NCBI GenBank assembly: GCA_028711505.1
Contig: JAQTSC010000003.1
Span: 9,397 to 73,396, forward strand
Length of the DNA stretch: 64,000 bases
From: Minisyncoccota bacterium
Lineage (GTDB): Bacteria; Patescibacteriota; Minisyncoccia; JAHISW01; Tagabacteraceae
Direction: 5' to 3'
Shown here: positions 1-64,000 of the stretch, in pieces
Position numbering within the stretch: position 1 is the first letter of the stretch
How the letters are laid out: the number at the start of each line of letters is the position of its first letter
Translations under genes and position numbers: made by a program
The notes under the pieces: generated by a model
Databases searched by the model: none
The model's input: only the letters and a program-made list of their open reading frames with translations
What the model was told of the DNA's origin: nothing

Positions 1-285
1 GAATTTGTGGGGAGCGGAGGATATGACCCGAGCCGTTTGGCAAGCCAGGTTGTTGTTGGTGTAGGTTTTCTTGGCGCCGGAATAATTTTTTCTTCCCAAA
101 AAGAAGTGCACGGCCTTACGACCGCGGCGGCAATTTGGGTTTCCGCCGCCGTCGGCACGGCGGTCGGTCTTAAATTTTACGCGGTTGCCGTCTTTACCGC
201 GATGCTCACTGTTTTTATTCTTTGGTTTTTAAGGCTTATAGAAAGCAAAGTTCCAAGGGCGGAAGGAAAGGATGAAATATCTTAG
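1..285 (+). CDS. MgtC/SapB-family membrane protein, C-terminal fragment (5' end outside window)
   Basis: Translation GLTTAAAIWVSAAVGTAVG... resembles the conserved MgtC C-terminal TM region; reading frame is open to window start. Confidence 0.5.
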   Translation, partial: EFVGSGGYDPSRLASQVVVGVGFLGAGIIFSSQKEVHGLTTAAAIWVSAAVGTAVGLKFYAVAVFTAMLTVFILWFLRLIESKVPRAEGKDEIS

Positions 286-1381
286 AGGGATCGGAATTAT
301 TGTCGGACTTATGTTCGGGGCGGGAATTTTTGCCCTTCCTTATACTGTTTTAAAATCGGGGGTATTGTGGGGGCTTATACATTTTTTTGTAGCCCTCTTT
401 TTAATAATTTTTCTTCATCTTCTTTATGCGGAAATTTCTTTTCGCGCGGGTGACGGCCACCGGTTTGTCGGTTATGTGCGGATGCTTCTGGGAGAAAAGT
501 ACAAGAGTTCGGCGCTTTTCATAACCCTCGCGTCGTACTACGGGACGCTTTTGGCTTACGGTGTTTTGGGAGGCATTTTCCTTTCCAATTTTTTTGAAGA
601 AAAACCGGTGTTTTTTGCTACGCTGGCGTTTTTTGTTTTTGGCTCCCTTTTTCTCCTTCTAAAAATGGGGAATATCGCTTTTTTAAATTTTTGCCTTTCA
701 ATTCCACTTTTTGTTTTCGTCGTCATTCTTGCCTTTTTGCTTTTTCCGTCTTTTGACACGGCAAACTTTCATCTGTTGCCGCAAAATGAAATTGCTGGAA
801 ATTCAAATTGGTTTTTGCCGTACGGTGTCTGGATTTTCGCCCTGTCGGCTCTTGCCGTTATTCCAGACGCGCGAGACCTTTTTCGCTCGTCGTCTGTTAG
901 AAATTTGAAGAGAGTCGTTTTGGCAAGCATTTTTTTGTGCGCCGCGGCTTATCTTCTTTTTACTTTCGCGGTGCTGGGCTCAAGCGGTTTGGAGACAAGC
1001 GATGACGCTTTGTCCGGGCTCTCCGGTATTTTGGGCAGTAAAATTATCTTAGCGGGTTCTATTATGGGTTTTTTGGCGGTTTTCACTTCTTTTCTCGCCT
1101 TGGGTTTTGACCTTCTTCAAATTTTCCGTTTTGATTTCAAAATTTCAAAAACCGCTTCGTGGTTTTTGGCGATAGCGCCTCCTCTTCTTTTTTTCCTCTT
1201 GGGTTTTCATAATTTCGGTAAAATTATCGGAGTGGTCGGCACGATAGGCATCGGCTTTACGGGTTTTTTGGTTATTTTAATGGGATGGAAATCAAGAAAA
1301 AATTTTTGGATTGCCGGAGTCTTAGCATCTTTGGCGATTTTTGCCGCGGTTGCTTACGAAGTTTTTAATATTTTTTTCTGA
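272..1381 (+). CDS. Polytopic membrane transporter, aromatic-amino-acid/APC-like permease
   Basis: 369 aa, about 11 predicted TM helices; N-terminus GAGIFALPYTV resembles Trp/Tyr permease family; overlaps upstream gene by 14 nt. Confidence 0.4.
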   Translation: MKYLRGIGIIVGLMFGAGIFALPYTVLKSGVLWGLIHFFVALFLIIFLHLLYAEISFRAGDGHRFVGYVRMLLGEKYKSSALFITLASYYGTLLAYGVLGGIFLSNFFEEKPVFFATLAFFVFGSLFLLLKMGNIAFLNFCLSIPLFVFVVILAFLLFPSFDTANFHLLPQNEIAGNSNWFLPYGVWIFALSALAVIPDARDLFRSSSVRNLKRVVLASIFLCAAAYLLFTFAVLGSSGLETSDDALSGLSGILGSKIILAGSIMGFLAVFTSFLALGFDLLQIFRFDFKISKTASWFLAIAPPLLFFLLGFHNFGKIIGVVGTIGIGFTGFLVILMGWKSRKNFWIAGVLASLAIFAAVAYEVFNIFF

Positions 1382-1395
1382 CATTTTGACCAAAC

Positions 1396-2652
1396 ATGAA
1401 AATAATCGCTGATTTTCACATCCACTCCAAATATTCCCGCGCCGTTTCCCGCGATATGGTTTTGGCAAATATCTCTAAAACCGCCGCGAAAAAAGGAATT
1501 CAAGTTATGGGCACCGGAGATTTTACTCATCCCGCGTGGTTTGATGAAATTAAAAAAGAACTTAAGCCGGCGGAAGAAGGTCTTTTTAAAATCAAAAACG
1601 ATGAAACAAGATTTATGCTTACCGCGGAAATCGCCAACATTTATTCAAAGGGCGGAAAAACGCGGCGCGTCCATAATGTGATTTTTTCTCCCACGATAGA
1701 GGCGGTGGAAAAAATAAACAATAAATTAAACTGGATAGGAAATTTGAAATCCGACGGCAGGCCCATGCTTGGTTTGGATTCTAAAAAACTTCTGGAAATA
1801 ATTTTGGACGCCGACCCGCGGTGCGTTCTCGTCCCTGCTCACGCGTGGACCCCGTGGTTTTCCATTTTCGGTTCGATGTCGGGATTTGATTCCATAGAAG
1901 AATGTTTTGACGATTTGAGCGGCCATATTTTCGCGATTGAAACGGGGCTTTCATCGGACCCGGGAATGAACTGGCGGCTTTCCGCTTTGGATAAAATTTC
2001 TTTGATTTCAAATTCCGACAGCCACTCGCCTTCAAAAATCGGAAGGGAAGCGAATGTTTTTGACTGCGATTTAAGTTATGACGGAATATTTTCCGTTATA
2101 AAAAAGACCGAACCTGCCGACAGGCAGGCGGGAAAATTTTTGTACACGATTGAATTTTTTCCGGAAGAAGGCAAATATCATTTTGACGGGCACAGCGCCT
2201 GCAAGGTTTCTTTTTCTCCGGAAGAAACGAAAAAATTGGAAGGTTTGTGTCCGGTATGCGGAAGAAAAATGACAATAGGAGTTTTAAGCAGGGTAAACGT
2301 TCTGGCGGACAGGGGAGAAGGGGCAAAACCCGCGGGCGCGGTTCCTTATAAAAATTTAATTCCTCTTAACGAGATAATCGCCGAAGCTAAAGATGTCGGC
2401 GTTCAGACAAAAACCGTCGGCGGCATCTATGAAAAATTGCTTGACGAGTTTGGCACGGAAATGGAAATTTTGCTTGAAACGCCCGTTGAAAAAATTTTTG
2501 AAATTGCAGGAGCTCGCGTTTCCGAAGGATTAAAAAATATGCGCGAAGGAAAAGTAAAAATAAAACCCGGGTATGACGGCGAGTATGGAAAAATTTCTTT
2601 GTTCGGCGAAGGCGATGAAAAAGAAAAACAGACACAAAAAAGTTTATTTTAA
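1396..2652 (+). CDS. PHP-domain metal-dependent nuclease, EndoQ-like, with Cys-rich zinc-finger-like segment
   Basis: N-terminal DFHIHSKYSRAVS PHP motif, further His/Asp clusters (HAWTPWF, SNSDSHSP), CPVCGRK segment; overall architecture like endonuclease Q. Confidence 0.5.
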   Translation: MKIIADFHIHSKYSRAVSRDMVLANISKTAAKKGIQVMGTGDFTHPAWFDEIKKELKPAEEGLFKIKNDETRFMLTAEIANIYSKGGKTRRVHNVIFSPTIEAVEKINNKLNWIGNLKSDGRPMLGLDSKKLLEIILDADPRCVLVPAHAWTPWFSIFGSMSGFDSIEECFDDLSGHIFAIETGLSSDPGMNWRLSALDKISLISNSDSHSPSKIGREANVFDCDLSYDGIFSVIKKTEPADRQAGKFLYTIEFFPEEGKYHFDGHSACKVSFSPEETKKLEGLCPVCGRKMTIGVLSRVNVLADRGEGAKPAGAVPYKNLIPLNEIIAEAKDVGVQTKTVGGIYEKLLDEFGTEMEILLETPVEKIFEIAGARVSEGLKNMREGKVKIKPGYDGEYGKISLFGEGDEKEKQTQKSLF

Positions 2653-2662
2653 AAATAAACAA

Positions 2663-2688
2663 GCCCCGGGCAATGCCTGGGGCTTTTA
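2663..2688 (+). terminator. Rho-independent terminator after EndoQ-like gene
   Basis: agccccgggcaatgcctggggct hairpin followed by T-run. Confidence 0.5.
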
Positions 2689-2897
2689 GAAAGAAAGGAG
2701 AGTGTAAAAGAACCGAAAACCGGATTCGAAAAAAGGAAACAAAGTCTCAAAAAATGAAACAGTCCTTAAGGGGTCAATGACCCACTCGCAGGCTCTTGGA
2801 GAACTCGATTCCTCCCTCCGCATCCACTCGTCAACAGAACTCTGTTTATATGATAAAATTTTATTTGTAAACCTACAAGCATTTTCTGTGGATAACA

Positions 2898-4151
2898 ATG
2901 AACAAAGAACTTTCCAAAATTTTATACGAAATGGCGGAATATTACGAAATAGAAGGGACCGCTTTTAAGCCGCAGGCTTATACAAAGGCCGCTATGTCTA
3001 TTGAGTCTTTAGCTTTGGATATTTCGGAAATTTACAGAAAAGACGGAATAAACGGCCTTAAATCTATTTCCGGCGTCGGTTCCGGTATCGCCGAGCGCAT
3101 TGAAGAGTATATGAAAAGGGGAAAGATTGAAGATTACGAAAATTTAAAAAAGAAGTTTCCCGCGAACGTTTCAGAGCTTACTTCCGTAGATGGCGTCGGA
3201 CCTAAACTTATAAAGCTTTTTTACGACAGGCTAAAAATAAAAGATATTAATGGTCTTGAGAAGGCAGCAAAAAAAGGGGAAATTAAAAATCTTCCAAGGT
3301 GCGGAGAAAAATTGGAAAAGAAGATTTTAAAATGGATTGAATTTTACAAAAAATCCGTTAACGATTCTTTGCCGGAAGAAATTTTCGGTTTGCCAAAAGA
3401 TAATGGGCTGGGGTTTATTGAGGAAAAAGATATCAAAGGCGATTTGCATGTTCACTCCCATTACAATGCTGATAAAGAGTTTGTAAACAGGATGATACAA
3501 AAAGCGGCAGAGAGGGGATATGAATATCTTGGAATTTCCGACCACACGAAATTTCTCGCGATTGAACACGGGCTAAACGAGAAAGAATTGATGGAGCAGG
3601 CGGAACTGATAAAAAAATTAAGCTCGGAGCATAAAATTAAAATCTTTCACGGATGCGAAGCCAATATCTTAGCCGACGGTTCCATTGATATTTCCGACGA
3701 CGCTTTGGCAAAGCTTGATTATGTGATAGCGGGAGTGCATTCGCAGATGAAAATGCCGAAAAAAGAAATGACGGAGAGAATAATAAAAGCGATGGAAAAC
3801 CCCAATGTCGATATTATTTCTCACCCGACCGGACGAATAATCCGCCAGCGCGATGAATTTGAAATTGATTTTGATGAAATTTTAAAAACCGCAAAATTAA
3901 CCGGAACTATTTTGGAAATTAATTCCAATCCGTACAGATTGGATTTAAAAAGTTCCAATATAAAAAAAGCGAAAAAAGCGGGGGTGATGATGATTATAAA
4001 TTCCGACGCGCATCAGCCGGAACAGATGGATTTTATAAAATTTGGAATTGAAGAGGCTCGCAAGGGAGGAGCGGAGAAAAAAGATATTTTAAATATTTTG
4101 CCTTTGCAAAAATTTGTGGAGTTTTTTAAGAAAAAGAAAAAAGACAGATAA
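2898..4151 (+). CDS. PolX-family protein: N-terminal 8kDa/HhH DNA-binding domains fused directly to C-terminal PHP phosphoesterase; palm (nucleotidyltransferase) domain apparently absent
   Basis: N-terminus matches Pol beta-like lyase/fingers (GVGSGIAERI, VDGVGPKLIK HhH motifs); C-terminal GDLHVHSHYNAD...ISDH...SHP...NSDAH PHP motifs; only 417 aa versus about 570 for full PolX. Confidence 0.6.
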   Translation: MNKELSKILYEMAEYYEIEGTAFKPQAYTKAAMSIESLALDISEIYRKDGINGLKSISGVGSGIAERIEEYMKRGKIEDYENLKKKFPANVSELTSVDGVGPKLIKLFYDRLKIKDINGLEKAAKKGEIKNLPRCGEKLEKKILKWIEFYKKSVNDSLPEEIFGLPKDNGLGFIEEKDIKGDLHVHSHYNADKEFVNRMIQKAAERGYEYLGISDHTKFLAIEHGLNEKELMEQAELIKKLSSEHKIKIFHGCEANILADGSIDISDDALAKLDYVIAGVHSQMKMPKKEMTERIIKAMENPNVDIISHPTGRIIRQRDEFEIDFDEILKTAKLTGTILEINSNPYRLDLKSSNIKKAKKAGVMMIINSDAHQPEQMDFIKFGIEEARKGGAEKKDILNILPLQKFVEFFKKKKKDR

Positions 4152-4164
4152 AGATAAAAAAACA

Positions 4165-4186
4165 AAACCGCCGATGGCGGTTTTGT
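4165..4186. terminator. Bidirectional hairpin terminator between polX-like gene and tmRNA
   Basis: aaaaccgccgatggcggtttt perfect stem-loop flanked by A-run/T-run. Confidence 0.5.
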
Positions 4187-4195
4187 GGTGTGATG

Positions 4196-4533
4196 TGGAG
4201 ATGGTGGGATTTGAACCCACGTGAGAAAGAAAATCTTAAAATCGTCTACAAGCGTATTCCGGTTGTGTAGACGAAGCGTTTAGACCGGACGAAAAGCGCT
4301 TCGTTTTTTCTCCTTTTAGTCCCCGCGTTTTGGAGAAAAAAGCGGGCAAGCCTCAAAATGACGCCCGCGATCCCCTATGAGACATCCGGGACGGACGGCT
4401 TAAGCGTAATTACGCTAAAGCAGGTGCTAATTGAAAATTTGCACTTATTTGTTTGGCGAATGATTTGGGAGGTTTCGCCAGCCTCCGCTTGCGAACTTTG
4501 AGACTGTTCTCTCTACGATTCCTTTCACCCCCG
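4196..4533 (-). ncRNA. ssrA: tmRNA (SsrA)
   Basis: Minus strand: 5' GGGGGTGAAAGGAATCGTAGAG resembles the conserved tmRNA 5' GGGGnnGAUUCUGGAUUCGACGGG. The 3' end is a tRNA-like T-arm GTGGGTTCAAATCCCAC followed by CATCTCC, which pairs with the 5' GGGGGTG including a G3:U70 Ala-identity pair. Internal ORF GCA AAT TTT CAA TTA GCA CCT GCT TTA GCG TAA gives tag ANFQLAPALA. Lies immediately downstream of smpB. Confidence 0.7.
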
Positions 4534-4980
4534 TTATATTTCTTTTTTCAAATTTCTCTCAATTTCCCGTTTGCTTTCCCTCTCTTTTATCTTTTGCCTT
4601 TTGTCGTATTTTTTCATCCCGCGCGCCACCGCAAAAGAAAGTTTTACAAGACCATTTTTAACAAAAACGGACACCGGAATCAAGGTGAGCCCTTTTTGGG
4701 ATTCTTTTCCGGAAAGATAATCTATTTCTTTTTTATTGAGAAGCAGTTTGCGCGTTCTTTGTGAATCATAATCTTCAGGCGTGTTCTTTGGCTGGTAGGG
4801 AGGCACTTCCATTCCAACTATAAACGCTTCTCCTCCTCTTATTACAACGTGAGCGCCAGCCAAGTTTCCGCGTTTCATTTTAAGCGATTTTACTTCAAAA
4901 CCCAAAAGCCGCATCCCTGCCTCAAATTGTTCCAGGATTTCGTAATCAAAATTTGCCTTTTTGTTGTCCAGAAGCGTCAT
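4534..4980 (-). CDS. smpB: SsrA-binding protein SmpB
   Basis: 148 aa; FDYEILEQFEAGMRLLGFEVKSLK...GGEAFIVGMEV typical SmpB; adjacent to tmRNA. Confidence 0.9.
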   Translation of the reverse strand: MTLLDNKKANFDYEILEQFEAGMRLLGFEVKSLKMKRGNLAGAHVVIRGGEAFIVGMEVPPYQPKNTPEDYDSQRTRKLLLNKKEIDYLSGKESQKGLTLIPVSVFVKNGLVKLSFAVARGMKKYDKRQKIKERESKREIERNLKKEI

Positions 4981-5087
4981 GAATATAATTATATTTTACC
5001 TTGAAATGTTTTACTAATGGGAAAAGAAAACGCGGGGTTTTTTGACCCCGCGTCCAATAACTTTTTTGTGCTGTATTTTGCGCAGAA

Positions 5088-5852
5088 TTAAAAAGGGATA
5101 TTGAAGGTCAATCCTCCTCGAATTTTATTACAAGCAAGATTGTCTTCGTCCCCGAATCTTTTTTGAAAAAAGATCATCGGGCTGAGCGTCGCTTTCCAAA
5201 AAGGCATTGCAACGGGCAAGGACAAAACCAGTCGTCCGTAGTTTAATGTTTTTGGTTCGCTTCCATAAGCTCCGTCGTTTCCGCCAAAACATAAATCCAG
5301 ATTCAGCTTTTGCTTGTCAAAGGGCAGGTCAATCGCGTAGAGAGCTCCAAATTTCCACAAAACTCCGCCTTCAACAATGTCTTTGTCGGTCGGCCAGTCT
5401 TTTTCTATGACTCCATAGAACGAAACCCCTTTTACCGGCGGGGATATAACCCTGAAACAAAGAGCGTGGAGATCTCCGTTTATTTCGCCGATACGGTACA
5501 TATCGCCAAACAAATATTCAAGTCCAAACCTCCAGCCGTTAATTGTTTTGAAGACGTCAAGCATATAATCGTTTTCATCTCCAAAATCGGAATTGAATCC
5601 GCCTCTCGGACTTACAGACGACCAAAATGTGCCGGAGAAATCTACAATCTCCGTTTCCATGCCCAAAGTGGCGCTTTGCTGAAACACGGGATCGTCAAAG
5701 ACAAGAGACCCTGACATTCCGCCTGTATAATCGGTGTAATATCCGAAGTTTAGGTTTCCGCCGAGTTTTGTCTCCGCGCTTGCCATTTGCGCCGCCATCG
5801 CCGTAAATACTGCAAGAAAAGCGCAAAACATAAAAACCTTCCATTTCTTCAT
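5088..5852 (-). CDS. Secreted beta-rich protein of unknown function (signal peptide)
   Basis: Likely start at internal MKKWKVFMFCAFLAVFTAMAAQMASA (cleavable signal peptide), preceded by GGAGGGAGG RBS; Gly/Tyr/Phe/Asp-rich body; tracked ORF extends to 5915. Confidence 0.45.
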   Translation of the reverse strand: MKKWKVFMFCAFLAVFTAMAAQMASAETKLGGNLNFGYYTDYTGGMSGSLVFDDPVFQQSATLGMETEIVDFSGTFWSSVSPRGGFNSDFGDENDYMLDVFKTINGWRFGLEYLFGDMYRIGEINGDLHALCFRVISPPVKGVSFYGVIEKDWPTDKDIVEGGVLWKFGALYAIDLPFDKQKLNLDLCFGGNDGAYGSEPKTLNYGRLVLSLPVAMPFWKATLSPMIFFQKRFGDEDNLACNKIRGGLTFNIPF

Positions 5853-5964
5853 TTTTCCTCCCTCCCTTGTTTTCAAAGATTTACGAATTCTAAGATGATT
5901 TATAAAAGAAGTCAAGCATAGAAAAAGACGGAGTTTTGCCCCGTCTTTTGTTTAGGTTTTTGGC

Positions 5965-6708
5965 CTAATATTTTTTAACCACCGTAATTCTCGGGCAGGC
6001 TTCTTTGTAAATCGCCGCGAGAAATTCTTTTATCGGAATGAAGAAATTTGCAGTATTTCTCCATGCCTTTTCTACTTTATCATTGTTTTTTAGTATCTTT
6101 TTTCCTGACCAAACGCCGGCGCATAGGATAAGGATACCTTTGCCGATTTTGTACCAGATGTCCTCGAACACAACAGAAGAGAAACCGAGTTTTAAGAGAG
6201 GCCAACCTATTTGGAATAAAAGCATCCAAACTAAAAGCACGCAAAGTGCCGTTAAGCATGCCTCAGCCGGTGTTAACCACATCTTTCTTTTGCTGTCTTT
6301 CCCAAACCGGCAGAGAGGATGAAATTTTAGAAGCCCTTTGTTGTAGTCGATGATAAGAGGTCTTCCAAAAAAAAGCGCCGGCAGCGCCACGATGGCGGAA
6401 AGAGTTAAAAGCAGCGCAAAAAATAAAGTTCCTAAAAACAATCCCCAGTAGAGTTTGCAGAGGCTAAAGGGGATCGAGTCCTCTTTTGGGCCAAACCAGG
6501 AAAAAAGGTCGAAATGTTTGCTTCCGGCATTAAAAAGAAAGCAATACCGGAAGATGTGTCCGGCGACAAATCTACAATTGCCATCTTCGTCTTTAGGGTT
6601 TTTAAAATCAACCATCATCCCCATTAAAACAAGGATGAAAACGAAGTAACCGGGAATTACCATCGGCCATCCCCAAAGCCATTCGCAGATGCTAGCTAGC
6701 ATGTTCAT
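5965..6708 (-). CDS. Polytopic membrane protein, unknown function
   Basis: Multiple TM segments; likely start at MNMLASICEW with GGAGGGG RBS upstream; tracked ORF begins at TTG 6741. Confidence 0.4.
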   Translation of the reverse strand: MNMLASICEWLWGWPMVIPGYFVFILVLMGMMVDFKNPKDEDGNCRFVAGHIFRYCFLFNAGSKHFDLFSWFGPKEDSIPFSLCKLYWGLFLGTLFFALLLTLSAIVALPALFFGRPLIIDYNKGLLKFHPLCRFGKDSKRKMWLTPAEACLTALCVLLVWMLLFQIGWPLLKLGFSSVVFEDIWYKIGKGILILCAGVWSGKKILKNNDKVEKAWRNTANFFIPIKEFLAAIYKEACPRITVVKKY

Positions 6709-6820
6709 ACCCCTCCTTTTTTGTTTTGCGTATTTTGTCAAAGCCGGAAATCGGCGAAATATCTTGTTGTATAATACATTTTTAATCTTGATTTGTCAAG
6801 AGCAAGAAAAAACTCCGGTA

Positions 6821-6850
6821 TTGACCAAAACGCGATTACTTGTATATAAT
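6821..6850 (+). promoter_or_regulatory. Sigma70-type promoter upstream of secE-nusG
   Basis: TTGACC, 18-nt spacer, then TGTATATAAT (extended -10) about 60 nt upstream of secE. Confidence 0.4.
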
Positions 6851-6909
6851 AGGAAATAACAAATGTAAGCCCGGAAGGGGGCTTTTTTAATAAAAAGAAG
6901 TTTTAGAAT

Positions 6910-7095
6910 ATGTTTGAGAAGTTAGTAAATTATCTGAAAGGCACGAAAGCCGAACTTGGATACGTGAACTGGCCGACAAAAAAGCAAACGGTTAATTTTA
7001 CCCTGCTTGTTATCGGCGTTTCGCTTCTTGTGGCGGCTTTCCTCGGTTTTTTTGACACGATTTTTACCTTTCTTCTTGAGAAATTTGTTTTTTAG
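6910..7095 (+). CDS. secE: Preprotein translocase subunit SecE
   Basis: 61 aa, single C-terminal TM helix, positioned immediately upstream of nusG as in the canonical secE-nusG operon. Confidence 0.7.
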   Translation: MFEKLVNYLKGTKAELGYVNWPTKKQTVNFTLLVIGVSLLVAAFLGFFDTIFTFLLEKFVF

Positions 7096-7110
7096 TTTTT
7101 TCATAAATAT

Positions 7111-7704
7111 ATGGAAGAAAACAATGCGATAACGCCGGAGACAAATGTTTCCAAGAGCGAGAACCCAAAGCCGAAACAGGAAGGCCGGTATTGGTATGCC
7201 ATACATACTTATTCGGGCTACGAAGACGCGGTTGTCCGCAATTTAAAACAGCGAATAGAATCGCTTGGAATGGAAGACAAGATTTTTAACGTGGTTGTCC
7301 CGACGGAGAAAAAAATAAAAATTAAAGGGGGTAAAAGAAATATCGTTGAAGAAAAACTTTACGCCGGATACGTTCTTGTCGAGATGATGGTAACGCATGA
7401 TTCGTGGTATGTCGTGAGAAATACTCCGAGGGTAACAGGTTTTGTCGGTTCGGGCACGACCCCGACTCCATTAAGAGAAGACGAGATAGATAATCTTTTT
7501 CAGAGAATGGGAGCGAAAGAGCCTAAGTATAAGGCGGATATCAGCGTGGGCGAACAGGTAAAAATAGTCGACGGTCCGTTTAAGGATTTTGAAGGCAGAG
7601 TAAGCGAAACCGATGAAAGCAGGGGCAAGATAAAAATCCTGGTTTCCATGTTCGGAAGGGAAACCCCTGTTGAACTTGATTTTTTACAGGTAAAAAAGAT
7701 ATAA
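7111..7704 (+). CDS. nusG: Transcription termination/antitermination factor NusG
   Basis: NGN domain (WYAIHTYSGYEDAV) and C-terminal KOW motif (GEQVKIVDGPFKDFEGRV). Confidence 0.9.
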   Translation: MEENNAITPETNVSKSENPKPKQEGRYWYAIHTYSGYEDAVVRNLKQRIESLGMEDKIFNVVVPTEKKIKIKGGKRNIVEEKLYAGYVLVEMMVTHDSWYVVRNTPRVTGFVGSGTTPTPLREDEIDNLFQRMGAKEPKYKADISVGEQVKIVDGPFKDFEGRVSETDESRGKIKILVSMFGRETPVELDFLQVKKI

Positions 7705-7731
7705 ATAGTAATTAAGAATCAGCCATAAGCC

Positions 7732-7932
7732 ATGAGCAGAGTCGGAAAAACAAACAAATCATACAGCAAGAGATTAAAAATTACCAAAACAGGCAAGGTG
7801 CTTCAGCGCGGTCCCGGCATGGGACATTTCAATGCCAAAGAAAGCAGGAGCAAGCAGCTTCCGAGAAAAAAATTAAAAAGCTTCAATATCGGCAGCAAAA
7901 AAAACATGAAGCATTATCTGCCGTTTAGTTAA
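7732..7932 (+). CDS. rpmI: 50S ribosomal protein L35
   Basis: 66 aa very basic; KRLKITKTGKVLQR matches L35 consensus (KRFKxTGTGK). Confidence 0.8.
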   Translation: MSRVGKTNKSYSKRLKITKTGKVLQRGPGMGHFNAKESRSKQLPRKKLKSFNIGSKKNMKHYLPFS

Positions 7933-7937
7933 TCAAT

Positions 7938-8285
7938 ATGACACGAGTAAAAAGAGGAACAACTTCATTAAAGAGGAGGAGAAAGGTTTTAAAACAGACA
8001 AAGGGATATTTGTGGGGCAGAAAATCAAAAGAGCGCGCCGCGAAAGAGGCGCTTTCTCACGCGTATCTTCACTCTTTTCACGACAGGCGGAAAAAGAAAA
8101 GAGATTTCCGAAAAATTTGGCAGATTAAAATCAATGCTGCCAGTCGCGAACACGACCTTTCTTACAGCAAATTTTTGGGTTTTCTGAAAAAGGCCAATAT
8201 CGGAATAAACAGGAAAATTTTGGCGGATTTGGCGGAGAACAGGCCGGAAGTTTTCGAACAAGTGGTAAAAGAGGCGATTAAATAA
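7938..8285 (+). CDS. rplT: 50S ribosomal protein L20
   Basis: MTRVKRGTTSLKRRRKVLKQTKGY...ASREH typical L20. Confidence 0.9.
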   Translation: MTRVKRGTTSLKRRRKVLKQTKGYLWGRKSKERAAKEALSHAYLHSFHDRRKKKRDFRKIWQIKINAASREHDLSYSKFLGFLKKANIGINRKILADLAENRPEVFEQVVKEAIK

Positions 8286-8321
8286 AACAAACAGCGGAGT
8301 AATAAAAAACAAAAACAGAAA

Positions 8322-8837
8322 TTGCAAAAAAGACCGAGAATAAATAATGAAATAAACGGATTAGAATTGCGCCTTTTGGACGAAGAGGGAAAAAATCTTG
8401 GCGTGGTTAAAACTGGCCAAGCGATTGAGATGGCGAGAGACAGAGGGCTAGATCTTATAGAAATTTCGCCCAATGCCGCTCCTCCGGTTGCCAGAATAAT
8501 GGACCTCGGAAAATTCCTTTATAACGAAAAAAGAAAAGAAAAAGAATCGGCAAAAAGCGGGCAGGATTTTTCGGAGATGAAGAACGTAAGAATCCATCTG
8601 GGTACTTCGGAACACGACCTTGAAATGAAAGCCGGCCAGGCATCGGAATTTTTGAAAAAAGGGAATCGCGTGCGGGTGGAGCTTTTTTTGAAAGGGCGTG
8701 AAAAATATCTTGAAAAGAATTTTTTAAGAGGGAGGTTTGACAGGATTTTGAATTTGATAGCGGAAAATTACAAAATTCTCCAGGACGTAAAAACCGGCCC
8801 GAGAGGCATAAATATAGTAATAGAAAAAATAAAATAA
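8322..8837 (+). CDS. infC: Translation initiation factor IF-3
   Basis: [22 protein letters not shown]... and C-domain ([15 protein letters not shown]) typical IF3; no ATG at 5' end (frame opens with TTG 8322 and ATA 8340). Confidence 0.85.
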
Positions 8838-8838
8838 T

Positions 8839-9264
8839 ATGGCAAAAGAAATTAAAACAATTTTAAAGCTTCAAATTCCAGCGGGAAAAGCGAACCCCGC
8901 GCCTCCGGTTGGTCCCGCCTTGGGTCAGCACGGAGTGAACATCGGGGATTTTGTGAATAAGTTCAACGAAGCCACGAGGGACAAGGGAACCGATATTATT
9001 CCGGTTGAAATTACCGTTTACACGGACAGGACTTTTGAATTCAAATTGAAAACTCCTCCCGCGTCGGACCTGCTTAGAAAAGCTGCCGGAATTGAGAAAG
9101 GCTCCGGAGCCCCTCATATAAAGAAAGTCGGAAAAATAAATAAACAGCAGCTGCGTTCTATTGCAGAGCGCAAGATGGAAGATCTGAATGCTAATGACGT
9201 GGAAGGCGCGGAACGTATTGTTAAAGGCACTGCCCGTTCCATGGGGATAGAAGTGGAGCAATAG
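8839..9264 (+). CDS. rplK: 50S ribosomal protein L11
   Basis: [35 protein letters not shown] canonical L11 N-terminus. Confidence 0.9.
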
Positions 9265-9290
9265 TCGAATTTCGTTTTGGTGTGATCTGT

Positions 9291-9322
9291 TGTCCGCCCC
9301 GGCGTTTTGCCGGGGCGGACTT
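9291..9322 (+). terminator. Rho-independent terminator after rplK
   Basis: gtccgccccggcgttttgccggggcggac hairpin followed by T-run. Confidence 0.55.
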
Positions 9323-9388
9323 GTTTTATTTTTCGGGGATTGCTAACTTTATCTCAGAAAAAAAATTCTTTGAAAGGAGAAAAGAGAT

Positions 9389-10240
9389 ATGGAAGAAAGC
9401 AAAAATTCTTTAAAAGACCCAAGGTTTAAACCTATCTTTACTCAAATTGTCGGTAATACCATAAGCTGGTGTTGGTTTTTGATGCTTGGGGAAATACTTA
9501 CAAGAGGGAGAAGATACGATATTACTTCTGGAAGCCTGGATTTTGAAGGAAATTTTAGACTATCGATGCCGTTAGTGGTTGAAATGCATACGCCTTCAGT
9601 AAGGCCTCTTGCTCCTTACATACCTGAAGGTAAAAATGTCCCGGCACCCACAACAGAAGAAGCTATACAGGAATATATGAAGTATCTTCTTTCCCGGGAA
9701 AAACAGCCGAATGAGCATTATACTTATGGCGAGGATTTGTGGTGGCAAGTGGAAGAAGTTATTAAGTATTATAAAAGGTATGGGTTTGGCAACGCATGTT
9801 GTCATATGGTTGTTGGCCGGCCGGAATCTTTCTTGTTTTACAATCGAGAAGTGGATTACACGGAGTTTGTAGCCGTTGAAGACAGGACATCGGGAAAACT
9901 GATTTTTAGCAGGCATATAACTAATACATGGAATAAAGACTTGCGGATAGAAGTGAGCTCCCAGTGTTTGAGGGGCGTGGATACATGGGTTCAAAACGGA
10001 AGATTGTATTTTTGCTGCTATTTTCGCTCGCAAGACGCGTGGGCGGGTTTTCCTCAAAATTACGGAGGTTTGCAGTTGGTTAAAGAATATATGGCTTCTT
10101 GCCTCAACCTTGAAGATGGTCCGCTTATTGCTATTTCTAAAGACCTGCATTTTTATAGAGACAATATTCCTTACGGATTGGAAATGATAGGGAAAAAAGC
10201 CGAAGAATTGTCTTGGTTTGAGCCGGAGGTTCGTTTATGA
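9389..10240 (+). CDS. Divergent thymidylate-synthase-fold (ThyA / pyrimidine hydroxymethylase superfamily) protein
   Basis: Alignable to ThyA core: ITSGSLDFEGNFRLS (TGTGTLSIFG), CCHMVV...FLFYN (PCHAFFQFYV), GRLYFCCYFRSQDAWAGFPQNYGGLQL ([27 protein letters not shown]), DLHFY (DTHLY); catalytic Cys, R-S-x-D and Asn present; unusual N-terminal about 40 aa. Confidence 0.55.
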   Translation: MEESKNSLKDPRFKPIFTQIVGNTISWCWFLMLGEILTRGRRYDITSGSLDFEGNFRLSMPLVVEMHTPSVRPLAPYIPEGKNVPAPTTEEAIQEYMKYLLSREKQPNEHYTYGEDLWWQVEEVIKYYKRYGFGNACCHMVVGRPESFLFYNREVDYTEFVAVEDRTSGKLIFSRHITNTWNKDLRIEVSSQCLRGVDTWVQNGRLYFCCYFRSQDAWAGFPQNYGGLQLVKEYMASCLNLEDGPLIAISKDLHFYRDNIPYGLEMIGKKAEELSWFEPEVRL

Positions 10241-10671
10241 GAAAAAACACAAAAGTAGTTGATCCGCGTTTTTCCAAAGGTAAAGGGGACTATGAGAAAG
10301 TTATTTTTTCCATAGAAAAAGAAGGTAAATGTCCTTTTTGTCCTGACAATTTCAGATACCACAAACATCCAGTTCTTAAGAGAAGAGGAGATTGGTTTAT
10401 AACCAAATCAAGCTGGCCTTATCTAAATGCCAGATTGCATTTGGTTTTAATAAAGAACTCTCATAAAGAAAGTGTCAGAGAATTGAATGTCAACGACATG
10501 AAAGACATCTTATTTTTAGTAAAATGGGCGTCGGGGGAGTTCAAAATAAGCGGTGGTGGATTAGCCATGCGTTTTGGGAAAACGGCGCATACAGGAGCGA
10601 CTGTTTGTCATATACATGCTCATCTTATTGTTCCTAAAAGAAGGAAAAGCGTTTCGTTTCCTATTGGATAG
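10237..10671 (+). CDS. HIT-family (histidine triad) nucleotide hydrolase/transferase with CxxC zinc motif
   Basis: CPFCPDNF zinc-binding motif (as in GalT/Ap4A phosphorylase branch) and HIT motif CHIHAHLIV near C-terminus; start overlaps upstream stop (ATGA). Confidence 0.5.
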   Translation: MRKNTKVVDPRFSKGKGDYEKVIFSIEKEGKCPFCPDNFRYHKHPVLKRRGDWFITKSSWPYLNARLHLVLIKNSHKESVRELNVNDMKDILFLVKWASGEFKISGGGLAMRFGKTAHTGATVCHIHAHLIVPKRRKSVSFPIG

Positions 10672-10672
10672 A

Positions 10673-10710
10673 AAAATCCTTACCCCCTAGGGGGTAAGGA
10701 TTTTATTTTA
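10673..10710. terminator. Bidirectional terminator between convergent genes
   Basis: aaaaatccttaccccctagggggtaaggatttt perfect hairpin flanked by A/T runs. Confidence 0.55.
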
Positions 10711-11530
10711 CTTGTATGATCTTTATTTTTTTTGCTTTCAGCATTTCCAAGCCGTTTAAAGAAGCATGTTCGGTTTGGAAATAAAGCCGTTGGATTCCGG
10801 AAAAAGAAACTGGCTTCGCGCACATAGGGCAAGGAAATATCAGACTATACATTGATACTCCTTGCGTTTTTATACCTTTGGCTGCAGCCACGGCTATTAT
10901 TTTTTGCTCAGCATGAAGCGATGAGGCAATATGGCTGTCTTTTCCTGCTTCAATGAAATCTCGCGGATCTCCCAAGGAATAAGGAGTGAATTCAGACGGC
11001 AAGTGCTCGTTGTGGCCTTTAACCAGTATTTTACCATTCTTGACGAAAGCGGCAGCGGTTCTTCTCCACCAACAAGAACTTTTTTCTGCTTCCTTTTTCA
11101 GTTCCGCCATTATTTCTCGGTCTCTTTTTCGGCAGGATACCAGATCGCAGCTTACTTCTGCTGAAGAGTTTACATTTTCGCTGCTCCACATGAGAAAAGT
11201 TGTGTCGTGCTCTATTTTGTTTGTCTTAGAGAGGTATCTTTCTGCAACCATAGAAGAAACAGTGTCTGTTGCCGTTATCACTTTCTTTCCGTTTATACCA
11301 GCCGCGATTTTTGGAGTGAGCACCTCGATTTTTTTGAAGGAAATTGATTCAATAATTTTTTTCATCAAAGCCGGATTAACTTGCCTGATCTCTTTGTGAA
11401 GAGTTAAAAATTCTTGAATCAGTTCATCCCCTACGATGAAAATTGTTTCGGCGCCAGCTGAGTGTCTTTTAAAGAATTCTATATATCCATTATGCAGAAC
11501 AGGCACATAAAGAAGGATGATCTTTTTCAT
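10703..11530 (-). CDS. Two-domain protein: unknown N-terminal about 150-aa domain fused to C-terminal dCMP/CMP deaminase zinc domain
   Basis: C-terminal HAEQKIIAVAAAKG...PCPMCAKPV matches cytidine/deoxycytidylate deaminase H-A-E / P-C-x-x-C zinc site; N-terminal half unrecognised. Confidence 0.55.
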   Translation of the reverse strand: MKKIILLYVPVLHNGYIEFFKRHSAGAETIFIVGDELIQEFLTLHKEIRQVNPALMKKIIESISFKKIEVLTPKIAAGINGKKVITATDTVSSMVAERYLSKTNKIEHDTTFLMWSSENVNSSAEVSCDLVSCRKRDREIMAELKKEAEKSSCWWRRTAAAFVKNGKILVKGHNEHLPSEFTPYSLGDPRDFIEAGKDSHIASSLHAEQKIIAVAAAKGIKTQGVSMYSLIFPCPMCAKPVSFSGIQRLYFQTEHASLNGLEMLKAKKIKIIQVK

Positions 11531-11540
11531 GCCCGACTCC

Positions 11541-12086
11541 TTAAACCTTGAGGTTTGTCAAAAAAGACTCAATGTGTTTTTTAAGGGTGTCTTGAATTTT
11601 CATCGAGGTTGAAGTGCTTTTTGCTTGTCTTTCCAACACGACTACTTCTTTGCAGAATTGCCGGATATCATCCAGCTGCTTCTGTGGGTAACTTTCTTCT
11701 TCTGCCACAAAAATGTCAGGTTGAATTTCTTTGATAAGTTGATATTTCCATTCTCCTTTTTCGTCTATATCATCTACCAGAGTGATTAGGTCAATGCAGT
11801 GCTGATAACTTAACATCTCCATCCTTTCGCTTTGAGGAATGACCGGTCTTAGAGGACCTTTGTAAAGTTTGACGGCCCTGTCCGTGTCCGCGCCCACAAG
11901 CAAGACATCACCTTGCTTTTTTGCTTCTATCAAATATCTAAGATGTCCGATGTGAAGCATGTCCCATGTGCCAATCGTGATTACCACTTTATAACCGAGA
12001 GTGTCTTTGAGAGTTTGGGTTAGTGTTTTTAATTTGTTAATGTCCAATACTATTTTCTTTTCCGCCGTATCTCTAAAAATTTCCAT
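11541..12086 (-). CDS. Cytidylyltransferase-like Rossmann nucleotidyltransferase (TagD/RfaE domain II-like)
   Basis: GTWDMLHIGHLRYL (HxGH motif) and VGADTDRAV...RPVIPQSER pattern of the cytidylyltransferase-like family. Confidence 0.5.
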   Translation of the reverse strand: MEIFRDTAEKKIVLDINKLKTLTQTLKDTLGYKVVITIGTWDMLHIGHLRYLIEAKKQGDVLLVGADTDRAVKLYKGPLRPVIPQSERMEMLSYQHCIDLITLVDDIDEKGEWKYQLIKEIQPDIFVAEEESYPQKQLDDIRQFCKEVVVLERQAKSTSTSMKIQDTLKKHIESFLTNLKV

Positions 12087-12168
12087 AGCCTATCCTCCTT
12101 TTTGCCTTTGTATTCTGGCTGCATACTATCAATTTGTAGGTTTCTAAGTCAAGTATTAGAATAAATCT

Positions 12169-13710
12169 ATGCTTCGGGAAATTTTAAGACAAGAAATAGA
12201 AAAGGCGGTTTTGAAACTCTTTGATAAAAAGGCCGTTTTCAATGTTTCCTGGGACGGAAAATTTTCCGATTATTCTTCCAACGCGGGTTTGTTTCTTGGA
12301 GGAAAAGACGAGGCGGAGAAATTGAAAGATGAACTTGCCAAATCGAAAGAAATTGAAGAACTTTTTTCAGAAATAAAAGTGGCCGGAAACGGTTTTATTA
12401 ATTTTCGGCTTTCGGAAAAAGGAATTGAAGATGGATTGAAATTCGCGTTGAAAGAAAAATTTGATTTTTTGAAAAGTGAAAAAATTCAGGTGGAATTCAT
12501 TTCCGCGAACCCGACAGGCCCTCTTACTTTGGGAAACGGACGGGGCGGAGTTTTTGGCGATGTCTTAGGAAATGTTTTTAAAAAAGCCGGCGCCGAAGTC
12601 GTCAAAGAATATTATATAAACAACGCGGGAAATCAGATAGAAATTTTGGGCCATTCTGTTCTGAAAGACGACAAGGCTGAGTATAAAGGCGAATATATAG
12701 ATGAACTTGGTAAAAAATTAGGAGGCGAAGAGCCCCTGGAAGTCGGCAAAAAAGCCGCGGACATAATTTTGGAAAGCATCAAAAAAACCGTTTCCGAAAT
12801 GGGGATTGATTTTGATGTCTGGTTTTCGGAGAGCAAAGAGCTTCGAGAAACCGGGAAAGTTGAAGAAATAATGAGGTGGCTTAAAGAAAAAGATTTGGCT
12901 TATGAAAAGGACGATGCTTTATGGTTTCGGGCGACAAAATTCGGGGACAGCGAAGACAGGGTTTTAATCAAAACTGGCGGCGAACCGACTTATTTCGGCG
13001 TTGATTGCGCTTATCATAAAAATAAATTTGAGGAACGGAAATTTGACCGTGTTATAAACATTTGGGGCGCAGATCATCATGGCGATGTCAAGCGCGTAAA
13101 AGGATTCATTGATGCGCTGGGGCATAAAGACAAATTTGAAATAATTTTAATGCAGTTCGTCAGGCTTTTTCAAAACGGCGCTGCTGCGCGGATGTCAAAA
13201 AGGGAAGGAGTATATGTTTTAGTTGACGATGTTCTAAAAGAAATCGGCAAAGACGCTTTCAGGTATTTTATGCTCACGCGTTCTCCTGACACGCACATGG
13301 ATTTCGATTTGGAGCTTGCAAAAGAGCAGTCAAAGAAAAACCCCGTTTATTATATCCAGTACGCCGGCGCGAGGATGAGCAATATTTTAAAAAAATCGGA
13401 GGCCGGACTTAAAAACGAAAAAATTGAAATTCAAAATTTAACAGAACCGCAGGAAAGGAGATTATTGCTGAAGCTTATCCAATTCCCGGAAATGATTGAG
13501 AGTGTTTCAAGGGATTATCAGGTTCATCGGTTGACTACTTATATATATGAACTTGCCGCCGCTTTTACCGATTTTTACGAAAATGTCCGCGTGCTTGAAG
13601 CGGAAGGAGATGAGCTAAAAAACTCTCGATTGTTGTTGGTTTCCGTTTCTAGACGTCTTTTGGAACAAGTGTTAGGATTACTTGGAATTTCGGCGCCGGA
13701 AAAAATGTAG
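12169..13710 (+). CDS. argS: Arginyl-tRNA synthetase
   Basis: FISANPTGPLTLGNGRG class I HIGH-region variant typical of ArgRS; 513 aa. Confidence 0.9.
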   Translation: MLREILRQEIEKAVLKLFDKKAVFNVSWDGKFSDYSSNAGLFLGGKDEAEKLKDELAKSKEIEELFSEIKVAGNGFINFRLSEKGIEDGLKFALKEKFDFLKSEKIQVEFISANPTGPLTLGNGRGGVFGDVLGNVFKKAGAEVVKEYYINNAGNQIEILGHSVLKDDKAEYKGEYIDELGKKLGGEEPLEVGKKAADIILESIKKTVSEMGIDFDVWFSESKELRETGKVEEIMRWLKEKDLAYEKDDALWFRATKFGDSEDRVLIKTGGEPTYFGVDCAYHKNKFEERKFDRVINIWGADHHGDVKRVKGFIDALGHKDKFEIILMQFVRLFQNGAAARMSKREGVYVLVDDVLKEIGKDAFRYFMLTRSPDTHMDFDLELAKEQSKKNPVYYIQYAGARMSNILKKSEAGLKNEKIEIQNLTEPQERRLLLKLIQFPEMIESVSRDYQVHRLTTYIYELAAAFTDFYENVRVLEAEGDELKNSRLLLVSVSRRLLEQVLGLLGISAPEKM

Positions 13711-13725
13711 TGAAAGGAGGCATGT

Positions 13726-14025
13726 ATGAATATAGGGTTTAGTCTTTTGAAAAAAGAGTTAGCGGAAATGAAAGGCGGGCTTTTCGCGATATTCGCCTTA
13801 TCTTGTATCGCCGGATTTTTTTTGCAGGGTTTTCTTGTCCACGGCGCCGTTTTTGGGGCAAATCTGCCGCGTATTTTGCTTGCTCTCATTTTTTTGCTTC
13901 TTCTGCTTGTGTTTATTCTTGCCGCGTGGCTGGCGACTAAAGATGGCAAAAAAACACTAGGACTGATTATCTTTTTGGCCACATTGCTGGGCATTATGGT
14001 TGGGATCGGCATGGAAGGAGTATAA
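13726..14025 (+). CDS. Small membrane protein, unknown function
   Basis: 99 aa, three hydrophobic segments; RBS GGAGG upstream. Confidence 0.35.
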   Translation: MNIGFSLLKKELAEMKGGLFAIFALSCIAGFFLQGFLVHGAVFGANLPRILLALIFLLLLLVFILAAWLATKDGKKTLGLIIFLATLLGIMVGIGMEGV

Positions 14026-14052
14026 AATGACGCAATTTTGCGCGCGGTCATT

Positions 14053-14082
14053 CCCGCCACCTGTTTAAGGTGGCGGTTTTTT
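14053..14082 (+). terminator. Rho-independent terminator
   Basis: cccgccacctgtttaaggtggcgg hairpin followed by tttttt. Confidence 0.55.
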
Positions 14083-14121
14083 ATTGATAAAAAAGGCTTT
14101 TTTTAATAGTATGAATGAATA

Positions 14122-17100
14122 ATGGATTTACCCGAAAGAGAGCAAAAGATTTTGGAGTTTTGGGAGAAGAACCTGATTTTTGAAAAAACGCTTCGCAAAG
14201 AAGCGGTTAATGGCGATTTTGTTTTTTATGAAGGACCTCCGACTGCCAATGGCAAGCCGGGCATTCATCATATTGAAGCGCGCTCTTTTAAAGATTTGAT
14301 ACCTCGCTACAAAACAATGAGGGGTTTTCGTGTTTTGAGAAAAGCCGGCTGGGACACCCATGGCCTTCCGGTGGAGCTTGAAGTCGAGAAAAAATTAGGG
14401 CTTAAAAGTAAAAAAGACATTGAAGAATATGGAATAGAAAAATTCAATCAAAAATGCAAAGAAAGCGTCTGGGAGTATAAAGACGAATGGGAAAAAATAA
14501 CAAAACGAATCGGATTTTGGGTTGATTTGGAAAATCCGTACATCACTTATGAGACGGATTATATAGAAACGCTTTGGTGGATTATAAAACAGGCGGATGA
14601 GAAAGGATTTTTGTACAAAGGACACAAGGTGGTGCCAAATTGCCCGCGTTGCGGCACGGCGCTTTCTTCTCATGAAGTCGCGCAGGGGTATAAAAATGTA
14701 AGCGAAGAATCGGTCTATGCGAGATTTAAAATCAAAGGCAAAGAAAATGATTATATTTTGGCGTGGACAACGACTCCTTGGACATTGCCGGGAAACGTGG
14801 CTCTTGCGGTTGGAAGCAATATTGAGTACGTAAAAATTAAAAATAAAGATGCCGGAGATAATTTAATTTTAGCGAAGGAACGATTGGCTGCTATTGATGG
14901 CGAATACGAAATTTTGGAAGAATTGAAAGGCGCTGACCTCGTCGGTCTTGAATACGAACCTCTTTTCTCGGGCGCGATCCCCGAAAATACGCCGAATTTT
15001 GAAAAAGCTTTTAAAGTTTATTCTGCTGATTTTGTTTCAACCGAAGATGGCATCGGTGTGGTGCACACCGCGGTAATGTATGGGATAGACGATTATGAAC
15101 TCGGAGAAAAAATTGGGCTTCCGAAATTTCACACGGTTAATTCTGACGGAACTTTCAATGAAAGCGTGCCGAAGTGGAAAGGAAAATTTGTAAAAGACAC
15201 TGACAAAGAAATTATTTCCGATTTGGAATCTCGCGGATTTTTGTTTAAAACCGAAAATTATTCTCATGATTATCCTTTTTGCTGGAGATGCGGAACTCCG
15301 CTTCTTTACTACGCCAAAGACTCGTGGTTTTTCAAGATGAGCGGACTTCGCGACGAGCTTGTAAAAAATAACGAAAAAATAAACTGGATCCCCGGACATA
15401 TTAAAGAAGGAAGGTTTGGCGAGTGGCTAAAAGACGCGAAAGACTGGGCAATATCCCGAGAAAGATATTGGGGAACTCCGATGCCGGTTTGGGAATGCGA
15501 AAAGTGCGGCAAAAGAAAGATAGCGGGTTCAATAGATGAAATCCGCGAAGAGTTCGGAAACCCGAATAAAATTTTTCTGGTGCGGCATGGAGAAGCGGAA
15601 ACTACGCTGAAGGGAGTTGGAAATTCAATGCCAGAAACGGAGAAGTACCCACTTACGGGAAAAGGGAGGGATCAAATTAAAGAATTAGCAAAAATCTTAA
15701 AGGATGAAAAAATAAATTTTATTTATGCTTCGCCGATTTTAAGGACAAAAGAAACAGCGGAAATAATAGCGGACAAGCTTGGGCTTGAAATTATTTTTGA
15801 CGAACGGCTAAGAGAAACAGGGCTTGGAGAATTCAATAACAAAAAAATTGAAGAGCTTCATAGTATTTATCCGACGAAAGAATCTCGCGCGGGCGAAACC
15901 GTACGCGGAGTTGAAAGCGGAAGAGACGTGAGGAAAAGATTTGAAGAATTTTTAAGCGAAATAAATCAAAAACACAAAAACAAAAATATTGCGGTTGTTT
16001 CTCATGGCGACCCGCTTCAGATTTTTTACGGCCTTTGCCGCGGCGAAGATTTAATGGATTCGTTTCGCGGCTGGTATCCGAAAAAAGGTGAGACGAAAAT
16101 AGTTTATTCAAAACCCGTTGATTTGCACAGGCCTTTTATAGATGAAGTGAAATTGAAATGCGAATGCGGAGCGGATATGAAAAGAGCGGCGGAGGTTATG
16201 GATTGCTGGTTTGATTCCGGGTCAATGCCGTTTGCTCAGGTTCATTATCCTTTTGAAAATAAAGGATTGGTTGATGATAAAAAACTTTTTCCCGCGGACT
16301 TCATTTCCGAAGCCATAGACCAGACGCGCGGATGGTTTTACACTTTGCTCGCGGTTTCCACGATGCTCGGCTTTAAAGAGCCATACAAAAACGCTATTTG
16401 CCTCGGGCATGTTCTTGATAAAAACGGGCAAAAAATGAGCAAAAGCAAGGGGAACGTCGTAAATCCCTGGGAAATGATAGACAAATACGGAGCTGACAGC
16501 GTGAGGTGGTATCTTTACACCGTAAACCAACCCGGAGAGCAGAAGCGTTTTGATGAAAATGACCTGAAGCTTTCAAAGAGGATGTTTACGACGCTTTTTA
16601 ATGTTTTGTCTTTTTACAAAATGTTTTCAGCGGCTGGGCAGCCGGAAAAAATTGGAGTGGAAGAACCGGCGCACGTTTTGGACAAATGGATTTTAAATTA
16701 TCTGGCGAAAACAGAAATTGAGATAACCGATCTTTTGGAAAAATACGATATAACCTCCAGCGCTCGAAAAATTGAAGCGTTTATAAACGATTTGTCTGTT
16801 TGGTATTTAAGACGTTCTCGTGAAAGATTTAAGGGGGAAGACGAAAAAGATAAAGCCGCCGCCCAAAAAACGCTTGGTGAGGTTTTGCTTTCAGTTTCAA
16901 AACTTCTGGCTCCCTTCGCGCCATTTTCCGCGGAGGCTGTTTATAAAGAACTTTGCGAAGAAAAAGAATCGGTTCATTTGGAAAATTGGACAAAGGCTGA
17001 CGAAGAATACGATGAAAAAATTTTGGAAGAAATGGCAAGGGTCAGAAATGACGTTTCAGTCGGTTTGGACTTGCGGCTTAAATCTGGAATAAAAGTGCGC

Positions 17101-17484
17101 CAGCCGCTTTCATCTTTTGAAACGCCGAATAAATTTGGCGCCGAATTTTCCGCGTTGATAAAAGACGAGCTTAATGTAAAAGAAATAAAATTCGGCAAGG
17201 AATATAAAATTGATGCAAGAATTACCGACGAGCTGAAAAAAGAGGGGATGTTAAGGGAAATAACCCGCGCGATACAGGATTTGCGCAAAAAAGCCGGGTT
17301 TGTTCAATCTGACAAAATTATTTTGGCGGTTGATACGGATGCCGGAGGCAAAGATTTTATGAGCGGGTTTGAAGAAAAGATAAAATCCGCGACCAATTTG
17401 TCGGAAATAAAATTTGTTTCTTTTGAAGAAGGCGAAAAATTTGAAGTAGGCGAATCAAGCTTCAGGATAAAAATCGAAAAATAA
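14122..17484 (+). CDS. ileS: Isoleucyl-tRNA synthetase carrying an inserted histidine-phosphatase (PGAM-like) domain
   Basis: PPTANGKPGIHHIEARSF HIGH motif, KMSKSKGN motif, editing domain, anticodon-binding region. An extra domain with LVRHGEAE...SPILRTKETAEII...DERLRETGLGEF...VVSHGDPL lies between the WECEKCG zinc knuckle and the CWFDSGSMPF motif. Confidence 0.95.
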   Translation: MDLPEREQKILEFWEKNLIFEKTLRKEAVNGDFVFYEGPPTANGKPGIHHIEARSFKDLIPRYKTMRGFRVLRKAGWDTHGLPVELEVEKKLGLKSKKDIEEYGIEKFNQKCKESVWEYKDEWEKITKRIGFWVDLENPYITYETDYIETLWWIIKQADEKGFLYKGHKVVPNCPRCGTALSSHEVAQGYKNVSEESVYARFKIKGKENDYILAWTTTPWTLPGNVALAVGSNIEYVKIKNKDAGDNLILAKERLAAIDGEYEILEELKGADLVGLEYEPLFSGAIPENTPNFEKAFKVYSADFVSTEDGIGVVHTAVMYGIDDYELGEKIGLPKFHTVNSDGTFNESVPKWKGKFVKDTDKEIISDLESRGFLFKTENYSHDYPFCWRCGTPLLYYAKDSWFFKMSGLRDELVKNNEKINWIPGHIKEGRFGEWLKDAKDWAISRERYWGTPMPVWECEKCGKRKIAGSIDEIREEFGNPNKIFLVRHGEAETTLKGVGNSMPETEKYPLTGKGRDQIKELAKILKDEKINFIYASPILRTKETAEIIADKLGLEIIFDERLRETGLGEFNNKKIEELHSIYPTKESRAGETVRGVESGRDVRKRFEEFLSEINQKHKNKNIAVVSHGDPLQIFYGLCRGEDLMDSFRGWYPKKGETKIVYSKPVDLHRPFIDEVKLKCECGADMKRAAEVMDCWFDSGSMPFAQVHYPFENKGLVDDKKLFPADFISEAIDQTRGWFYTLLAVSTMLGFKEPYKNAICLGHVLDKNGQKMSKSKGNVVNPWEMIDKYGADSVRWYLYTVNQPGEQKRFDENDLKLSKRMFTTLFNVLSFYKMFSAAGQPEKIGVEEPAHVLDKWILNYLAKTEIEITDLLEKYDITSSARKIEAFINDLSVWYLRRSRERFKGEDEKDKAAAQKTLGEVLLSVSKLLAPFAPFSAEAVYKELCEEKESVHLENWTKADEEYDEKILEEMARVRNDVSVGLDLRLKSGIKVRQPLSSFETPNKFGAEFSALIKDELNVKEIKFGKEYKIDARITDELKKEGMLREITRAIQDLRKKAGFVQSDKIILAVDTDAGGKDFMSGFEEKIKSATNLSEIKFVSFEEGEKFEVGESSFRIKIEK

Positions 17485-17487
17485 TTT

Positions 17488-18054
17488 ATGGCTTATTCCG
17501 TCTATACCAGCGAAGCTGTGGTTTTAAAAAAACGGGATGTCGGCGAAGCCGACAGAAGTTTTTCCGTTTTTACCAAAAATTTCGGGAGAATTGAAGCGTT
17601 TAGCCGGGGTGTCCGGCTTTTAAAATCCAAACTCCGCTATAATCTTTCACATCCTGCCGTTTTAAGGCTGTCTTTTATTCCCACGCAAAACGGATTATGG
17701 CGGATTATTGATGCCGAGGAAATTAAAGTTTTGAGAAATACCAAATTGGATTCGGCAAAATTTCAATGTGTTCTGAAATTTTTTGCTTTGCTTGAGAGAT
17801 TGCTTCAGGGTCAGGAAGAAGACGCGGCTCTTTGGAAAGAGACTAGAGATTTTTTGGAAAAAATTGAAGAAGAAAAATACGGAGCAGAAGATATAAATGA
17901 TTTTTTTGTCTATACCGGGCTTAAAATACTTGGTCACATGGGCTATGCCGACAGAAATGTTTATTCCGGAGATTTTTCTTTGAAAGATGTCAGGCCAAAC
18001 AGAAAATTTTTTGTTGATTCTTTCAAACGCGGTCTGGAAAATAGCCATCTGTAA
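17488..18054 (+). CDS. recO: DNA repair protein RecO (short form)
   Basis: N-terminal OB-fold pattern EAVVLKKRDVGEADRSFSVFTKNFGRIEAFSRGVR typical of RecO; 188 aa, no obvious C-terminal zinc motif. Confidence 0.6.
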   Translation: MAYSVYTSEAVVLKKRDVGEADRSFSVFTKNFGRIEAFSRGVRLLKSKLRYNLSHPAVLRLSFIPTQNGLWRIIDAEEIKVLRNTKLDSAKFQCVLKFFALLERLLQGQEEDAALWKETRDFLEKIEEEKYGAEDINDFFVYTGLKILGHMGYADRNVYSGDFSLKDVRPNRKFFVDSFKRGLENSHL

Positions 18055-18085
18055 AAAAGTCGTTCCCATGATATAATTTAAAGAA

Positions 18086-20014
18086 ATGAACGGAGACAGT
18101 TTGGACAAACTTAAAAAGCGGCTTTATCGGGGAAACGGAAATTTCGATGACCGCGTGAAGAGGAAAAACGCGGAATCGGACAAACCGGACATCAAGACAT
18201 ATTGGCAGGACGGAATTTCTAAAAAACCGCTTCCCGAGAGCGAACTAAGGGGAACAGAAGATTTAATGGGTCCCAAAATCGGAAAAAAGAAAAAAACCAT
18301 TATTCTCACTTTGGCGTTTGCTTTTCTGGCGTTCGCTGTTGTTGTCGCGCTTGGAATCAGCGGAGTTTTTTCTTTGGGTAATATAGTGTCTTCAAGAAAT
18401 ATAGATATGGTTATTGAAGGTTCTCCGAATGTGGAGTCCGGAGTTCCCACAAGATGGAGAGTTCTTTTGACCAATAAAAACGAATCAAAACTTGAATTGG
18501 CGGATTTAATCATTGATTATCCTCTTGGTTCTTTGTCCGTGAAAGGAGAAAATGTTTCAAGAGAGAGGCGCGCTTTCGGAGAAATACTTCCCGGGCAGAC
18601 AAGAGACGAGGAAGTCGCTTTAATTTTTGTGGGGCAGGAAGATGATCAAAAAGAGGTTGTCATAACTCTTGAATACAGAGTGGAGGGTTCAAACGCGATT
18701 TTTGCCAAGACCGAAACAAAAACAGCCAGGATCTCACGTTCCCCCGTAGGAATTTCTTTTAATATGCCTCAGGAAACTGACTCCGGACAGGAAATCGCCG
18801 TAGAAGTAGAGTGTGTTTCAAACAGCAGCGTCGCCCTGAAAGATGTCTTGCTTAAAATAGAATATCCTCCCGGTTTCCAATTTTTGAGCGCGGAGCCGGA
18901 GCCTTATAAAGATAAAAATTCGTGGCTTTTGGGCGATTTGAATCCGCAAGAAAAAAGAAGTATTAAGATAAAAGGAATTTTGGAAGGTCAGGACATGAGC
19001 GAAGCGAATTTTAGGGCGTCGGTGGGGGTTAATGATGACGATGCTTCTTTGCTTGGTTCCGCCGCCACAGCCGTCTTAATCAAAAAGCCATTTTTAAATT
19101 TGGGTTTTCTTGTTAACGGCAAAGATATTGAATCGATTTCCGGGGCGGGAGGAAAATCTCTTTCTGTTTCAATTCCTTGGCAAAATAATTTGCCGGACGA
19201 AGTAAGGGACGTTTCCATAAAAGTGGTTTTAAAAAGCGAAGCCGTTGATTTTAGGACGCTTTCCGTCCAAGGCGGGGATTATAGCGCTTCTGGAAATTCT
19301 ATCGTTTGGAATTCTTCCAGTTTTAATAAATTTGCGGCGCTTTCCCCCGGAGATGAAGGCGTTGTCGACTTTTCTTTTCTTCTGAAAAATGTTTTTCCCG
19401 TTAATTCGTCGTCAGACAGGAATTTTTCCATAAAAATGGAAGCGGAAATGTCTGGGACGAGAAACAGCGAGTCGGGTGAAAGTTCCGTGGTAAAAAGCAT
19501 TGCCGATAAGGAAATAAAAATTTCTTCCGAGCTTCAGCTTGCGGCAAAAGTGCTGAGAGGTTCGGGTCCTTTTGCAAATACGGGTCCGCTTCCGCCGAAA
19601 GTCGGAGAAGCGACGACTTATACCGTGGTTTTTTCCGTTTCTAATCTGTATAATGATGTTCGCGACGCAGTTGTGCGGGCGGTTCTTCCTTCATATATAT
19701 CATGGACAGGAACGGTAAGCCCTTCGGATGCCGATATAAGCTTTAATTCGTCGACAGGAGAAGTTTTTTGGAAACTGGGAGTTGTTGAGGCGGGAACGGG
19801 TCTTTTAAAACCCGCGAAAGAAGCAGCTTTCAAAATATCTTTTACTCCGGCGTTAAATCAGATGGGTTCCACGCCGACGCTTGTTTCTCAAATTTCTTTG
19901 GAAGGCAGGGACACTTTTACGGATTTGCCTCTTCGCGATTCGGCAAATGATTTGGACATCGGTTCCATAAGCGAGGTTCAGGCGAACCAGAATTTAGGAA
20001 AAGTTTCAGAATAA
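18086..20014 (+). CDS. Large membrane-anchored extracellular protein, unknown function
   Basis: 642 aa; basic cytoplasmic N-terminus, single TM (TIILTLAFAFLAFAVVVALGI), long Ser/Thr/Asn-rich beta-type ectodomain. Confidence 0.4.
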   Translation: MNGDSLDKLKKRLYRGNGNFDDRVKRKNAESDKPDIKTYWQDGISKKPLPESELRGTEDLMGPKIGKKKKTIILTLAFAFLAFAVVVALGISGVFSLGNIVSSRNIDMVIEGSPNVESGVPTRWRVLLTNKNESKLELADLIIDYPLGSLSVKGENVSRERRAFGEILPGQTRDEEVALIFVGQEDDQKEVVITLEYRVEGSNAIFAKTETKTARISRSPVGISFNMPQETDSGQEIAVEVECVSNSSVALKDVLLKIEYPPGFQFLSAEPEPYKDKNSWLLGDLNPQEKRSIKIKGILEGQDMSEANFRASVGVNDDDASLLGSAATAVLIKKPFLNLGFLVNGKDIESISGAGGKSLSVSIPWQNNLPDEVRDVSIKVVLKSEAVDFRTLSVQGGDYSASGNSIVWNSSSFNKFAALSPGDEGVVDFSFLLKNVFPVNSSSDRNFSIKMEAEMSGTRNSESGESSVVKSIADKEIKISSELQLAAKVLRGSGPFANTGPLPPKVGEATTYTVVFSVSNLYNDVRDAVVRAVLPSYISWTGTVSPSDADISFNSSTGEVFWKLGVVEAGTGLLKPAKEAAFKISFTPALNQMGSTPTLVSQISLEGRDTFTDLPLRDSANDLDIGSISEVQANQNLGKVSE

Positions 20015-20034
20015 AATTTTTAGATAAAAACAAA

Positions 20035-21381
20035 ATGGCAAAAGAACAGGATAAAATGGAAAAAATAATTTCGCTCGCGAAACGTCGGGGGTTTGTTTAT
20101 CCGGGCTCGGAAATTTACGGAGGACTCGCCGGCATTTATGATTACGGACCGCTTGGCGTCGAGATGCGCCACAACATAAAGCAGTATTTTTGGAAGAAAT
20201 TTATTATTGAGCGCGAAGACGTCTACGGTATGGGTGCCGCCATTTTGATGCCGGCTAAAGTCTGGGAGGCATCGGGGCATACGGGAGTCGCCGGATTAGT
20301 GGATCCTCTTGTTGAATGCAAAATTTGCCATGAAAGGGTGCGGGCCGACCAACCGGAAGCGATAGCTGACCACGAGAAACTTCACAAGAACGAAAAAACC
20401 AAAATGGAATGGACAGAGCCGACAGTTTTTAATCTGTTGGTCAGCACCAGGCTTGGCGCTTCGGAAAAATCCGCCACTCAAGTTTATTTGCGCGGTGAAA
20501 TTACCCAGGGGGTTCACGTCAATTTCAAAAACGTTTTGGATTCAATGCATCCGAAGATTCCGTTTGGTATCGGACAAATCGGAAAAGCTTTCAGAAATGA
20601 AATCACGCCGCGAGATTTTCTTTACCGTCAGCGTGAATTTGAACAGATGGAATTGCAGTATTATATCAAGCCCGATGAGGCCGAAGGCAAAAAACAATAC
20701 GAGTACTGGAAACAGTTCGCTTTTGATTGGTACCTTGGTTTGGGCTTTAAAAAAGAGAATCTTCGTCTGCGTCAGCACGCGCCGGATGAACGCGCTCATT
20801 ATGCCAAAGATGCTTGGGATATAGAATACGATACCCCTTTCGCCGGATGGAAAGAGGCTTGGGGGCTTCACCATCGGGGAGATTGGGATTTGAAGCGCCA
20901 CAACGAATATTCAAACACAGATATGACTTATTACGACGAGGAGACAAAGGAAAGGTTTATTCCCTGGGATATTGAATGTTCCGGCGGAGTTGACAGGGCT
21001 TTTCTTTTTGTATTGCTTGAGGCCTATACCGAAGACGAACTAGGAGGCGAGACTAGGGCGTATTTAAAACTTTCTCCGAAACTGGCGCCTGTCAAAGCAG
21101 CGGTTTTTCCTCTTCTGAAGAACAAACCGGTTTTGGTAGAAAAAGCGAGAGGAGTTTATAAAATTTTGAAAGATGAGTTCGGAGCGATTATGTTTGACGA
21201 TAACGGGAATATCGGCAAACGATACAGGAGGCAGGATGAAATAGGCACTCCGTTTTGCGTAACTATAGATTTTGAAACTTTGGAAAACGACACGATGACG
21301 ATTCGCGACCGCGATACAGGAAAGCAGGAGAGAATTGACATAAAAGAAATTTCGGCATATTTTCAGGAAAGGTTGAAGTAA
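20035..21381 (+). CDS. glyQS: Glycyl-tRNA synthetase (dimeric class II form)
   Basis: 448 aa; canonical GlyRS N-terminus KRRGFVYPGSEIYGGLAGIYDYGPLG and class II motifs. Confidence 0.9.
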   Translation: MAKEQDKMEKIISLAKRRGFVYPGSEIYGGLAGIYDYGPLGVEMRHNIKQYFWKKFIIEREDVYGMGAAILMPAKVWEASGHTGVAGLVDPLVECKICHERVRADQPEAIADHEKLHKNEKTKMEWTEPTVFNLLVSTRLGASEKSATQVYLRGEITQGVHVNFKNVLDSMHPKIPFGIGQIGKAFRNEITPRDFLYRQREFEQMELQYYIKPDEAEGKKQYEYWKQFAFDWYLGLGFKKENLRLRQHAPDERAHYAKDAWDIEYDTPFAGWKEAWGLHHRGDWDLKRHNEYSNTDMTYYDEETKERFIPWDIECSGGVDRAFLFVLLEAYTEDELGGETRAYLKLSPKLAPVKAAVFPLLKNKPVLVEKARGVYKILKDEFGAIMFDDNGNIGKRYRRQDEIGTPFCVTIDFETLENDTMTIRDRDTGKQERIDIKEISAYFQERLK

Positions 21382-21399
21382 ACTTTTGTCGATATCTTT

Positions 21400-21657
21400 T
21401 TGGAAAAAAGGAGGAAAAAAATGCCGTTAAAATGTTCTTTTTGCAATAACGATTTAGACTTGAGCCGTCCGGAAGCCTTAGGGATAAGCGCCTTTCCTTC
21501 TTCAAACGCTTTTCCTTGCAAGGCGTGCGGACTTTTCCATTTCATAAGAGAAGATACCGGAGAAGCGCTAGTTGCGGAGATTATCGTTAAGGAAGCTTTT
21601 TTTCTGAAAAACGGAGAAGTCATTCAGGTTCAGCACGGGCCTCCTGTCTTTGCGTGA
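21400..21657 (+). CDS. Small zinc-ribbon protein, unknown function
   Basis: 85 aa with CSFC...CKAC (two CxxC pairs); RBS AGGAGG upstream; terminator downstream. Confidence 0.35.
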   Translation: MEKRRKKMPLKCSFCNNDLDLSRPEALGISAFPSSNAFPCKACGLFHFIREDTGEALVAEIIVKEAFFLKNGEVIQVQHGPPVFA

Positions 21658-21688
21658 CAGGCGCAGTTCAACAATATAGGACGGGCTT

Positions 21689-21706
21689 TCGGGCCCGTTT
21701 TTTATT
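21689..21706 (+). terminator. Rho-independent terminator
   Basis: gacgggctttcgggcccgt hairpin followed by tttttt. Confidence 0.5.
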
Positions 21707-21732
21707 TTATTAATTCGTGCTATTTTTAGAAA

Positions 21733-23019
21733 ATGATAAATTTCAAAAAGAAAACTTTAAAAAATGGGCTCAAAATAATAGCCGCGCCGATGAAGAACTC
21801 CGAAGCGTCCACTCTTTTGGCCTTGGTCGGAACAGGCTCGCGCAATGAAAACAAGAAGATAAACGGCATCTCTCATTTTTTGGAGCATATGTATTTTAAG
21901 GGAACCAAAAAGCGTCCGAAGATGGGTCAAATTCATACGGAAATGGACAGGATGGGAGCCGCCCATAATGCTTTCACTTCCAAAGAAACAACCGGGTTTT
22001 GGATAAAATCTTCAGGAAAAGATTTTGATAAAGGCTGTGATATTGTGTCTGACATGCTTTTGAACCCGGTTTTTAAGCCGGAAGAAATAGAAAAGGAAAG
22101 GGGGGTGATACTTCAGGAAATAAGCATGTATGAAGACGAACCCCGCCGCCGAGTTTGGGAAGTTTTGGAAAACGTAATTTTGGGCGACCAGCCGATTGGC
22201 TGGAATATTGCCGGAACCAAAGAAACTGTTTCAAAAATTTCCAAAAAAGACATAATTGATTACCGCGATAAAAATTATCTGTCTGAAAATACCATTATTG
22301 TCGCGACTGGAGATTTTGAAGCGGAGGACGTTTTTAAAAAAATAGAAAAATATTTCGGCGGGTTTAAAAAAGGGAAAAATAGACCGGCTGAAAAAGCTGT
22401 TTTGCCGAACAAGGAAACAAGGGCGAAAATAATTTACAAAGATTCCGACCAGACTCATCTGGCTTTGGGAATTCGCGCTTACGATATGTTTGACGAAAGG
22501 CGCTATCCTTTGGGGCTTCTTTCTTTAATTGTGGGCGGAAATTCTTCTTCTCGTCTATGGATGGAAATACGGGAAAAACTCGGGCTTGCTTATTATGTTT
22601 TTTCTTTTGCGGAGCAGTTTCTTGACTGCGGTTATTTCGGAATAGGAAGCGGCATACCGCATGAAAAATTGGAAGCGGTTTCCAAAAAAATCATCGAAGT
22701 CCTTAAATCGATAAAATTGAAAGGAGTTTCGGACAAAGAATTAAAAGATGCCAAAAGTTATACCCGGGGTCAGATGGCTTTAAAGCTTGAAACTTCCGAT
22801 GAAATAGCGTCTTTTTGCGCGGGCCAGGAGATTTTTTACGACGAAATTCTCCAGCCGGAAGAGATTCTTAAAAAGATTGAAAAGACGAGCAAAAATGATA
22901 TCCTAAAGATAGCGAATGATATTTTCGTTTCGGATAAAATCAGCATGACAGTGATAGGGAAACATTCTAATCCGGAACAAAAAGAAGATTTTTACAAAAA
23001 ATTATTTTCAAGAATATAA
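21733..23019 (+). CDS. M16 family zinc peptidase (insulinase/pitrilysin-like)
   Basis: Inverted zinc motif HFLEHMYFKGT (HxxEH) plus downstream Glu region; 428 aa. Confidence 0.8.
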   Translation: MINFKKKTLKNGLKIIAAPMKNSEASTLLALVGTGSRNENKKINGISHFLEHMYFKGTKKRPKMGQIHTEMDRMGAAHNAFTSKETTGFWIKSSGKDFDKGCDIVSDMLLNPVFKPEEIEKERGVILQEISMYEDEPRRRVWEVLENVILGDQPIGWNIAGTKETVSKISKKDIIDYRDKNYLSENTIIVATGDFEAEDVFKKIEKYFGGFKKGKNRPAEKAVLPNKETRAKIIYKDSDQTHLALGIRAYDMFDERRYPLGLLSLIVGGNSSSRLWMEIREKLGLAYYVFSFAEQFLDCGYFGIGSGIPHEKLEAVSKKIIEVLKSIKLKGVSDKELKDAKSYTRGQMALKLETSDEIASFCAGQEIFYDEILQPEEILKKIEKTSKNDILKIANDIFVSDKISMTVIGKHSNPEQKEDFYKKLFSRI

Positions 23020-24071
23020 TGCCGGAACAGCATAAAAAAAATATAGTGGAGATAAGTTTTGGTACGATAATAAAAACCGCTATTTTGGTGATAGCGATTG
23101 CTGTTCTCTATTATATACGCGATATAGTTGCGATGATCCTTTTCGCCATAGTCGTTGCTTCGGCTGTCGAGCCGGGAGCGGAATGGTTTGAAAAAAGAAA
23201 AATTCCCCGCGTTTTTGCCGTCATATTCATCTATGTAGCGGCTTTCGTTGTTCTGGGCGCCACTTTTTATCTTATCGTCCCGAATTTTATTTCAGAAATT
23301 TCCAATTTTATTTCTTCTCTCCCCGCTTTTTTCCAGAATCCTACCTTCCTTCAAAAAATTATTTCACTCGCGCCGTCGTCTTCCGACGGTTCTCTCGCCT
23401 CTCTCTTCCAAGAGATTTTCGTGCAATTTCAGAGCCAGATAAGCAAGGTGGCTTCCGGATTTTTCAAAACAACCGCCAGCGTTTTCGGGGGAGCGATGTC
23501 TTTTGTCCTTCTCATCGTTCTTTCTTTCTATCTTTCAGTGCAAAAGGACGGGCTTGAAGATTTTCTAAAGATAGTCACCCCTATAAAATACGAAGATTAT
23601 ATTCTTGGTTTGTGGCAAAGGTCGCGAACAAAAATCGGGCTTTGGATGCAGGGGCAGATACTTCTTGGAATTTTAGTTGGTGTTTTGGTGTTTTTGGGAC
23701 TTACAATTTTGGACGTGGAATATTCTTTGTCCTTCGCTTTGTTCGCGGCAGTTTTCGAAATTATACCGATATTCGGACCGGTCCTTGCTTCTATTCCGCC
23801 CATAGCCGTGGCTTTTTTGGAAAGTCCGACCCTTGCCTTGGAAGTCGCCATCCTTTTTATAATCGTACAGCAATTTGAAAATCATCTTATTTATCCTCTT
23901 GTCGTGAAAAAAATAGTAGGCGTTCCCCCCACTCTCGTGATTTTGGCTCTTCTTGTGGGAGGCAAGCTGGGCGGTTTTTTGGGGATACTTTTGGCTGTTC
24001 CGCTCGCAACCGTCTTGAAAGAATTTTTTAACGATGTCGCGGCAAAAAAACACCCGATTGCGACAAAATAA
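23019..24071 (+). CDS. AI-2E family (PerM/UPF0118-like) membrane transporter
   Basis: 350 aa, about 8 TM helices with topology typical of the AI-2E/UPF0118 family. Confidence 0.45.
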   Translation: MPEQHKKNIVEISFGTIIKTAILVIAIAVLYYIRDIVAMILFAIVVASAVEPGAEWFEKRKIPRVFAVIFIYVAAFVVLGATFYLIVPNFISEISNFISSLPAFFQNPTFLQKIISLAPSSSDGSLASLFQEIFVQFQSQISKVASGFFKTTASVFGGAMSFVLLIVLSFYLSVQKDGLEDFLKIVTPIKYEDYILGLWQRSRTKIGLWMQGQILLGILVGVLVFLGLTILDVEYSLSFALFAAVFEIIPIFGPVLASIPPIAVAFLESPTLALEVAILFIIVQQFENHLIYPLVVKKIVGVPPTLVILALLVGGKLGGFLGILLAVPLATVLKEFFNDVAAKKHPIATK

Positions 24072-24076
24072 AGGAT

Positions 24077-25618
24077 ATGGATGACGCGAAATCCCGTTTC
24101 TACATTTCCACTCCGATCTATTACGTAAACGCAAGTCCTCACATAGGACACGCTTATACTTCTGTCTTGGCTGATTCTTTGGCCCGGTATAATTATCTTT
24201 CGGGAAAAGAAATTTTTTTTCTCACCGGCACTGATGAGCACGGAGCGAAAGTCAGTCGCGCCGCTGACGCGAAAAATATTCCGGTAAAAGATTTTGTGGA
24301 TGAAAATTCGGAACGTTTTCGCGCCCTGGCGACCGCGCTTAATCTTTCTCTAAATGATTTTATCAGGACGTCTGACGAGAAAAAACATTGGCCCGGGGTT
24401 GAAAAACTTTGGCAGACTCTTGCCAACAATGGCGATATCTACAAAAGCACGTATAAAGGGCTTTATTGCGTCGGATGCGAAGCTTTTATTACGGAAAAAG
24501 ATTTAGTGGATGGAAAATGCGTTTATCACGGGAAGGAACCCGAAATAATAGAAGAAGAAAATTATTTTTTCCGTCTTTCAAAATATGGCGATAAAATAAA
24601 AGACGCCATTGAAAAAGGAGAGATGAAAATTTTTCCGGACAGCAGAAAAAACGAAGTACTTTCTTTTATAAACGACGGGCTTTCGGACATAAGCGTTTCT
24701 CGCCCGGCGCGGGACGTGAAATGGGGAATTCCGGTGCCGGCTGATCCGAGCCAAATTATTTACGTGTGGCTTGATGCTTTGGCGAATTATATTTCTGCTT
24801 TAGGTTTTGGCCGCGGCGATGACAGTCTTTTTCAAAAATTTTGGCCGGTGAATTTGCACGTTTTGGCGAAGGATATTTTAAGATTTCATGCCGTAATATG
24901 GCCGGCGGTTCTTCTTTCGGCAGAGATGCCTCTTCCGAAGGCGCTTCTGGTTCACGGGTTTATAAATGTTTCCGGCAAAAAGATGTCAAAATCAATCGGC
25001 AACGTCGTTGACCCTTTTGATTTGATAAGCCGTTATTCCGCCGATTCCCTGCGCCATTATCTTTTGCGGGAAATTTCTCCTTTTGAAGACGGCGATTTTA
25101 CGGAAGAAAAATTCAAAATTTCTTACAACGCCAACTTGGCGAACGGCCTTGGAAATTGCGTCTCGAGAATAGTAAAAATGGCTTTGTCGTATTTTGAAGG
25201 AAAAGTCATTAAGCCCGACGAGGCGTCATTAAGCGCGGTGCCGCTAAAGGAAAAAGGAGAAGAAACTTTTTCCCTTCCTTATATTTTTGAACATCAAGTT
25301 TGGCCGGAATATGAAAAATTGATGTCTGACATGAAGATAAATGAAGCTGTGGAGCATGCCGGTTCGGCAGTATCGCTTTTGGACAATTATATTCAGCAAT
25401 ACGAACCGTTTAAACTTATAAAAACAGACCCGCAAAAAACTTCCGTAGTTTTATGGAGTCTTTTGGACGGTATCGCCAATATTTCCTGGCTTATCTATCC
25501 GTTTATGCCGGAAACCGCCGAGAAAATAATGAAATCGCTCGGCGTTTTGGCATCCAAAAAAAGTTGGCAGGATTTTTCAGTAACTCCGGTTGAAAATCTT
25601 TTTCCGAAAAAATTGTGA
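24077..25618 (+). CDS. metG: Methionyl-tRNA synthetase
   Basis: FYISTPIYYVNASPHIGHAYT HIGH motif, CVGCEAF zinc knuckle, KMSKSIGN. Confidence 0.9.
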   Translation: MDDAKSRFYISTPIYYVNASPHIGHAYTSVLADSLARYNYLSGKEIFFLTGTDEHGAKVSRAADAKNIPVKDFVDENSERFRALATALNLSLNDFIRTSDEKKHWPGVEKLWQTLANNGDIYKSTYKGLYCVGCEAFITEKDLVDGKCVYHGKEPEIIEEENYFFRLSKYGDKIKDAIEKGEMKIFPDSRKNEVLSFINDGLSDISVSRPARDVKWGIPVPADPSQIIYVWLDALANYISALGFGRGDDSLFQKFWPVNLHVLAKDILRFHAVIWPAVLLSAEMPLPKALLVHGFINVSGKKMSKSIGNVVDPFDLISRYSADSLRHYLLREISPFEDGDFTEEKFKISYNANLANGLGNCVSRIVKMALSYFEGKVIKPDEASLSAVPLKEKGEETFSLPYIFEHQVWPEYEKLMSDMKINEAVEHAGSAVSLLDNYIQQYEPFKLIKTDPQKTSVVLWSLLDGIANISWLIYPFMPETAEKIMKSLGVLASKKSWQDFSVTPVENLFPKKL

Positions 25619-25621
25619 TTT

Positions 25622-26419
25622 ATGCAGCCAAAATTTATAGATATACACTGCCATTTGGATTTTGAGCAATTTGACAAGGACAGAGAAGAAGTTATCGGCC
25701 GGATGGTTGAAGAAAATATGCTCGCGATAAATATCGGAGCGGATTTGGAGAGCTCCCTGCGTTCCGTAGAGCTTTCTCAGAACTACGATTTTATTTTCGC
25801 TTCGGCGGGTATCCATCCTCATGAAGCTGAAAAAGATATTGACTGGGATAATTTTTTAAAGCTTGTAAAAAGCGATAAGATCGTGGCGATTGGAGAATGC
25901 GGATTGGATTATTACCGAGGTTTGGGGGATAAAAAATTGCAGGAAGAATTATTCCGAAAACAGATAGAAATCGCGATTAAATTAAAAAAACCGCTGGTGA
26001 TTCATTGCCGTGAAGCCCGCCTCGACTTGCCGAGGCTTGCCGAGGCGAGTCGGGCCCATAATGAAGTCTTGAAAATTTTGTCCGATTATCCGGGCGTAAG
26101 AGCCAACATCCATTTTTTTTCGGGGAACTGGCGGCAGGCGAAAAAATATCTTGAACTCGGATTTTTTCTTTCTTTTGCCGGTCCGATTACTTTCTCTCGC
26201 GATTACGACGAAGTTATAAAAAATATGCCGCTTGAGAGAATAATGGCGGAGACAGATTCTCCTTTCGCCGCGCCCAGTCCGTGGCGAGGCAGGCGCAATG
26301 AGCCGGTTTTTGTGAAAGAAATAATTAAAAGAATAGCGGAGATAAAGGAAATTGGTTTTGAAGAAACGGAACAAAAGATGCTAAAAAATGCGGTTGATTT
26401 TTTCGGTCTGAAAATCTAA
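25622..26419 (+). CDS. tatD: TatD-family metal-dependent DNase/hydrolase
   Basis: IDIHCHLDF N-terminal motif, internal HCR and C-terminal ETDSPF motifs. Confidence 0.85.
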   Translation: MQPKFIDIHCHLDFEQFDKDREEVIGRMVEENMLAINIGADLESSLRSVELSQNYDFIFASAGIHPHEAEKDIDWDNFLKLVKSDKIVAIGECGLDYYRGLGDKKLQEELFRKQIEIAIKLKKPLVIHCREARLDLPRLAEASRAHNEVLKILSDYPGVRANIHFFSGNWRQAKKYLELGFFLSFAGPITFSRDYDEVIKNMPLERIMAETDSPFAAPSPWRGRRNEPVFVKEIIKRIAEIKEIGFEETEQKMLKNAVDFFGLKI

Positions 26420-26430
26420 GGTATAAGTAC

Positions 26431-26503
26431 GCCGAGATAGCTCAGTTGGCAGAGCAACTCCATGGTAAGGAGTAGGTCGGGAGTTCGAATCTCCCTCTCG
26501 GCT
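26431..26503 (+). tRNA. tRNA-Thr (anticodon GGT)
   Basis: Cloverleaf: acceptor gccgaga/tctcggc, D-arm gctc-agttggca-gagc, anticodon stem actcc/ggagt with loop atGGTaa, T-arm gggag-ttcgaat-ctccc. Confidence 0.8.
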
Positions 26504-26510
26504 TAAGAAT

Positions 26511-26583
26511 GCCAGAGTAGCTCAGTTGGCAGAGCAACGCACTCGTAACGCGTAGGTCGGGAGTTCGAATCTCCCCTCTGGCT
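26511..26583 (+). tRNA. tRNA-Thr (anticodon CGT)
   Basis: Cloverleaf: acceptor gccagag/ctctggc, identical D-arm, anticodon loop ctCGTaa, T-arm gggag-ttcgaat-ctccc. Confidence 0.8.
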
Positions 26584-26609
26584 TTTGTTAAAGATGAACT
26601 TCTGATAAA

Positions 26610-27488
26610 ATGGATATTGAAAGCACAAAGAAAAAATTGGAAGAACTGGAAAGCGAACTTCAAAAACCCGATTTTTGGTCAGACAAAGAAAAAGCGCGGA
26701 CGGTTCTTAAGGAAATAAACGCTTTGAAAGAGCGTTTGTCTTCGCTTAATAAATACGATAAAGGAGATGCGGTGGCGAGCATTTATTCCGGAGCGGGGGG
26801 AGAGGACGCGGAGGATTGGTCAAGAATACTTTTTGAGATGTATCAGAAATTGGCCGAACGCAGAGGATGGGGGCTTAAGATTCTTCATGAACACAGAAAC
26901 GACACCGGCGGTCTTAGAAATATCACTTTCGAAATTTTGGGCAAAAAAGTTTACGGAGACATTAAAAAAGAAATGGGCGTGCATCGTCTCGTAAGAGTGT
27001 CTCCTTTTTCCGCGAAAAATTTGCGTCATACTTCTTTTGCGCTTGTTGAAATTTTGCCCAGGGAAGTGGAGCGGCAGGAAATAGAAATAAGGCCGGAAGA
27101 TCTAGAAGTGGATTTCGCGCGTTCGTCGGGACCAGGAGGCCAGAACGTAAATAAAAGGGAAACGGCGGTGCGACTAAAACATAAACCTACCGGATTAAAC
27201 GTTCATGTTGACTCGGAACGGTCTCAGCAAAGGAACAGAGACAGGGCGGAGGAGCTCTTGCGTTCAAAATTGTTCAGCCTTTACCAAAAATACAAAAAAG
27301 AAGAAATAGACGCGCTTAAAATTACCGGCAAAATGGAACCGGAATGGGGGAACCAGATACGTTCGTATGTTTTTCATCCGTACAAATTGGTAAAAGATCA
27401 CAGAACTGCCGTGGAAACGGTAAAAGTTGACGAAGTCTTGGCCGGAAATTTGGAAGAATTTATAGAGGCGGAGAAAAATCTGCCGTAA
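26610..27488 (+). CDS. prfB: Peptide chain release factor 2
   Basis: SPF tripeptide (RVSPFSAKN) and GGQ motif ([18 protein letters not shown]); 292 aa, N-terminally short relative to E. coli RF2. Confidence 0.85.
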
Positions 27489-27498
27489 AATACAATCC

Positions 27499-28179
27499 AT
27501 GATTTATTTTAATAATGTTTCAAAAGTTTATTCCGATACTTCAACAGCTCTTCAAGACGTGGATTTTTCGATTGAAGAAGGAGAATTTGTTTCAATTGTC
27601 GGACAATCCGGCGCCGGAAAAACCACTCTGATTAAACTTTTTTTGGCGGAAGAAAGGCCGACTGCCGGAAAAATATTTCTTGATTCTTTAGATATCCATT
27701 CTCTTCCAAGGGGAGACCTCCATGTATTAAGAAGAAGAATAGGAACTGTATTTCAGGAATTCCGCCTTCTTCCCACAAAAACCGCTTATGAAAACGTAGC
27801 TTTTGCCATGCAGGCCGCGGGGAAAACCGAAGAGGAAATAAGAAAAGATGTTCCTCAGGTTTTGGAAGTTGTCGGTCTTGTTGAAAAAAGTTTTCATTTT
27901 CCGAGCGAACTTTCCGGGGGCGAAAAACAGAGAATAGCGATAGCGCGCGCCATCATAAACAGGCCGGACGTGATTGTGGCGGACGAACCGACCGGGAACC
28001 TGGACCCTTTGAATGTTCAGGAAATCATAGAGCTTCTTAAAAAAATAAATGAACTTGGAACTACCGTGATTTTAACCACTCACAATAAGGATATAATCAA
28101 TTCGCTTAGCCGCAGAGTTATCACGCTTGAAAAAGGCCGCGTGGTGCGGGATGATAAAAAGGGCAGATATGTATTATAA
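27499..28179 (+). CDS. ftsE: Cell-division ABC transporter ATP-binding protein FtsE
   Basis: Walker [13 protein letters not shown] signature LSGGEKQR, Walker [13 protein letters not shown]. Confidence 0.85.
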
Positions 28180-28191
28180 ATTTCTGTAAAT

Positions 28192-29118
28192 ATGCTTTGG
28201 GTAAACATAAAAAGAGTTGCGAAAGCGGGGCTCACTAATTTCTGGAGAAATGGCTGGGTATCCTTGGCGACGATTTTGGTAATGGTCATAACCCTTTCGG
28301 TTTTCGGTTCTTTGATCATAGCAAAGGCGACCCTTACTACTGTTTTGGACAGGCTTCAGGATAAGGTTGACATTACCGTGTATTTCAAAACGGGGGCTTC
28401 GGAAGAAGATATTATTTCGTTAAAAAATTCTCTTGCGGATTTGAATGAAGTAAAAGACGTTGAGTATGTTTCTTGCGAAGCGGCGCTTGCGGCTTTTCAG
28501 CAGAGGCACGCCGATAACAGTTTGATAATCCAGTCGCTTGAAGAAATAGACGGCAATCCGCTTGGGGCCAGTTTGAACATAAAAGCAAAAAATCCTTCTC
28601 AATACGAAAGCATCGCCAAATTTTTGGAATCGGGAACGCCGGCGCAGGAAGGAGTTTTTTCTGCCATAGACAAAGTCAATTACCACCAGAACAGGTTGGT
28701 GATAGACAGGATGGCGAATATTTTGCAGACATCGCGAAACCTTGGTTCCGGACTTAGTTTGGCGCTCGCGTTTGTGGCGCTTTTGGTTACTTTTAATACC
28801 ATACGGCTTGCGATTTACACGAACAGCGAGGAGATAAAAGTAATGCGCCTTGTCGGCGCTTCAAATAAATATATCAGGAGCCCTTTTGTGGTTGAAGGGA
28901 CTCTTTACGGAGTTTTTGCCAGTATAATTTCCATGGCTCTTTTTTATCCGCTTACTTTGTGGTTGGGTCCTATGTCTGAAAGGTTTTTGGGCGATATCAA
29001 TATTTTTACTTATTATGTTTCCAATTTTTTTGAAATTTTTGCCGTTCTTCTTATTGTGGGTGTTTCTTTGGGGGTGGTTTCAAGCTGGATCGCTACGAGA
29101 AGATATTTAGGGGTGTAA
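28192..29118 (+). CDS. ftsX: Cell-division ABC transporter permease FtsX
   Basis: Immediately downstream of ftsE; N-terminal TM, periplasmic domain, three C-terminal TM helices (FtsX topology). Confidence 0.8.
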   Translation: MLWVNIKRVAKAGLTNFWRNGWVSLATILVMVITLSVFGSLIIAKATLTTVLDRLQDKVDITVYFKTGASEEDIISLKNSLADLNEVKDVEYVSCEAALAAFQQRHADNSLIIQSLEEIDGNPLGASLNIKAKNPSQYESIAKFLESGTPAQEGVFSAIDKVNYHQNRLVIDRMANILQTSRNLGSGLSLALAFVALLVTFNTIRLAIYTNSEEIKVMRLVGASNKYIRSPFVVEGTLYGVFASIISMALFYPLTLWLGPMSERFLGDINIFTYYVSNFFEIFAVLLIVGVSLGVVSSWIATRRYLGV

Positions 29119-29125
29119 TAAATTT

Positions 29126-29788
29126 TTACAAAAAATCATACCAATCCGGAACCTTTAGGGTTTCCGGATTTTTTCCATCCCAGGAAATTTCTCCCCGTAA
29201 AATAAGATCGGTTATAAATGATTGCCAGGCGTGTTCTATTTTGTTGGTTTTCGCGGCTAGCGTTTCAGCAGTATCGCTTTCTTCCACCAAAACCGGGAAA
29301 CGGAAAAAAATCGGTCCTTTGTCGTATTCTTCGTTTACAAAGTGCATGGAGACCGCCGATTCTTTTATTTCACCTTTTTTAAACGCTTCAATTACGGCTT
29401 CGTGCACGAAATGCCCGTACATTCCAGGACCTCCGAATCGCGGCAATGGCCCGGGGTGTATGTTTATTGTTTTTGCCGGCGGCAGACCAAGCGCAAGCTT
29501 GAGCCATCCGGAAAGCGACACCCATTCGGCTTCATATTTTTCAAGAATTTTTTTGTATTCTTCGCTCGTCCACGGACCTTTAAACAGCTCAAAAGGGATT
29601 TTCCATTTTTCCGATTTTTGGCGGACTCCGCCGTTTTCATGATTTGACACGACAGCGACTATTTCCGCGTTCAGAATTCCTGTTTTTGAATTTTTAACGA
29701 GTTCTTCAAAACCCGAGCCGCCTCCGTCTTTTGTTCCCGAAGCAAAGATTATAAGTTTTGGTTTGAGCATATTGAAAAAATACAGCAA
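29126..29788 (-). CDS. Formyltransferase, PurN-like (phosphoribosylglycinamide formyltransferase family)
   Basis: IFASGTKDGGGSGFEEL N-terminal nucleotide-binding region, INIHPGPLPRFGG catalytic His motif. Confidence 0.6.
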   Translation of the reverse strand: MLYFFNMLKPKLIIFASGTKDGGGSGFEELVKNSKTGILNAEIVAVVSNHENGGVRQKSEKWKIPFELFKGPWTSEEYKKILEKYEAEWVSLSGWLKLALGLPPAKTINIHPGPLPRFGGPGMYGHFVHEAVIEAFKKGEIKESAVSMHFVNEEYDKGPIFFRFPVLVEESDTAETLAAKTNKIEHAWQSFITDLILRGEISWDGKNPETLKVPDWYDFL

Positions 29789-29894
29789 AAATCGGCGGCT
29801 TGCAATTAAAACAAGGTGTGTTAATTTATACCCAGAAAAAGAACTTTGACTTGGTATATTAAATTCTTGGGATTTTCCGAAAAGGAGGTAGTAT

Positions 29895-30758
29895 ATGGCG
29901 AAGAATCAGATTGTTGAATTGAACAAGGCGATTGCCGTTTCGGGAAAAAAGCTGGCGAAACTGAAAAAGGCGGAAGTAACGGCGCGGAAAACGTGGACAA
30001 GAGAATATCGCAGGTTTTTGAAAGCCGCCGAAGGGCTGGCTAATTTGAAGAAAAGGAAAACGAAAAAGCGCGGAACTCTTGTGAATATCGTGAAGGATTG
30101 GCGGGAGAAAAGTTTCGCTTTGACAAAAGCGCGAGATGAAGCGCGGCAATCCATGGCGGAAGAAGAAAGGAATTTCCACATGCTTGAAACAAAGCGCCAG
30201 ATTTTTATCGCCCGACACGAAGAAAGGGTAAAAGCGGACGACGAACTGGTAAAACAAACTTTTGCTTTGAGCTGTGCGGTGGCGCGCGCCCTGGACGAAA
30301 GGAATTCGTATCTTAATTCCCGTGTTTTCCCGAAGCTTGTCGGAAAAGAAGGAAATCTTAAGTCTCAAATTACTATTGATAGTTCTGACGGGCTCCGGCG
30401 AGTTGTTGCCATGGTCAATGCCATTAGTAGGATTGATGTGGATTTGGCTGCTCGGGCGAAAGAAAAGATTGAAGAGTTTTTCAGCAGATTCCAGGAACAA
30501 GTGAAGATGGATTCGGTGGCGCAAATGTTTTACGAGTTAACACGGAAGATTTTGGTGGAAAAAACCAGTTTTCAAATAGGCCCGGATTTGTACAGATTTT
30601 TAAGTCTGGATATTGACCAGCAATCTTTTCCCGGACTCAAAGAAGCTCAGGAGCTTCTGATTAACGGATTAAGAAGCGAGAAATCTTCTTCTTATGTTCG
30701 GCTTTATGAAAGAGAAGGGCGGAATAATCCATGGAAACGGTTGAATGTTGGAGGATAA
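29895..30758 (+). CDS. Hypothetical coiled-coil-rich protein
   Basis: 287 aa, strongly charged, strong RBS AAAGGAGG before ATG 29895; no recognisable motif. Confidence 0.4.
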   Translation: MAKNQIVELNKAIAVSGKKLAKLKKAEVTARKTWTREYRRFLKAAEGLANLKKRKTKKRGTLVNIVKDWREKSFALTKARDEARQSMAEEERNFHMLETKRQIFIARHEERVKADDELVKQTFALSCAVARALDERNSYLNSRVFPKLVGKEGNLKSQITIDSSDGLRRVVAMVNAISRIDVDLAARAKEKIEEFFSRFQEQVKMDSVAQMFYELTRKILVEKTSFQIGPDLYRFLSLDIDQQSFPGLKEAQELLINGLRSEKSSSYVRLYEREGRNNPWKRLNVGG

Positions 30759-30765
30759 ATTATCT

Positions 30766-30954
30766 ATGCCTTATTTTGAACTGATTTTGTGCAGAGCCAG
30801 TGGGGAAAAAAGAGCCAAGGATCTTATTATACAAGGAATTCCAGCAGAATCCGAAAATGTGCTCAGAGCTTTTTTCCAGCGAGTTAGAAAGAAAGGAGGG
30901 TTCAATCGCAAAAGGATAAAGGAAATTCATCCGTTTTCCGATGAAGAAAAATGA
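30766..30954 (+). CDS. Small basic hypothetical protein
   Basis: 62 aa from ATG 30766 preceded by GGAGG; tracked ORF 30745..30954; followed by terminator. Confidence 0.3.
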   Translation: MPYFELILCRASGEKRAKDLIIQGIPAESENVLRAFFQRVRKKGGFNRKRIKEIHPFSDEEK

Positions 30955-30969
30955 GAAGTTTGATGAATT

Positions 30970-30995
30970 ATTTGCCCCGATATGATGTCGGGGCA
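30970..30995 (+). terminator. Rho-independent terminator
   Basis: ttgccccgatatgatgtcggggcaa hairpin followed by ttttt. Confidence 0.5.
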
Positions 30996-31050
30996 ATTTT
31001 TATTGCAATAACGCGTTTTGGGTAGTATCTTGAAATATATCATTCCGGGA

Positions 31051-31128
31051 TCGCCCGCCTAGACTCGACCGTCTAGTCGAGGCGGGTCTAATGGCCCGCC
31101 TCGCGTCGGCTCGCGAGTCGAGGCAGAT
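31051..31128. repeat. GC-rich nested imperfect palindromes (structured element of unknown nature)
   Basis: cccgcctagactcgac / gtctagtcgaggcggg and gcctcgcg...cgcgagtcgaggc complementary arms; local GC far above window average. Confidence 0.4.
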
Positions 31129-31137
31129 AGGACAAAT

Positions 31138-31386
31138 ATGTATAAAGTTTATATTTTAAAGAGTCTTACAGCAAAAAAGTCTTATGTCGGGTTAACCGTT
31201 GATTTAGATAGGAGATTGAAGGAACATAATTCGGGAAAGCATTTTTATACGCGTAGATATTTACCATGGGAAATTGTATCTTTTGAAGAACGAGAGAATT
31301 TGCTAGAAGCAAGAAAGCGTGAAAAATATTTAAAATCAGCAGCAGGCAGAAGATATTTGAAGAAATTTATATTTGGGAATATTTGA
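31138..31386 (+). CDS. GIY-YIG nuclease superfamily small protein (YhbQ-like)
   Basis: 82 aa; VYILKS...YVGLTVDLDRRLKEHNSG...REKYLK matches GIY-YIG core (Y-V-Y, R...E...N, conserved Glu). Confidence 0.7.
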   Translation: MYKVYILKSLTAKKSYVGLTVDLDRRLKEHNSGKHFYTRRYLPWEIVSFEERENLLEARKREKYLKSAAGRRYLKKFIFGNI

Positions 31387-31398
31387 GCCTGTAATTTT

Positions 31399-31469
31399 TG
31401 CGGGATCGTCTAATGGTAGGACACATGCCTCTGGAGCATGGTATCTAGGTTCGAGTCCTAGTCCCGCAG
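31399..31469 (+). tRNA. tRNA-Gln (anticodon CTG)
   Basis: Acceptor tgcggga/tcccgca (U1-A72), 3-bp D-stem gtc/gac, anticodon stem catgc/gcatg with loop ctCTGga, T-arm ctagg-ttcgagt-cctag. Confidence 0.7.
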
Positions 31470-31551
31470 TCAGCTTGAGATAGGTTCGTTCGAGTTCCTT
31501 CTCACCTGCAAGTTTTTATTAACTTGTTAATAGCTAATTTATTTATAAATA

Positions 31552-31920
31552 ATGGAAAATTTTTTATTTTGGTGGTCTATTGTGTCTACATTTATTGGTG
31601 TAATACTTTTATGCTTTTCAATATGGCAATACAAAGATGGAAAAAACCAATCTGGTAAAATTAGGGCTCAAGTTAAAGTATGGATGGAACAAGCAAATGG
31701 TTTAAGTTTAGCATTGCAACGTATTGTTGCTGATAATTTGAGCAAAAGATATTCTACCACTAACGATGTATGTAATGCTGTATGGGCTTTGCAAATATCA
31801 GCTTTTTCTTTATATCAAAGTTTGTATGAGGAAAGATGTGTAACAGAAGAAGAATATAAAGCGAGACAAAAAAAGATTGCTGATATGGTAGAAGCAAAAC
31901 AATCTGAACAGATTAAATAA
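31552..31920 (+). CDS. Hypothetical protein with N-terminal TM helix, in low-GC segment
   Basis: 122 aa; local GC clearly below window average; no recognisable motif. Confidence 0.35.
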   Translation: MENFLFWWSIVSTFIGVILLCFSIWQYKDGKNQSGKIRAQVKVWMEQANGLSLALQRIVADNLSKRYSTTNDVCNAVWALQISAFSLYQSLYEERCVTEEEYKARQKKIADMVEAKQSEQIK

Positions 31921-31984
31921 AAAAATATTAATGCTTGAGGTTTAGCGAAATAATAAAATAAAAATTATTAGTAATTAAAAAAAT

Positions 31985-32230
31985 ATGAACACATCGCAAA
32001 TTTATATCGCCATAGCAATCGCGGCATTGGCGATAATCGCAATTGTTCTTTTTGTGGTCAGAAAAAACAAGCCGCGCGAAAAGCTTTCCACACTTGGCGC
32101 TTTCGCGCTTCTTTTGGTTATAGCGGGGATTGTATTTGGCGATAGCCAGCCGATTGGCTATGGTCTAATGACTGTTGGCGGAATTTTGGCCGCGATTGAT
32201 ATTGTAAGAAAATTGAGAAAACATGAGTAA
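31985..32230 (+). CDS. Small two-TM membrane protein
   Basis: 81 aa, two hydrophobic helices. Confidence 0.3.
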   Translation: MNTSQIYIAIAIAALAIIAIVLFVVRKNKPREKLSTLGAFALLLVIAGIVFGDSQPIGYGLMTVGGILAAIDIVRKLRKHE

Positions 32231-32675
32231 TAAATACGAAGGACAAATTGAAGTTGTTGGCTCTCCAATTATCGTTAATCGCAGAGGGGAAATTTTACTT
32301 ATCAAATCTTATAAATGGGGTGATAAATATCTTATTCCTGGGGGACATGCGGAAGTGGGGGAAATGATTTTTGAAACGGCAAAACGCGAGGGCGAGGAAG
32401 AGACAGGATTAAAACTTGAACCACAGTTTTGTGTGAATATCGGAGAACTAATCTATGACCCGGATTTTTACAGAAAAGCGCACCTTGTGTATTTTCATAT
32501 TGTTTGCAATGCTCTTACTGATGATATAAGGCTTGACGAGAAAGAGTTGAAAGAATTTATTTGGATTGAGCCAAAAAAAGCGTTGGATTTGGCACTTACC
32601 AAGGGAGTTAAAAAGTCTTTAGAGAACTATATTAATGGAATTCGGATAGATATAAATTCTTTTGTTAACGATTAA
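32223..32675 (+). CDS. NUDIX hydrolase
   Basis: Nudix box GGHAEVGEMIFETAKREGEEETGL (GX5EX7REUXEEXGU). Confidence 0.8.
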   Translation: MSNKYEGQIEVVGSPIIVNRRGEILLIKSYKWGDKYLIPGGHAEVGEMIFETAKREGEEETGLKLEPQFCVNIGELIYDPDFYRKAHLVYFHIVCNALTDDIRLDEKELKEFIWIEPKKALDLALTKGVKKSLENYINGIRIDINSFVND

Positions 32676-32967
32676 AACTAGACGAGTGTATAAGGGTTGC
32701 TTTTTTGGCCGTTTTGTCGTATCATTACGAGTAATGAAAGGAAACAGAAAAGAAGAGGAACTTAATCAGGCTCAAGTGACACTTCTTTCGTTTTTGGAAT
32801 CATATAATCAAACTATTCCAGCGAGCTTCCCTCACGCATCAGTCCCGATATTGAAAAAATTTCAAGGCGCTCATCCTACACTTTTTAAAGATACCGATTT
32901 ATGGTCTGTCGCTCAGCACAGAAAAAGATTGATGGATTGGCTCTTTACTTATCGTGAGGCTATTTAA
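32662..32967 (+). CDS. Hypothetical protein
   Basis: 101 aa ORF overlapping NUDIX stop; no motif. Confidence 0.25.
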   Translation: MLTIKTRRVYKGCFFGRFVVSLRVMKGNRKEEELNQAQVTLLSFLESYNQTIPASFPHASVPILKKFQGAHPTLFKDTDLWSVAQHRKRLMDWLFTYREAI

Positions 32968-32979
32968 TTTGAAATAAAT

Positions 32980-33147
32980 ATGAACTCGTCCAGGTCGTCT
33001 ATTTGGATAGGATTGTTTTTAGGATCTATCGTCGGAAGTTATATACCCGCCCTTTGGGGAGCGGGTATATTTTCTTTTTCTTCAATAATTTTTAGCGGCA
33101 TCGGCGCTATTTTGGGCATTTGGGTTGGTTTTAAACTTGGGCAATAG
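32980..33147 (+). CDS. Small membrane protein (55 aa, not in ORF track)
   Basis: ATG 32980 to TAG 33147: MNSSRSSIWIGLFLGSIVGSYIPALWGAGIFSFSSIIFSGIGAILGIWVGFKLGQ, two Gly-rich TM helices. Confidence 0.3.
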   Translation: MNSSRSSIWIGLFLGSIVGSYIPALWGAGIFSFSSIIFSGIGAILGIWVGFKLGQ

Positions 33148-33159
33148 TAATATTAAAAC

Positions 33160-33357
33160 ATGGAGCAAGAAGAAATAGTTAAAAAATTAGATGCGCTTGA
33201 AAAAGCGATTGAGGAAAATACAAGAATCACGCGGCAGTTGCGGCTGTATTTTATCTTAATGGTTGTGATTTCCGCGGCCGTAGTTATTTTGCCGTTGATA
33301 GGACTTTTGTTCGTGCTGCCGGGTTTTTTGTCATCGTATGGCAATTTGGGTATTTAA
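33160..33357 (+). CDS. Small coiled-coil plus TM protein
   Basis: 65 aa; N-terminal charged helix then TM segment. Confidence 0.3.
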   Translation: MEQEEIVKKLDALEKAIEENTRITRQLRLYFILMVVISAAVVILPLIGLLFVLPGFLSSYGNLGI

Positions 33358-33453
33358 AATTTATTTATGAAAGGGAAACTCCTTTCATAATCGGGTTATT
33401 AAAAGAATCGCTTTCGCCTTAGGTATTTTTATTATTAATTTTATAACAATGAT

Positions 33454-34224
33454 ATGGACATATTCTATTGGATTTTAGGTTTCGCTATTTTTATTATTCT
33501 TATTTCCATAAAGCAGGTAAACCAATATCAAAAAGGCGTGAAATTTATGTTCGGTAAATATACAGGAATGATGGACCCGGGTTGGCGTTTGGTTTTTCCC
33601 GTAATCCAGTCGTATCAAAAAGTGGATTTGCGCGTTAAGGCCGTTGACGTGCCGAACCAGGAGGCGATTACCAAAGACAATATTTCCGTGGGGGTAAACG
33701 CCGTTATTTATTACAAAGTTCAGGACGCGAGCAAGGCGTTTTTGGAGGTGGAGAATTTTTTCTACGCTGTTTCCCAGCTCGCGCAGACAACGATGCGGAA
33801 TGTGGTGGGACAGGTTGTCTTGGACGACCTTCTTTCTCAGCGCGACAGGGTTTCGGAGAATATAAGAACCATAATAGATTTGGCGACCGATCCGTGGGGC
33901 ATAAAAGTGAATAATGTGGAGCTTAAAGATATTTCTCTGCCGGAAGAAATGAAGCGCGTCATCGGAAAACAGGCCGAAGCGGAGCGTGAAAAGCGGGCGA
34001 TAATTATAAAAGCCGAGGGTGAGGTTGTTGCCGCTTCAAATATGGCAAAAGCCGCGGAAACCCTGGCTTCGTCGGACGGAGCCTTGCATTTAAGGACGCT
34101 TCAATCCATAAACGACATAAGCTCTGACCAATCAAACACTATCGTTTTTGCCGTGCCTCTTGAAGTTTTGAGGGCATTTGAACGATATGGCAGAACATCT
34201 TCTAAGAATGAAAACAGGGAATAA
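33454..34224 (+). CDS. SPFH/Band-7 (stomatin/prohibitin-like) membrane protein
   Basis: N-terminal TM then SPFH core (VDLRVKAVDVP..TKDNISVGVNAVIYYKV) and Ala/Glu-rich coiled coil (EAEREKRAIIIKAEGE). Confidence 0.8.
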   Translation: MDIFYWILGFAIFIILISIKQVNQYQKGVKFMFGKYTGMMDPGWRLVFPVIQSYQKVDLRVKAVDVPNQEAITKDNISVGVNAVIYYKVQDASKAFLEVENFFYAVSQLAQTTMRNVVGQVVLDDLLSQRDRVSENIRTIIDLATDPWGIKVNNVELKDISLPEEMKRVIGKQAEAEREKRAIIIKAEGEVVAASNMAKAAETLASSDGALHLRTLQSINDISSDQSNTIVFAVPLEVLRAFERYGRTSSKNENRE

Positions 34225-34951
34225 AGTTGGAAAAGAGTCGGTTTTAAATCTGAAAAAAGAACTTAGAAAATTACAAAATCCGAAACAGGAGGAAAACCTT
34301 TCGCGTTTTTTTAAAACAGGGAAAGGAGAATACGGCGAGGGCGATAAGTTTTTGGGAATAAAAGTTCCGGCTCAAAGAAAAGTTGCGAAAAAATATACCG
34401 GTTTGAGTTTTGGAGAAATATCGCGGCTTTTAAAAAGCAAAATACACGAAGAACGGCTTGTCGGACTTTTGATTTTAGTTGCTCAGTACAAAAAATCGCC
34501 GGTTGAACCAAAAGAGAAAGAAAAAATTTTTAGGTTTTATCTTAAAAATACAAAAGGCATAAATAATTGGGATTTGGTTGATTTATCGGCTCCGAATATT
34601 GTCGGCGGTTGGCTTTTTGATAAGCCATCCAAACGGGCAATTTTATACAAACTTGCGCGTTCAAAAAATCTGTGGGAAAGAAGAATCGCTGTTTTGGCGA
34701 CAGCGATGTTTATAAAAAATAGTGATTTCAACGATATTTTAAAGATTTCAGAAATTCTTTTAAACGATAGACACGACCTTATTCATAAAGCCGTCGGTTG
34801 GATGCTTAGGGAAGTGGGAAAGCGAGATAAAAAAATTTTGGAAAAATTTCTAAATAAGCACGCGCTAAAAATGCCGCGCGTAATGCTTCGCTACTCAATT
34901 GAAAAATTCGGTGAAAGGGAAAGAAAGATATATTTGCGTCGGATGAGTTAA
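34178..34951 (+). CDS. DNA alkylation repair protein (AlkD/AlkC-like HEAT-repeat glycosylase family)
   Basis: NNWDLVDLSAPNIVG and WERRIAVLATAMFIKN motifs typical of AlkD-like family; true start probably ATG about 34208 to avoid overlap. Confidence 0.65.
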   Translation: MNDMAEHLLRMKTGNKVGKESVLNLKKELRKLQNPKQEENLSRFFKTGKGEYGEGDKFLGIKVPAQRKVAKKYTGLSFGEISRLLKSKIHEERLVGLLILVAQYKKSPVEPKEKEKIFRFYLKNTKGINNWDLVDLSAPNIVGGWLFDKPSKRAILYKLARSKNLWERRIAVLATAMFIKNSDFNDILKISEILLNDRHDLIHKAVGWMLREVGKRDKKILEKFLNKHALKMPRVMLRYSIEKFGERERKIYLRRMS

Positions 34952-35095
34952 CAGAAATTTAAATTACACGCTTGCAGAATTCGATCAGCAAAAACATCCC
35001 TGGCGCGCGCTATCAAGCTTTTATTTGACTCTTTCCTTTTTTCTTGGTATCATTCCATCAATCTCCCGCGGGTCGGGAAATTTTATTTTAGAGAT

Positions 35096-36889
35096 ATGGA
35101 AATCAGAAATATCGCGATAATAGCTCACGTTGACCATGGGAAAACGACCATAACGGATGCCATAATGCGGCAGACAGGAGCCGCTGAAGAAGGCGTTTCC
35201 ATGGACTCAAACGCGCTCGAACTGGAGCGCGGTATTACCATTTATTCAAAAAACACGAGTGTAACGTATAAAGGGACTAAAATAAATATTGTTGATACTC
35301 CGGGGCATGCCGATTTCGGTTCGGAAGTGGAGCGCGTTTTGCGTTCCATAGATTCCGTGCTTCTTGTCGTTGACGCTCAGGAAGGCCCGATGCCCCAAAC
35401 GCGTTTTGTGCTTAAAAAATCTTTGGAGCTCGGCATTAAGCCGATTGTTGTAATAAATAAAATAGACAAGCCCGCGGCAGACCCGGATCGCTGCGAAGAA
35501 GAAGTATTCGAACTTTTTCTTGAACTTGGCGCTTCGGACGAGCAGGCGGATTTTCCGGTGGTGTACGCTATCGGCAAGCAGGGTATTGCGAAAAGAAAGC
35601 TGGAAAACGAGTCAAAAGATCTTTCTCCTCTTCTCGATATTATTCTTGAACGAGTTCAGGTTTCTTCTTCCGAAGAGAAAAATAAAATGCCGCTTCGGTT
35701 GCAGCCGTTCAATTTGGGTTATGATAATTTTTTGGGGCGTTTGGCGGTCTGCCGTGTTTATGAAGGCAGCGTCGTTCCCGGACAAAATGTTTTTATAAAA
35801 AAGCCGGATGGAAATATCCGTTCCGGAAAGATAATCAAAGTATTTACTTTTAAGGGGCTTCAAAGAACGGAAACGGAATCCGCCGAAGCCGGAGACATAG
35901 TTCTTATCTCAGGTCTTCCCGATATTTATATCGGAGAAACGATTGTTGCCGACCAAGACACTCCGCTTTTGCCTTCCATCGCCGTTGATGAACCGACGAT
36001 TGAAATAAATTTTTTGGTGAATAATTCTCCTTTTGCCGGACGCGAAGGAAAATTCGTCACGTCCAGACAAATAAGGGAATATCTTGAGCGCGAGATTGAG
36101 GTGAATGTCGGGCTTAAAGTGGATTTTTCTTCAAACGAAAGTTTCCGCGTTTCCGGAAGAGGCGAACTTCATATCGCGATTCTTCTTGAAAATATGAGAA
36201 GAGCCGGATACGAGCTTCAGGCATCCCAGCCGAAAGTTATTATCCGCGAAGAAAACGGAGTTAAAATGGAACCGTTTGAAGAAGTTATAGTTGACGTGCC
36301 AAAAGAATATCAGGGTGTCGCTATCGAGCGTTTGGGGACAAGGGCTTTTATTATGAAAGATCTGCGTATTGAACAGGAGACCGTAAGGATGTTTTTTGAG
36401 GGACCCACGCGCGGGCTTTTCGGATATCGCAGTCAATTTGTGATAGACACGAAAGGTGAAGGAATTCTGTCTTCGCGGTTCGTTGAATTTAGGCCTTTTG
36501 TCGGAGAAATAAAAAGAAAAGCCGCGGGCTCTATGGTTTCTATGGCATCGGGCAAAGCGCTCGGTTTTTCTCTTTGGAATTTGCAGGAAAGAGGAACTCT
36601 TTATATCGGTCCGACAACTGAAGTTTACGAAGGGATGGTTATCGGAAACACTTCAAAGGGCGAAGACATGTCGGTGAACCCGACGAAAGGAAAGCAGCTT
36701 ACAAATATGCGCGCTTCTGGTTCTGACGAAGCGATAGTCCTTACTCCTCCGTATAAATTAAATATTGAACGCGGTCTTGAAACAATGTCCGAGGACGAAT
36801 ATCTTGAGATTACGCCTTCTTCGGTGCGGCTAAGGAAGCAAAAGCTTACTGAGATTGACCGTATTAGGGTAAAAAGAAAAGAACGATAA
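35096..36889 (+). CDS. typA: Ribosome-associated GTPase TypA/BipA
   Basis: [17 protein letters not shown]1 motif, [13 protein letters not shown]; 597 aa. Confidence 0.9.
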
Positions 36890-37006
36890 AATAAAATTTA
36901 ACGCGGAACAACGTCTTTCCTTTTCGGCGAGGCGTTTTTATTTCATCCAGATGATACTTTTATTGGAACGCTTGCCCTTGTTTTTTAGCCGCTATATAAT
37001 TTTTTT

Positions 37007-37474
37007 ATGAGAATTGCCACACTTTGTTTTTTGATGGACGGCGATAAAATTCTTCTTGCAAAGAAAAAGCGCGGTTTTGGTGTCGGAAAATGGAATGGGG
37101 TCGGGGGAAAAATGCAGGAGGAAGAAACGATTGAACAGGCGGTTTTAAGGGAAGCGAAAGAAGAAATCGGCATCGATTCTTGCGAAGACCGCCTTGAAAA
37201 AGCCGGAAGCATAAAATTTTATTTTAACGGCAAGGAAGATTGGAATCAGGAAGTGCATATTTACGCGCTGAAAAAATGGGAAGGCGAACCGCAGGAATCT
37301 GAAGAAATGAGTCCGAAATGGTTTTTTCATCACGAGATGCCTTTTGACGAAATGTGGGCTGACGACAGACATTGGATGCCCTACTTTCTTTCGGGTAAAA
37401 GATTTGAAGGGGAGTTTTATTTTACTGAAGATGGAAGCGTGATTGAAAAATTTGACATAAGGGAAATTTTTTGA
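37007..37474 (+). CDS. NUDIX hydrolase (MutT-like)
   Basis: Nudix box GGKMQEEETIEQAVLREAKEEIGI. Confidence 0.8.
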   Translation: MRIATLCFLMDGDKILLAKKKRGFGVGKWNGVGGKMQEEETIEQAVLREAKEEIGIDSCEDRLEKAGSIKFYFNGKEDWNQEVHIYALKKWEGEPQESEEMSPKWFFHHEMPFDEMWADDRHWMPYFLSGKRFEGEFYFTEDGSVIEKFDIREIF

Positions 37475-37496
37475 GGTTTAAAACTTTTTCTATAAA

Positions 37497-37527
37497 ACAC
37501 CGTCTATTAAAACAGACGGTGTTTTTC
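37497..37527 (+). terminator. Rho-independent terminator
   Basis: acaccgtctattaaaacagacggtgt hairpin followed by ttttt. Confidence 0.5.
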
Positions 37528-37560
37528 CTTCTGCAAAAAATGCGATTATTTTGATATAAT

Positions 37561-38553
37561 ATGATGATGCGGAATCTAAGAGTCGGTGTCGCTCGCGGAG
37601 GCCCTTCTTCCGAGTACGAGGTGTCTCTTAAAACGGGGGGAGAGATTTTGAGGCATTTGCCTGAAAAATACAAAGGCGTTGATTTGCTTTTTGATAAAAA
37701 AAGCAACTGGCATTCGTGGGGTTATCCTAAAAAACCGCACCAGATTTTCGCGCCGGAACGAGGCGGTGTCGATATTGTATTTAATGCTTTGCACGGAGAG
37801 TTTGGCGAAGACGGCAGGGCGCAGCAGCTTTTTGAGTCTTTCAATATTCCTTACACCGGTTCGCAAATCGCGCCATCGGCTTTTGCCATGAAGAAACATT
37901 TGGCGCGGGATATGTTTTTAAGGCATGGACTAAAAATTCCACGAGGGTTTGTTTTAAAAAAAGATGAAAATGAAAAATGGGATGCGGAATATTTTGCCGG
38001 AAGAGTTTTTAATTCTATGCCGCCTTTGTGGGTGGTAAAGCCCGGAGCTGCCGGTTCTTCCGTTGGCGTAAGTATTTGCAAAAGTTTTTCAGAGCTTGTA
38101 TTGGGAATTGGAAATGCCGGAAAATACGGCAATGTAGTTTTGGTTGAAGAATTCATAAAAGGGGTGGAAGCTACATGCGGAATTTTAGAAGATTTTCGCG
38201 GAGAGAGGGAATACACTTTGCCTATTATTGAAATTGTGCCGACTAAAGAAAATTTTTTCGGATACGACTCAAAATATAGCGGTTCAACGAGAGAAATTTG
38301 CCCGGCAGGGTTTGAGAGAAAGGTGAAAAGAGAAATTGAAAATATGGCCAAGGAAGCTCACCGGGCGCTTGGGTGCCGCCATTATTCGCGAGCTGATTTT
38401 ATCGTTTCAGACAGAGGTGTTTTTCTTCTTGAAGTTAATACTTTGCCCGGACTTACCTCAGAATCGCTTTTTCCAAAAGCTGCCAGCGCGGCTGGCCTGG
38501 AATTTCCGGCGCTTCTTGACCATATCATTTCTTTGGCGTTGAATAGGCATTGA
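37561..38553 (+). CDS. ddl: D-alanine--D-alanine ligase
   Basis: N-terminal RVGVARGGPSSEYEVSL and ATP-grasp core typical of Ddl. Confidence 0.85.
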   Translation: MMMRNLRVGVARGGPSSEYEVSLKTGGEILRHLPEKYKGVDLLFDKKSNWHSWGYPKKPHQIFAPERGGVDIVFNALHGEFGEDGRAQQLFESFNIPYTGSQIAPSAFAMKKHLARDMFLRHGLKIPRGFVLKKDENEKWDAEYFAGRVFNSMPPLWVVKPGAAGSSVGVSICKSFSELVLGIGNAGKYGNVVLVEEFIKGVEATCGILEDFRGEREYTLPIIEIVPTKENFFGYDSKYSGSTREICPAGFERKVKREIENMAKEAHRALGCRHYSRADFIVSDRGVFLLEVNTLPGLTSESLFPKAASAAGLEFPALLDHIISLALNRH

Positions 38554-38577
38554 TGGGTTTACTCTGAGCCAGTCGAA

Positions 38578-38651
38578 GGGCCATTAGCTTAGTGGCAGAG
38601 CACCCGGTTTGCATCCGGGAGACGGGAGTTCGATTCTCCCATGGTCCACCA
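38578..38651 (+). tRNA. tRNA-Ala (anticodon TGC), CCA encoded
   Basis: Acceptor gggccat/atggtcc with G3:U70, D-arm agcttagtggcagagc, anticodon stem cccgg/ccggg with loop ttTGCat, T-arm gggag-ttcgatt-ctccc, terminal acca. Confidence 0.8.
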
Positions 38652-38694
38652 AAGTTGATATTTTTTCTTTTTTGTCTTAGAGTACAAAATACTT

Positions 38695-39264
38695 ATGCTT
38701 GAATATACCGAATTAAAACCCGGAACAAAGATAATTTTGGATAAAAAACCGTACGTTGTTTTAGAGTACAGTTTTGTCCGCATGCAGATGAGAAAGCCAG
38801 TGGTGCAGACCAAACTTAAAGACCTTATAAACGGGGGCGTTGTTGAACGTAGTTTTTATCCTCGGGATATCCTTGAAGAAGCGGAAATTGAAATTAAGGA
38901 AGTAAAATTCTTGTATCAAAACAAAGGCGAATTTTGGTTTTGTCCGCCTGACAATCCGGGGAACAGATTTAAAATGGATGCCGATATAATCGGCCCCGCA
39001 GCCGTTTTTTTAAAACAAAATTCTCTTGTTAAGGCGCAGTATTTTGACGAGAGGATAATAGGCGTTGAACTTCCGATAAAAATGGAGCTTAAGGTTGTTG
39101 AAGCTCCGCCGTCAATAAAAGGGAATACCGCTCAAGGCGGAACAAAGCAGGTAAAACTTGAAACAGGAGCCTCTGTCAATGTGCCGCTTTTTATAAACGA
39201 AGGAGACATTGTGCGAGTGAATACCACGACCGGAGAATACGTGGAACGCGCGAATAAAGCATAG
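38695..39264 (+). CDS. efp: Elongation factor P
   Basis: 189 aa; three-OB-domain EF-P pattern with KPG loop region (LKPGTKIILDKKPYVVLE). Confidence 0.85.
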   Translation: MLEYTELKPGTKIILDKKPYVVLEYSFVRMQMRKPVVQTKLKDLINGGVVERSFYPRDILEEAEIEIKEVKFLYQNKGEFWFCPPDNPGNRFKMDADIIGPAAVFLKQNSLVKAQYFDERIIGVELPIKMELKVVEAPPSIKGNTAQGGTKQVKLETGASVNVPLFINEGDIVRVNTTTGEYVERANKA

Positions 39265-39331
39265 ACAAGTCCGGGAAACCTCCCAGCGTTTTGCTCTGTT
39301 GTAATTTTACGCAATGCATTATATTTGACGT

Positions 39332-39934
39332 ATGGAGAATCGATTTTATCTGCAGCTTGAAGAAGAAATAAAAACTGAAACCGAAAAGAATTTCAAAGAT
39401 GAAGAAATTCTTGAAAAATCCCTTGAAAATCCGAGGTTTTTTGAGTTTTTCGTGGACAAATATCAAAAGAGTTTCTTAAGGACGGCTACGAGAGTTTTGA
39501 AAAATAAGGAGGAATCGGAGGAGGCGGTTCAGGATGCTTTTGTTAAAATCTATCTAAACGTAAAAAAATACCAAAAACAGCCTGGCGTGGAGCTGAAAAG
39601 CTGGGCGTATAAAGTGCTTTTGAATTGTGTTTTTACGAAATACAGGAAGACCAAGAAAACGTTGGCGGATTCGGAATATTTTGACGAATTGCTCTATGAC
39701 ACGCCGGACAGTTCCCAGTCTTTCGTGGAGAAAAAAGAGAAAAAAGACGAAATAGAAAGCGTTTTGAAAGAACTTCCTGAAGATTTAAGCGAACTTTTAA
39801 AACAGCATTATCTTGAGGATAAGCCGTACGCCGAGATTGCCAATACAAAAGGCATGAGTATGGCGGCTTTAAAAATGAAACTTTTTAGGGCCAGAAAGAA
39901 GTTTAAAGAAACAATGGAGGAGATAGGCAAATAA
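39332..39934 (+). CDS. RNA polymerase sigma factor (sigma-70 family, ECF-like regions 2 and 4)
   Basis: Region 2-like AVQDAFVKIYLNVKKY and region 4 HTH (YAEIANTKGMSMAALKMKLFRARKKF). Confidence 0.65.
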   Translation: MENRFYLQLEEEIKTETEKNFKDEEILEKSLENPRFFEFFVDKYQKSFLRTATRVLKNKEESEEAVQDAFVKIYLNVKKYQKQPGVELKSWAYKVLLNCVFTKYRKTKKTLADSEYFDELLYDTPDSSQSFVEKKEKKDEIESVLKELPEDLSELLKQHYLEDKPYAEIANTKGMSMAALKMKLFRARKKFKETMEEIGK

Positions 39935-39995
39935 GAATTATTCAATAATCGCAAAGTTAGCGGTTGGGTTATTTAATTATTAGCAAAATAAAAAA

Positions 39996-40337
39996 ATGGA
40001 AAGCGATTTAAAAGAAAAAATAATGAGGAGAGTGTACGCGATTTGGTTTTTTAGAAAAGTCGCGCCTGCTGTGTTTTTATACATGCCGTTTCTCGCGGCT
40101 GTGGCTTTTCGCGAAACCGCGCGAGAGTTTTTTGTGGCGAGAATCGTGGATAATTTTTTGCAGGCGACCCATGTTTCCGGATTCTTCGGGGCGATAAATT
40201 TTGTTTTTGCCGCGATTGAAAACACTCCGGTTTTGCCGACATTGGTTATTGCCGTTTCGCTGGGATTTTTCGTTCTGCTTTTGAGAAAACTGGCTTATTC
40301 TATAAAAGATTTGAGTCTTGAAAGAGTGAGAATATAA
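39996..40337 (+). CDS. Membrane protein downstream of sigma factor (putative anti-sigma factor)
   Basis: 113 aa, three TM segments; genomic context only. Confidence 0.3.
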   Translation: MESDLKEKIMRRVYAIWFFRKVAPAVFLYMPFLAAVAFRETAREFFVARIVDNFLQATHVSGFFGAINFVFAAIENTPVLPTLVIAVSLGFFVLLLRKLAYSIKDLSLERVRI

Positions 40338-40359
40338 AATAAGGCTTAAGATAAGGTTT

Positions 40360-40402
40360 TTTAACCCCTGCCCGGCGTATATCGGGTAGGGGTTGCTTTT
40401 TT
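40360..40402 (+). terminator. Rho-independent terminator
   Basis: aacccctgcccggcgtatatcgggtaggggtt hairpin followed by ttttt. Confidence 0.55.
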
Positions 40403-40474
40403 CTGTGTTTTGTGATAAAATATGTTTTAGATTGAAAATAAAATTTTCCTATAAAATAAGGAGGATAAAAAATT

Positions 40475-40852
40475 ATGGCGGAAATATGCGGAATGATGGA
40501 TTGGGTAAGGTTGTCGGTCACAAAAGAGAGCAGAATAAAAAAGAGGCAAATACTGATTCTGCTTGGGCTGGTGTATTTTCTCTTCGGTCTTTTGCTGGGG
40601 GGATGTTATCAAGGTTTAGCCGGTATTCCAGCGGAAGAGCTTGGCGGTTTTGCAAATTTTATGGCCGGTTATCATCGGATCGCGATTCCCCCGGTGATTG
40701 ATAATGTAGCCGCATCATTAATTTTGCAGTTGGAATGCGGTGTTGCCTGGCCATTGATTTTGTTTGTCGTTTTGTTCGGCTGGGTTACGAGTTCTTTCTT
40801 TTCTTTTTTTATTTTTATTATTCTTTTCATCGCTTTCCGTCGCCTGCTTTAA
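40475..40852 (+). CDS. Hypothetical membrane protein
   Basis: 125 aa, three TM helices; RBS GGAGG upstream; terminator gaccccttttaggggtc + T-run downstream (40861-40895). Confidence 0.3.
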   Translation: MAEICGMMDWVRLSVTKESRIKKRQILILLGLVYFLFGLLLGGCYQGLAGIPAEELGGFANFMAGYHRIAIPPVIDNVAASLILQLECGVAWPLILFVVLFGWVTSSFFSFFIFIILFIAFRRLL

Positions 40853-40913
40853 TCACCATGCGAGCGAAAGACCCCTTTTAGGGGTCTTTTTTTTGTGGTA
40901 ATTTATAAAAATA

Positions 40914-43766
40914 ATGCCGTATAACCATAAAAAAGTTGAAAAAAAATGGGCGGAGTTTTGGAAGGAAAACAAAACTTTTACTCCGGATTTAAATAAGGCG
41001 AAAAATCCTTTTTACGCCCTTTTTATGTTCCCGTATCCTTCGGCCGAAGGACTTCATATCGGAAATTTTTACGCTTTTACCTGTGTTGACGTGGTGGCGA
41101 AGTACAAAAAACTTCGCGGTTTTGACGTGTTTGAGCCTATTGGATTTGACGCTTTCGGTATCCATTCGGAAAACTACGCGCTTAAAATCGGCGAAAGGCC
41201 GAGAAAAATGCTTGATCGGACGGAAGAAAATTTCAGAAAGCAATTGATGTCTTCCGGTATTGGCTGTGATTGGACGCGTGAAGTTGATACCACTTTGCCG
41301 GAATACTACAAATGGACGCAATGGATTTTTACAAAACTTTTTGAGCGAGGTTTGGCTGTGCAAAAAGAAGCGTTTTTGAATTGGTGCCCCGGTTGTAAAA
41401 CTGTTTTGGCCGACGAACAGATTGTTAATGGAGTTTGTGAAAGATGCAAGTCGGTTCCGCAAAAGAAAATGATGAAGCAATGGTTTTTCAAAATAACCGA
41501 TTTTTCGGAGCGGCTTTTAACGGGGCTTGAAAATATGGATTGGAGCGAAATAACAAAATCGGCTCAGAAAAATTGGATTGGAAAATCGGAAGGAGCGGAA
41601 GTGGAATTTGAAATAAGCGGAGAAAAAGTAAAAGTTTTTACAACGCGGCCGGATACGCTTTTTGGCGCGACTTATTTTGTTCTTTCGCCGGAGCATTCGA
41701 TTGTTAAAAAAATAACGACTGATTCGCAAAAAAGCGAAGTTGAAAAATATATTAAAGAAGCGGGGTCTAAATCGGATTTGTTAAGGACGGAATCAAAAGA
41801 AAAAACGGGAGTTTTTACCGGAGCTTTTGCCGTAAATCCGGTAAATGGAGAAAAAATTCCGGTTTGGATAGCGGATTACGTTCTCATGGGTTATGGCACC
41901 GGCGCCATAATGGCCGTGCCGGCTCACGATGAACGCGACTTTGAGTTCGCGAAAAAATACGGGCTGGAAATAAAACAGGTTGTAGCCCCGGCTGTTTTTG
42001 ACCATGAAAATCCTCCGCAAGAAGGAAAAGAAAATACAAAAAGAAATATTGTTCATGTTCTTGTTAAGCATCCAAAAGAAGACAAGATTTTATTTTTGCG
42101 GTGGAAAACTCAGCCATGGAAAACGCCGATTACTGGCGGCATTGAAGAAGGCGAAGATGAAATTGCCGCAGCCAGGCGGGAAGTTTATGAAGAAACCGGA
42201 TACAAAAATCTTGAATTTGTAAAAAAACTTCCGTATCTCATTTCCGCCAAATTTTATGCTGCGCACAAAGACTTGAACAGGCAAACGTTAGCCCGCGTTA
42301 TAATGTTTAAACTTTTGGATTTGGAACAGGATGAAATTTCTGAGGAAGAAAAGAGAGACCATGATGCGGAGTGGATGGACATAAAAGATGTTGCTGATTT
42401 ATCTCCTGTTTCAGAAATGCCGCATATTGTTGATTGGCTAAATAACGGAGATAAAATTTTTGAAGGCGACGGCATAAACATAAATTCTGATTTTCTTGAC
42501 GGAATTGCCACAGACAAAGCGAAAGAAAAAATAATCGCATGGCTTGAGGAAAAAGGAATCGGTAAAAAGATGATAAATTACAAACTTCGCGACTGGTGCA
42601 TTTCGCGTCAAAGATATTGGGGACCGCCAATACCTATTATATATTGCGAAAAATGTGGTTCGACTGGCTCACCACAGGCTATGGTTGTGCCGGAAAAGGA
42701 TTTGCCGGTTTTGCTTCCTGACCTTAAAACCGGATGGGAGCCGTCCGGAGATGGTAAAGGGCCGCTTTCAAAAGTTTCTGAATTTATAAATGTTAAATGT
42801 CCGAAATGCGGGGGAGAAGCAAAAAGGGAAACCGATGTGATGGATAATTTTTTGGATTCGGCATGGTATTTTTTCCGTTATCTTTCGCCCGAAAAAGAAA
42901 ATAGAATTTTTGACGAAGCGATTGGCAAAAGATGGCTTCCCGTTGATATCTATATCGGAGGAAACGAGCACGCGGTGCTTCATCTTATGTATACCAGATT
43001 TATAACTATGGTTTTTCACGACCTTGGTCTTGTTGGTTTTGACAATCCTTTCAAGCGGTTCCGCGCGAACGGAATGATCTTGAAAGACGGGGCGAAGATG
43101 AGCAAGTCAAAAGGCAACGTTATTAATCCGGAGGAGTATGGAGAAAAAATCGGTTATGATGCCCTGAAATCTTATATTCTCTTTTTGGGCCCCATGAGCG
43201 AAGACAGGTCTTTTTCAGATGAGGGTGTTTTGGGAACGATGCGCTGGGTGGAAAGAATTTCTCGCCTTGAGGAAAAAGTTAAAGATGGGGCAAAAGACGG
43301 AAAGGAAATTGAGGCGAAATTGAATAAAATCGTAAAACAGGTATCCGATGATTTTGAAGATCAGAAATATAATACGGCGGTCGCCAAGCTCATGGAACTC
43401 ACTAATGTTTTATCGTCTGTAAAAGAATTTTCAAAAGAAACATGGCTAAAATTTTTGGGTATAATCGCGCCGTTCTTGCCGGCGCTTGCCGAAGAAATGT
43501 GGTCAAAATCGGGGAAAGACAAATCTATTTTTAGCGGCAAAAATTGGCCGGAATATGACCCAAAAATGGCTGAAGAAAACGAAGTTGAAATAGCTGTTCA
43601 GATAAACGGGAAATTCAGAGGTAGCGTAAAAGTTGCGAGAAGCGCCGGTCGTGAAGAAGTTGAAAAATTGGCTTTAATGGATGAACGTTTGGCAAAATAT
43701 ATAGGTCCTGAGAAACCGGGAAAGGTGATTTTTGTGAAAGATAAATTGGTGAATTTTGTTAAATAA
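40914..43766 (+). CDS. leuS: Leucyl-tRNA synthetase carrying an inserted NUDIX hydrolase domain
   Basis: HIGH (PYPSAEGLHIGNF), editing-domain motifs (TTRPDTLFGATY, AVPAHDERDFEFA), KMSKS. Between the editing domain and the downstream catalytic half lies an about 150-aa block with a perfect Nudix box GGIEEGEDEIAAARREVYEETGY; 950 aa. Confidence 0.95.
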   Translation: MPYNHKKVEKKWAEFWKENKTFTPDLNKAKNPFYALFMFPYPSAEGLHIGNFYAFTCVDVVAKYKKLRGFDVFEPIGFDAFGIHSENYALKIGERPRKMLDRTEENFRKQLMSSGIGCDWTREVDTTLPEYYKWTQWIFTKLFERGLAVQKEAFLNWCPGCKTVLADEQIVNGVCERCKSVPQKKMMKQWFFKITDFSERLLTGLENMDWSEITKSAQKNWIGKSEGAEVEFEISGEKVKVFTTRPDTLFGATYFVLSPEHSIVKKITTDSQKSEVEKYIKEAGSKSDLLRTESKEKTGVFTGAFAVNPVNGEKIPVWIADYVLMGYGTGAIMAVPAHDERDFEFAKKYGLEIKQVVAPAVFDHENPPQEGKENTKRNIVHVLVKHPKEDKILFLRWKTQPWKTPITGGIEEGEDEIAAARREVYEETGYKNLEFVKKLPYLISAKFYAAHKDLNRQTLARVIMFKLLDLEQDEISEEEKRDHDAEWMDIKDVADLSPVSEMPHIVDWLNNGDKIFEGDGININSDFLDGIATDKAKEKIIAWLEEKGIGKKMINYKLRDWCISRQRYWGPPIPIIYCEKCGSTGSPQAMVVPEKDLPVLLPDLKTGWEPSGDGKGPLSKVSEFINVKCPKCGGEAKRETDVMDNFLDSAWYFFRYLSPEKENRIFDEAIGKRWLPVDIYIGGNEHAVLHLMYTRFITMVFHDLGLVGFDNPFKRFRANGMILKDGAKMSKSKGNVINPEEYGEKIGYDALKSYILFLGPMSEDRSFSDEGVLGTMRWVERISRLEEKVKDGAKDGKEIEAKLNKIVKQVSDDFEDQKYNTAVAKLMELTNVLSSVKEFSKETWLKFLGIIAPFLPALAEEMWSKSGKDKSIFSGKNWPEYDPKMAEENEVEIAVQINGKFRGSVKVARSAGREEVEKLALMDERLAKYIGPEKPGKVIFVKDKLVNFVK

Positions 43767-43775
43767 TTTTAACCC

Positions 43776-44843
43776 TTGACCCGTTTTCTATACTATGGTA
43801 CATTACAAGATATGAAAAATACGGTTTCTTTCAACCCAATTTTAGTAACAAAAAAACTTTTAAACGGTCTTGACGAGAGACCGAGAGATGTTTTGGAAAA
43901 AAGGTTCGGTCTTTATGGAACCGGCGTAAAAACACTTGAGTCCATTGGCGGCGTTTACGGCATCACGAGAGAAAGAGTTCGGCAAATAGAAGCTTTTGCT
44001 TTGGACAAAATCAGACAGTCAAAAGATTTCTCTTCTTTTGGCGACGTCTTTGACGAATTAAAAAATCACATAGACACTGAAGGCGGGCTTGTTCAGGAAG
44101 AACATTTTCTTACGAGCAGAGCCAAACAGGATGACCATAAAAATCACATTCTTTTCCTTTTGGTTGTGGGAGAACCCTTTGAAAAAATAAAAGAAGATGA
44201 TCACTTCTATCATTCCTGGACAACCGATATGGAAAAAGCGGAAGCGATAATGAAATCTTTAAGGCGTTTTCACTCCGAATTTGACCAGAAGAAAGTTCTT
44301 TCGGAAAAAGAAATGCTTTTTGCCTTGGAGAAGAGACTAAAAGACGCCGCTCAGCATGAATTTGAGGAAAACATTCTGCATTCGCTGCTTAAGGTTTCAA
44401 AAATTCTTTCTTCCAACGCTTTAGGCGAGTGGGGCTCGGTTTATTCTTCTTTTATAAAACCCAGGGGAATGAGAGATTTTGCGCTTTTGGTAATGAGGAA
44501 ACACGGGTCTCCCATGCATTTTTCGGAAGTCGCCGGAGCAATAAAAGATATTTTTAAAAAACCGGCGCATGTTCAGACCGTTCATAATGAACTTATAAAA
44601 AATGAAGATAATTTTGTTTTGGTCGGCCGCGGACTTTATGCTTTGAAAGAATGGGGGTATGAAGGAGGAATAGTGCGCGATGTCATAAAAAAAGTTATTT
44701 CACAGAGCGGCCCGCTCGCGAAAGAAGATATCATAAAAAAGGTTTTAAAAGAACGATACGTCAAAGAAAACACAATTTTAGTCAATTTGCAGAATAAAGA
44801 GTTTTTCAAAAGGAACGAAAAGGGTTATTATACCCTTATATGA
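43776..44843 (+). CDS. Sigma-70 region-4 HTH domain protein fused to about 270-aa uncharacterised domain
   Basis: RPRDVLEKRFGL...TLESIGGVYGITRERVRQIEAFALDKIR matches sigma70_r4; stop overlaps next start (ATGA). Confidence 0.5.
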   Translation: MTRFLYYGTLQDMKNTVSFNPILVTKKLLNGLDERPRDVLEKRFGLYGTGVKTLESIGGVYGITRERVRQIEAFALDKIRQSKDFSSFGDVFDELKNHIDTEGGLVQEEHFLTSRAKQDDHKNHILFLLVVGEPFEKIKEDDHFYHSWTTDMEKAEAIMKSLRRFHSEFDQKKVLSEKEMLFALEKRLKDAAQHEFEENILHSLLKVSKILSSNALGEWGSVYSSFIKPRGMRDFALLVMRKHGSPMHFSEVAGAIKDIFKKPAHVQTVHNELIKNEDNFVLVGRGLYALKEWGYEGGIVRDVIKKVISQSGPLAKEDIIKKVLKERYVKENTILVNLQNKEFFKRNEKGYYTLI

Positions 44844-46018
44844 TAAGTATCTGGGAACTTTTTTCTGAAAACTATATTTTCTCCAATTTTTTATCGTGGC
44901 TTTTAAGCCTCTGGTTTGTTTGGCTGCCGGCGGGTCTTGCTTTTGCCTTTTGGGAATTATGGCTCAACGCGATAAGAAAGAAATTTTTGAGGAATATGCA
45001 ATGCGTTCTTCTCGAGATAAAAGTTCCGAGGGATATAATCAAAAGTCCCAAAGCCATGGAAACCGTTTTGAATTCTTTATATACGACTTTTGCCGGAAAC
45101 TGGTGGGCGAGATCAATAAAAGGCTATTTGCCGACTTATTACAGTCTGGAAATGGTCGGAATAAACGGCTCTGTCCATTTTTTCATTTATACCCAGAAAG
45201 GTTTTAGAAATCTTGTAGAATCGCAAATCTATTCTCAGTATCCGGACGCTGAAATATCCGAAGTCTCGGACTATTCTTACGCTTCTGATTTTGAAAACAG
45301 GGAAAATTGGAATATGTGGGGCGCGGAACTCGGGCTTACTAAAGAAGATCCTTATCCTTTAAGAACTTATATTGATTTTGACTTGCAGATGCCTCTATTA
45401 AAGGAAGAGCAGAAAGTGAATCCTATCGCTTCTTTTGTGGAATTTTTAGGTTCGCTTAAACAGGGCGAACAAGTATGGATTCAAATTTTGATAAAAGGAG
45501 CTTCGGGAAAAGATTGGATTGAAAAAGCAAAAAAACTTATCGCGAAATTGCTTGAAGAAGCGAAAACGGAATCAGGAGAAAAAAGGCCGTTTTTGACCGA
45601 AGGGGAAAGGGATACGATAAAGGCGATAGAAAAAAATGTTTCCAAGCTTGGATTTGAAACCGGAATAAGAATTATATACATGGCGAAAAAGGAGGTGTTT
45701 AATCAGCTGACCGTACCTTCAATTATCGGACTGTTGAACCAATATAGTTCGCAGACTTTGAACGGATTTAAGCCGGCTAATTCAACCGCCTCAAAACAGC
45801 CGTTTAAACAATTCCGCGAGAACCTAAGAAAGAAAAAAATGCTGAAAGCTTATCAGCCTCGCGGTTATTTTTACCGTCCGAACAAAAGAAAGCATTTTGT
45901 GTTGAACACCGAAGAGCTCGCCACCATCTATCATTTTCCGGGAAGAGTGGCGGAAACTCCGACTTTTGCAAGAGTTGAAACAAAGAAAGGCGAGCCTCCT
46001 GCGGCATTGCCGATTTAA
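44840..46018 (+). CDS. Membrane protein, partner of TraG/VirD4-like ATPase
   Basis: 392 aa; two N-terminal TM helices then soluble domain; translationally coupled to upstream gene. Confidence 0.4.
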   Translation: MISIWELFSENYIFSNFLSWLLSLWFVWLPAGLAFAFWELWLNAIRKKFLRNMQCVLLEIKVPRDIIKSPKAMETVLNSLYTTFAGNWWARSIKGYLPTYYSLEMVGINGSVHFFIYTQKGFRNLVESQIYSQYPDAEISEVSDYSYASDFENRENWNMWGAELGLTKEDPYPLRTYIDFDLQMPLLKEEQKVNPIASFVEFLGSLKQGEQVWIQILIKGASGKDWIEKAKKLIAKLLEEAKTESGEKRPFLTEGERDTIKAIEKNVSKLGFETGIRIIYMAKKEVFNQLTVPSIIGLLNQYSSQTLNGFKPANSTASKQPFKQFRENLRKKKMLKAYQPRGYFYRPNKRKHFVLNTEELATIYHFPGRVAETPTFARVETKKGEPPAALPI

Positions 46019-46066
46019 ACCAGCCATGGCTGCCGGCTTTTAATTTTAATTGACACCAGCTTAAAA

Positions 46067-47842
46067 ATGGAAGATCCCAATAAAGTAACTTATTTCGGGC
46101 GCACTAATTTTCGCAACGCGAAGGTTGATTTTGGCATTAAACAGAAAGACCGCACTAAGCATATGTATGTTATCGGAAAGACCGGTATGGGGAAGACTAC
46201 TCTTCTTGAAAATATGGCTGTTCAAGACATACGGAACGGCGAAGGCATCGCGATAGTTGATCCGCACGGTTCTTTCGCGGAAAAAATGCTGGATTATATT
46301 CCGAAAGAAAGAATAAAAGATGTCATATATTTCAACCCTGCCGATACTGAATTCCCGATAGCTTTTAACATCATGGAAGACGTGGGTCCCGAGCAAAGAT
46401 ATCTTGTGGCGTCCGGGCTTATGGGTGTTTTCAAAAAAATGTGGCCGGATGTCTGGTCCGCGAGAATGGAATATATTTTGAATAACGCCATCTTGGCTCT
46501 TTTGGAATATCCCGATGCCACTCTTCTTGGCGTAAACAGAATGCTTTCTGATAAGGAATATCGCAAAGAGGTGGTCGCGAACATATCGGATCCTGTTGTA
46601 AAAGCGTTTTGGGAGCAGGAATTTGCAAAATATACCGACAGGTTTGCCGCTGAAGCTACTCCCGCGATACAGAATAAAGTGGGTCAATTTACTTCAAATC
46701 CTTTGATAAGAAATATAATCGGCCAGCCGAAATCAAGTTTTGATTTCAGGCGAGTGATGGATGAAAAGAAAATAGTGATAATGAACTTATCAAAAGGGCT
46801 TATCGGAGAGCTTAATTCCCGGCTTATCGGCGCGATGCTCATAACAAAAATTTATCTTGCGGCGATGAGCCGCGCTTCGGCGAACGGCGAGAAACTTCCC
46901 GATTTTTATCTTTATGTCGATGAATTCCAGAATTTTGCCACGGAATCTTTTAAAGATATTCTTTCCGAAGCGAGGAAATACGGACTTGGGCTTATTTTGG
47001 CTCATCAATATATCGCGCAGATGGAAGAAGGCGTTGCGGACGCCGTCTTTGGAAACGTGGGCACACATATAATTTTCAGAGTCGGTCCTGCTGATGCCGA
47101 AGTTCTTGAAAAAGAATTTTCCCCCGATTTTGTGATAGAGGATATCGTGAATTTGGGTTTTGCCAGCATTTATCTCAAGCTCTCGATAGACGGCGTTCCT
47201 TCGCGTCCTTTTTCCGCCGCGACCTTGCCGCCGATAGAAAAACAAAGAGCGTCTTTCCGCGATGAAATTATAGATTTTTCGAGAATAACTTATTGCATCG
47301 CGAAAAAAGATGTTGAAAAAAAGATCATTGAATCTCTTGAACCGATTGAGAATACGGGAAGAAAAGAAGGAAAGACAAACCAGTCGTTTTCGCCTTCTGC
47401 CGTCAAAAACGAAGCAGAAAAAGAAGATAATCTTTCGGGAGGGCCCGAATTGTTTGAGGCGGTTTGCGCGGAATGCGGAAAACGCACGATGGTTCCTTTT
47501 CAGCCCGATGGAAAAAGACCTGTTTATTGTCAAAAACATAGACCGAAAAACGATGTTTCGGCTTTTGATTTCGGCCAACATGACCGCCAAAAAGAAAATA
47601 GGCAAAGAGAGATTAACAGAGAATTTTCCAATGCTTCGACGCCTCCCATGTCTTTGCGTGAACTTTCCGGAAACACTACGGAGTTCAAAAAGAAAATAAA
47701 AAAAACAGAGCCTGATTTTAAGGGGCTTCGAGAGCTTTTGGCGGAAGCCATGGGAAAAGATGTGTCTGGCGCTTCGGCGTCAGCAGATGGGAAAAGAGAT
47801 GATGCTAAAATTATAAAACCCGGAGATAGCGTGAAGTTTTGA
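46067..47842 (+). CDS. TraG/TraD/VirD4-like (FtsK/HerA superfamily) P-loop ATPase with C-terminal zinc ribbon
   Basis: Walker A VIGKTGMGKTTLL, IAIVDPHG, Walker B FYLYVDEFQNFA, LILAHQY; C-terminal CAECGKRTMVPFQPDGKRPVYCQKH followed by low-complexity tail. Confidence 0.65.
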   Translation: MEDPNKVTYFGRTNFRNAKVDFGIKQKDRTKHMYVIGKTGMGKTTLLENMAVQDIRNGEGIAIVDPHGSFAEKMLDYIPKERIKDVIYFNPADTEFPIAFNIMEDVGPEQRYLVASGLMGVFKKMWPDVWSARMEYILNNAILALLEYPDATLLGVNRMLSDKEYRKEVVANISDPVVKAFWEQEFAKYTDRFAAEATPAIQNKVGQFTSNPLIRNIIGQPKSSFDFRRVMDEKKIVIMNLSKGLIGELNSRLIGAMLITKIYLAAMSRASANGEKLPDFYLYVDEFQNFATESFKDILSEARKYGLGLILAHQYIAQMEEGVADAVFGNVGTHIIFRVGPADAEVLEKEFSPDFVIEDIVNLGFASIYLKLSIDGVPSRPFSAATLPPIEKQRASFRDEIIDFSRITYCIAKKDVEKKIIESLEPIENTGRKEGKTNQSFSPSAVKNEAEKEDNLSGGPELFEAVCAECGKRTMVPFQPDGKRPVYCQKHRPKNDVSAFDFGQHDRQKENRQREINREFSNASTPPMSLRELSGNTTEFKKKIKKTEPDFKGLRELLAEAMGKDVSGASASADGKRDDAKIIKPGDSVKF

Positions 47843-47848
47843 TGCGAT

Positions 47849-49330
47849 ATGAAATTTGGGTTTGTTATTTTTTTGTTTTTAGCCGTTCCGCTTTTGGCTT
47901 GCATGCCGCAAGGCGTGGTTTTTGCCGAAAGCGGTATTTTTATTAATGAAATAATGTATGACTTGGAAACGGGAAGCGATGACGGAAGAGAGTGGATTGA
48001 AATTTATAACGGAAGCGGCGTTGAAATTGATTTAAATAATTTCAGAATTTTTGAGGCCGATGTCAGTCATAAAATAATCCCGAAAGAGAAAGGAGAAAGT
48101 CTAATCATTTCATCCGGCGGTTTCGCGGTTGTCGCGGATAACCCCGCAAAATTTTTAATCGATTGGCCCGATTTTGGCGGAATTTTAGGGGACAGCTCTT
48201 TTTCTTTGAGCAACAAGGGAGAAACTCTAATTCTGGAAACTGCCGAACTTATTGATGTGGATAGTTTTGCTTACGCGCCGGAACTTGGCGCAAACGGGGA
48301 TGGAAATTCTCTTCAGAAAAATGGTTTAAACTGGGAGGCTTCATCTCCTACTCCCGGAGACGATAATTCATCGGTGGAACCGATTTCATTACTTGAAGAA
48401 GAGCCGGTTCTTCAGGTGCAGGAAGAAATGGTCAGCGATTCTGCGTTCGTGGCGCTCGTGCCTGAATTTCAGATAAAATCTTACGCGGGGAGCAACAAAA
48501 CGGTTGTTGCCGGAGCGTCCGTTGAATTTCGCGGCAACGGGTACAATGTTGACGGAACCTTACTCCAAAATCCACGCTATCTTTGGAATTTCGGCGATGG
48601 AGAAGTAAAGGACGGGCAAAATATTTTTCATACTTACAGGTATCCGGGAGAATATGTCGCGGCGCTTGATGTTTCTTCTGGCGGCTATTCTAATTTGGAC
48701 ACTCTTTTTGTAAAAGCTCTTCCGAATGAAATTTTCATTTCCGAAATAAAGACAGGAGCGGATTCTTTTGTCGAAATCAGGAATCCGTCAAAAGAAGAAA
48801 TAAATATTTCCGGCTGGCAGATAAAGTCCGGAGTCGATGTTTTTTGTTTCCCTCAGAACAGTTTTATAAGACCTTTAAGTTTTTTGGTCGCGCCTTTGTC
48901 TCTAAAAGAGATTATTTTGCCCGAAGGGAAAGGAAGCGTCAATCTTTTTTATTCAAATGATTACGCGGCGGACAAATTTGAATATAGCGGGAGTTTGGCT
49001 GGCGGGCAAAGTTTTTCCCGACTCTCAAAAGACTCTGCTGTTTTAATGACAAAAGAAACTCCGGGCGCGGAAAATAAACCGGCATCTTCCTTTGCTTCCG
49101 TCGGAGCTGATGGGGATAATCTGCAGGTTGTTTTTCAAAAACAAAAAGAAGCAGCAGCTCCGGAAGAAAAAGAAGAAATTGCTGAAAACGAAAGAGAAAT
49201 TATTTCGGAAAACAACACCGCTGCCGCCGCTATCGCTTCCAAAAAACCGTTTTTTCTCTACTTTTCGCTTGCCGGCGGAATTTCGATTTTAGCGGCTTTG
49301 GGATTTATCGTCATACGCCGCCAAGGTTGA
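47849..49330 (+). CDS. Secreted/surface-anchored protein with two lamin tail domains (LTD)
   Basis: Signal peptide; LTD 1 GIFINEIMYDLETGSDDGREWIEIYNGSGVEIDL; LTD 2 EIFISEIKTGADSFVEIRNPSKEEINISGWQI; C-terminal TM anchor FFLYFSLAGGISILAALGFIVIRRQG. Confidence 0.7.
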   Translation: MKFGFVIFLFLAVPLLACMPQGVVFAESGIFINEIMYDLETGSDDGREWIEIYNGSGVEIDLNNFRIFEADVSHKIIPKEKGESLIISSGGFAVVADNPAKFLIDWPDFGGILGDSSFSLSNKGETLILETAELIDVDSFAYAPELGANGDGNSLQKNGLNWEASSPTPGDDNSSVEPISLLEEEPVLQVQEEMVSDSAFVALVPEFQIKSYAGSNKTVVAGASVEFRGNGYNVDGTLLQNPRYLWNFGDGEVKDGQNIFHTYRYPGEYVAALDVSSGGYSNLDTLFVKALPNEIFISEIKTGADSFVEIRNPSKEEINISGWQIKSGVDVFCFPQNSFIRPLSFLVAPLSLKEIILPEGKGSVNLFYSNDYAADKFEYSGSLAGGQSFSRLSKDSAVLMTKETPGAENKPASSFASVGADGDNLQVVFQKQKEAAAPEEKEEIAENEREIISENNTAAAAIASKKPFFLYFSLAGGISILAALGFIVIRRQG

Positions 49331-50494
49331 TTTTAGAGTTTGTTTAAAATTAAAATCTCTGTTTATTTTTTCCCAAAGCTTGAAAGGGAGCTCGTTCCTT
49401 AATTTGGAATCTTCCATTATCTTTTTTATCGATTTTTTTATTTCAAGAGGGTTTGCCGGGTCTATGAGAATTCCTGTGTCTTTATCTTCTATTATTTCCC
49501 CGACTCCGCCTACGTTTGTCGCGATAACAGGAAGGGAAGCAAGCCCGGCTTCAAGAAGAACATAAGGCAGTCCTTCTTTTAGAGAGGGGAGGATGAAGAT
49601 GTCAAATGCTTTTAAATAAGGATAGGCAGGGTGGAGATTGTTTAAAAGAAAGATTTCTTTTTCCAGTTTGTAGTCTGAAATTTGTCTCTCGAGTTTTTGC
49701 TTGTCTTCTCCAAAACCGATTATTACTGTCTTTATTTTGTTTTTCGTTTCGTTGTTTTCTTTGTGGATGTTCTTTAATTTTAAAATTGCGTCTACGAGAT
49801 ATTTTTGTCCTTTGTTTTTTGTGAATTCGCCTATTGAACCGATTAGGAAATCGTAATCCGAAAGAGGCAATCCGTATTCGGCAATCAATTTTTCTCTGGC
49901 TTTTTGTTTCGTTAGAAATTCATGTTCTTCTATCTTAATGCCGTTATGTATGGCTAGAAGTTTTTTGCGCGGGGCAATTTTGTTTTTTATGGCGATTTTG
50001 CGGTCAAATTCCGAAACGCAAATTATTTTTTTATAAAAGAGACAAGTGATTTTGCTGAAAATTTTTATGAGAAATAATTGCCATTCGGGGCGTTTTTCAT
50101 TAAATGTCCAGCCGTGAGCGGTAAAAACAGAGGGAAGCGAGTAGTGAAAAGATAAAATTTTGTAAATTAATATTGCCGGGCCCGCGATACCGCCGGCTTT
50201 CGGGCTTGAAACGTGGATTATGTCCGGTCGTATCCTGAAGACAAGAGCGACGATTTCGAAAAAAGCCGAAATATCTTTTAAAAAACTTACATCCCGCTGG
50301 AAGTTTTTTATTTCAAAATATGGAATAGCTTTTACAATAATTTTTTTACGCAATTCTCCTCCCGGAGCGCCGGCAACGGATACGTCAAAATTTTCTCTTG
50401 GCAGCGCGGTTGCCAAATCGTAAACGTATTTTCCTGCTCCTGCCCATACGGATTTAGTGATTATATAGAGTATTTTTTTGGGTTTTTTATCCAT
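49289..50494 (-). CDS. Glycosyltransferase family 4 (GT-B, group 1)
   Basis: C-terminal EGLPYVLLEAGLASLPVIATNVGG motif; probable start MDKKPKKILYIITKS at 50494; tracked ORF to 50608 overlaps divergent gene. Confidence 0.7.
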   Translation of the reverse strand: MDKKPKKILYIITKSVWAGAGKYVYDLATALPRENFDVSVAGAPGGELRKKIIVKAIPYFEIKNFQRDVSFLKDISAFFEIVALVFRIRPDIIHVSSPKAGGIAGPAILIYKILSFHYSLPSVFTAHGWTFNEKRPEWQLFLIKIFSKITCLFYKKIICVSEFDRKIAIKNKIAPRKKLLAIHNGIKIEEHEFLTKQKAREKLIAEYGLPLSDYDFLIGSIGEFTKNKGQKYLVDAILKLKNIHKENNETKNKIKTVIIGFGEDKQKLERQISDYKLEKEIFLLNNLHPAYPYLKAFDIFILPSLKEGLPYVLLEAGLASLPVIATNVGGVGEIIEDKDTGILIDPANPLEIKKSIKKIMEDSKLRNELPFKLWEKINRDFNFKQTLKSTLAAYDDKSQSR

Positions 50495-50561
50495 GATTTT
50501 GCTATAATCGTTATTATAATCGCTTTTAGGGCGTTTTAGTATCATTTTTGCTTTGTAAAAC

Positions 50562-51581
50562 ATGGCGAGAGGAAAAAATATAAAAATTAATTTTCCGCTT
50601 ATTAACACCCATACTCACGCGGCAATGACGGCTTTTCGCGGCATGGCGGAAGATCTGCCGTTAAAAGATTGGCTTGAAAAATATATTTGGCCCGCGGAAA
50701 AGGAAAAAGTCCGGCCGGAATTTGTTTATAAAAATACGAAAGAGGCCATTCAAGAGATGAAGAGAAACGGAATAAAAGTTTTTAATGATATGTATTTTTT
50801 CAGCGAAGAAGTTGCCCGTGCGGCTGAGGAAGAAAAAATAATGGCGGTTGTCGGCGAAGTTATCTTGGATTTTCCGACAAACAGCGCCGAAACCCCGGAG
50901 GAAGCGCTTCAAAAAACCGAAAAACTTATTTTGAAATACAAAAATAATCCGTTTATTTCCGTTGCCGCGGCTCCTCATTCAATATATGCGCTTTCGGAAA
51001 AGTGGCTTGTTGAAGCGAAAAATTTGGCAAGAAAATATGGCGTGCTTTATCATATCCATCTTTCCGAAACAAAAAAAGAATTTGACGATTGCGCGGCAAA
51101 GACAGGTTTAACTCCTGTCGGCTACATGAACAAACTCGGGCTTTTGGATGACAAAACGATTTTGGCTCATTGCGTTTGGCTAGCGGATGAAGATATGGAT
51201 ATTCTTTCAAAAACAAAAGCGAACGTCAGTCATTGTCCTTTGAGCAATTTAAAGCTCGGCTCCGGAATTGCGCCGATTTCCAAAATGCTTGAGAAAGGAG
51301 TGAATATCTGTCTGGGCACCGACGGAGCCGCCAGTTCAAACCGATTGGATATCTGGGAAGCGGGGAAATTTGCCGCTCTTCTCCAGAAAGGAATAACCAA
51401 TGACCCGTCAAAGATTTCAGCGAAGGATGTAATGGAAATGATGAGCGTAAACGGGTTAAAGGCGTTGGGTATAAGCGAATTTGAAGGGAAAGGCGTCGCG
51501 GAAATGAAAAACGAAATTGAAAACTCAGGCGATTTTTCGCAGCTTTATGAGCTTGGATCCGGAGAAATTGATTTTCATTGA
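50562..51581 (+). CDS. Amidohydrolase-family metal-dependent deaminase (MtaD/SsnA/guanine-deaminase-like)
   Basis: INTHTHAAMTAFRG metal-binding HxH motif; HIHLSE and CLGTDGAAS downstream motifs. Confidence 0.6.
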   Translation: MARGKNIKINFPLINTHTHAAMTAFRGMAEDLPLKDWLEKYIWPAEKEKVRPEFVYKNTKEAIQEMKRNGIKVFNDMYFFSEEVARAAEEEKIMAVVGEVILDFPTNSAETPEEALQKTEKLILKYKNNPFISVAAAPHSIYALSEKWLVEAKNLARKYGVLYHIHLSETKKEFDDCAAKTGLTPVGYMNKLGLLDDKTILAHCVWLADEDMDILSKTKANVSHCPLSNLKLGSGIAPISKMLEKGVNICLGTDGAASSNRLDIWEAGKFAALLQKGITNDPSKISAKDVMEMMSVNGLKALGISEFEGKGVAEMKNEIENSGDFSQLYELGSGEIDFH

Positions 51582-51650
51582 CACGGCGCGGTTCAGATAG
51601 TAGTTTTACAATAGCTCTTTATATTAAAAAAGAAAGCGAGGTGCTAAAAA

Positions 51651-52082
51651 ATGCTGAATATGATTCTTTTTGATACGAATGCCAGAGAAGGCGAAATTCT
51701 TTTCTTGTTGGCCAGCCGCGGAAGACATGCGGATATCCCAGGCTATCAGTCCGTTCAAAGTTTTTTTCTTGATAAAGGCATTGTGATTTTTTCCCGGCTT
51801 GATTGTTCCCCCGCGGATTCTTTTAAAGTGGGAGTAGCCGGAAACAGCCTTTTTACAACGTTAACATTTGCTGACGAGATTAAAGATTGGCTTTTGAAGT
51901 GGAAAATTACTTTTGAGCAGGCGCGCTTGGAATTTTTTTCTAAAAAAGAAGCTCGGCGGTACTTTGGCGGGTTAAGAGAAGAAACTGAAAAAAATCGCGG
52001 ATTTAATTTGAGGTGGGTTCGTGAAAAAATATCTCGGTATAAAGAAGCGGAGGAAATAGACCTTGCGAATTTGCGTTCGTGA
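51651..52082 (+). CDS. Hypothetical protein
   Basis: 143 aa, RBS upstream; terminator downstream. Confidence 0.3.
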   Translation: MLNMILFDTNAREGEILFLLASRGRHADIPGYQSVQSFFLDKGIVIFSRLDCSPADSFKVGVAGNSLFTTLTFADEIKDWLLKWKITFEQARLEFFSKKEARRYFGGLREETEKNRGFNLRWVREKISRYKEAEEIDLANLRS

Positions 52083-52117
52083 GTGTTTTGAACACAGGCG
52101 GAAAGCGTAATATAAAA

Positions 52118-52147
52118 GTCCCGGTTTTAGCCGGGACTTTTTTGTTT
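52118..52147 (+). terminator. Rho-independent terminator
   Basis: aaagtcccggttttagccgggacttt hairpin followed by tttg. Confidence 0.55.
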
Positions 52148-52217
52148 TTTGCCTTTTGCTGAAACCCGCGGTCTTTTTAAAAAGTTTACCTTTTGGTAGA
52201 GTAAATATAAGAATATT

Positions 52218-53381
52218 ATGAAAATCCTTATCGCAACCGGTATTTATCCGCCCGATATCGGCGGTCCGGCGGTTATGCTTGAGGCGCTTGCCAGTTCTCT
52301 TGAAGAATCCGGTTTTGAAGTAAAAATTATCACTTATTCCGACAGGGGCGGAATTGAAGGCGGAAAAATTTTTAGGATCTCAAGAAAACTTCCTTCGGCC
52401 GCAAGGTATATCCGGTATTTTTTTAGAATGGCGGGACTTTTAAGGCGAGCGGACATCATTTATGTGACCGACGTTTATAGCGTCGGTTATTTCGCTTATT
52501 TTCTTAAAAAAATATCGGGTAAAAAGTATGTGGTGCGTTTTGCCGGAGACAGCGCGTGGGAAAAAGCGGCTGCGTCCGGGGCAATAAAAGAAAATCTCCT
52601 GGAATTTCAGGAAAAGAAATATGGGAAGGAAATTGAAAAAGCAAAAAATAAAAGAAAAAAAATTCTTCTTTTCGCGGACGGGATAATTTGCGTAAGTGAG
52701 TTTATGAAAAAAATCGCGTTAAAAATCGGAGTGGATGAGAGAAAAATAAAGGTAATCTATAATTCGGCTGATTTTATGGATTGCGGTTCTGACGATACCG
52801 CTGTTTCAATTATAAAAAATAAATACGCTCCGAATGGAGAAAAAATAATTTTAACCGCGTGCAGACTTGTGCCGTGGAAAGGAATAGACGGCGTTATCAA
52901 AGCGATTCCGGAGATAGAGAGAAAAGTCGGTTCCGTGAAGTTTTTAGTTTTGGGTGATGGTCCGGAAAAGGAAAATTTAAAGAGGCTTTCGGAAGAAAAA
53001 AGAATCTCCGGGAAGATTTGTTTTTTGGGGAAAATAGGGAGGGATGATATTTTTGATTATTTCAAAGCCGCCGACGTTTTTGTTTTAAACAGCAAATATG
53101 AAGGTTTTTCTCACACCGTTCTTGAAGCCATGAAAACGGGTGTCCCTGTTGTCGTGTCAAACGAGGGGGGAAATCCGGAAGTTGTCGAAAGCGGGAAAAG
53201 CGGTTTTTTGGTTGAATATAACAATGAAAGCCAGATAGCGGAAGCGATTTCCCGCATCTTGGACGACAAAAAATTGGCCGAAGCTCTTTGCGCCGGAGCC
53301 AAAGAAAGATTGGAAAATTTCAATTGGGGCAATGTTGCGGGAGAAACGATTAAAATTTTTAAAGAGCTATCTTCAAAATGA
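52218..53381 (+). CDS. Glycosyltransferase family 4
   Basis: EGFSHTVLEAMKTGVPVVVSNEGG C-terminal GT4 motif. Confidence 0.8.
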   Translation: MKILIATGIYPPDIGGPAVMLEALASSLEESGFEVKIITYSDRGGIEGGKIFRISRKLPSAARYIRYFFRMAGLLRRADIIYVTDVYSVGYFAYFLKKISGKKYVVRFAGDSAWEKAAASGAIKENLLEFQEKKYGKEIEKAKNKRKKILLFADGIICVSEFMKKIALKIGVDERKIKVIYNSADFMDCGSDDTAVSIIKNKYAPNGEKIILTACRLVPWKGIDGVIKAIPEIERKVGSVKFLVLGDGPEKENLKRLSEEKRISGKICFLGKIGRDDIFDYFKAADVFVLNSKYEGFSHTVLEAMKTGVPVVVSNEGGNPEVVESGKSGFLVEYNNESQIAEAISRILDDKKLAEALCAGAKERLENFNWGNVAGETIKIFKELSSK

Positions 53382-54823
53382 AAGGCATCCTCCTTATAAA
53401 TCCGGCTTTTAATATCGCGAAAGAAAATTACGACAGTTCTGTTTCTGTCGGTCTTTTAAGTATCGCTTCTTATCTTAAAAGCAAAGGTATTCCCGTAAAA
53501 ATTATAGACGCGGCGCGCCAGAAAAACTATCGTAAACTTATTGAAAAAGAAGCCGTAGATTTTGATTATGTCGGGCTTTCCGTGATGACTACGCAAATTC
53601 CTTCCGCTTTTGAGATCGCGGAAATTGTGAGAAAAGTCAATCCTGCGGCGAAAATAGTTTGGGGAGGCCCTCATCCGACTTTTTTCGCGAGACAGACAGC
53701 GGAGAATTCTCTTGTTGATATCGTATGCAACGGAGAAGGCGAGGAAGTGGCTTATGAAATTTTAAGCGGGAAAGAATTAAAAAGCATAAACGGTATCGTT
53801 TTTAAGGATAACGCCGACGTTATTGTTAACCCGCCGCACGAACTTCACGATCCTTCAAAAATGCCTCTTTTTAACTGGGATTTGATTGAAGAAGATGTCC
53901 TTAAAAATTTGAAACTTATCCCGTCTCTTACTTCGCGCGGATGCCCTCATCGCTGCACTTTCTGTATCAATGCCATTTTAAAAAATAAATGGAGGCCGAG
54001 AACTGTTGATCAAGTGCTTGATGATTTGCGAAAAATAAAATCAAAGAAGTTTTTTCAGGGAAAAAATTTGAGGTTTTGGGATGAGAATTTTTTCGTGGAC
54101 ATAATCCGCGCCAAAAAGATAATAGAAGGAATTATCAGGGAAGACATTATAATTCCTTGGGAGACGACAGTCCGCGCCAATTATCTGCAAAACGGCATGA
54201 TTGACGATGATTTTTTAAAAAAATTAAAGCAATCGGGATGCTATCTTTTGTCGTTTGGAGCGGAATCCGGCTGCCCGAGAATGCTTAATGTGATGAAAAA
54301 GGATATTTCCCCGGAAGATATTTTAAGAGCGGCGGAGATGAGCTTGCGGCATGGAATTGTTCCCCAGTTTTCGTTTATGATAGGCCTTCCCGGGGAGAGC
54401 AAAAGCGATATGTTTGCGACCTTAAGGCTTATAGATAAATTGGTAAAATTCGGCGATAAAATCCAGATTTTGGGGCCGCAGGCCTTCCGTCCGTACCCCG
54501 GCTCGGAACTTTATGAGGAGTGTTTGAAAGCCGGCTGGAAAGAGCCCCTATCGCTTGAAGAATGGGGAAATCTGGCAAAAGACGAGCTGAATTATCTTTC
54601 GGTAAAAAATTTTCCATGGGTGAAAGACAAAGATTTTGTGGAATCAATGGAAGCGTATGTGAGGTTCGGGGCCCACTCTTTCAAAAGCGCCATCGGTTCT
54701 TCGGTAAAAGCCCCGTTTTTTATAAAGCTTGGCTTTGTTTTGCTTTGCAAGTTCAGATGGAAGCTTAAATTTTTCTTTTTTCCGTTTGAATTCAAAATAG
54801 CCAAAATGTTTTTAACGAAATAA
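53378..54823 (+). CDS. B12-binding (cobalamin) radical SAM enzyme
   Basis: N-terminal B12-binding fold followed by radical SAM core with CPHRCTFC (CxxxCxxC). Confidence 0.75.
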   Translation: MKGILLINPAFNIAKENYDSSVSVGLLSIASYLKSKGIPVKIIDAARQKNYRKLIEKEAVDFDYVGLSVMTTQIPSAFEIAEIVRKVNPAAKIVWGGPHPTFFARQTAENSLVDIVCNGEGEEVAYEILSGKELKSINGIVFKDNADVIVNPPHELHDPSKMPLFNWDLIEEDVLKNLKLIPSLTSRGCPHRCTFCINAILKNKWRPRTVDQVLDDLRKIKSKKFFQGKNLRFWDENFFVDIIRAKKIIEGIIREDIIIPWETTVRANYLQNGMIDDDFLKKLKQSGCYLLSFGAESGCPRMLNVMKKDISPEDILRAAEMSLRHGIVPQFSFMIGLPGESKSDMFATLRLIDKLVKFGDKIQILGPQAFRPYPGSELYEECLKAGWKEPLSLEEWGNLAKDELNYLSVKNFPWVKDKDFVESMEAYVRFGAHSFKSAIGSSVKAPFFIKLGFVLLCKFRWKLKFFFFPFEFKIAKMFLTK

Positions 54824-54830
54824 AACGCCG

Positions 54831-55934
54831 ATGATTGTTTTAATGATAAGCACGGACAGAAATATTTTTGATAAAGATTCCGGAGTCAGAAACCGGATGA
54901 TTGAATATGGGGGGCTTATCGATGAATTGAATATAATCGTTTTCTCTCGAGGGGAGAAATTAGGAAAACAAACTTTCGGCAATGTTTCTGTTTATCCGAC
55001 GAATTCAAAGAGCCGATGGTTTTATGTTTTTGACGCGATAAAGACCGGAAAGAAAATTAAAAAACCGGATTTGATAACTTCTCAGGACGCTTTTGAGTGC
55101 GGATTGGCGGGTTGGCGGCTCTCGAAATATTTTAATACCAAGCTGCAGCTGCAAATTCACTCGGATTTTTTAAGCCCGTATTTTCGCAAGGAGTCGCTTT
55201 TAAACCAAGCACGGGTTTTTATAGCCGAATTTTTGATTTCTCGGGCTTGCTGCGCGCGCGCCGTAAGCCGCCGCATAAAAGAATCGCTCAAATTAAAATT
55301 TAAGAATGAAAATTTAAGGATAGAAACAATCCCTGTTTTTGTCGACGTCCAGAAAATTAAAGACGCGGAGATTAGAATTGATATTCGCAAAAAATATCCT
55401 CAATTTGATTTTGTGATTTTGATGGCAAGCAGGTTCAGCCGGGAAAAGAATATCGGGCTTGCCATAGACACAATGGCTGAGGTCGTAAAAAAGCATCCGA
55501 AAACAGGTTTGGTCATTGTCGGCAGAGGTCCCGAAGAAAATAATTTAAAATCCAAAATTAAAAGTTTAAATTTAGCGGATAGCGTCGTTTTAGAGCCGTG
55601 GTCGGATGATTTGGTTTCTTATTATAAAACAGCGGATTTATTCTTGCTTACGTCGAATTATGAGGGTTATGGAATGTCGGTTCTGGAGGCAATGTCTTCC
55701 GGATGCCCTGTTTTGATGACAGATGTCGGGTTGGCGGGCGAGGTTTTGATAAACGGGGAAAACGGGGTTGTTATTTCGCCGGGAGATAAAAAAGCTTTGG
55801 TTTCTGCCGTGGATAATTTAATTTCCGACAGAAGCGTTTTGGAAAATTTTAAGAGAAGTTTTATCGCGACGGATTTCAAAAGCAAGAAAGATTATCTTAG
55901 CGCTTATAAAAAATCATGGGAAAATTGCCAGTAA
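54831..55934 (+). CDS. Glycosyltransferase family 4
   Basis: EGYGMSVLEAMSSGCPVLMTDVGLAGEV motif. Confidence 0.8.
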   Translation: MIVLMISTDRNIFDKDSGVRNRMIEYGGLIDELNIIVFSRGEKLGKQTFGNVSVYPTNSKSRWFYVFDAIKTGKKIKKPDLITSQDAFECGLAGWRLSKYFNTKLQLQIHSDFLSPYFRKESLLNQARVFIAEFLISRACCARAVSRRIKESLKLKFKNENLRIETIPVFVDVQKIKDAEIRIDIRKKYPQFDFVILMASRFSREKNIGLAIDTMAEVVKKHPKTGLVIVGRGPEENNLKSKIKSLNLADSVVLEPWSDDLVSYYKTADLFLLTSNYEGYGMSVLEAMSSGCPVLMTDVGLAGEVLINGENGVVISPGDKKALVSAVDNLISDRSVLENFKRSFIATDFKSKKDYLSAYKKSWENCQ

Positions 55935-56983
55935 AAAATCTTTTGTTTATAACTCAAAAGATGGATAAAAACGACGATTTGCTCGGGGTCTATCATGAAT
56001 GGATAAAACAGTTTGCCGGAGAATTTGATTTTGTAAGCGTAATTTGTCTGGAAAAAGGAGAATACGACCTGCTCCCAAACGTAAAAGTTTTTTCTCTTGG
56101 AAAAGAGAGCGGCCGTTCGCGGTTAAAATATATTGTTAATTTTTACAAATACATATGGTCGCTTCGCAATAATTACGACGCGGTTTTGGTTCATATGAAT
56201 AAGGAATATGTTATTTTAGGATGGAAATTTTGGCGGTTGTCCGGAAAGAAAATATTTTTGTGGCATAACCATGCCAAAGGCGGATTTTTTGTGCGTCTAG
56301 CGGTTGTTTTATCGGATAAAGTTTTTTATACGTCATCCGATTCTTTTACCGCGAGATTCAAAAAATCGCGAAAAATGCCTGCCGGGCTTGATACGGAAAA
56401 ATTTAAGCCTTCCGGTTTTGAACCTCACTCTTCGGGTTTTAAGATATTAAGCCTTGGAAGGATATCGCCGGTTAAAAAAACGGAGGTGCTAATTAAAGCG
56501 GCTGAAATTTTGGATAAAAGAGGCGGAGATTTTATTTTGGATATCGCAGGCTCCGCTCCTGAACGCGATGTGCTCTATTTTAATAAGATAAAAAAGGAAG
56601 CCGCCGTTCTTGAGCAGAAAGGGAAGCTGAAATTTTTAGGAAGCGTCAAAAACAGCGTTGCCTCTGATTTGTACGGGAATCATGATGTTTTTGTAAATCT
56701 TACTCCTGCGGGCAGTTTTGATAAAACCGTGATAGAAGCGGCGCTTTGCGGAACTTTGGTCTTGGCCTGCAATAAGGCGTTCGAGCCGCTTCTTACGGAA
56801 GAGTTTCTGTTTAAAGAAGGAGATTCCGCTGATTTGGCGGAAAAGCTTCAAAATGTTTTCGAGCTTATAAGAAGCAACCCCGGACGAGCTGAAAAAATAA
56901 AAAAACGTATGCGCGCCGGCGCGGCCGAAAATCACGGTTTGGATATTTTGATTAAAAAATTAATTGGAAATTTCAATGAATAA
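55916..56983 (+). CDS. Glycosyltransferase (GT-B, group 1)
   Basis: GT-B C-terminal pattern (FDKTVIEAALCGTLVLACN). Confidence 0.6.
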   Translation: MGKLPVKNLLFITQKMDKNDDLLGVYHEWIKQFAGEFDFVSVICLEKGEYDLLPNVKVFSLGKESGRSRLKYIVNFYKYIWSLRNNYDAVLVHMNKEYVILGWKFWRLSGKKIFLWHNHAKGGFFVRLAVVLSDKVFYTSSDSFTARFKKSRKMPAGLDTEKFKPSGFEPHSSGFKILSLGRISPVKKTEVLIKAAEILDKRGGDFILDIAGSAPERDVLYFNKIKKEAAVLEQKGKLKFLGSVKNSVASDLYGNHDVFVNLTPAGSFDKTVIEAALCGTLVLACNKAFEPLLTEEFLFKEGDSADLAEKLQNVFELIRSNPGRAEKIKKRMRAGAAENHGLDILIKKLIGNFNE

Positions 56984-57641
56984 ATTTGCAGATTTGATGA
57001 AAGAGACAATGAAAGGGAAATCTCTCTACAGAATTCTTTTCAATTGGAAAGTGTCCGAAATTTGCGTCGGGCAAACCGGCGTGTGTTTGGAGCTGGCTTC
57101 CGGTAAAAAACCGGCAAGTTATTACAGGTATTGGAAAATAAACTCCCAAGAGATTATCCGAGTTGATATAAATCCCGAGGCGAAACCGGACATAATTGCC
57201 GATTTGAACGAAACGCTGCCTTTTTCTGACGATTATGCCGATAATGTTTTTCTTTTTAATTCTCTTTATCTTTTAAATAAGCCGGAAGAATTTGTCGGAG
57301 AAGTTTTTAGAGTTTTAAAGAAAGGCGGCAGATTTTTTATTACCGCCGAATTTATAAAATCGGAAGAAACAAACGCCAATGATATCGGGAGATTTACTTC
57401 AAGGCGTCTTAGAAGAATTTTTAACGCAGCCGGTTTTTCAAAAATTGAGATAGTTCCGGTGGGCGAGAGATTTTCAGCCGTAGGCAATTTTTTTGATTTC
57501 ACTTTCGGGCACAGTGCCGTCGCCAATTTTTTTAAAATTTTCTTACGGCTATTTTTTCTCGCCTTAGACGTCCTTATGCCTAAAAAAGTTATGGTCAATT
57601 ATCCCTGTCCTATCTCGTGGATAGTTATCGGAGAAAAATAG
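56964..57641 (+). CDS. Class I SAM-dependent methyltransferase
   Basis: LELASGKKP (motif I-like) and VLKKGGRFFI (motif post II). Confidence 0.55.
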   Translation: MEISMNKFADLMKETMKGKSLYRILFNWKVSEICVGQTGVCLELASGKKPASYYRYWKINSQEIIRVDINPEAKPDIIADLNETLPFSDDYADNVFLFNSLYLLNKPEEFVGEVFRVLKKGGRFFITAEFIKSEETNANDIGRFTSRRLRRIFNAAGFSKIEIVPVGERFSAVGNFFDFTFGHSAVANFFKIFLRLFFLALDVLMPKKVMVNYPCPISWIVIGEK

Positions 57642-57650
57642 CTTAGTCCG

Positions 57651-57678
57651 AAAACCCGTTGAAAAAACGGGTTTTTTA
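57651..57678 (+). terminator. Hairpin terminator/attenuator inside glycan cluster
   Basis: aaacccgttgaaaaaacgggttt followed by ttttat. Confidence 0.45.
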
Positions 57679-57695
57679 TCGTATATTTAAAAAAA

Positions 57696-58489
57696 TGCTT
57701 AAAGAGCGCACAAAGGATTTTTTTTATTTTTTCTTGAACGTTTTGGCGCGTTTTGCCGTCTTTTTTGTCCGTTCTCCTCGCGCGAGTATTTTGATGTACC
57801 ATTCTATTTCCGATAACGGGGTCTTTTTTACGGTTAAGCCGAAAGATTTTGAAAAACAAACCGAGTATCTGAAAAGCTTCGGCTTTAAAATTATTTCTTT
57901 GGCAGAGATGGTTGAAGCGATAAAAAGCCGAAACTTAAAGGACAAAAGCGTTGTTTTAACTTTCGACGACGGATATAAGGATAATTATAAAAACGCCTGG
58001 CCTGTTCTTAAAAAATACGGGTTTCCGGCGGTTATTTTTTTGGCAAGCGATTTTACGGGAAAAAATTTCACCGTCTCATCCGGACAGCAACTCGAAATTC
58101 TTAATGAAGAAGAGATAAAAGAAATGGCCGAGTTTGGGCTTGTAGAATTCGGGTCGCATACGCGCACGCATCCCCGGCTTGAAAAAATATCAGACGAAGA
58201 ATTTGAAAAAGAAATCCGCGAGTCAAAAGAAGCTTTGGAAAAAATAACAGGCAAAAGATGCAGGTTTTTCTCATATCCTAAGGGATATTTCAGGCCGGCC
58301 TTCGGGGAGATTTTAAAAAGGAACGGATTTGAAGCGGCGGTTTCCGTAAAAGAAGGGCTTGTAAGAAGCGAAGACAATTTATTTTTACTCAGAAGAAATT
58401 TTGTTTATTCGGCCGGCGGTTTTTGCCAGTTTGTCGGCAAATTGGGATACAGCGTACCGATTTACAATTTTTTTAAAAAATTTTTTTGA
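57696..58489 (+). CDS. Polysaccharide deacetylase (NodB homology domain)
   Basis: VVLTFDDGYKDNY (TFDDG motif) and HTRTHPRL His motif; start set at ATG 57696 (tracked TTG 57659 lies inside hairpin). Confidence 0.75.
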
Positions 58490-58490
58490 C

Positions 58491-59927
58491 ATGAAAGTTG
58501 TTTTGGCTGTTGTTCCGCGGGCAAGCGGTGAAATAGAAAGAGGAGGACTTCCTTTTTTGGGCGTGGGGTACGTGGCTTCAAGCCTTCTTCTTGACGGCCA
58601 TGACGTAAAAATTCTTGACGCTCACACCTTGAGGCTTACTCCGGAAGAGACAGTGCAAAAAATTCTAGAAATGAATCCCGATGTTTTGGGGTTAAGCGGA
58701 AATACGCACAATAGATTTACCGCAATAGAAGTTATTAAATTGGCAAAGAAACAAAAGCCTAACTTGAAAGTTGTTGTCGGAGGCCCTCACTTCGGTCTTA
58801 CGGGGAAAGACGCCTTAAAGACGGTTTCTGAGATTGATTTTGTGGTAAAAGGCGAAGGCGAGCTTACTGCGCGGGAGCTTCTAAAAAGCGGCTTTAAGGA
58901 AGAAAAATTCCCGGGTATTTTGGGGATCGTCTACCGCGACAAAAACAGAAATATTATTGAAAATTCCGACAGGCCATTTGTTCAGAATTTGGACGATCTG
59001 CCGATGCCGGCTTGGCACCTTTTCGATCTTTCCCGATACAAAGGAACTCCCATAGAAAAGACGGGGATGAAAACAATCGGCATTGTGAGTTCGCGCGGAT
59101 GCCCGAACCAGTGCATTTTTTGTTCGGCGCGCGCCTTTCATCGCGGAACGCTTCGTGTGAGAAGCCCGAAAAATTTCGTTGACGAAATTGAATATCTCCA
59201 AAAAAATTACGGCTATGGAGCTTTCAATTTTTGGGACGACACTTTTTCCATGATACCTTCGCGCGCCGCGGAAATTTGCGAAGAAATTTTACGGCGGAAA
59301 CTTAAAATTTCCTGGTACACTCCGTGCCGCGTGAATACGGTGGACAAAAAACTTTTGGCTTTGATGAAAAAAGCCGGATGCGTGCGCGTCAATTTCGGAA
59401 TAGAATCCGGAAGCCCGAAAATTCTGAAAGTGATGAAAAAAGGCATAACCATGGAACAGGCTCGCGCGGCGATAAAAGCCGCGGTTGAGGTCGGGCTGGA
59501 TATAACTCTGAACTTTTTGGTTGTTTATCCTTATGAGACTTGGGAAGACATAAAAATGACTTCTGCCGCCATAAAGGAATTCCGTCAGCTAAAAAACGTA
59601 AAACCGTCTTACAGCTTTATAATAATTTATCCCGGAACGGAGCTTGAAGAAATAGCGAAAAAAGAGAAAGTAATGCCTGAAAATTTTTCATGGAATTCTC
59701 CTTACAAAAACACGAAAAGAATTGCCGCGGGCGAGGACGAGTCGGTACCTTATTTTGAATGGCCCGGCCTTCCTTTTGAAGCAGTAAAGGCTTTTATGAC
59801 GAAAGATCTTTTGGAAAAAAGGGATATTTTTAAAAGATTTTTGAAGAAAGCGGAAAGGGTGCGCAATTTTGACGATGTAAAAGCTATTTTCAAAGTCGGA
59901 ATCGCCTATTTAAAAACAACAAAATAA
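58491..59927 (+). CDS. B12-binding radical SAM enzyme (second paralog)
   Basis: MKVVLAVVP...DVKILDAH B12-binding fold; CPNQCIFCSA radical SAM cysteine triad; start at ATG 58491. Confidence 0.75.
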   Translation: MKVVLAVVPRASGEIERGGLPFLGVGYVASSLLLDGHDVKILDAHTLRLTPEETVQKILEMNPDVLGLSGNTHNRFTAIEVIKLAKKQKPNLKVVVGGPHFGLTGKDALKTVSEIDFVVKGEGELTARELLKSGFKEEKFPGILGIVYRDKNRNIIENSDRPFVQNLDDLPMPAWHLFDLSRYKGTPIEKTGMKTIGIVSSRGCPNQCIFCSARAFHRGTLRVRSPKNFVDEIEYLQKNYGYGAFNFWDDTFSMIPSRAAEICEEILRRKLKISWYTPCRVNTVDKKLLALMKKAGCVRVNFGIESGSPKILKVMKKGITMEQARAAIKAAVEVGLDITLNFLVVYPYETWEDIKMTSAAIKEFRQLKNVKPSYSFIIIYPGTELEEIAKKEKVMPENFSWNSPYKNTKRIAAGEDESVPYFEWPGLPFEAVKAFMTKDLLEKRDIFKRFLKKAERVRNFDDVKAIFKVGIAYLKTTK

Positions 59928-59928
59928 A

Positions 59929-61773
59929 ATGTGTGGTATTAGCGGATTCAATTTTAACGACAGGGTACTCTTGAAGAAAATGAATATGGCAGTGGCTCAT
60001 CGGGGCCCTGACAAGGAAGGCGTTTGGAATAACGCGGATTTTTCTTTGGGCCATCGCAGACTTTCAATAATTGATTTGTCTGAAAAAGGAGTACAGCCGA
60101 TGTTTAATGAAAATAAGACCGTCGCGATGGTTTTTAACGGGGAGATTTATAATTACCGCGAACTGAGAGAAGAATTGGAGCGGAAAGGGCACAGGTTTTT
60201 TTCAAACACAGACTCGGAAGCGATAATACATCTATACGAGGAAAAGGGAGAAAGATGCCTCGAACATCTTGATGGCATTTTTTCTTTCGGGATTTATGAT
60301 TTGGAAAAGAAGATTTTTTTCGCCAGCCGCGACCCAATGGGCATAAAACCTTTTTATTATTTTTGCGGCGGAGGAAAATTCATTTTTTCATCCGAAATAA
60401 AAGCGATATTGGAACATCCCGTAAACCGGGAAATCGACAAAAGGGCGTTAAGCTCTTATTTCCATTTGTTTTATCCTTTGGCTCCTCTCACTATCTATAA
60501 AGATATTTTTAAACTCCCGGCCGGGCATTTTTTGATTTACAAAGACGGAGATGTTCGTATTGAGAGATACTGGAAGCCTTCAAATAAAGGGAAGATAACC
60601 GACAAAAATGAAATCAAAAAAATATTGTTTGATTTGACCGAAAAAGCGGTTGAAAAACAAATGATTTCCGACAGGCCGTTGGGTGTTTTTTTAAGCGGGG
60701 GAATAGATTCAACCGCGGTCGCGGCTTTGGCTAAAAAATTCAGCTCCGGAAAATTAAAGACTTTTTCGGTTGGTTTTGAATCTCAAGAAGAAAAAGAAAA
60801 ATATAATTTTGATTTTGAAATGGCAAGACGCGTCAGCCGGGATTTCGGAACCGAGCATCATGAAATTATGATTTCGGGAAAAGACGCTTTGTCCGCGCTG
60901 GAGAAAGTTTCTTGGCATATGGATGAGCCGATTTCAAATCATACGCAGTCTATTACGTATTTGCTTTCGGAAATCGCAAAAAAAGAAGTCGCCGTAGTTT
61001 TGGGCGGCGATGGCGGAGATGAAATTTTTGCCGGATATCCCCGGTATAGATTGAATCTTTTTTTGGACAAATATCAAAAAATTCCAGTTTTTTTGCGCAA
61101 ACAGATTTTAAATAAAATTATAAGCCGCGTTAAAAATCCGGATTTAGCGAGAAAAATTGAGAAGCTGCCTGGAGTGGACAGATACATGCTTTTTATGTCG
61201 CAAAAGGACGAATTTTTAAAACAAGCGATAAAAAGCGAATGGCTGGAGGACAAATGGCATTTTGATAAATTTGAAAAAGATTATTCGCGGCTTTCCGAGT
61301 TTTCTTCTGGAGAAACGCTTATGCTTATGGATTTGGAAAATTGGCTTCCGGAAGAATCTCTTATGCGTACCGATAAAACCACCATGGCATGGGGTCTTGA
61401 AGAAAGAGTTCCTCTGCTTGACAGGCATCTTGTTGAGTTCAGTTTTAAAATTCCGGATTATTACAAAATAAATCGTTCCGGCGGAAAAAAGATTTTTATA
61501 GAAGCGATGGGAAGTCTTTTGCCGGACTACGTGGTTAACGCGCCTAAAAGAGGATGGTTTTCGCCGATGGCCAAATGGCTCAGAAGCGATCTCAAAGAAT
61601 TCGCTTATGAAGTTTTGTCTCCCGGGTATTGTTCCGGCGGGGAAGAGTTTCTTGATTTTGAAGCGGTTAGAAAAATTTTAGACGATCATATTTCTAAAAG
61701 AAAATATAACCTTGCGCTTATCTGGTCCCTGATCACTTTTCAAATGTGGCGCAGGAATTTTATGCGCAAATAA
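59929..61773 (+). CDS. Asparagine synthetase B-type glutamine amidotransferase (WbpS-like)
   Basis: N-terminal MCGISGF Ntn-nucleophile Cys, SGGIDSTAVAAL PP-loop. Confidence 0.85.
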   Translation: MCGISGFNFNDRVLLKKMNMAVAHRGPDKEGVWNNADFSLGHRRLSIIDLSEKGVQPMFNENKTVAMVFNGEIYNYRELREELERKGHRFFSNTDSEAIIHLYEEKGERCLEHLDGIFSFGIYDLEKKIFFASRDPMGIKPFYYFCGGGKFIFSSEIKAILEHPVNREIDKRALSSYFHLFYPLAPLTIYKDIFKLPAGHFLIYKDGDVRIERYWKPSNKGKITDKNEIKKILFDLTEKAVEKQMISDRPLGVFLSGGIDSTAVAALAKKFSSGKLKTFSVGFESQEEKEKYNFDFEMARRVSRDFGTEHHEIMISGKDALSALEKVSWHMDEPISNHTQSITYLLSEIAKKEVAVVLGGDGGDEIFAGYPRYRLNLFLDKYQKIPVFLRKQILNKIISRVKNPDLARKIEKLPGVDRYMLFMSQKDEFLKQAIKSEWLEDKWHFDKFEKDYSRLSEFSSGETLMLMDLENWLPEESLMRTDKTTMAWGLEERVPLLDRHLVEFSFKIPDYYKINRSGGKKIFIEAMGSLLPDYVVNAPKRGWFSPMAKWLRSDLKEFAYEVLSPGYCSGGEEFLDFEAVRKILDDHISKRKYNLALIWSLITFQMWRRNFMRK

Positions 61774-61774
61774 A

Positions 61775-63490
61775 ATGAATAATAGAAAAATAAAAATTTT
61801 GCTTATATCAATTCTTGCCTTCGCTTTTTTCTTGAGAATAAGCGGCATGTTTTTCGGTTTGCTTTCGGGTGATGTTTATGGCGATGAGATAGGGAATACT
61901 ATTGCCGCTTTCAAAATAATGGAAGCAAAAAGCCCCGTTTTCGTTTTTGGCATGAAGAATTACCTGCCGCCTCTTTTCAGCTATCTTCTGGTCCCGGCGT
62001 ACGGCCTTATTGGAATTTTTGGAATGATTTTCCATGTTTTCGCGAGCATCGCCGATTTTAAGGAATTCGTGATTTTATACAAAGAATGGTTTTTGGCGCC
62101 AAGCAGGATTTTGTCTGCAATTTTCGGTATGGGAACGGTTTATTTGGTTTATCTTTTTGCCAGAAAACTTTTTGATGAAAAAATAGCGCTTTTTTCGGCA
62201 TTTCTTTTGGCTGTGGATTTTCTTCATTTGCATGAATCTCAGATTGGGCACATTTGGTCGCCGATAACTTTTTTTACCGTTTTTTGCGCCTACAGTTTTT
62301 TTAATCTTTATCTCACGGGAGAAAGGAAATGGTATTTTTTTTCCGCCGCGGCTTTGGGATTGGGTTATGCCATAGGGCAGCTCCCGATAATATTTTATCC
62401 ATTTTTCGTTTTAGCTCATTATTTTTACGTCAAAAAAATACGAGAAAAATTTTTAAATAAGAAATTTATTGAAGCCAACATTTGGTTGATTGCATTGCTT
62501 TTCGTATTCACGCTTTTGAATTTCTATACGATTTACAAGCATTTTTACGATGTGATATTGGCTGTTTTAGAGATTGTCGGTTTGGGCGATTTTGCCGTAT
62601 CAATATTTCCGCGGACCATTCCCGGCATCGCGCACAGTTTTTCGCTTGTCGGCAATTGGGTTTATGCGGCTAAGACTTTATTTTACGATTCGCCCGTGTT
62701 TTTTACGGCGGCGTTTTTTGGCGGATTCTTTCTTCTTAAAAAAAATAAATTTAGCGCGCAAAATGTTTTTCTTCTGTTTTTTCCTGTTTATAATCTCATT
62801 GTCTTCTCTTTTTTGTTCTATAATTTTACATACAGGTATGTTTTGCCGCTTGTTCCTTTTATCGCCATTATCGTTTCTTTTTTCGTCTTTTACGCATCCG
62901 ACAATCTTTTTGCCGGAACCAAGAAAGCGTTTGCGTTGCCATTGTTGATGCTTGCGGTATCTTCTTATTCCATGGCGGCCAGCCTGCCATATTCTTTTTT
63001 GCTGACTAAACCTTACACGGTAGATGAAGCGGTTGTCTGGGTTTATGAAAATGTGCCCTCGGGAAATCGCGTGGTTTCCGACGTGTACCTGAATAGCAAC
63101 AGAGAAAGTTTGGAATTTTTGAAAGAATACAATCAATTTAATTGGCTTGATACAAGAAAAAATTATCTTCTCGGCTTGAATGATGCGGAATATCCCCGGC
63201 CGAATTATTTTTTAATTGATACGAATCTAACTGATGTTTTTTCGCTGCCTCAAAAAGAGAAGCGCGCTGATTATGCCCTGGTCTTCTTTTACGAGGAAAA
63301 AGACAAAAAAGAAAAAATAAAAATAGTCGAGACTTTCGGAAAGAGCGAACTTGCGGCGTTTTTTTATCCGAAAGAAGGAGGAGAATTTACAAAAAGTCTG
63401 CTCAACATAAGACCGCATTTTTTCCTCAAAAATATTTTGGAAACGCGGCAAATAGGTCCGAATGTTGAAATCTACAAATTCTTAAAATAA
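61775..63490 (+). CDS. Polytopic membrane glycosyltransferase, ArnT/PMT-like (GT39/GT83)
   Basis: 571 aa, more than 10 TM helices, N-terminal periplasmic-loop Asp/Glu motif (GDVYGDEIGN), overall GT-C-like topology. Confidence 0.5.
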   Translation: MNNRKIKILLISILAFAFFLRISGMFFGLLSGDVYGDEIGNTIAAFKIMEAKSPVFVFGMKNYLPPLFSYLLVPAYGLIGIFGMIFHVFASIADFKEFVILYKEWFLAPSRILSAIFGMGTVYLVYLFARKLFDEKIALFSAFLLAVDFLHLHESQIGHIWSPITFFTVFCAYSFFNLYLTGERKWYFFSAAALGLGYAIGQLPIIFYPFFVLAHYFYVKKIREKFLNKKFIEANIWLIALLFVFTLLNFYTIYKHFYDVILAVLEIVGLGDFAVSIFPRTIPGIAHSFSLVGNWVYAAKTLFYDSPVFFTAAFFGGFFLLKKNKFSAQNVFLLFFPVYNLIVFSFLFYNFTYRYVLPLVPFIAIIVSFFVFYASDNLFAGTKKAFALPLLMLAVSSYSMAASLPYSFLLTKPYTVDEAVVWVYENVPSGNRVVSDVYLNSNRESLEFLKEYNQFNWLDTRKNYLLGLNDAEYPRPNYFLIDTNLTDVFSLPQKEKRADYALVFFYEEKDKKEKIKIVETFGKSELAAFFYPKEGGEFTKSLLNIRPHFFLKNILETRQIGPNVEIYKFLK

Positions 63491-63493
63491 TTT

Positions 63494-64000
63494 ATGTCGG
63501 AAGAAAAAACTATCAAAAATAATGAAATTTCCGGTTCGGCTGTCAAAGACGTGTATTGGGGAGAGTTTTCCGAAGAACTTCTTGATAAAATAATCGGATG
63601 TTATCAATCGGGCCGGTTTGATGATGCGGATGATATTATAAAATCTTTGGATCGGGAAGATTTTATTTTCGGGCTTGGCAGAAGCGATTTTCTTTTTTAT
63701 CTTCCTCTTGGCAAGACAAGCAAAGTTTTAGACGTGGGGTGCGGGCTTGGCGTTCATTCGTTTAACGCGGCTAAAATTGCCGGAGAAGTATACGGCTGCG
63801 ATCTTTCAAAAAAAAGAGTTGATTTTTGTAATTTGAGAAAACAGCGCGAAGAAGTTAAAAATATCAGTTTTTTGCATTCGGATATTGAAAATTTGCCGTT
63901 TGAGTCTGAAACTTTCGATGCAGTAATACTTAACGGAGTCGTTGAATGGCTAGGAGAAAAAAATAAAAATAAAAATCCTCGCGATGACCAGATTGAAGAT
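63494..64000 (+). CDS. Class I SAM-dependent methyltransferase (3' end outside window)
   Basis: ATG 63494; VLDVGCGLGVHSF motif I and DAVILNGVVEWL motif; no stop before window end. Confidence 0.55.
   Translation, partial: MSEEKTIKNNEISGSAVKDVYWGEFSEELLDKIIGCYQSGRFDDADDIIKSLDREDFIFGLGRSDFLFYLPLGKTSKVLDVGCGLGVHSFNAAKIAGEVYGCDLSKKRVDFCNLRKQREEVKNISFLHSDIENLPFESETFDAVILNGVVEWLGEKNKNKNPRDDQIED

Follow-up and report, generated by a model that had tools for sequence, protein, structure and literature searches.

A conserved patescibacterial gene island that probably supplies thymidylate, with a predicted archaeal-type thymidylate synthase and a fusion deaminase

The window, i.e., the whole stretch of 64,000 nt of patescibacterial DNA that was analyzed, contains an island of four genes at positions 9389-12086. 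The four open reading frames are on opposing strands and were found exactly where the preliminary description had placed them. The features of the island and its borders, in window coordinates, are the following:

8839..9264, + strand: rplK (ribosomal protein L11; PF03946/PF00298), left border of the conserved slot
9292..9320, + strand: terminator-like hairpin 3' of rplK, with a 13-bp stem, 11 G-C pairs and a T-tail
9389..10240, + strand: predicted archaeal-type ThyA-like thymidylate synthase, long Patescibacterial form, 283 aa (PF00303, TIGR03283, catalytic residues)
10237..10671, + strand: Hint/Fhit-like HIT protein, 144 aa (CPFC zinc motif at 32-35, H125-x-H127-x-H129)
10673..10704, no strand assigned: bidirectional intrinsic terminator, a perfect 14-bp palindromic stem between an A-run and a T-run
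10703-11530, - strand: deaminase fusion, whole ORF, 275 aa (C-terminal deaminase plus N-terminal domain)
10703..11134, - strand: dCMP-deaminase domain of the fusion, about aa 133-275 (HAE 206-208, PCPMC 233-237; GHNE replaces G(Y/W)N(A/G))
11147..11530, - strand: N-terminal domain of the fusion, aa 1-128, a putative degenerate HIGH-type nucleotidyltransferase-like Rossmann domain (PVLHxGY, EIR, FL(R)W(D))
11541..12086, - strand: HldC/RfaE-II/TagD-like nucleotidyltransferase, 181 aa (intact TxGxxDxxHxGH, C-terminal TSTS)
12123..12152, - strand: weak sigma-70-like promoter match upstream of the transferase-deaminase operon (consensus match only)
12169..13710, + strand: argS (arginyl-tRNA synthetase), right border of the conserved slot

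The start of the HIT gene overlaps the stop of the thyA-like gene by 4 nt, and the end of the transferase gene lies 10 nt upstream of the start of the deaminase gene. The bidirectional terminator noted earlier was recovered as the hairpin between the convergent stops of the HIT and deaminase genes. The count of promoter-like matches in the region was not above the shuffled expectation. The motifs RSQD (213-216), GFPQN (220-224) and DLHFY (252-256) of the ThyA-like protein, and CPFC (32-35) and HIHAH (125-129) of the HIT protein, could be read directly as previously noted, along with HIGH (45-48) in the transferase and HAE (206-208) and PCPMC (233-237) in the deaminase. Three of the four ORFs, i.e., the ThyA-like, deaminase and transferase genes, scored above the Pfam cut-off.

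The 283-aa protein had been described as a ThyA-fold enzyme with the core motifs, and this part of the description was supported by RSQD, GFPQN, DLHFY and a match to PF00303 (35.9 bits, cut-off 24.3) that covers residues 175-273 only. The protein gave matches exclusively to thymidylate synthases. TIGR03283 aligned over its full length (query 22-259 to model 5-197 of 201) with 60.5 bits and an E-value of 1.5e-16, below the equivalog cut-off of 174.55, and on these scores the protein is a subfamily related to TIGR03283, not an equivalog. When analyzed with hhalign, residues 122-227 of E. coli ThyA aligned with query residues 170-274 (probability 95.7), and C146, R166-S167-D169, N177 and H207-Y209 mapped to C193, R213-S214-D216, N224 and H254-Y256, respectively. 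These catalytic and dUMP-binding residues were kept in 118-120 of 120 homologs, with the exception of D216, present in 115 and replaced by Asn in the other five. The nucleophile position, C193 within SSQCLRG, was invariant in all 120, and it is this residue that corresponds to E. coli C146; the CCH previously taken as the nucleophile region (C137-C138-H139) is not conserved in the family. The position that specifies uracil, Asn224, was Asn in 120/120 homologs, and the Asp found at the ThyA N177 position in the dCMP hydroxymethylase type was absent from all of them. This residue excludes cytosine substrates. Of the specificity residues, to which the preliminary description had pointed, all those that bind dUMP are kept.

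Outside this core, the N-terminal 170 residues showed no hhalign alignment to classical ThyA, and the folate-stacking F176 position was variable among the homologs. The tail past HxY has 27 aa after Y256 (family median 20.5; 55 in E. coli), and the classical C-terminal segment that closes over folate (about 55 residues past HxY, ...PVAI) is missing; canonical Patescibacterial ThyAs retain the C-terminal ...PVAI. An insert of about 45 aa in the Patescibacterial form restores the classical SRxIxxxWN segment, with R175, W181 and N182 of the query aligned with E. coli R127, W133 and N134. A related form of about 215 aa was found in methanogens, Chloroflexota and Desulfobacterota, including the cultured Desulfacinum, and is annotated there as thymidylate synthase. 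The protein is predicted to be an archaeal-type thymidylate synthase; according to the literature (PMC9931769), the enzymology of archaeal ThyA was never followed up.

PF00383 matched the fusion protein with 49 bits, at residues 135-252 only. Both H206-A-E208 and P233-C-P-M-C237 were invariant among fusion deaminases, and the domain was nearest to dCMP deaminases in sequence and fold, the best 15 Foldseek matches being all dCMP deaminases. The G(Y/W)N(A/G) motif is the allosteric motif of DCTD for dCTP/dTTP (PMC12088426). This motif is absent from the protein, where GHNE was found; the fusion deaminases have x(H/Y)NxH, never with A or G at the fourth motif position, and GYNG is found in the short deaminases that sister genomes carry. 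This suggested, with lower confidence, that the classical dCTP/dTTP allosteric motif was lost in the fusion deaminase.

The N-terminal domain had been reported as an unrecognised segment of 150 aa fused to the deaminase. The fusion and the lack of a Pfam match were upheld, and the length was revised to about 128 aa. As to its being a known routine fusion, it is routine in Patescibacteria, where the domain occurs solely in this deaminase fusion (598 clusters), and it is not a described domain. The AF2 model (pLDDT 89.3) had its best Foldseek matches in TagD, HldC, PPAT and NMNAT, all of them weak (E 4e-3, TM 0.58). In hhalign, PVLHxGY of the domain fell on DMLHIGH, and the domain and the neighbouring transferase were in register with an E-value of 0.025, which is not significant. 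The motif is HxGY instead of HxGH, and H13, G15 and Y16 are invariant. The domain may fold like a degenerate HxGH nucleotidyltransferase, as the weak fold match of the model suggests, and is probably non-catalytic, with a predicted capacity to bind nucleotides.

The remaining two proteins were assigned from their motifs and profiles. That the transferase is an HxGH nucleotidyltransferase was confirmed by its HIGH motif and 63.5 bits against PF01467; H45-I-G-H48 and T158-S159 (TSTS) were invariant in 9 orthologs. It was nearest to HldC (5x9q, 5e-14), ECT and TagD, and its top family matches were heptose-1-phosphate adenylyltransferase domain II and HldC, with a score of 90.2 that did not reach the TIGR02199 (HldE domain II / HldC) cut-off of 181.5. 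The HIT protein scored 19.9 bits against Pfam HIT, just below the cut-off of 21.5, and many of its orthologs carry PF01230. It had been described as a small HIT protein of the GalT/Ap4A-phosphorylase branch; the CPFC zinc motif and the HIHAH triad stood, and the branch was rejected, the protein being Hint/Fhit-like instead. H125, H127 and H129 are invariant and form a hydrolase-type HxHxH triad, not HxHxQ, and the profile matched structures of the Hint/Fhit type best (E 1e-4 to 2e-3), with E-values of 0.13 for Ap4A phosphorylase and 0.7 for GalT. Both the transferase and the HIT protein belong to subfamilies specific to Patescibacteria.

Comparison with about 170 related loci indicated that the island is one version of a patescibacterial gene set that is highly conserved and frequently occupies the rplK..argS slot. 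The set consists of the cytidylyltransferase-like gene, followed by the genes for the fusion dCMP deaminase, the HIT protein and a thymidylate synthase. Many of these loci have L11 at the flank of the island, and ArgRS follows the island in L013, L014, L016, L089 and L092. As a rule, the transferase is directly upstream of the fusion deaminase (median gap about 20 nt) and HIT directly downstream (about 46 nt). Among 38 well-flanked loci, the transferase was present in 38, HIT in 37 and the synthase in 38, counts inflated by shared ancestry, as all these loci belong to one phylum. The co-occurrence holds across proteins only 30-60% identical, and the set is kept while gene order and orientation vary between genomes; in L002 and L090, the island is outside the rplK slot and the outer flanks differ. 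Overlaps of 4 nt couple HIT to ThyA or DHFR in this island, L091 and L093. The transferase and HIT were missing from 11/11 loci with a short GYNG-type deaminase lacking the N-domain. The transferase, fusion deaminase and HIT genes are a new, widely conserved and uncharacterised trio, and a fixed place in a thymidylate operon is not known for any characterised member of the transferase or HIT families.

The ThyA-like gene followed the trio in this island and in at least three other genomes (loci L002, L008 and L088). Canonical ThyA took that place in L089-L093 and in each of the 80 metagenome loci that had a synthase; no locus had both. In 60 sampled loci, it was canonical ThyA that occupied this slot next to the three partner genes, and from this arrangement in sister genomes we infer that the ThyA-like enzyme functionally replaces canonical ThyA. 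Within the neighbourhoods, which are what these counts cover, DHFR was near canonical ThyA in 41/60 loci and near the ThyA-like gene in 0/15 Patescibacterial loci and 0/85 loci overall (Fisher p = 8e-7 for ThyA-like versus canonical-ThyA loci). This swap of the ThyA-like gene for ThyA plus DHFR is new. In Patescibacteria, the ThyA-like gene always adjoins a dCMP deaminase and often DCD-SHMT-FolD, Tmk or ThyX, in the rplK..argS slot, and dCTP deaminase is among its neighbours.

Two side observations concern these neighbourhoods. An intact ThyX adjoins the ThyA-like gene in L006 and L007, an odd arrangement in so small a genome if the two enzymes are isofunctional. Moreover, with DHFR near no ThyA-like gene, a classical DHF-producing cycle found no support in the neighbourhoods.

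Collectively, the four genes quite likely form a patescibacterial thymidylate-supply island leading from deoxycytidine nucleotides to thymidylate. The earlier minimal reading, a dCMP to dUMP to dTMP unit, was sustained by the fold and sequence of the deaminase, by the neighbours and by canonical ThyA in the same slot at 60 loci. Against the island reading as a whole stand the unaligned N-terminal 170 residues of the ThyA-like protein, its variable F176 position and missing C-terminal tail, the lack of DHFR in the neighbourhoods, ThyX in L006 and L007, and the weak fold match of the N-domain. From homology and context, the C-terminal domain of the fusion would deaminate dCMP, and perhaps dCTP as well, to the corresponding deoxyuridine nucleotide, and the ThyA-like enzyme would methylate dUMP at C5 to dTMP with Cys193 as the nucleophile. 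The one-carbon donor would be a methylene-tetrahydropterin, with CH2-THF as the most likely one. Given the SHMT and FolD genes that adjoin in relatives, folate is a more probable cofactor than methanopterin. With lower confidence, the N-domain may stand in place of the lost dCTP/dTTP allosteric motif. For the transferase and HIT, co-occurrence and family chemistry lead to a best guess: the transferase would make, HIT would break and the N-domain would bind an NMP-phosphate-linked compound. This might be a (d)CDP-X substrate passed to the deaminase, so that (d)CTP is turned into (d)CMP/dUMP, or else a ligand with a regulatory function that takes over from dCTP/dTTP allostery.

The preliminary description had also considered a hydroxymethylase in a phage-like hypermodification cluster. 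In such a reading, the ThyA-like protein would hydroxymethylate dUMP, or carry out another modification of pyrimidines at C5 as a ThyA-fold enzyme, and the cluster would make a modified pyrimidine nucleotide for DNA. The missing C-terminal tail, which in classical ThyA shields the exocyclic methylene intermediate, would fit this reading, as would the unconserved folate-contacting F176 position, the N-terminal half that cannot be aligned to ThyA, the true thymidylate synthase ThyX adjacent in L006 and L007, and the absence of DHFR nearby, since such an enzyme regenerates THF and needs none. However, canonical ThyA fills the same slot beside the same trio at 60 loci, Asn224 in 120/120 homologs rules out cytosine substrates, and the island is a housekeeping one, with SHMT, FolD, DCD, Tmk, dUTPase, rplK and argS as neighbours and no nearby kinase, glycosyl- or aminoacyl-transferase genes of hypermodification pathways. 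There were no close phage homologs, the PHROG matches were to thymidylate synthase only, and the related form of about 215 aa carries a thymidylate synthase annotation. To our knowledge, there is no sequence diagnostic for the SPO1 gp29-type dUMP hydroxymethylase; its context was not found here either, with no phage relatives, no such PHROG match and housekeeping surroundings. The hydroxymethylase claim was not sustained, and we regard such an enzyme as very unlikely.

It is also rather unlikely that the functional link is limited to the deaminase and the synthase, with the transferase (e.g., a nucleotidyltransferase for a sugar phosphate or a cofactor, of HldC or RibL type) and the HIT protein (a generic Ap4A/phosphoramidate housekeeping hydrolase) beside them by inherited synteny alone. 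The top families of the transferase are unrelated to pyrimidines, and the ancestry shared within one phylum inflates the co-occurrence. Nevertheless, the frequencies of 38/38 and 37/38 hold at 30-60% protein identity, the set stays together despite rearranged order and orientation and the different flanks of L002 and L090, HIT is translationally coupled to ThyA or DHFR, both genes are strictly missing where the deaminase has no N-domain, and the N-domain may share the fold class of the transferase. An anti-phage nucleotide-depletion role for the fusion deaminase, as a DcdV-type enzyme or a dCTP-deaminase defence analogue, is highly improbable. The zinc-motif region had a weak local match to NF041025, 'anti-phage dCTP deaminase' of NCBIfam (37 bits, cut-off 400), and to PADLOC dCTPase (30.8 bits, residues 204-251 only), and the architecture resembles that of DcdV, which according to a preprint joins a nucleotide-binding N-domain to a dCMP-deaminase domain; but these scores are far under the cut-offs and cover about 48 residues, the N-domain resembles the HIGH-nucleotidyltransferase fold and not a P-loop kinase, and in hundreds of lineages the gene is part of a ThyA/DHFR/SHMT housekeeping operon close to ribosomal genes instead of a variable defence island.

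The thymidylate-supply reading is closest to the classical dCMP deaminase-thymidylate synthase route of Gram-positive bacteria, eukaryotes and phage T4 (cd/td), with the ThyA-FolA-GlyA folate cycle. The same two steps are inferred, the motifs are shared (deaminase HAE and PCxxC; synthase Cys nucleophile, RSxD, Asn and HxY), and sister genomes hold ThyA, DHFR, SHMT, FolD, dUTPase and Tmk around the same partner genes. Unlike that route, the synthase here is of the predicted archaeal type, without the C-terminal tail and with no DHFR nearby; the deaminase lacks G(Y/W)N(A/G) and has the extra, putatively nucleotidyltransferase-like N-terminal domain; and the transferase and HIT have no counterpart. 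The methanogen-type thymidylate synthase (TIGR03283, about 200-215 aa) has the same invariant core and short C-terminus, whereas the Patescibacterial form carries the insert of about 45 aa and scores 60.5 against 174.55. Phage ThyA-fold hydroxymethylases (T4 gp42 for dCMP, SPO1-type for dUMP) share the ThyA fold and the Cys nucleophile, and T4 gp42 likewise has a short C-terminus; in contrast, the base-specifying residue of the protein studied here is Asn instead of Asp, phage relatives are absent, and the housekeeping surroundings contain no downstream modification genes. The transferase has the same intact HxGH and C-terminal S/T-rich motif as HldC/RfaE domain II, TagD and ECT (PF01467), and the HIT protein the same CxxC zinc motif and HxHxHxx as Hint/Fhit hydrolases, although both are below the cut-offs of the curated families (rfaE_dom_II, 90 versus 181.5; Pfam HIT, 19.9 versus 21.5). 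Vertebrate CDADC1 and Vibrio DcdV also join an extra N-terminal domain to an active DCTD-like domain, with classical allostery lost or changed and the substrate range shifted to dCTP (PMC12088426). The extra domain is an inactive deaminase domain in CDADC1, a P-loop kinase in DcdV and a predicted HIGH-nucleotidyltransferase-like Rossmann domain here, where the phyletic range differs and the transferase and HIT are obligate neighbours.

A tentative, rather speculative joint proposal is that the trio is an undescribed three-part unit that controls or supplies dUMP, together with an archaeal-type ThyA that works without DHFR. If true, the trio would be a maker, binder and breaker of a small molecule with an NMP-phosphate linkage, or a two-step feeder from (d)CTP to dCMP/dUMP, across Patescibacteria, and in both cases it would take the place of classical dCTP/dTTP allostery. 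The archaeal-type ThyA would leave the pterin un-oxidised to the dihydro form, or have another reductant, and its independence of DHFR would explain the joint displacement of ThyA and DHFR here. Many lineages that are thyA-positive and folA-negative, such as the Thermodesulfovibrionales reported previously (PMC11974145), need not then be folate auxotrophs.

The interval 9389-12086 contains exactly four ORFs, in agreement with the preliminary description, and the bidirectional terminator proposed there was found as a perfect palindrome between two convergent stops. The elements of the island are as follows:

9389-10240, + strand: ThyA-like protein, 283 aa (ORF call; PF00303)
10237-10671, + strand: HIT protein, 144 aa (ORF call; its ATG overlaps the ThyA-like stop by 4 nt)
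10673-10704: bidirectional terminator, a perfect 14-bp palindromic hairpin with an A-run and a T-run on its flanks, between the HIT and deaminase stops
10703-11530, - strand: deaminase fusion, 275 aa (ORF call; PF00383)
11541-12086, - strand: cytidylyltransferase-like protein, 181 aa (ORF call; PF01467), ending 10 nt before the deaminase start
9292-9320: second strong hairpin, which closes the upstream rplK transcript

The Pfam matches scored 35.9 bits for PF00303 (cut-off 24.3; residues 175-273 only), 49 bits for PF00383 (confined to residues 135-252) and 63.5 bits for PF01467, and the HIT match was sub-threshold (19.9 vs. 21.5 bits). The island is flanked on the left by secE-nusG-rpmI-rplT-infC-rplK and on the right by argS-ileS, and since the G+C content does not change along the window, it bears no mark of foreign origin. 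The ThyA-like protein matches a protein from a Candidatus Pacebacteria MAG at 100% identity, which makes the organism one of the Patescibacteria (CPR). Searches of the 64 kb with HMMs and tblastn found no ThyX, canonical ThyA, DHFR, SHMT, FolD, DCD, dUTPase, Tmk or YfbR-like HD protein. In the same neighborhood, the isoleucyl-tRNA synthetase (1120 aa; 14122-17484, + strand) carries a complete PGAM-like histidine-phosphatase domain (PF00300, 127.7 bits; residues 484-644, about 15571-16053) that splits its class I catalytic domain; the related-genome locus L092 has a free-standing His_Phos_1 gene near argS.

The best curated match of the ThyA-like protein was TIGR03283, the methanogen-type thymidylate synthase, aligned over residues 22-259 and scoring 60.5 bits where the cut-off is 174.55. 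Profile-profile alignment with canonical ThyA paired only E. coli residues 122-227 with residues 170-274 of the window protein (probability 95.7), and every dUMP-contacting residue was kept in this stretch: E. coli C146, R166, S167, D169, N177, H207 and Y209 correspond to C193, R213, S214, D216, N224, H254 and Y256, respectively. These positions were conserved in 118-120 of 120 homologs, with the exception of D216, found in 115 of the 120 and replaced by Asn in the other 5. The nucleophile is C193, which lies in SSQCLRG, aligns with C146 and was present in all 120 homologs; the C137-C138-H139 stretch, previously taken for the nucleophile region, lacks conservation across the family. Uracil is specified by Asn at the position of ThyA N177, where the T4 enzyme, specific for cytosine, has Asp. 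The homologs fell into a long form, Patescibacterial, of 255-283 aa and 45-73% identity to the window protein, and a short form of about 215 aa, found in Chloroflexota, Desulfobacterota (cultured Desulfacinum species among them) and archaea. The long form differs by an insert of about 45 aa that aligns with the classical SRRxIxSAWN segment, where R175, W181 and N182 of the window protein correspond to R127, W133 and N134 of E. coli.

Despite this shared dUMP site, the family departs from classical ThyA at several points. The position of E. coli H147 is an invariant Leu, that of the folate-stacking F176 varies among V, E, T, A, S and Q, and the chain after the HxY motif has a median of 20.5 residues, compared with 55 in E. 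coli, so the family has no C-terminal lid. None of phmmer, hmmsearch and hhalign aligned the first 170 residues with classical ThyA; the alignments stopped at E. coli residue ~115-122, and by sequence alignment no equivalents of E. coli R21, E58, W80, W83 and Y94 could be assigned. The protein belongs to the ThyA superfamily and is related to the methanogen-type synthase, without being an equivalog of it. The enzymology of archaeal ThyA has been left without follow-up (PMC9931769), and our literature search found nothing on MJ0757.

For comparison, 173 loci were gathered by exact-protein look-ups, a scan of species genomes with the ThyA-like alignment and a scan of metagenomes with the alignment of the deaminase N-domain, and they were annotated with HMMs derived from these same loci. 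The Patescibacterial ThyA-like gene always had a dCMP deaminase alongside, usually in the rplK..argS slot, and was often followed downstream by dCTP deaminase-SHMT-FolD (L005, L010-L012), Tmk (L048) or ThyX-Tmk (L006, L007). Neighbors in L013-L016 and L008 that had lacked an identity were ArgRS, ribosomal proteins or proteins with no Pfam match, and no alternative reductase was found among them. When we looked at the synthase next to the trio of nucleotidyltransferase, fusion deaminase and HIT protein, it was canonical ThyA in 60 of 60 sampled loci of that kind, with the classical C-terminus ...PVAI in L089-L093, and the ThyA-like protein in the window, L002, L008 and L088; the latter combination probably also occurs in Terrybacteria and Tagabacteria MAGs. 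No locus contained both types. This exchange is a gene displacement within a conserved operon, and nothing else in the data speaks as strongly for the ThyA-like protein having taken over the role of ThyA.

Several of these loci had features of their own. In L006 (5001-6610) and L007 (5001-6484), an intact ThyX (RHRxxSxxxxSxRY) lies directly 3' of the ThyA-like gene and is followed by Tmk, so that two thymidylate synthases adjoin in a very small genome; L007 appears full of frameshifts, and only L006, identical to L009, is reliable. Upstream of secE, the gyrB of the Patescibacterial contig L007 (671-3113) is split by an intein (PF14890), and in L005 two small genes of the 23S_rRNA_IVP/bAvd family (2556-2909 and 3535-3909) flank nusG in an otherwise conserved secE-nusG-rplK row. 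A YfbR-like HD-domain protein of the 5'-deoxynucleotidase family is a frequent fifth island member (L002 6985-7500, L008 5266-5871, L091 3555-4145, L092 3029-3622). The thymidylate/folate island of L092 also holds CofD-like (PF01933; 615-1586) and F420-ligase/CofE-like (PF01996; 8777-9502) genes, possibly for modification of a pterin or folate tail rather than F420 synthesis.

The two synthase types also differed in their association with DHFR. This gene was present in 41 of 60 canonical-ThyA loci, often with a 4-nt overlap with ThyA or HIT (L093), and in none of the 15 Patescibacterial ThyA-like loci or of the 85 ThyA-like loci overall (Fisher p = 8e-7, calculated on neighborhoods). These counts, together with the lack of DHFR in the 64 kb of the window, indicate that the archaeal-type enzyme takes the place of both ThyA and DHFR, in a manner similar to ThyX. 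The ThyA-like protein fails two features of classical ThyA, the C-terminal lid and the linkage to DHFR. ThyA and FolA have been described as a coupled unit (PMC9931769), and functional folA, glyA and folD are common in CPR bacteria (PMC11974145). We hypothesize that archaeal-type ThyA is independent of DHFR, and we offer this as a hypothesis and not a result because the data are neighborhoods and not whole genomes. The short form of about 215 aa (L017-L087) is widespread in Desulfobacterota, Chloroflexota/Dehalococcoidia, some Actinomycetota and archaea, and had no DHFR within ~8 kb in any of 70 cases. Among 81 genomes of thyA-bearing Thermodesulfovibrionales, folA was reported in only 4.9%, which the authors read as auxotrophy (PMC11974145); these thyA-positive, folA-negative genomes may concern the short-form type.

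The C-terminal domain of the fusion deaminase has the motifs HAE (206-208) and PCPMC (233-237), its best sequence matches were the dCMP deaminases of S-TIM5, T4 and S. mutans, and the top 15 Foldseek matches of the AF2 model (pLDDT 85.8) were all dCMP deaminases. In the classical enzyme, dCTP and dTTP bind at the allosteric motif G(Y/W)N(A/G) (PMC12088426). At this position the window protein has GHNE, and the fourth residue was never A or G in the fusion family; the short deaminases found in sister genomes read GYNG. The N-domain, measured at ~128 aa rather than the 150 aa first estimated, had no Pfam match at E values up to 10 and nothing meaningful in a profile search of PDB sequences, so that structure prediction and Foldseek gave the sole lead on its identity. 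Modelled alone, the 128 residues gave a five-stranded Rossmann-like fold (AF2, pLDDT 89.3), with HIGH-motif nucleotidyltransferases as best matches: TagD 2b7l (E 4e-3, TM 0.58), HldC, PPAT and NMNAT. Its invariant PVLHxGY loop sits at the HxGH place of these enzymes, and hhalign set it in register with DMLHIGH of the neighboring transferase at a non-significant level (E 0.025, probability 2%). That the N-domain is a paralog of this transferase is offered as a suggestion only. A profile search of 1.84 billion representatives returned 598 clusters, always with the domain N-terminal and with full-length members of 275-300 aa; the N-domain exists only as a fusion with deaminase.

The transferase's TxGxxDxxHxGH motif and its C-terminal TSTS were conserved in 9 of 9 aligned orthologs. 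Its closest relatives were HldC (5e-14), ethanolamine-phosphate cytidylyltransferase and TagD, and its RfaE-domain-II score was well under the cut-off (90 vs. 181.5). It is probably an active NTP:phosphate-ester nucleotidyltransferase. The HIT family comprised 118 proteins of 46-67% identity, with all lineage-bearing source names Patescibacterial, and kept the CPFC motif and the triad. Its assignment to the GalT/Ap4A-phosphorylase branch did not hold: the triad is HxHxH, and the profile was nearest to Hint/Fhit-type structures (E 1e-4 to 2e-3) and far from Ap4A phosphorylase (E 0.13) and GalT (E 0.7). CPFC is the zinc motif usually found near the N terminus of HIT hydrolases. Another HIT paralog, more distant (~200 aa; CPFC, HLHVH) and absent from the window, occurs in L089 (5891-6502) and about 20 of the loci L094-L173, and adjoins the first HIT gene in many canonical-ThyA islands.

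The three genes proved to be tightly linked. The gene immediately upstream of the fusion deaminase was always the nucleotidyltransferase, and the one immediately downstream was HIT; among the 38 metagenome loci with enough flank, the transferase was found in 38, HIT in 37 and a thymidylate synthase in 38. The set outlasts changes in order, orientation and outer flanks, with L002 and L090 lying outside the rplK slot, and both transferase and HIT were absent from 11 of 11 loci with a short single-domain deaminase. The three proteins are new subfamilies of known families, and we found no paper describing the trio or its linkage.

Homology and context suggest how the island may operate. The deaminase domain would convert a dC nucleotide to a dU nucleotide, and the ThyA-like enzyme would methylate dUMP, giving dTMP. 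Its one-carbon donor would be a methylene-tetrahydropterin; CH2-THF is the probable one, given that relatives have SHMT and FolD next to this gene. Less confidently, the N-domain could be a nucleotide-binding module in place of the lost allosteric site, and it may rely on the transferase and HIT enzyme, as the three strictly co-occur. Enzymes of the transferase family make NMP-O-P-X bonds, and HIT enzymes cleave exactly these; the N-domain, if it is a degenerate version of the transferase fold, should bind that compound as well. Along a feeder route, (d)CTP and X-P would give (d)CDP-X, which would then be deaminated or hydrolysed to dCMP or dUMP; alternatively, the trio would form a maker-binder-breaker loop for a regulatory ligand. 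The suggestion that the ThyA-like enzyme is a hydroxymethylase in a hypermodification pathway found no support: a tblastn search of 50,697 phage records with this protein produced no more than 13 weak matches, C-terminal and at ~30% identity, to phage thymidylate synthases, and PHROGs returned thymidylate-synthase families only. A defence system was likewise rejected, PADLOC giving no real membership. We read the island as a variant of the classical dCMP deaminase/thymidylate synthase pathway that probably works like it, and not as a hypermodification pathway of the phage type or a defence system; the finding is no evidence of modified DNA bases in CPR bacteria.

The replacement of ThyA and DHFR by archaeal-type ThyA is a clean natural experiment and offers a straightforward, testable way into a long-standing gap, namely the cofactor chemistry of this enzyme and whether it needs dihydrofolate reductase. 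The answer bears on thyA-positive, folA-negative genomes, now read as partner-dependent folate auxotrophs. Thymidylate synthesis is among the best-understood pathways, and the trio is a very widespread three-gene module inside it. Hundreds of Patescibacterial lineages keep these three extra components locked in the ThyA/DHFR operon, which points to an extra supply or control step for dUMP in nucleotide scavengers.

What the first reader, a model, noticed from the sequence alone, without database searches (positions are those of the whole stretch)
41995..42450. Leucyl-tRNA synthetase carrying an inserted NUDIX hydrolase domain
LeuRS (950 aa, about 100 aa longer than typical) has the normal HIGH, editing (TTRPDTLFG, AVPAHDERDFEFA) and KMSKS elements. 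After the editing domain there is a block IVHVLVKHPKEDKILFLRWKT...GGIEEGEDEIAAARREVYEETGY...AEWMDIKDV that carries a perfect Nudix box (GX5EX7REVXEETGY). The window also encodes two free-standing NUDIX hydrolases (32223-32675, 37007-37474). A Nudix pyrophosphohydrolase fused into a synthetase could hydrolyse Ap4A, aminoacyl-adenylate or misactivated products. Together with the PGAM insert in IleRS, this suggests a lineage-specific habit of decorating synthetases with nucleotide-phosphohydrolase modules.
Basis: seen in the sequence. Interest (0 to 1): 0.8.

Follow-up and report, generated by a model that had tools for sequence, protein, structure and literature searches.

The report
Nudix hydrolase cassette inside leucyl-tRNA synthetase
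The leucyl-tRNA synthetase of this ultra-small (Patescibacteria) bacterium carries a complete, apparently active Nudix pyrophosphatase domain inside its proofreading domain; I found no published description of this build, which recurs in at least 78 species and looks to have been swapped between synthetase genes.

Summary

The domain lies inside the CP1 editing domain, not after it. It replaces a 12-aa loop of a fully syntenic sister genome.

The same NUDIX subfamily sits inside leuS in 78 of the 80 best species-representative loci, all or nearly all Patescibacteria. Some proteins hold two or three copies, at two CP1 sites. It also occurs once in a ProRS, and as a separate gene directly upstream of leuS.

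Insert and host trees conflict: 97% against 0% bootstrap for the window's grouping. So the cassette has moved between LeuRS lineages.

Catalytic residues are kept in about 80% of copies. The nearest known relatives are RppH and Ap(n)A hydrolases.

Most likely it is an active pyrophosphohydrolase acting on polyphosphate-linked nucleotides such as Ap4A. The substrate is inferred, not shown. I found no literature on this architecture.

The parts
40914..43766 (+). leuS: complete bacterial-type leucyl-tRNA synthetase, 950 aa (= NCBI MDD5032870.1, Candidatus Paceibacterota MAG)
   Evidence: ORF. TIGR00396 919.7 bits against a cut-off of 548.4. 1h3n LeuRS E 4e-216. Exact database match. AF2 pLDDT 88.5, pTM 0.80.
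41052..41066 (+). Class I signature LHIGN (HIGH motif with Asn in place of the last His), aa 47-51
   Evidence: Sequence. H48, G50 invariant and N51 nearly invariant in 40 relatives.
41568..41987 (+). CP1 editing domain, part before the insert (aa 219-358). Includes the Thr-rich motif FTTRPDT (41637-41657) and AVPAHDERD with the universal Asp D342 (41913-41939).
   Evidence: PF13603 E 3.9e-65, profile positions 1-146 of 185. Motif coordinates. T243, T244, T248, D342 invariant.
41988..42452 (+). Inserted NUDIX cassette, aa 359-513 (linker strand plus full Nudix fold). It replaces the loop SGGDVTKEPFLG of the syntenic sister gene.
42135..42203 (+). Nudix box GGIEEGEDEIAAARREVYEETGY (aa 408-430), with E414, R422, E423, E426, E427
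   Evidence: Family conservation: E423 99%, E426 96%, E427 100%, R422 79%, E414 77% over 192 domains.
42252..42281 (+). X-loop region FYAAHKDLNR (aa 447-456): aromatic pair at +17/+18 after the box, then K452, N455, R456
   Evidence: Positions 447 and 448 are F or Y in ~95% and ~93% of copies; K452 99%, N455 94%, R456 89%. X-loop and Ap(n)A tyrosine rule: PMC5389931.
42360..42374 (+). Family motif HDAEW (H483, W487); E479 lies just upstream
   Evidence: H483 80%, W487 96%, E479 87%.
42453..42581 (+). Remainder of CP1 after the insert (aa 514-556), leading back into the catalytic core (RDWCISRQRYWG)
   Evidence: Alignment to Tth 375 onwards. In fragment P0255 the Pfam editing profile 124-185 follows the NUDIX.
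43095..43109 (+). KMSKS loop (aa 728-732)
   Evidence: K728, S730, K731, S732 invariant; M729 nearly invariant.
43302..43649 (+). Anticodon-binding domain (aa 797-912)
   Evidence: PF08264 E 2.3e-19.

Best explanation
SHOWN. The gene encodes a working-looking LeuRS. It has the HIGN and KMSKS motifs, both zinc-Cys clusters, the CP1 editing residues and the anticodon-binding domain. A complete Nudix-fold domain of a distinct subfamily (here called NUDIX-A) has been spliced in frame into a loop of CP1, with every canonical catalytic residue intact. The module is a recurrent feature of Patescibacteria LeuRS. Its evolutionary history differs from that of its host gene, so it has been exchanged as a cassette.

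INFERRED. The domain is an active Mg2+-dependent pyrophosphohydrolase. Its substrate carries a polyphosphate chain, most likely a dinucleoside polyphosphate of the Ap4A type. Such compounds arise when an enzyme-bound aminoacyl-adenylate is attacked by ATP. The synthetase would thus carry its own clean-up and recycling enzyme (Ap4A to ATP + AMP), in fixed 1:1 stoichiometry, in a genome with little regulatory capacity. Aminoacylation and editing proceed as in ordinary LeuRS.
For: LeuRS integrity.

NUDIX identity and fold:
- PF00293, E 1e-14.
- AF2 pLDDT 94.8 for the insert alone, and 91-96 for aa 360-510 within the full-length model.
- Best sequence hit among solved structures is lupin Ap4A hydrolase, E 6e-6.

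Selection for catalysis:
- 106 of 145 embedded copies have the strict E-R-E-E-E pattern, and about 8 more are intact but missed by the regex.
- E423, E426 and E427 are 96-100% conserved at a mean insert identity of ~38%.
- Extra conserved basic and aromatic residues R377, K452, N455, R456, H483, W487 fit polyphosphate plus base binding.
- Tyr/Phe at +17/+18 is the X-loop position whose Tyr marks Ap(n)A hydrolases.
- The domain is acidic (pI 5.1, net charge -10; family median pI 5.6), as expected for a small-molecule enzyme rather than an RNA binder.

Link to synthetases rather than chance:
- 109 of the 150 best cluster representatives carry LeuRS flanks.
- 78 of the 80 best species-genome loci are inside leuS.
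- The same subfamily is inserted in a class II ProRS.
- Free-standing copies lie directly upstream of leuS in L001 and L086.

Cassette behaviour:
- Syntenic sister L090 lacks only the insert.
- Insert identity runs against core identity, Spearman -0.67.
- The switch of affinity is confined to aa 361-510.
- Bootstrap is 97% in the insert tree against 0% in the core tree.
Against: - No activity or substrate has been measured.
- Similarity to any characterised Nudix enzyme is only 12-23%. The NCBIfam RppH and YtkD models are far below cut-off, so the Ap(n)A assignment rests on weak signals.
- The closest structure, 2azw, has no known function.
- As far as I recall, LeuRS is not a strong Ap4A producer.
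- A sub-clade (about 14% of copies, plus free-standing P0001-P0003) has lost E414 and R422 and sometimes E426. Catalysis is therefore dispensable in some lineages.
- Many close relatives do well without any insert.
- The same loop hosts unrelated domains, which fits a permissive parking site as well as a functional coupling.
- An escaped CP1-NUDIX fragment exists in Lachnospirales without any synthetic site. The enzyme therefore does not need adenylate chemistry in cis.
- The geometry between the Nudix site and the LeuRS sites could not be read, because no model coordinates were available.
Confidence: 0.42

Rival explanations
1. Passenger domain. CP1 loop 358/514 is a structurally permissive socket. 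An unrelated housekeeping Nudix enzyme is merely parked there, gaining constitutive co-expression with an essential gene in a tiny genome. There is no mechanistic coupling to leucylation.
For: - The same loop carries a second unrelated NUDIX, a Ser-hydrolase, a nucleotidyltransferase and unknown domains in other LeuRS.
- Baseline loop length varies from 1 to 68 aa.
- Other insertion sites exist.
- Presence is patchy among close relatives.
- Free-standing homologues exist away from leuS.
- A Lachnospirales fragment works without the synthetase body.
Against: - This NUDIX subfamily is found almost only in LeuRS: 109 of 150 representatives and 78 of 80 genome loci.
- It occurs in up to three copies per protein.
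- Its only other identified host is another aaRS, a ProRS.
- When separate, it lies directly upstream of leuS in 2 of 6 cases examined.
A random passenger should appear in many kinds of host protein.
Confidence: 0.25
2. tRNA acceptor-end repair or deprotection. CP1 docks the 3' CCA end of tRNA-Leu, with the 5' end next to it. The Nudix domain would use this platform to remove a blocking pyrophosphate-type group, so that the tRNA can be charged. Candidate groups are a 3'-pyrophosphate added by RelA/SpoT-homologue toxins, a 5'-triphosphate, or an Np4N cap.
For: - Both preferred insertion sites lie in CP1.
- RppH is the second-best structural match.
- The escaped Lachnospirales protein keeps half of CP1 together with the NUDIX although its editing residues are dead.
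- The other cargo types at this loop are all chemistries that could act on a tRNA 3' end: nucleotidyltransferase and esterase here, and a His-phosphatase in IleRS (inference).
Against: - The domain is strongly acidic.
- No RNA-binding surface or motif was identified.
- In ProRS the cassette is not in an editing domain.
- No toxin or antitoxin context was seen near leuS in the window.
- The idea is purely inferential.
Confidence: 0.12
3. Non-catalytic module. The Nudix fold serves as a structural, regulatory or ligand-sensing (nucleotide-binding) appendage that modulates CP1 movement or partner binding.
For: - A degenerate sub-clade lacks E414 and R422, embedded and free-standing.
- Non-enzymatic Nudix domains are known (PMC5389931).
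Against: - The window's copy has every catalytic residue.
- About 80% of copies keep them at only ~38% overall identity. That is hard to explain without selection for catalysis.
Confidence: 0.06
4. Artefact: a chimeric assembly or a mis-called ORF.
For: The source is a metagenome-assembled genome. The insert has a lower GC3 than the rest of the gene.
Against: - Both junctions are in frame.
- The same architecture is assembled independently in at least 78 species genomes and dozens of metagenomes.
- The model is confident across the junctions.
Confidence: 0.01

Closest known systems
Canonical bacterial LeuRS (T. thermophilus 1H3N/2BYT, E. coli 4AQ7 family; TIGR00396)
   Same: Domain order is the same. 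So are the Rossmann core with KMSKS, the ZN-1 cysteines, CP1 with the Thr-rich motif and the universal Asp, the anticodon-binding domain and the C-terminal domain. E 4e-216 to 1h3n.
   Different: A 155-aa Nudix domain replaces the loop equivalent to Tth 364-374 inside CP1. There is no leucine-specific domain. The motif reads HIGN instead of HMGH.
Nudix RppH / Ap(n)A-hydrolase group (E. coli RppH, lupin Ap4A hydrolase 1F3Y/1JKN, CT771, Aq_158, Ndx1, NUDT2) and the uncharacterised E. faecalis Nudix 2AZW
   Different: Identity is only 12-23%. Scores are far below the curated RppH and YtkD cut-offs. It has its own motifs (W397, W402, HK..NR, H..W). It is embedded in a synthetase. Its substrate is unknown.
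Other synthetases with an added catalytic domain: NCBIfam NF040702 'ileS_w_GNAT', and the IleRS with a His_Phos_1 insert of this same window (14122-17484)
   Same: A class Ia synthetase carries an extra small-molecule enzyme domain in frame.
   Different: The inserted fold differs (GNAT or histidine phosphatase against Nudix), as do the host enzyme and the site. The window's LeuRS scores 58 bits against the NF040702 cut-off of 1999, so it is not a member.
NadM-Nudix type fusions (HIGH-superfamily nucleotidyltransferase fused to a Nudix domain)
   Same: A HIGH-motif Rossmann nucleotidyltransferase is joined to a Nudix hydrolase that degrades a product or relative of the adenylylation reaction (described in PMC7824862).
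   Different: There the Nudix domain is terminal, not inserted. The partner is an NMN adenylyltransferase, not an aaRS. No sequence relationship was tested.

Membership tests
Bacterial leucyl-tRNA synthetase (TIGR00396 leuS_bact) | Curated whole-protein score above the cut-off | tested here: met
   919.7 bits against 548.4
Bacterial leucyl-tRNA synthetase (TIGR00396 leuS_bact) | Class I signature motifs HIGH and KMSKS | tested here: met
   KMSKS at aa 728-732. The HIGH position reads HIGN, a variant shared by all 40 relatives aligned.
Bacterial leucyl-tRNA synthetase (TIGR00396 leuS_bact) | CP1 editing domain with the Thr-rich motif and the universal Asp | tested here: met
   PF13603 E 3.9e-65. 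FTTRPDT at aa 242-248 and AVPAHDERD at aa 334-342, invariant in relatives.
Bacterial leucyl-tRNA synthetase (TIGR00396 leuS_bact) | Leucine-specific insertion domain (present in T. thermophilus and E. coli, not universal) | tested here: not met
   Tth residues 580-633 have no counterpart; query 724/725 maps to 579/634. The close insert-free relatives are only ~790-800 aa long, but the domain was not checked in them directly.
Bacterial leucyl-tRNA synthetase (TIGR00396 leuS_bact) | Leucylation and editing activity | not testable with these tools
   Needs biochemistry.
NUDIX hydrolase superfamily (PF00293) | Profile score above the gathering threshold | tested here: met
   54.7 bits (whole protein) and 57.1 bits (insert alone) against 21.1
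NUDIX hydrolase superfamily (PF00293) | Nudix box GX5EX7REUXEEXGU | tested here: met
   GGIEEGEDEIAAARREVYEETGY, aa 408-430
NUDIX hydrolase superfamily (PF00293) | Alpha/beta/alpha Nudix fold | tested here: met
NUDIX hydrolase superfamily (PF00293) | Mg2+-dependent pyrophosphohydrolase activity | not testable with these tools
   Inferred from the conserved catalytic residues only.
RNA pyrophosphohydrolase RppH (NCBIfam NF001938/NF001936) | Curated equivalog score | tested here: not met
   32.7 and 31.5 bits against cut-offs of 116 and 118. Not filed as RppH.
YtkD RNA-deprotection pyrophosphohydrolase (TIGR02705) | Curated equivalog score | tested here: not met
   27.4 bits against 154.4
Nudix-type Ap(n)A hydrolases | Tyrosine in the X-loop, about 16-18 residues after the Nudix box (Dunn 1999, as reviewed in PMC5389931) | tested here: met
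   F447-Y448 at +17/+18. These positions are aromatic in ~95% and ~93% of the family, but Tyr is not universal. This is a weak criterion.
Nudix-type Ap(n)A hydrolases | Significant sequence relationship to characterised members | tested here: inconclusive
Nudix-type Ap(n)A hydrolases | Hydrolysis of Ap4A to Ap6A | not testable with these tools
   Needs an enzyme assay.

The most novel reading that the evidence does not exclude
The CP1 editing domain of Patescibacteria class I synthetases is an evolvable socket into which enzymes acting on the tRNA acceptor end are plugged and horizontally exchanged. The NUDIX-A cassette would then be a built-in tRNA-end deprotection enzyme. It could remove a 3'-pyrophosphate placed by RelA/SpoT-type toxins, or a 5' polyphosphate or Np4N cap, and hand the repaired tRNA-Leu directly to the charging site. 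This would amount to a synthetase-borne antitoxin or repair function.
Probability: 0.1. Interest if true: 0.9.

Novelty: new variant of a known kind. Interest (0 to 1): 0.65.

Why it matters
aaRS domain additions are textbook for eukaryotes and are thought rare in bacteria. Here an essential bacterial synthetase carries a second, apparently live active site inside its proofreading domain. This occurs in at least 78 species of a major uncultured radiation, sometimes in triplicate. The module has been passed between synthetase genes like a cassette.

If the Nudix domain degrades Ap4A-type alarmones, production and destruction of these signals are physically tied to tRNA charging. If it acts on tRNA ends, it is a new kind of tRNA repair.

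Either way the finding offers:
- a clean natural experiment, because insert-free syntenic sisters exist;
- a test of how much CP1 tolerates;
- a marker for Patescibacteria LeuRS;
- a concrete case of domain-level horizontal transfer into a core translation gene.

Tried and rejected
- Recent duplication of the window's own NUDIX genes (32223-32675, 37007-37474): rejected. They are only 21-26% identical to the insert and lack its family motifs.
- Mobile-element footprints at the junctions: only short A-rich chance repeats turned up, with no flanking direct or inverted repeats. No intein-like junction residues are visible in the sequence.
- Regulatory RNA or a T-box upstream of leuS: nothing found in Rfam. 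There is only a tRNA at 38578-38648 and a terminator-like hairpin at 40866-40890.
- Rate variation instead of transfer as the cause of the insert/core conflict: rejected for the window. Its insert nests inside the far-core clade with 97% bootstrap, and the affinity switch is sharply limited to aa 361-510.
- Aminoacyl-adenylate as substrate: set aside on chemical grounds, because it has no diphosphate bond.
- Calls that gave nothing:
  - A single-sequence word-index search of the insert returned only 4 hits.
  - The afdb50 fold library was unavailable.
- Literature searches on LeuRS or aaRS plus Nudix, CPR or Patescibacteria found no description of this architecture. The 2017 Nudix-clan review does not contain the terms 'tRNA synthetase' or 'tRNA ligase'.
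Full report
**1. What is in the window**

ORF 40914-43766 (+ strand, 950 aa) is the only long ORF over the finding. It scores 919.7 bits on the bacterial LeuRS equivalog TIGR00396 (cut-off 548.4). Against T. thermophilus LeuRS 1h3n it gives E 4e-216.

The sequence carries the expected LeuRS elements:
- the class I signature, here LHIGN at aa 47-51;
- the ZN-1 cysteines CPGC and CERC, and a second cluster CEKC and CPKC;
- the CP1 Thr-rich motif FTTRPDT at aa 242-248;
- AVPAHDERD with the universal Asp D342;
- KMSKS at aa 728-732;
- the anticodon-binding domain.

The leucine-specific domain of T. thermophilus (residues 580-633) has no counterpart. The protein is identical to NCBI MDD5032870.1, a 'class I tRNA ligase family protein' from a Candidatus Paceibacterota MAG.

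**2. The observation**

Pfam NUDIX (PF00293) matches aa 380-508 with E 1.4e-14, over profile positions 6-133 of 134. The box GGIEEGEDEIAAARREVYEETGY (aa 408-430) fits the Nudix consensus exactly.

The alignment to 1h3n breaks at query 358 / Tth 363 and resumes at query 514 / Tth 375. The inserted block is therefore aa 359-513 (nt 41988-42452). It replaces an 11-residue loop inside the CP1 editing domain, which in T. thermophilus spans about residues 224-417 (from my knowledge of that structure). It does not follow CP1. The Pfam editing-domain profile is likewise cut at position 146 of 185.

AlphaFold models are confident. The full protein has pLDDT 88.5 and pTM 0.80, with aa 360-510 at 91-96. 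The insert alone has pLDDT 94.8 and pTM 0.88.

**3. A clean presence/absence pair**

The closest relative, P0006 (798 aa), lies on contig L090. Its gene order is the same as in the window: Ddl, EF-P, sigma factor, a small membrane protein, leuS, a Sigma70_r4/HARE-HTH gene, DUF8128, a T4SS coupling protein and an LTD protein.

The two leuS genes are 78.7% (aa) and 76.0% (nt) identical over 795 codons. The difference is that window aa 357-517 stand where L090 has the loop SGGDVTKEPFLG.

The insert has GC3 0.329. That is lower than every one of the 486 other 155-codon windows of the gene (minimum 0.342, mean 0.413). Its codon usage is also atypical for the gene. No repeats flank the insert.

**4. 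Recurrence**

- Among the 120 best LeuRS relatives, 34 carry a NUDIX at this loop. Most others have a loop of 7-21 aa.
- A HMMER scan of 1.84 billion cluster representatives with the insert gave 429 hits at E <= 1e-3. Of the best 150, 109 carry LeuRS sequence on their flanks. Of the other 41, 40 are shorter proteins without LeuRS flanks and one is a ProRS.
Of the best 80 loci, 78 are inside leuS ORFs of 936-1735 aa. By record title they come from Paceibacterota, Falkow-, Moran-, Nomura-, Vogel-, Taylor-, Komeili-, Buchanan-, Adler- and Berkelbacteria, among others. A few titles give other taxa, which I suspect are automatic mislabels.
- Ten representatives and five genome loci hold two or three copies. 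Examples are L019 (1735-aa ORF, three copies) and L046.
- About 72 of 85 copies sit at this loop (site B). About 11 sit at a second CP1 site near ref aa 206-241.

**5. The cassette has its own history**

The window's insert is 51-61% identical to the inserts of LeuRS whose cores are only 50-53% identical to it. It is 32-41% identical to the inserts of LeuRS with 66-74% core identity (Spearman -0.67).

In 30-aa windows the change of affinity is confined to aa 361-510. Bootstrapped neighbour-joining trees group the window's insert with eight 'far-core' sequences in 97% of replicates. The core tree never does so (0%). The core tree separates the far clade from the rest in 100% of replicates, a split the insert tree never recovers.

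Free-standing homologues nest inside the embedded clade. The module has therefore been transferred between LeuRS genes, or captured repeatedly from a shared pool. The means of transfer is unknown.

**6. Links beyond fusion**

- A free-standing intact NUDIX-A gene lies ~580 bp upstream of an insert-free leuS, on the same strand, in L086.
- A degenerate copy lies 3 bp upstream of an insert-bearing leuS in L001.
- Four other free-standing copies are not next to leuS.
- The same subfamily is inserted between the anticodon-binding and C-terminal domains of an archaeal-type ProRS, P0216.
- A 284-aa protein common in Lachnospirales gut metagenomes (P0340) corresponds to LeuRS aa 299-530: half of CP1, the NUDIX and 17 further residues. 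Its Nudix box is intact but its editing motif is dead (LVPAHIQEH). It lies a few kb downstream of a serine recombinase gene.

**7. What kind of Nudix**

Across 192 full-length copies the following residues are conserved:

| Residue | Conservation |
|---|---|
| E423 | 99% |
| E426 | 96% |
| E427 | 100% |
| R422 | 79% |
| E414 | 77% |
| R377 | 97% |
| K452 | 99% |
| N455 | 94% |
| R456 | 89% |
| E479 | 87% |
| H483 | 80% |
| W487 | 96% |

Of 145 embedded copies, 106 have the strict catalytic pattern and about 8 more are intact. About 20 form a 'Gln + non-Arg' degenerate class. Since mean insert identity is only ~38%, this points to selection for catalysis in most lineages, including the window's.

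- Sequence: the best solved relative is lupin Ap4A hydrolase (E 6e-6). The RppH and YtkD models of NCBIfam are hit only far below their cut-offs.
- X-loop: positions +17/+18 after the box are aromatic (F447, Y448). This is the X-loop position whose tyrosine marks Ap(n)A hydrolases (PMC5389931).
- Charge: the domain is acidic, with pI 5.1 and net charge -10.

**8. Interpretation**

I regard three points as shown. It is a complete LeuRS. A catalytically equipped Nudix domain is inserted in a CP1 loop. That insertion is a widespread, horizontally exchanged feature of Patescibacteria LeuRS.

The function is inferred. The most likely role is an active pyrophosphohydrolase for polyphosphate-linked nucleotides, with Ap4A-type by-products of adenylate chemistry as the leading candidate. 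The near-exclusive association with synthetases (LeuRS, ProRS, leuS neighbourhood) argues for a link to aaRS chemistry rather than random parking.

Several facts keep the 'passenger' reading alive:
- the same loop also hosts a second unrelated NUDIX, a Ser-hydrolase, a nucleotidyltransferase and unknown domains;
- many sisters lack any insert;
- a sub-clade has lost catalytic residues.

A bolder reading is a CP1-docked enzyme acting on tRNA ends. The data do not exclude it. It would also make sense of the variety of cargo and of the CP1-NUDIX fragment in Lachnospirales. It has no direct support.

**9. Novelty**

Six full-text searches found no description of a LeuRS-Nudix or aaRS-Nudix architecture. 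The 2017 survey of the Nudix clan does not contain the terms 'tRNA synthetase' or 'tRNA ligase'.

The proteins are in public databases under generic names such as 'leucine--tRNA ligase', 'class I tRNA ligase family protein' and, for free-standing copies, even 'leuS'. The sequences are therefore known but the feature is, as far as I can tell, undescribed. I rate it a new variant of a known kind.

**10. Limits**

- No model coordinates were available, so the geometry between active sites is unknown.
- The trees are neighbour-joining on corrected p-distances, not maximum likelihood.
- Taxon labels of some MAGs are unreliable.
- Only 80 of at least 185 genome hits were inspected.
- Substrate assignment rests on weak similarity.

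Noticed in passing
window 14122-17484 (+): The IleRS (1120 aa) carries a histidine-phosphatase (His_Phos_1, PGAM-type) domain at aa 484-644, E 5.8e-37. It lies between two stretches of the class I catalytic profile. This is a second decorated synthetase in the same genome.
   Followed up: partly
relatives P0019/P0077, P0026/P0033, P0028/P0104/P0050, P0054, P0029/P0071, P0067/P0085/P0087 (loop equivalent to window 41988-42452): The same CP1 loop is an insertion hot spot. In other Patescibacteria LeuRS it holds a second unrelated NUDIX, an alpha/beta Ser-hydrolase (PF06821), a nucleotidyltransferase (PF10706/PF14907), or domains with no Pfam match. Baseline loops vary from 1 to 68 aa.
   Followed up: partly
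L019 1205-6409; L046 3164-7840; P0125-P0130, P0140, P0168: Some LeuRS carry two or three NUDIX-A copies. These are tandem pairs at a second CP1 site (ref aa ~206-241) plus one at the main site. The resulting ORFs reach 1735 aa.
   Followed up: partly
P0216 (643 aa): An archaeal-type prolyl-tRNA synthetase carries the same NUDIX subfamily (aa 398-515) between the anticodon-binding domain and the C-terminal domain.
   Followed up: partly
L083/L084/L085 6001-6855 (P0340, 284 aa): A stand-alone 'half CP1 + NUDIX' protein equivalent to LeuRS aa 299-530. Its Nudix box is intact but its editing motif is dead. It is very common in Lachnospirales-type gut contigs (666 index blocks) and lies a few kb downstream of a serine recombinase gene. 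It looks like an escaped LeuRS fragment.
   Followed up: partly
L086 4501-4992 and 5571-7994; L001 10001-10534 and 10537-13416: Free-standing NUDIX-A genes lie directly upstream of leuS on the same strand. In one case the copy is intact and leuS has no insert. In the other the copy has a degenerate box and leuS carries an insert.
   Followed up: yes
P0013, P0017, P0023, P0059 and free-standing P0001-P0003: A sub-clade has a degenerate Nudix box: GX5E becomes Q, R of REUXEE becomes A/S/T/N/M, and sometimes E becomes Q. It makes up about 14% of copies and is probably inactive or retuned.
   Followed up: partly
window 41052-41066 and around 43080 (aa 724/725): This LeuRS reads HIGN instead of HMGH, a variant shared by the 40 close relatives aligned. 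It lacks the leucine-specific domain of T. thermophilus and E. coli LeuRS.
   Followed up: partly
window 42660-42677 (aa 583-588, STGSPQ): A six-residue insertion next to the CEKC zinc motif, relative to the syntenic sister gene. Other relatives carry 45-204-aa inserts at about this position (ref aa ~581).
   Followed up: no
window 43776-49330: A gene string downstream of leuS is conserved in L090, and partly in L001 and L086. It comprises a Sigma70_r4/HARE-HTH protein, a 392-aa protein without a Pfam match (its L090 counterpart is DUF8128), a VirD4/TrwB-type T4SS coupling protein with a treble-clef zinc finger, and an LTD/PKD surface protein.
   Followed up: no
window 32223-32675 and 37007-37474: Two free-standing NUDIX genes (PF00293, E 4e-16 and 8e-19). 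They are only 21-26% identical to the LeuRS insert and lack its family motifs, so they are not its source.
   Followed up: yes
window 38578-38648 (+); 40866-40890 (+): A tRNA gene lies upstream of the EF-P gene. A strong terminator-like hairpin ends 24 nt before the leuS start codon.
   Followed up: no
window 42307-42630 (-): A 107-aa antisense ORF overlaps the NUDIX cassette. Nothing supports it, and it is most likely a by-product of the AT-rich coding strand.
   Followed up: no

Follow-up and report, generated by a model that had tools for sequence, protein, structure and literature searches.

The VirD4-type coupling proteins (T4CPs: VirD4, TrwB, TraD, Cag-beta, DotL) share a P-loop core with a helical insertion, and the tails of TraD and DotL bind adaptors. 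FtsK and SpoIIIE belong to the same ATPase superfamily, as does EccC of type VII secretion, where EccE accompanies the FtsK-like ATPase; the archaeal Ced system shows that an ATPase derived from conjugation can serve DNA import. In Patescibacteria, T4CP homologues are found in 2,918 of 3,035 genomes and VirB4 in 2,417, and only 148 of 5,713 T4CP genes are near virB4 (PMC12102498). In S. epibionticum, T4SS genes are essential and the T4CP homologue, which may not be an orthologue of the family described here, is non-essential (PMC12102498). These counts and the essentiality data make a plain role as the coupling protein of a T4SS doubtful. Beside virB4, Patescibacteria also commonly encode TrsD, known from pGO1 and described as a separate protein remotely related to the N-terminal part of VirB4 (PMC12102498).

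Here, we describe such a motor and its neighbours in a 64,000-nucleotide stretch of patescibacterial DNA (the window). The motor family is already known in Patescibacteria as an "orphan"; its partners are new here, and they make its role testable. With moderate confidence, we read the locus as a vertically inherited Patescibacteria module in which a conjugation-type (VirD4/T4CP) ring ATPase is split in two polypeptides; most likely, its DUF8128 partner tethers this split motor to the membrane, and the conduit that it serves is encoded at another place in the genome.

A coupling-protein ATPase and its membrane-anchored neighbour

Four genes sharing one direction in the window ORF list make up the locus, and they and the motifs quoted for them in the initial annotation are all present where it had placed them:

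43776-43804, plus strand: promoter-like site TTGACC-17-TACATT with TG, from a consensus scan only
43776-44843, plus strand: mechanical ORF of the sigma4-HARE gene, 355 aa
43812-44843, plus strand: sigma4-HARE protein from its probable ATG start, 343 aa, with Sigma70_r4 and HARE-HTH matches
44840-46018, plus strand: DUF8128 protein (PF26449), 392 aa, one N-terminal transmembrane (TM) helix and a cytoplasmic alpha+beta domain
46067-47842, plus strand: VirD4/T4CP-family P-loop ATPase, 591 aa, from Pfam T4CP models and a structure model
47465-47539, plus strand: zinc ribbon CxxC-x17-CxxH, ATPase residues 467-491 (zf_Tbcl_2, TIGR04272)
47711-47839, plus strand: conserved ATPase C-terminal peptides PDFKGLRELL and KIIKPGDSVKF, from an alignment of orthologues
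47849-49330, plus strand: lamin tail domain (LTD) surface protein, 493 aa, from Pfam (LTD, PKD) and hydropathy

The sigma4-HARE stop and the DUF8128 start overlap by 4 nt (ATGA), and gaps of 48 nt and 6 nt follow between DUF8128 and the ATPase and between the ATPase and the LTD gene. The ORFs are real genes; homologue searches give at least 8000 matches for the ATPase and 3075 for DUF8128, the latter counted as cluster representatives at 50% identity.

The ATPase had been read as a VirD4/TraG coupling protein, to be checked by HMM search, and the searches bear this out: TrwB_AAD_bind (2.7e-17, 63 bits), T4SS-DNA_transf (3.2e-10, 40 bits) and TraG-D_C (4.8e-8, 33 bits) all match above their curated Pfam cut-offs, DUF87 matches at 1.1e-6, and the ATPase profile matches TrwB among PDB sequences. 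Walker A (GKTGMGKTT, residues 37-45, nt 46175-46201), the IAIVDPHG motif (residues 61-68) and Walker B (YLYVDEFQNF, residues 281-290, nt 46907-46936) form a core with a helical, all-alpha-like insertion at about residues 111-232, as in T4CPs. The best structural matches of the model, which is of moderate confidence (pLDDT 65), are Cag-beta 8dol (2.9e-5) and DotL 6sz9 (1e-4), with the VirB4 C-terminal domain 4ag6 ranking lower (8e-3). Orthologues across Patescibacteria lineages are 55-70% identical. Against the NCBIfam models TraD, CD1115 and CedD the ATPase scores 46-54 bits, where the equivalog cut-offs are 250-647. It also differs from T4CPs in carrying a zinc ribbon, in lacking the N-terminal TM domain (hydropathy finds no transmembrane or hydrophobic segment in the 591 aa) and in being chromosomal, apparently vertical and away from virB4, relaxase or T4SS genes. 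Likeness to Ced is slight: the NCBIfam models CedD (3e-12) and CedB match weakly, far below the cut-offs (46 against 600 bits), and the neighbourhood has neither a pilin gene nor one for a polytopic, CedA-like membrane protein.

A role in chromosome handling, in which a tethered ring and an HTH reader standing in for the FtsK gamma domain would serve to clear or segregate the DNA of dividing cells, appears quite unlikely. A membrane-tethered ring of this superfamily with an HTH protein is conceptually like FtsK and its gamma domain, but the ATPase has no FtsK_SpoIIIE match in Pfam, the T4CP models span its whole core including a T4CP-type helical insertion, its structural matches are T4CPs, and the DNA-binding domains are others. 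Moreover, ftsK is annotated at least in the Saccharibacterium TM7x, so that a replacement is not obviously needed, and envelope genes abound in small genomes, hence the signal from the neighbourhood is weak.

DUF8128 has a single TM helix (hydropathy, residues 17-38, nt 44888-44953), and the cytoplasmic alpha+beta domain behind it has a fold like the VirB4 N-terminal domain; since antiparallel alpha+beta folds recur among the weaker matches, the VirB4 part matched would be the N-terminal domain, which has no P-loop. EccE ranks second among the structural matches, which recalls the EccC-EccE pair. DUF8128 and the ATPase together show the layout of VirB4 (TrwK), an N-domain plus an ATPase, and the helix that precedes the soluble domain resembles VirB3-VirB4 fusions. 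In contrast to VirB4, the motor half resembles VirD4 more than VirB4, the pair matches neither CagE_TrbE_VirB nor VirB4_CagE, and the two halves are separate, often unlinked genes, DUF8128 adjoining sigma4-HARE and not virB4. An ATPase that has no TM segment and starts its Walker A at residue 37, and a DUF8128 protein with one TM helix, look like complementary parts. The DUF8128 C-terminal peptide LNTEELATIYHFPGRVAETPTF... (nt 45902-46015) is highly conserved and predicted to be disordered.

The ATPase also carries its own C-terminal additions. Its ribbon (CAECGKR...CQKH, residues 467-491) is one domain of the CxxC-x17-CxxC type (zf_Tbcl_2 1.5e-13, TIGR04272 6.3e-14) with His as fourth ligand; C467, C470 and C488 are invariant among the aligned orthologues. 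Domains of this type bind zinc in small proteins of Methanosarcina mazei (PMC12704099). The initial annotation called the ribbon unusual, yet it is the rule where the ATPase adjoins DUF8128 (30/33 orthologues, against 1/57 non-adjacent ones), and the tail that it called basic is of mixed charge (21 K+R, 17 D+E). Within this otherwise variable tail, PDFKGLRELL (nt 47711-47740) and KIIKPGDSVKF (nt 47807-47839) stand out: L554 is invariant, P549, R555, L558, P585 and G586 are nearly so, and of the 30 DUF8128-adjacent orthologues with a ribbon, 17 have the terminal motif. By analogy with TraD and DotL, whose tails bind adaptors, these peptides are candidate partner-binding motifs.

Fused relatives on phages and plasmids

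Counterparts of the two halves are found in one chain in a phage protein, Bacillus phage G gp156. DUF8128 matches the profile phrog_5156 (824 positions) at 75-206 (1.2e-10), and the ATPase matches it at 397-807 (3e-64). DUF8128 residues 97-378 align with gp156 residues 47-320 (LNVQEMSQFIHLPGK against LNTEELATIYHFPGR within this alignment), and ATPase residues 35-390 with gp156 residues of about 381-752. gp156 thus holds DUF8128-like and ATPase-like halves in the order of the window, both significant, so that the window proteins look like one split protein; together with the VirB4-like fold, this makes the initial "membrane partner" call plausible. SPO1 gp27.4 (phrog_5156) and the long T4CPs of actinomycete plasmids, here an 812-aa Embleya protein, appear to have the same modules in the same order, the likeness of their N-terminal halves to DUF8128 being weak or not significant (E 8e-4 and 0.015). 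Both adjoin a Replic_Relax gene, an HTH DNA-handling partner encoded alongside as at our locus. Unlike the window genes, all three relatives are fused and on mobile or viral DNA, the forms of phage G and Embleya have a VirB4-like ATPase upstream, and gp156 lacks the N-terminal membrane helix.

Relatives of 23-41% identity occur in 637 plasmid and 47 phage records, and PADLOC gives generic matches to its mad8, DndH and HerA models. A decayed integrated conjugative element, a phage remnant or a defence-system ATPase is nevertheless highly improbable: the ORFs scanned include neither an integrase nor a relaxase, the window shows no repeats and no shift in composition, its neighbours are housekeeping genes with even GC content, DUF8128 has no PADLOC match and no other defence-system components were found, and the family is highly conserved in stable housekeeping synteny across many lineages, with an ATPase tree that follows gene-order clades. 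From these sequence comparisons, the locus is most likely a vertically inherited, core chromosomal module of Patescibacteria.

Gene neighbourhood and the DNA-binding partner

The protein upstream of DUF8128 had been annotated as a sigma-70 region 4 protein at 43776-44843. The domain holds (Sigma70_r4 1.8e-13, nt 43857-44018; 1e-10 against solved RpoD/SigA region 4); the start probably does not, as TTG 43776 falls inside the promoter-like site and ATG 43812 is the more likely start. This site, which follows the LeuRS stop (43766) and precedes that ATG, could conceivably be the operon promoter, such consensus matches being about equally frequent in shuffled sequence. Towards the C-terminus, the match to a HARE-HTH winged helix (nt 44469-44654, 3.4e-5) scores just below its curated threshold (24.6 bits, Pfam cut-off 25.9). 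With no transmembrane segment by hydropathy, the protein is, by its sequence, of a cytoplasmic, DNA-binding type.

The sigma4-HARE gene is directly upstream of DUF8128 in 60/64 and in 23/23 loci. In loci centred on the ATPase, this gene and DUF8128 are neighbours in 23/80 and apart in 57/80; in loci centred on DUF8128, the figures are 8/50 and 42/50. Each scan gave more than 600 matches, of which the closest 80 were sampled; most of these loci look like Paceibacteria, so that the fractions do not stand for the phylum as a whole. The trio is found again, its junctions tight or overlapping, between at least four kinds of flanking genes, including SecDF...Pgk, LeuRS...LTD and FtsW...EF-P, and the full four-gene set is confined to the window's clade and to a small number of further ones (L003, L082, L084, L090, L094/95). 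In a neighbour-joining tree, the non-adjacent, ribbon-less ATPases form one derived clade, sister to the window's clade, which fits one ATPase orthologue whose adjacency is ancestral. Lineages with an unlinked ATPase, such as Yonathbacteria and Nomurabacteria (L015, L054), still carry DUF8128, co-occurrence in one genome being judged per named lineage.

The much tighter link of DUF8128 to sigma4-HARE (60/64) than to the ATPase (8/50), a gene order and a 4-nt overlap like those of sigma/anti-sigma operons, and an N-terminal domain close to primary-sigma region 4 could suggest a sigma/membrane anti-sigma-like regulatory pair, with the ATPase and LTD genes as mere neighbours. We consider this very unlikely: by Pfam search the protein lacks sigma region 2 and so cannot act as a sigma factor, the DUF8128 fold is that of the VirB4 N-terminal domain and not of an anti-sigma factor, phage G fuses DUF8128-like to ATPase-like domains, and the ribbon tracks DUF8128 adjacency.

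For the split motor, we propose the following roles for the DUF8128-ATPase interaction, the substrate and the direction of transport. DUF8128 would be membrane anchor and docking subunit, holding the ATPase ring on the inner membrane face, with its disordered C-terminal peptide as the likely contact. The two-HTH protein, the zinc ribbon and the ATPase C-terminal peptides would recruit the substrate, for which a nucleic acid such as DNA, perhaps in the form of a nucleoprotein, is the likeliest choice, and ATP hydrolysis would move it to or from a membrane conduit encoded outside the locus. The leading candidate for this conduit is the Patescibacteria VirB4-type T4SS elsewhere in the genome; a Giovannonibacteria genome (L171, GCA_001778935.1) that carries the trio is listed as VirB4-positive.

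The surface protein and DNA uptake

The fourth gene encodes a signal-peptide-like N-terminus (residues 1-27, nt 47849-47932), a C-terminal TM anchor (residues 467-490, nt 49250-49315; both by hydropathy) and two LTD stretches (Pfam 4e-22; nt 47924-48274 and from about nt 48737) in which INEIMYD, EWIEIYN, ISEIKTG, VEIRNP and ISGWQI are all located. The LTD profile confirms the double-LTD call, which had missed an intervening PKD domain (residues 212-288, nt 48482-48712, 1e-10) that matches collagenase PKD domains in the PDB. Extracellular nucleases, ExeM among them, can carry LTDs (PMC6085458). Like such secreted proteins, this one has an LTD right after the signal peptide and a C-terminal hydrophobic anchor; unlike them, it lacks a nuclease or catalytic domain, and its two LTDs flank a PKD.

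Could the four genes then be a self-contained minimal apparatus for DNA uptake or export, the LTD protein capturing extracellular DNA, the membrane protein providing passage and the ATPase pulling? Same-layout LTD homologues follow the ATPase directly with very short gaps (6 nt here) in 25/76 loci of several clades, and deleting the ExeM LTD slows DNA degradation in vitro (PMC6085458). Patescibacteria cannot make nucleotides and the competence genes of S. epibionticum are dispensable for growth, so that another import route is sought. This reading is nonetheless unlikely. Transport requires a membrane conduit, as the "minimal DNA uptake or export module" of the initial annotation did, and the locus encodes none: there is no polytopic membrane protein, DUF8128 and the LTD protein having one TM helix each. 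Two thirds of the ATPase loci lack the LTD gene, many with a glycosyltransferase gene directly downstream instead, and the conserved block around the locus also holds unrelated housekeeping genes (MurD, RsmI, GT4), which makes adjacency alone weak evidence. DNA binding by bacterial LTDs, as previously assumed, is not established either: ExeM degrades extracellular DNA without its LTD, for which membrane targeting was proposed (PMC6085458). The LTD-PKD-LTD protein is probably a co-transcribed, membrane-anchored surface protein, and we infer that it is an accessory or lineage-specific neighbour of the split motor, not a core part.

The gene, motif, domain and coupling-protein assignments made earlier thus stand, and the fixed four-gene neighbourhood and the self-contained module do not. 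The view that this is not a classical T4SS also holds: no channel protein, VirB4, VirB6, pilin or relaxase is found in a scan of the window's ORFs that includes every one of at least 400 aa, about 10 ORFs of 130-280 aa and all shorter ones lying outside it; a small pilin or VirB3-like gene is possible among these short ORFs. The LTD gene converges with a GT4 glycosyltransferase gene on the minus strand (49289-50608), the two overlapping at the 3' end of the former.

A coupling-protein-type ATPase in a housekeeping stretch

We read the locus as a split, chromosomally fixed machine made of a coupling-protein-type ATPase, a membrane anchor resembling the N-terminal domain of VirB4 and a partner with two helix-turn-helix (HTH) domains. 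The observations of the initial annotation hold: its four co-directional ORFs are all present as described, every motif that it quoted lies at the expected residues, and its domain calls are confirmed by Pfam and NCBIfam. Its interpretation, a minimal DNA uptake or export module, is supported in part. The genes are:

43776-44843, + strand, sigma-70 region 4 protein (sigma4-HARE) ORF, 355 aa; its stop and the start of the next gene share 4 nt (ATGA)
44840-46018, + strand, membrane protein (DUF8128) ORF, 392 aa; 48-nt gap before the ATPase gene
46067-47842, + strand, ATPase ORF, 591 aa; 6-nt gap before the LTD gene
47849-49330, + strand, lamin-tail-domain (LTD) surface protein ORF, 493 aa; its 3' end overlaps a convergent glycosyltransferase gene

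ATG 43812, 3' of a promoter-like site, is the probable start of the first gene; apart from that site the promoter/terminator scan was uninformative, and an Rfam scan of the region found no RNA element.

The window belongs to a Patescibacteria (Candidatus Pacebacteria) metagenome-assembled genome and is housekeeping in character, encoding elsewhere aminoacyl-tRNA synthetases, EF-P, BipA, Ddl, RF2, FtsEX, tmRNA and tRNAs as well as a glycosyltransferase/radical-SAM cluster. There is no compositional shift across it. The earlier statement that it holds no relaxase, VirB4 or pilin gene agrees with a scan of its ORFs, which met none of these and neither VirB6 nor an integrase; the scan took in every ORF of at least 400 aa and, below that length, all but about ten of 130-280 aa and those shorter still. 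PADLOC gave generic matches to the ATPase (mad8 5e-16, DndH, HerA) and a region-4 match of the sigma-r4 protein to MzaA; neither DUF8128 nor the LTD protein matched, and the locus corresponds to no anti-phage system known to PADLOC. That it is a remnant of a mobile element or of a defence system is a less likely reading.

The ATPase has the FtsK/HerA-type P-loop core of type IV coupling proteins (T4CPs), with both Walker A and Walker B located, and matches their family profiles above the curated thresholds: TrwB_AAD_bind (63.2 bits, cut-off 20.5; 2.7e-17), T4SS-DNA_transf (39.9 bits, cut-off 20.1; 3.2e-10) and TraG-D_C (33.4 bits, cut-off 22; 4.8e-8). When a profile of the family was compared with PDB sequences, TrwB was the sole match. 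The predicted structure is of moderate confidence overall (pLDDT 65), good over residues 50-300 and high over helices 111-232; as modelled, the protein resembles solved T4CPs, including their helical (all-alpha) insertion, and its top-ranking PDB matches are Cag-beta (8dol, 2.9e-5) and DotL (6sz9_A, 1e-4), with the VirB4 C-terminal domain (4ag6, 8e-3) behind them. An FtsK-like role is less likely, as the FtsK_SpoIIIE motor profile has no match at E <= 0.01 (Pfam). Named equivalogs are not reached at NCBIfam cut-offs: TraD scores 54 bits (366), CD1115-type VirD4 52 (250), CedD 46 (600), and VirB4_CagE 22 (643).

Two properties set this family apart from classical coupling proteins. VirD4-type proteins typically carry an N-terminal membrane domain, but the window ATPase has no hydrophobic segment (hydropathy); Walker A begins at residue 37, leaving no room for such a domain, and the aligned orthologues, which share 55-70% identity over ~420 residues across many named Patescibacteria lineages, all begin at the same point. 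Moreover, the ATPase is not encoded with VirB4, VirB6 and the like or with a relaxase: no mating-pair-formation gene or relaxase occurs among the recurrent gene clusters of 160 related loci.

The C-terminal zinc ribbon (TIGR04272/PF23477) scores 51.4 bits (cut-off 36) and 50.6 bits (cut-off 27), at 1.5e-13. The zinc-ribbon tail noted earlier thus stands, since the CxxC-x17-CxxC models match above threshold, with the correction that the fourth ligand is here a His; across orthologues C467, C470 and C488 are invariant and the fourth position is Cys or His. The tail that follows, described as basic, is in fact of mixed charge.

The closest relative of the ATPase outside the Patescibacteria is encoded on a Sulfitobacter mediterraneus plasmid (NZ_CP081110.1, 99994-101181; locus L177). 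It has 395 aa, no tail and 40.6% identity to the ATPase core, and it lies alone among transposases and a recombinase on this alphaproteobacterial plasmid.

DUF8128, the proposed membrane partner, and its fused relatives

The 392-aa protein is PF26449 (DUF8128), by a precomputed match on the identical protein P0121; the same family is precomputed on nearly all its homologues. Of its 3075 cluster representatives, the 150 top-ranking ones are without exception stand-alone proteins ~300-490 aa long. A search of the literature for 'DUF8128' brought up no paper. Hydropathy predicts a single transmembrane helix. An AlphaFold2 model built from 33 homologues is confident (pLDDT 83, pTM 0.81) and shows helices at the N-terminus followed by an alpha+beta domain. 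Compared with the PDB by Foldseek, its top 13 matches are TrwK/VirB4 of plasmid R388 (E 2e-6 to 3e-4). The lower-ranked matches are antiparallel alpha+beta folds and DUF8128 has no Walker motifs, which suggests that the match lies in the N-terminal, non-ATPase domain of VirB4. This relation is visible only through fold comparison of the model, as the DUF8128 profile found no match among sequences of solved structures; nor does CagE_TrbE_VirB match the protein in Pfam. Conservation within the family is among the highest over the last 38 residues (LNTEELATIYHFPGRVAETPTF...), of which the final 23 (370-392) are predicted disordered, a combination typical of a partner-binding peptide, which this C-terminus may be.

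A fused counterpart of the pair appears in phages. The PHROG family phrog_5156, an 824-position profile of unassigned function, is matched by DUF8128 over positions 75-206 (1.2e-10) and by the ATPase over positions 397-807 (3e-64). One of its members, gp156 of Bacillus phage G (825 aa), aligns through ~residues 381-752 with ATPase residues 35-390 (28% identity, 1e-34) and through residues 47-320 with the DUF8128 profile (hhalign probability 95.4%, E 1.9e-8), the latter alignment taking in the conserved C-terminal motif of DUF8128. With both halves aligning in order, a single phage protein is collinear with the pair of window genes, which are split where it has its inter-domain linker. The phage link of DUF8128 came solely from the PHROG profile and hhalign: its profile has no match in eight 'viral' contigs bearing ATPase relatives, and tblastn against phage and plasmid collections found none. 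To judge from these alignments, DUF8128 and the ATPase together have the layout of VirB4, an N-terminal domain and a motor, with a motor that is VirD4-like. In VirB4 itself, whose N-terminal domain DUF8128 resembles in its modelled fold, N-domain and ATPase form one chain, while their window counterparts are separate genes that match no VirB4 family profile; phage G gp156 likewise has both modules in one chain where the window has two genes. A VirB4-type layout can thus occur with a VirD4-like motor, split or fused.

The same long architecture is found in SPO1 gp27.4 (906 aa) and in an 812-aa 'conjugative DNA transfer' protein of an Embleya plasmid. The N-terminal half of gp27.4 aligns marginally with DUF8128; homology of the Embleya N-terminal half to DUF8128 was rejected, the alignment not being significant. 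The Embleya gene belongs to a Gram-positive-type T4SS (type IV secretion system) cluster with PrgI/VirB3, a VirB4-like ATPase, the long T4CP, Replic_Relax and NlpC/P60.

Both gp156 and gp27.4 are DUF8128-like and T4CP-like fusions of large Bacillus phages (marginally so for the N-terminal half of gp27.4). In the phage G locus (L175, 87999-97114) the VirB4-like ATPase gp155 adjoins gp156; the SPO1 locus (L176, 89074-98102) has Replic_Relax gp27.3 and the actin-like segregation protein gp27.9 near gp27.4.

Linkage, neighbours and evolution of the trio

Conservation was followed in two sets, one centred on the ATPase (80 species representatives, from a scan of genome contigs) and one on DUF8128 (80 metagenome contigs). 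Each consists of the top 80 out of more than 600 matches, and the fractions therefore speak for relatives of the window rather than for the phylum at large; annotation of the loci was mechanical (longest ORFs, phmmer and BLAST clustering), and organism labels are unreliable on several assemblies. The genes for sigma4-HARE, DUF8128 and ATPase follow each other in order in 23/80 ATPase-centred loci, usually as SecD-SecF-[trio]-Pgk-RecJ-RNaseH-MurJ. The 57 others have neither DUF8128 nor sigma4-HARE within 8 kb and usually read MurD-MurD-RsmI-hydrolase-ATPase-(LTD)-glycosyltransferases. Around DUF8128, sigma4-HARE lies 5' in 60/64 loci and LeuRS 5' of sigma4-HARE in 31/41, and the ATPase follows 3' in just 8/50; the commonest genes there are MltG, MnmA and AlaRS. 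The four genes therefore do not form a fixed neighbourhood. Giovannonibacteria offer a third context, FtsW-[trio]-...-EF-P, in which DUF8128 and the ATPase overlap by 4 nt, and the window order, LeuRS-[trio]-LTD-GT4, unites both common arrangements.

In a neighbour-joining tree of ATPase cores, the non-adjacent ATPases all fall in one derived clade, sister to that of the window, which suggests a single orthologue whose gene adjoined DUF8128 ancestrally, the locus having split later. The presence of two ATPase paralogues in each genome, which could also have produced both synteny patterns, was rejected, as the tree fits one orthologue with a derived ribbon-less clade; this verdict concerns the sampled ATPases, and further paralogues may exist elsewhere in these genomes. 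The zinc ribbon follows the linkage, being present in 30/33 DUF8128-adjacent orthologues versus 1/57 others. Lineages with unlinked ATPases (Yonathbacteria, Nomurabacteria) also have DUF8128, compared at the level of named lineages. The idea that the gene 5' of the ATPase in loci lacking DUF8128 (cluster 4) might be a diverged DUF8128 was rejected, since its sequence looks, by inspection, glycoside-hydrolase-like and unrelated and a 120-sequence DUF8128 profile did not match it.

Among the 160 compared loci (L001-L160), the non-adjacent ATPases have lost the ribbon and carry another conserved C-terminal peptide (...EVPEE.LRKILK...).

The first protein of the trio matches Sigma-70 region 4 (1.8e-13, Pfam) and, below threshold, HARE-HTH. 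It is not a sigma-70 factor, which would combine regions 2 and 4: Pfam gives Sigma70_r4 alone, with region 2 absent, and NCBIfam sigma models touch region 4 only, all far below their cut-offs. Hydropathy predicts no transmembrane helix. A regulatory pair of the sigma/anti-sigma kind, with DUF8128 as its membrane half, would account for the constant association of the two genes and is a less likely explanation than a partnership with the ATPase.

The presence of a double LTD surface protein was upheld: PF00932 matches two stretches above threshold (79.1 bits, cut-off 34.3; 4e-22), with a PKD domain between them, a signal-peptide-like N-terminus and a C-terminal anchor (hydropathy). An LTD-type protein of the same layout (signal peptide, LTD starting INEIAWMG or FNEIMYD, C-terminal anchor) lies directly 3' of the ATPase in 25/76 loci, across real gaps of 2-39 nt, and in several clades of the ATPase tree; it does so in 5/26 loci with DUF8128 upstream versus 20/50 without, and many other loci have glycosyltransferase genes there instead. 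The ATPase-LTD linkage is real but optional. A self-contained uptake or export apparatus, as first proposed for these genes, is unlikely: for all the confirmed parts, the locus encodes no polytopic membrane protein and the LTD gene can be missing. DNA binding by the LTD protein is only putative, given that the LTD of the nuclease ExeM is dispensable for extracellular DNA degradation and has been suggested to serve in membrane targeting (PMC6085458).

Nucleic-acid supply and other features of the window

Our preferred reading, a split coupling-protein-type machine, would work as follows. DUF8128 would anchor the ATPase ring and dock it at the membrane; sigma4-HARE and the zinc-ribbon tail could bring in the substrate, a nucleic acid or nucleoprotein, an analogy drawn from T4CP accessory proteins and from the Replic_Relax proteins encoded beside the fused forms; and the conduit would be encoded elsewhere, most plausibly by a Patescibacteria T4SS. 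Interaction, substrate and direction of transport are all putative.

This reading bears on a wider question, how Patescibacteria, which account for much of bacterial diversity and are unable to make nucleotides, obtain nucleic acids. Uptake of host RNA has been described in a 2026 preprint, with the route left unresolved. In S. epibionticum, competence genes are dispensable for growth and the T4SS is essential; the essential T4SS cluster has no recognisable coupling protein or relaxase (Wang et al., 2023). Quinonero-Coronel et al. (2025; PMC12102498) counted 5,713 VirD4-type homologues in 2,918/3,035 Patescibacteria genomes (96%), with VirB4 in 2,417 genomes, and only 148 of the 5,713 T4CP genes near virB4. 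In S. epibionticum they found the T4CP homologue not essential and the T4SS genes essential, and they state that a change of function of the T4CP homologues cannot be ruled out. They also describe TrsD, a stand-alone protein remotely related to the N-terminal part of VirB4 and encoded mostly beside virB4. In their table GCA_001778935.1, a genome carrying the trio, is VirB4-positive. It would be an outside chance that the trio, with the LTD protein in some lineages, is the core coupling-protein machine importing host DNA or RNA, a growth-relevant route beyond competence and perhaps partly VirB4-independent. What is new here is a parts list for one orphan T4CP family widespread in Patescibacteria, namely a VirB4-N-terminal-domain-like anchor (so far a Pfam DUF), a two-HTH partner, a ribbon that tracks anchor linkage and a fused relative in large Bacillus phages; it renders a vague annotation testable by specific binding, localisation and knock-out experiments.

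Elsewhere in the window, LeuRS (40914-43766, +) carries a NUDIX hydrolase domain (residues 380-508; 1.4e-14) that separates the editing domain from the second half of the catalytic core, an insertion shared by the LeuRS of a related contig (L172, 2138-5002); with two stand-alone NUDIX proteins (32223-32675 and 37007-37474, both +), three NUDIX domains lie within 12 kb. Just 5' of LeuRS, two strong terminator-like hairpins, at 40362-40395 (+, 14 bp) and 40866-40890 (+, 11 bp), each followed by a T-run, flank two small membrane-protein-like ORFs. The isoleucyl-tRNA synthetase (14122-17484, +, 1120 aa) has a His_Phos_1 domain inserted at residues 484-644 (5.8e-37). A 642-aa protein (18086-20014, +) without a Pfam match has a single N-terminal membrane helix together with a long region that is probably extracellular.

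A large surface-glycan-type cluster (49289-63490) comprises five GT4 glycosyltransferases, two B12-binding radical-SAM enzymes, a methyltransferase, a polysaccharide deacetylase, an asparagine synthase and a PMT-type mannosyltransferase; GT4 genes lie 3' of the ATPase in many related loci too. Within its span, a 143-aa ORF (51651-52082, +) without a Pfam match resembles, by eye, an ORF of a related locus (L088, 11009-11443), the two sharing the pattern ...LVSRGR...FS.L.CSP...KVG.AGN..., and may be a conserved small Patescibacteria protein.
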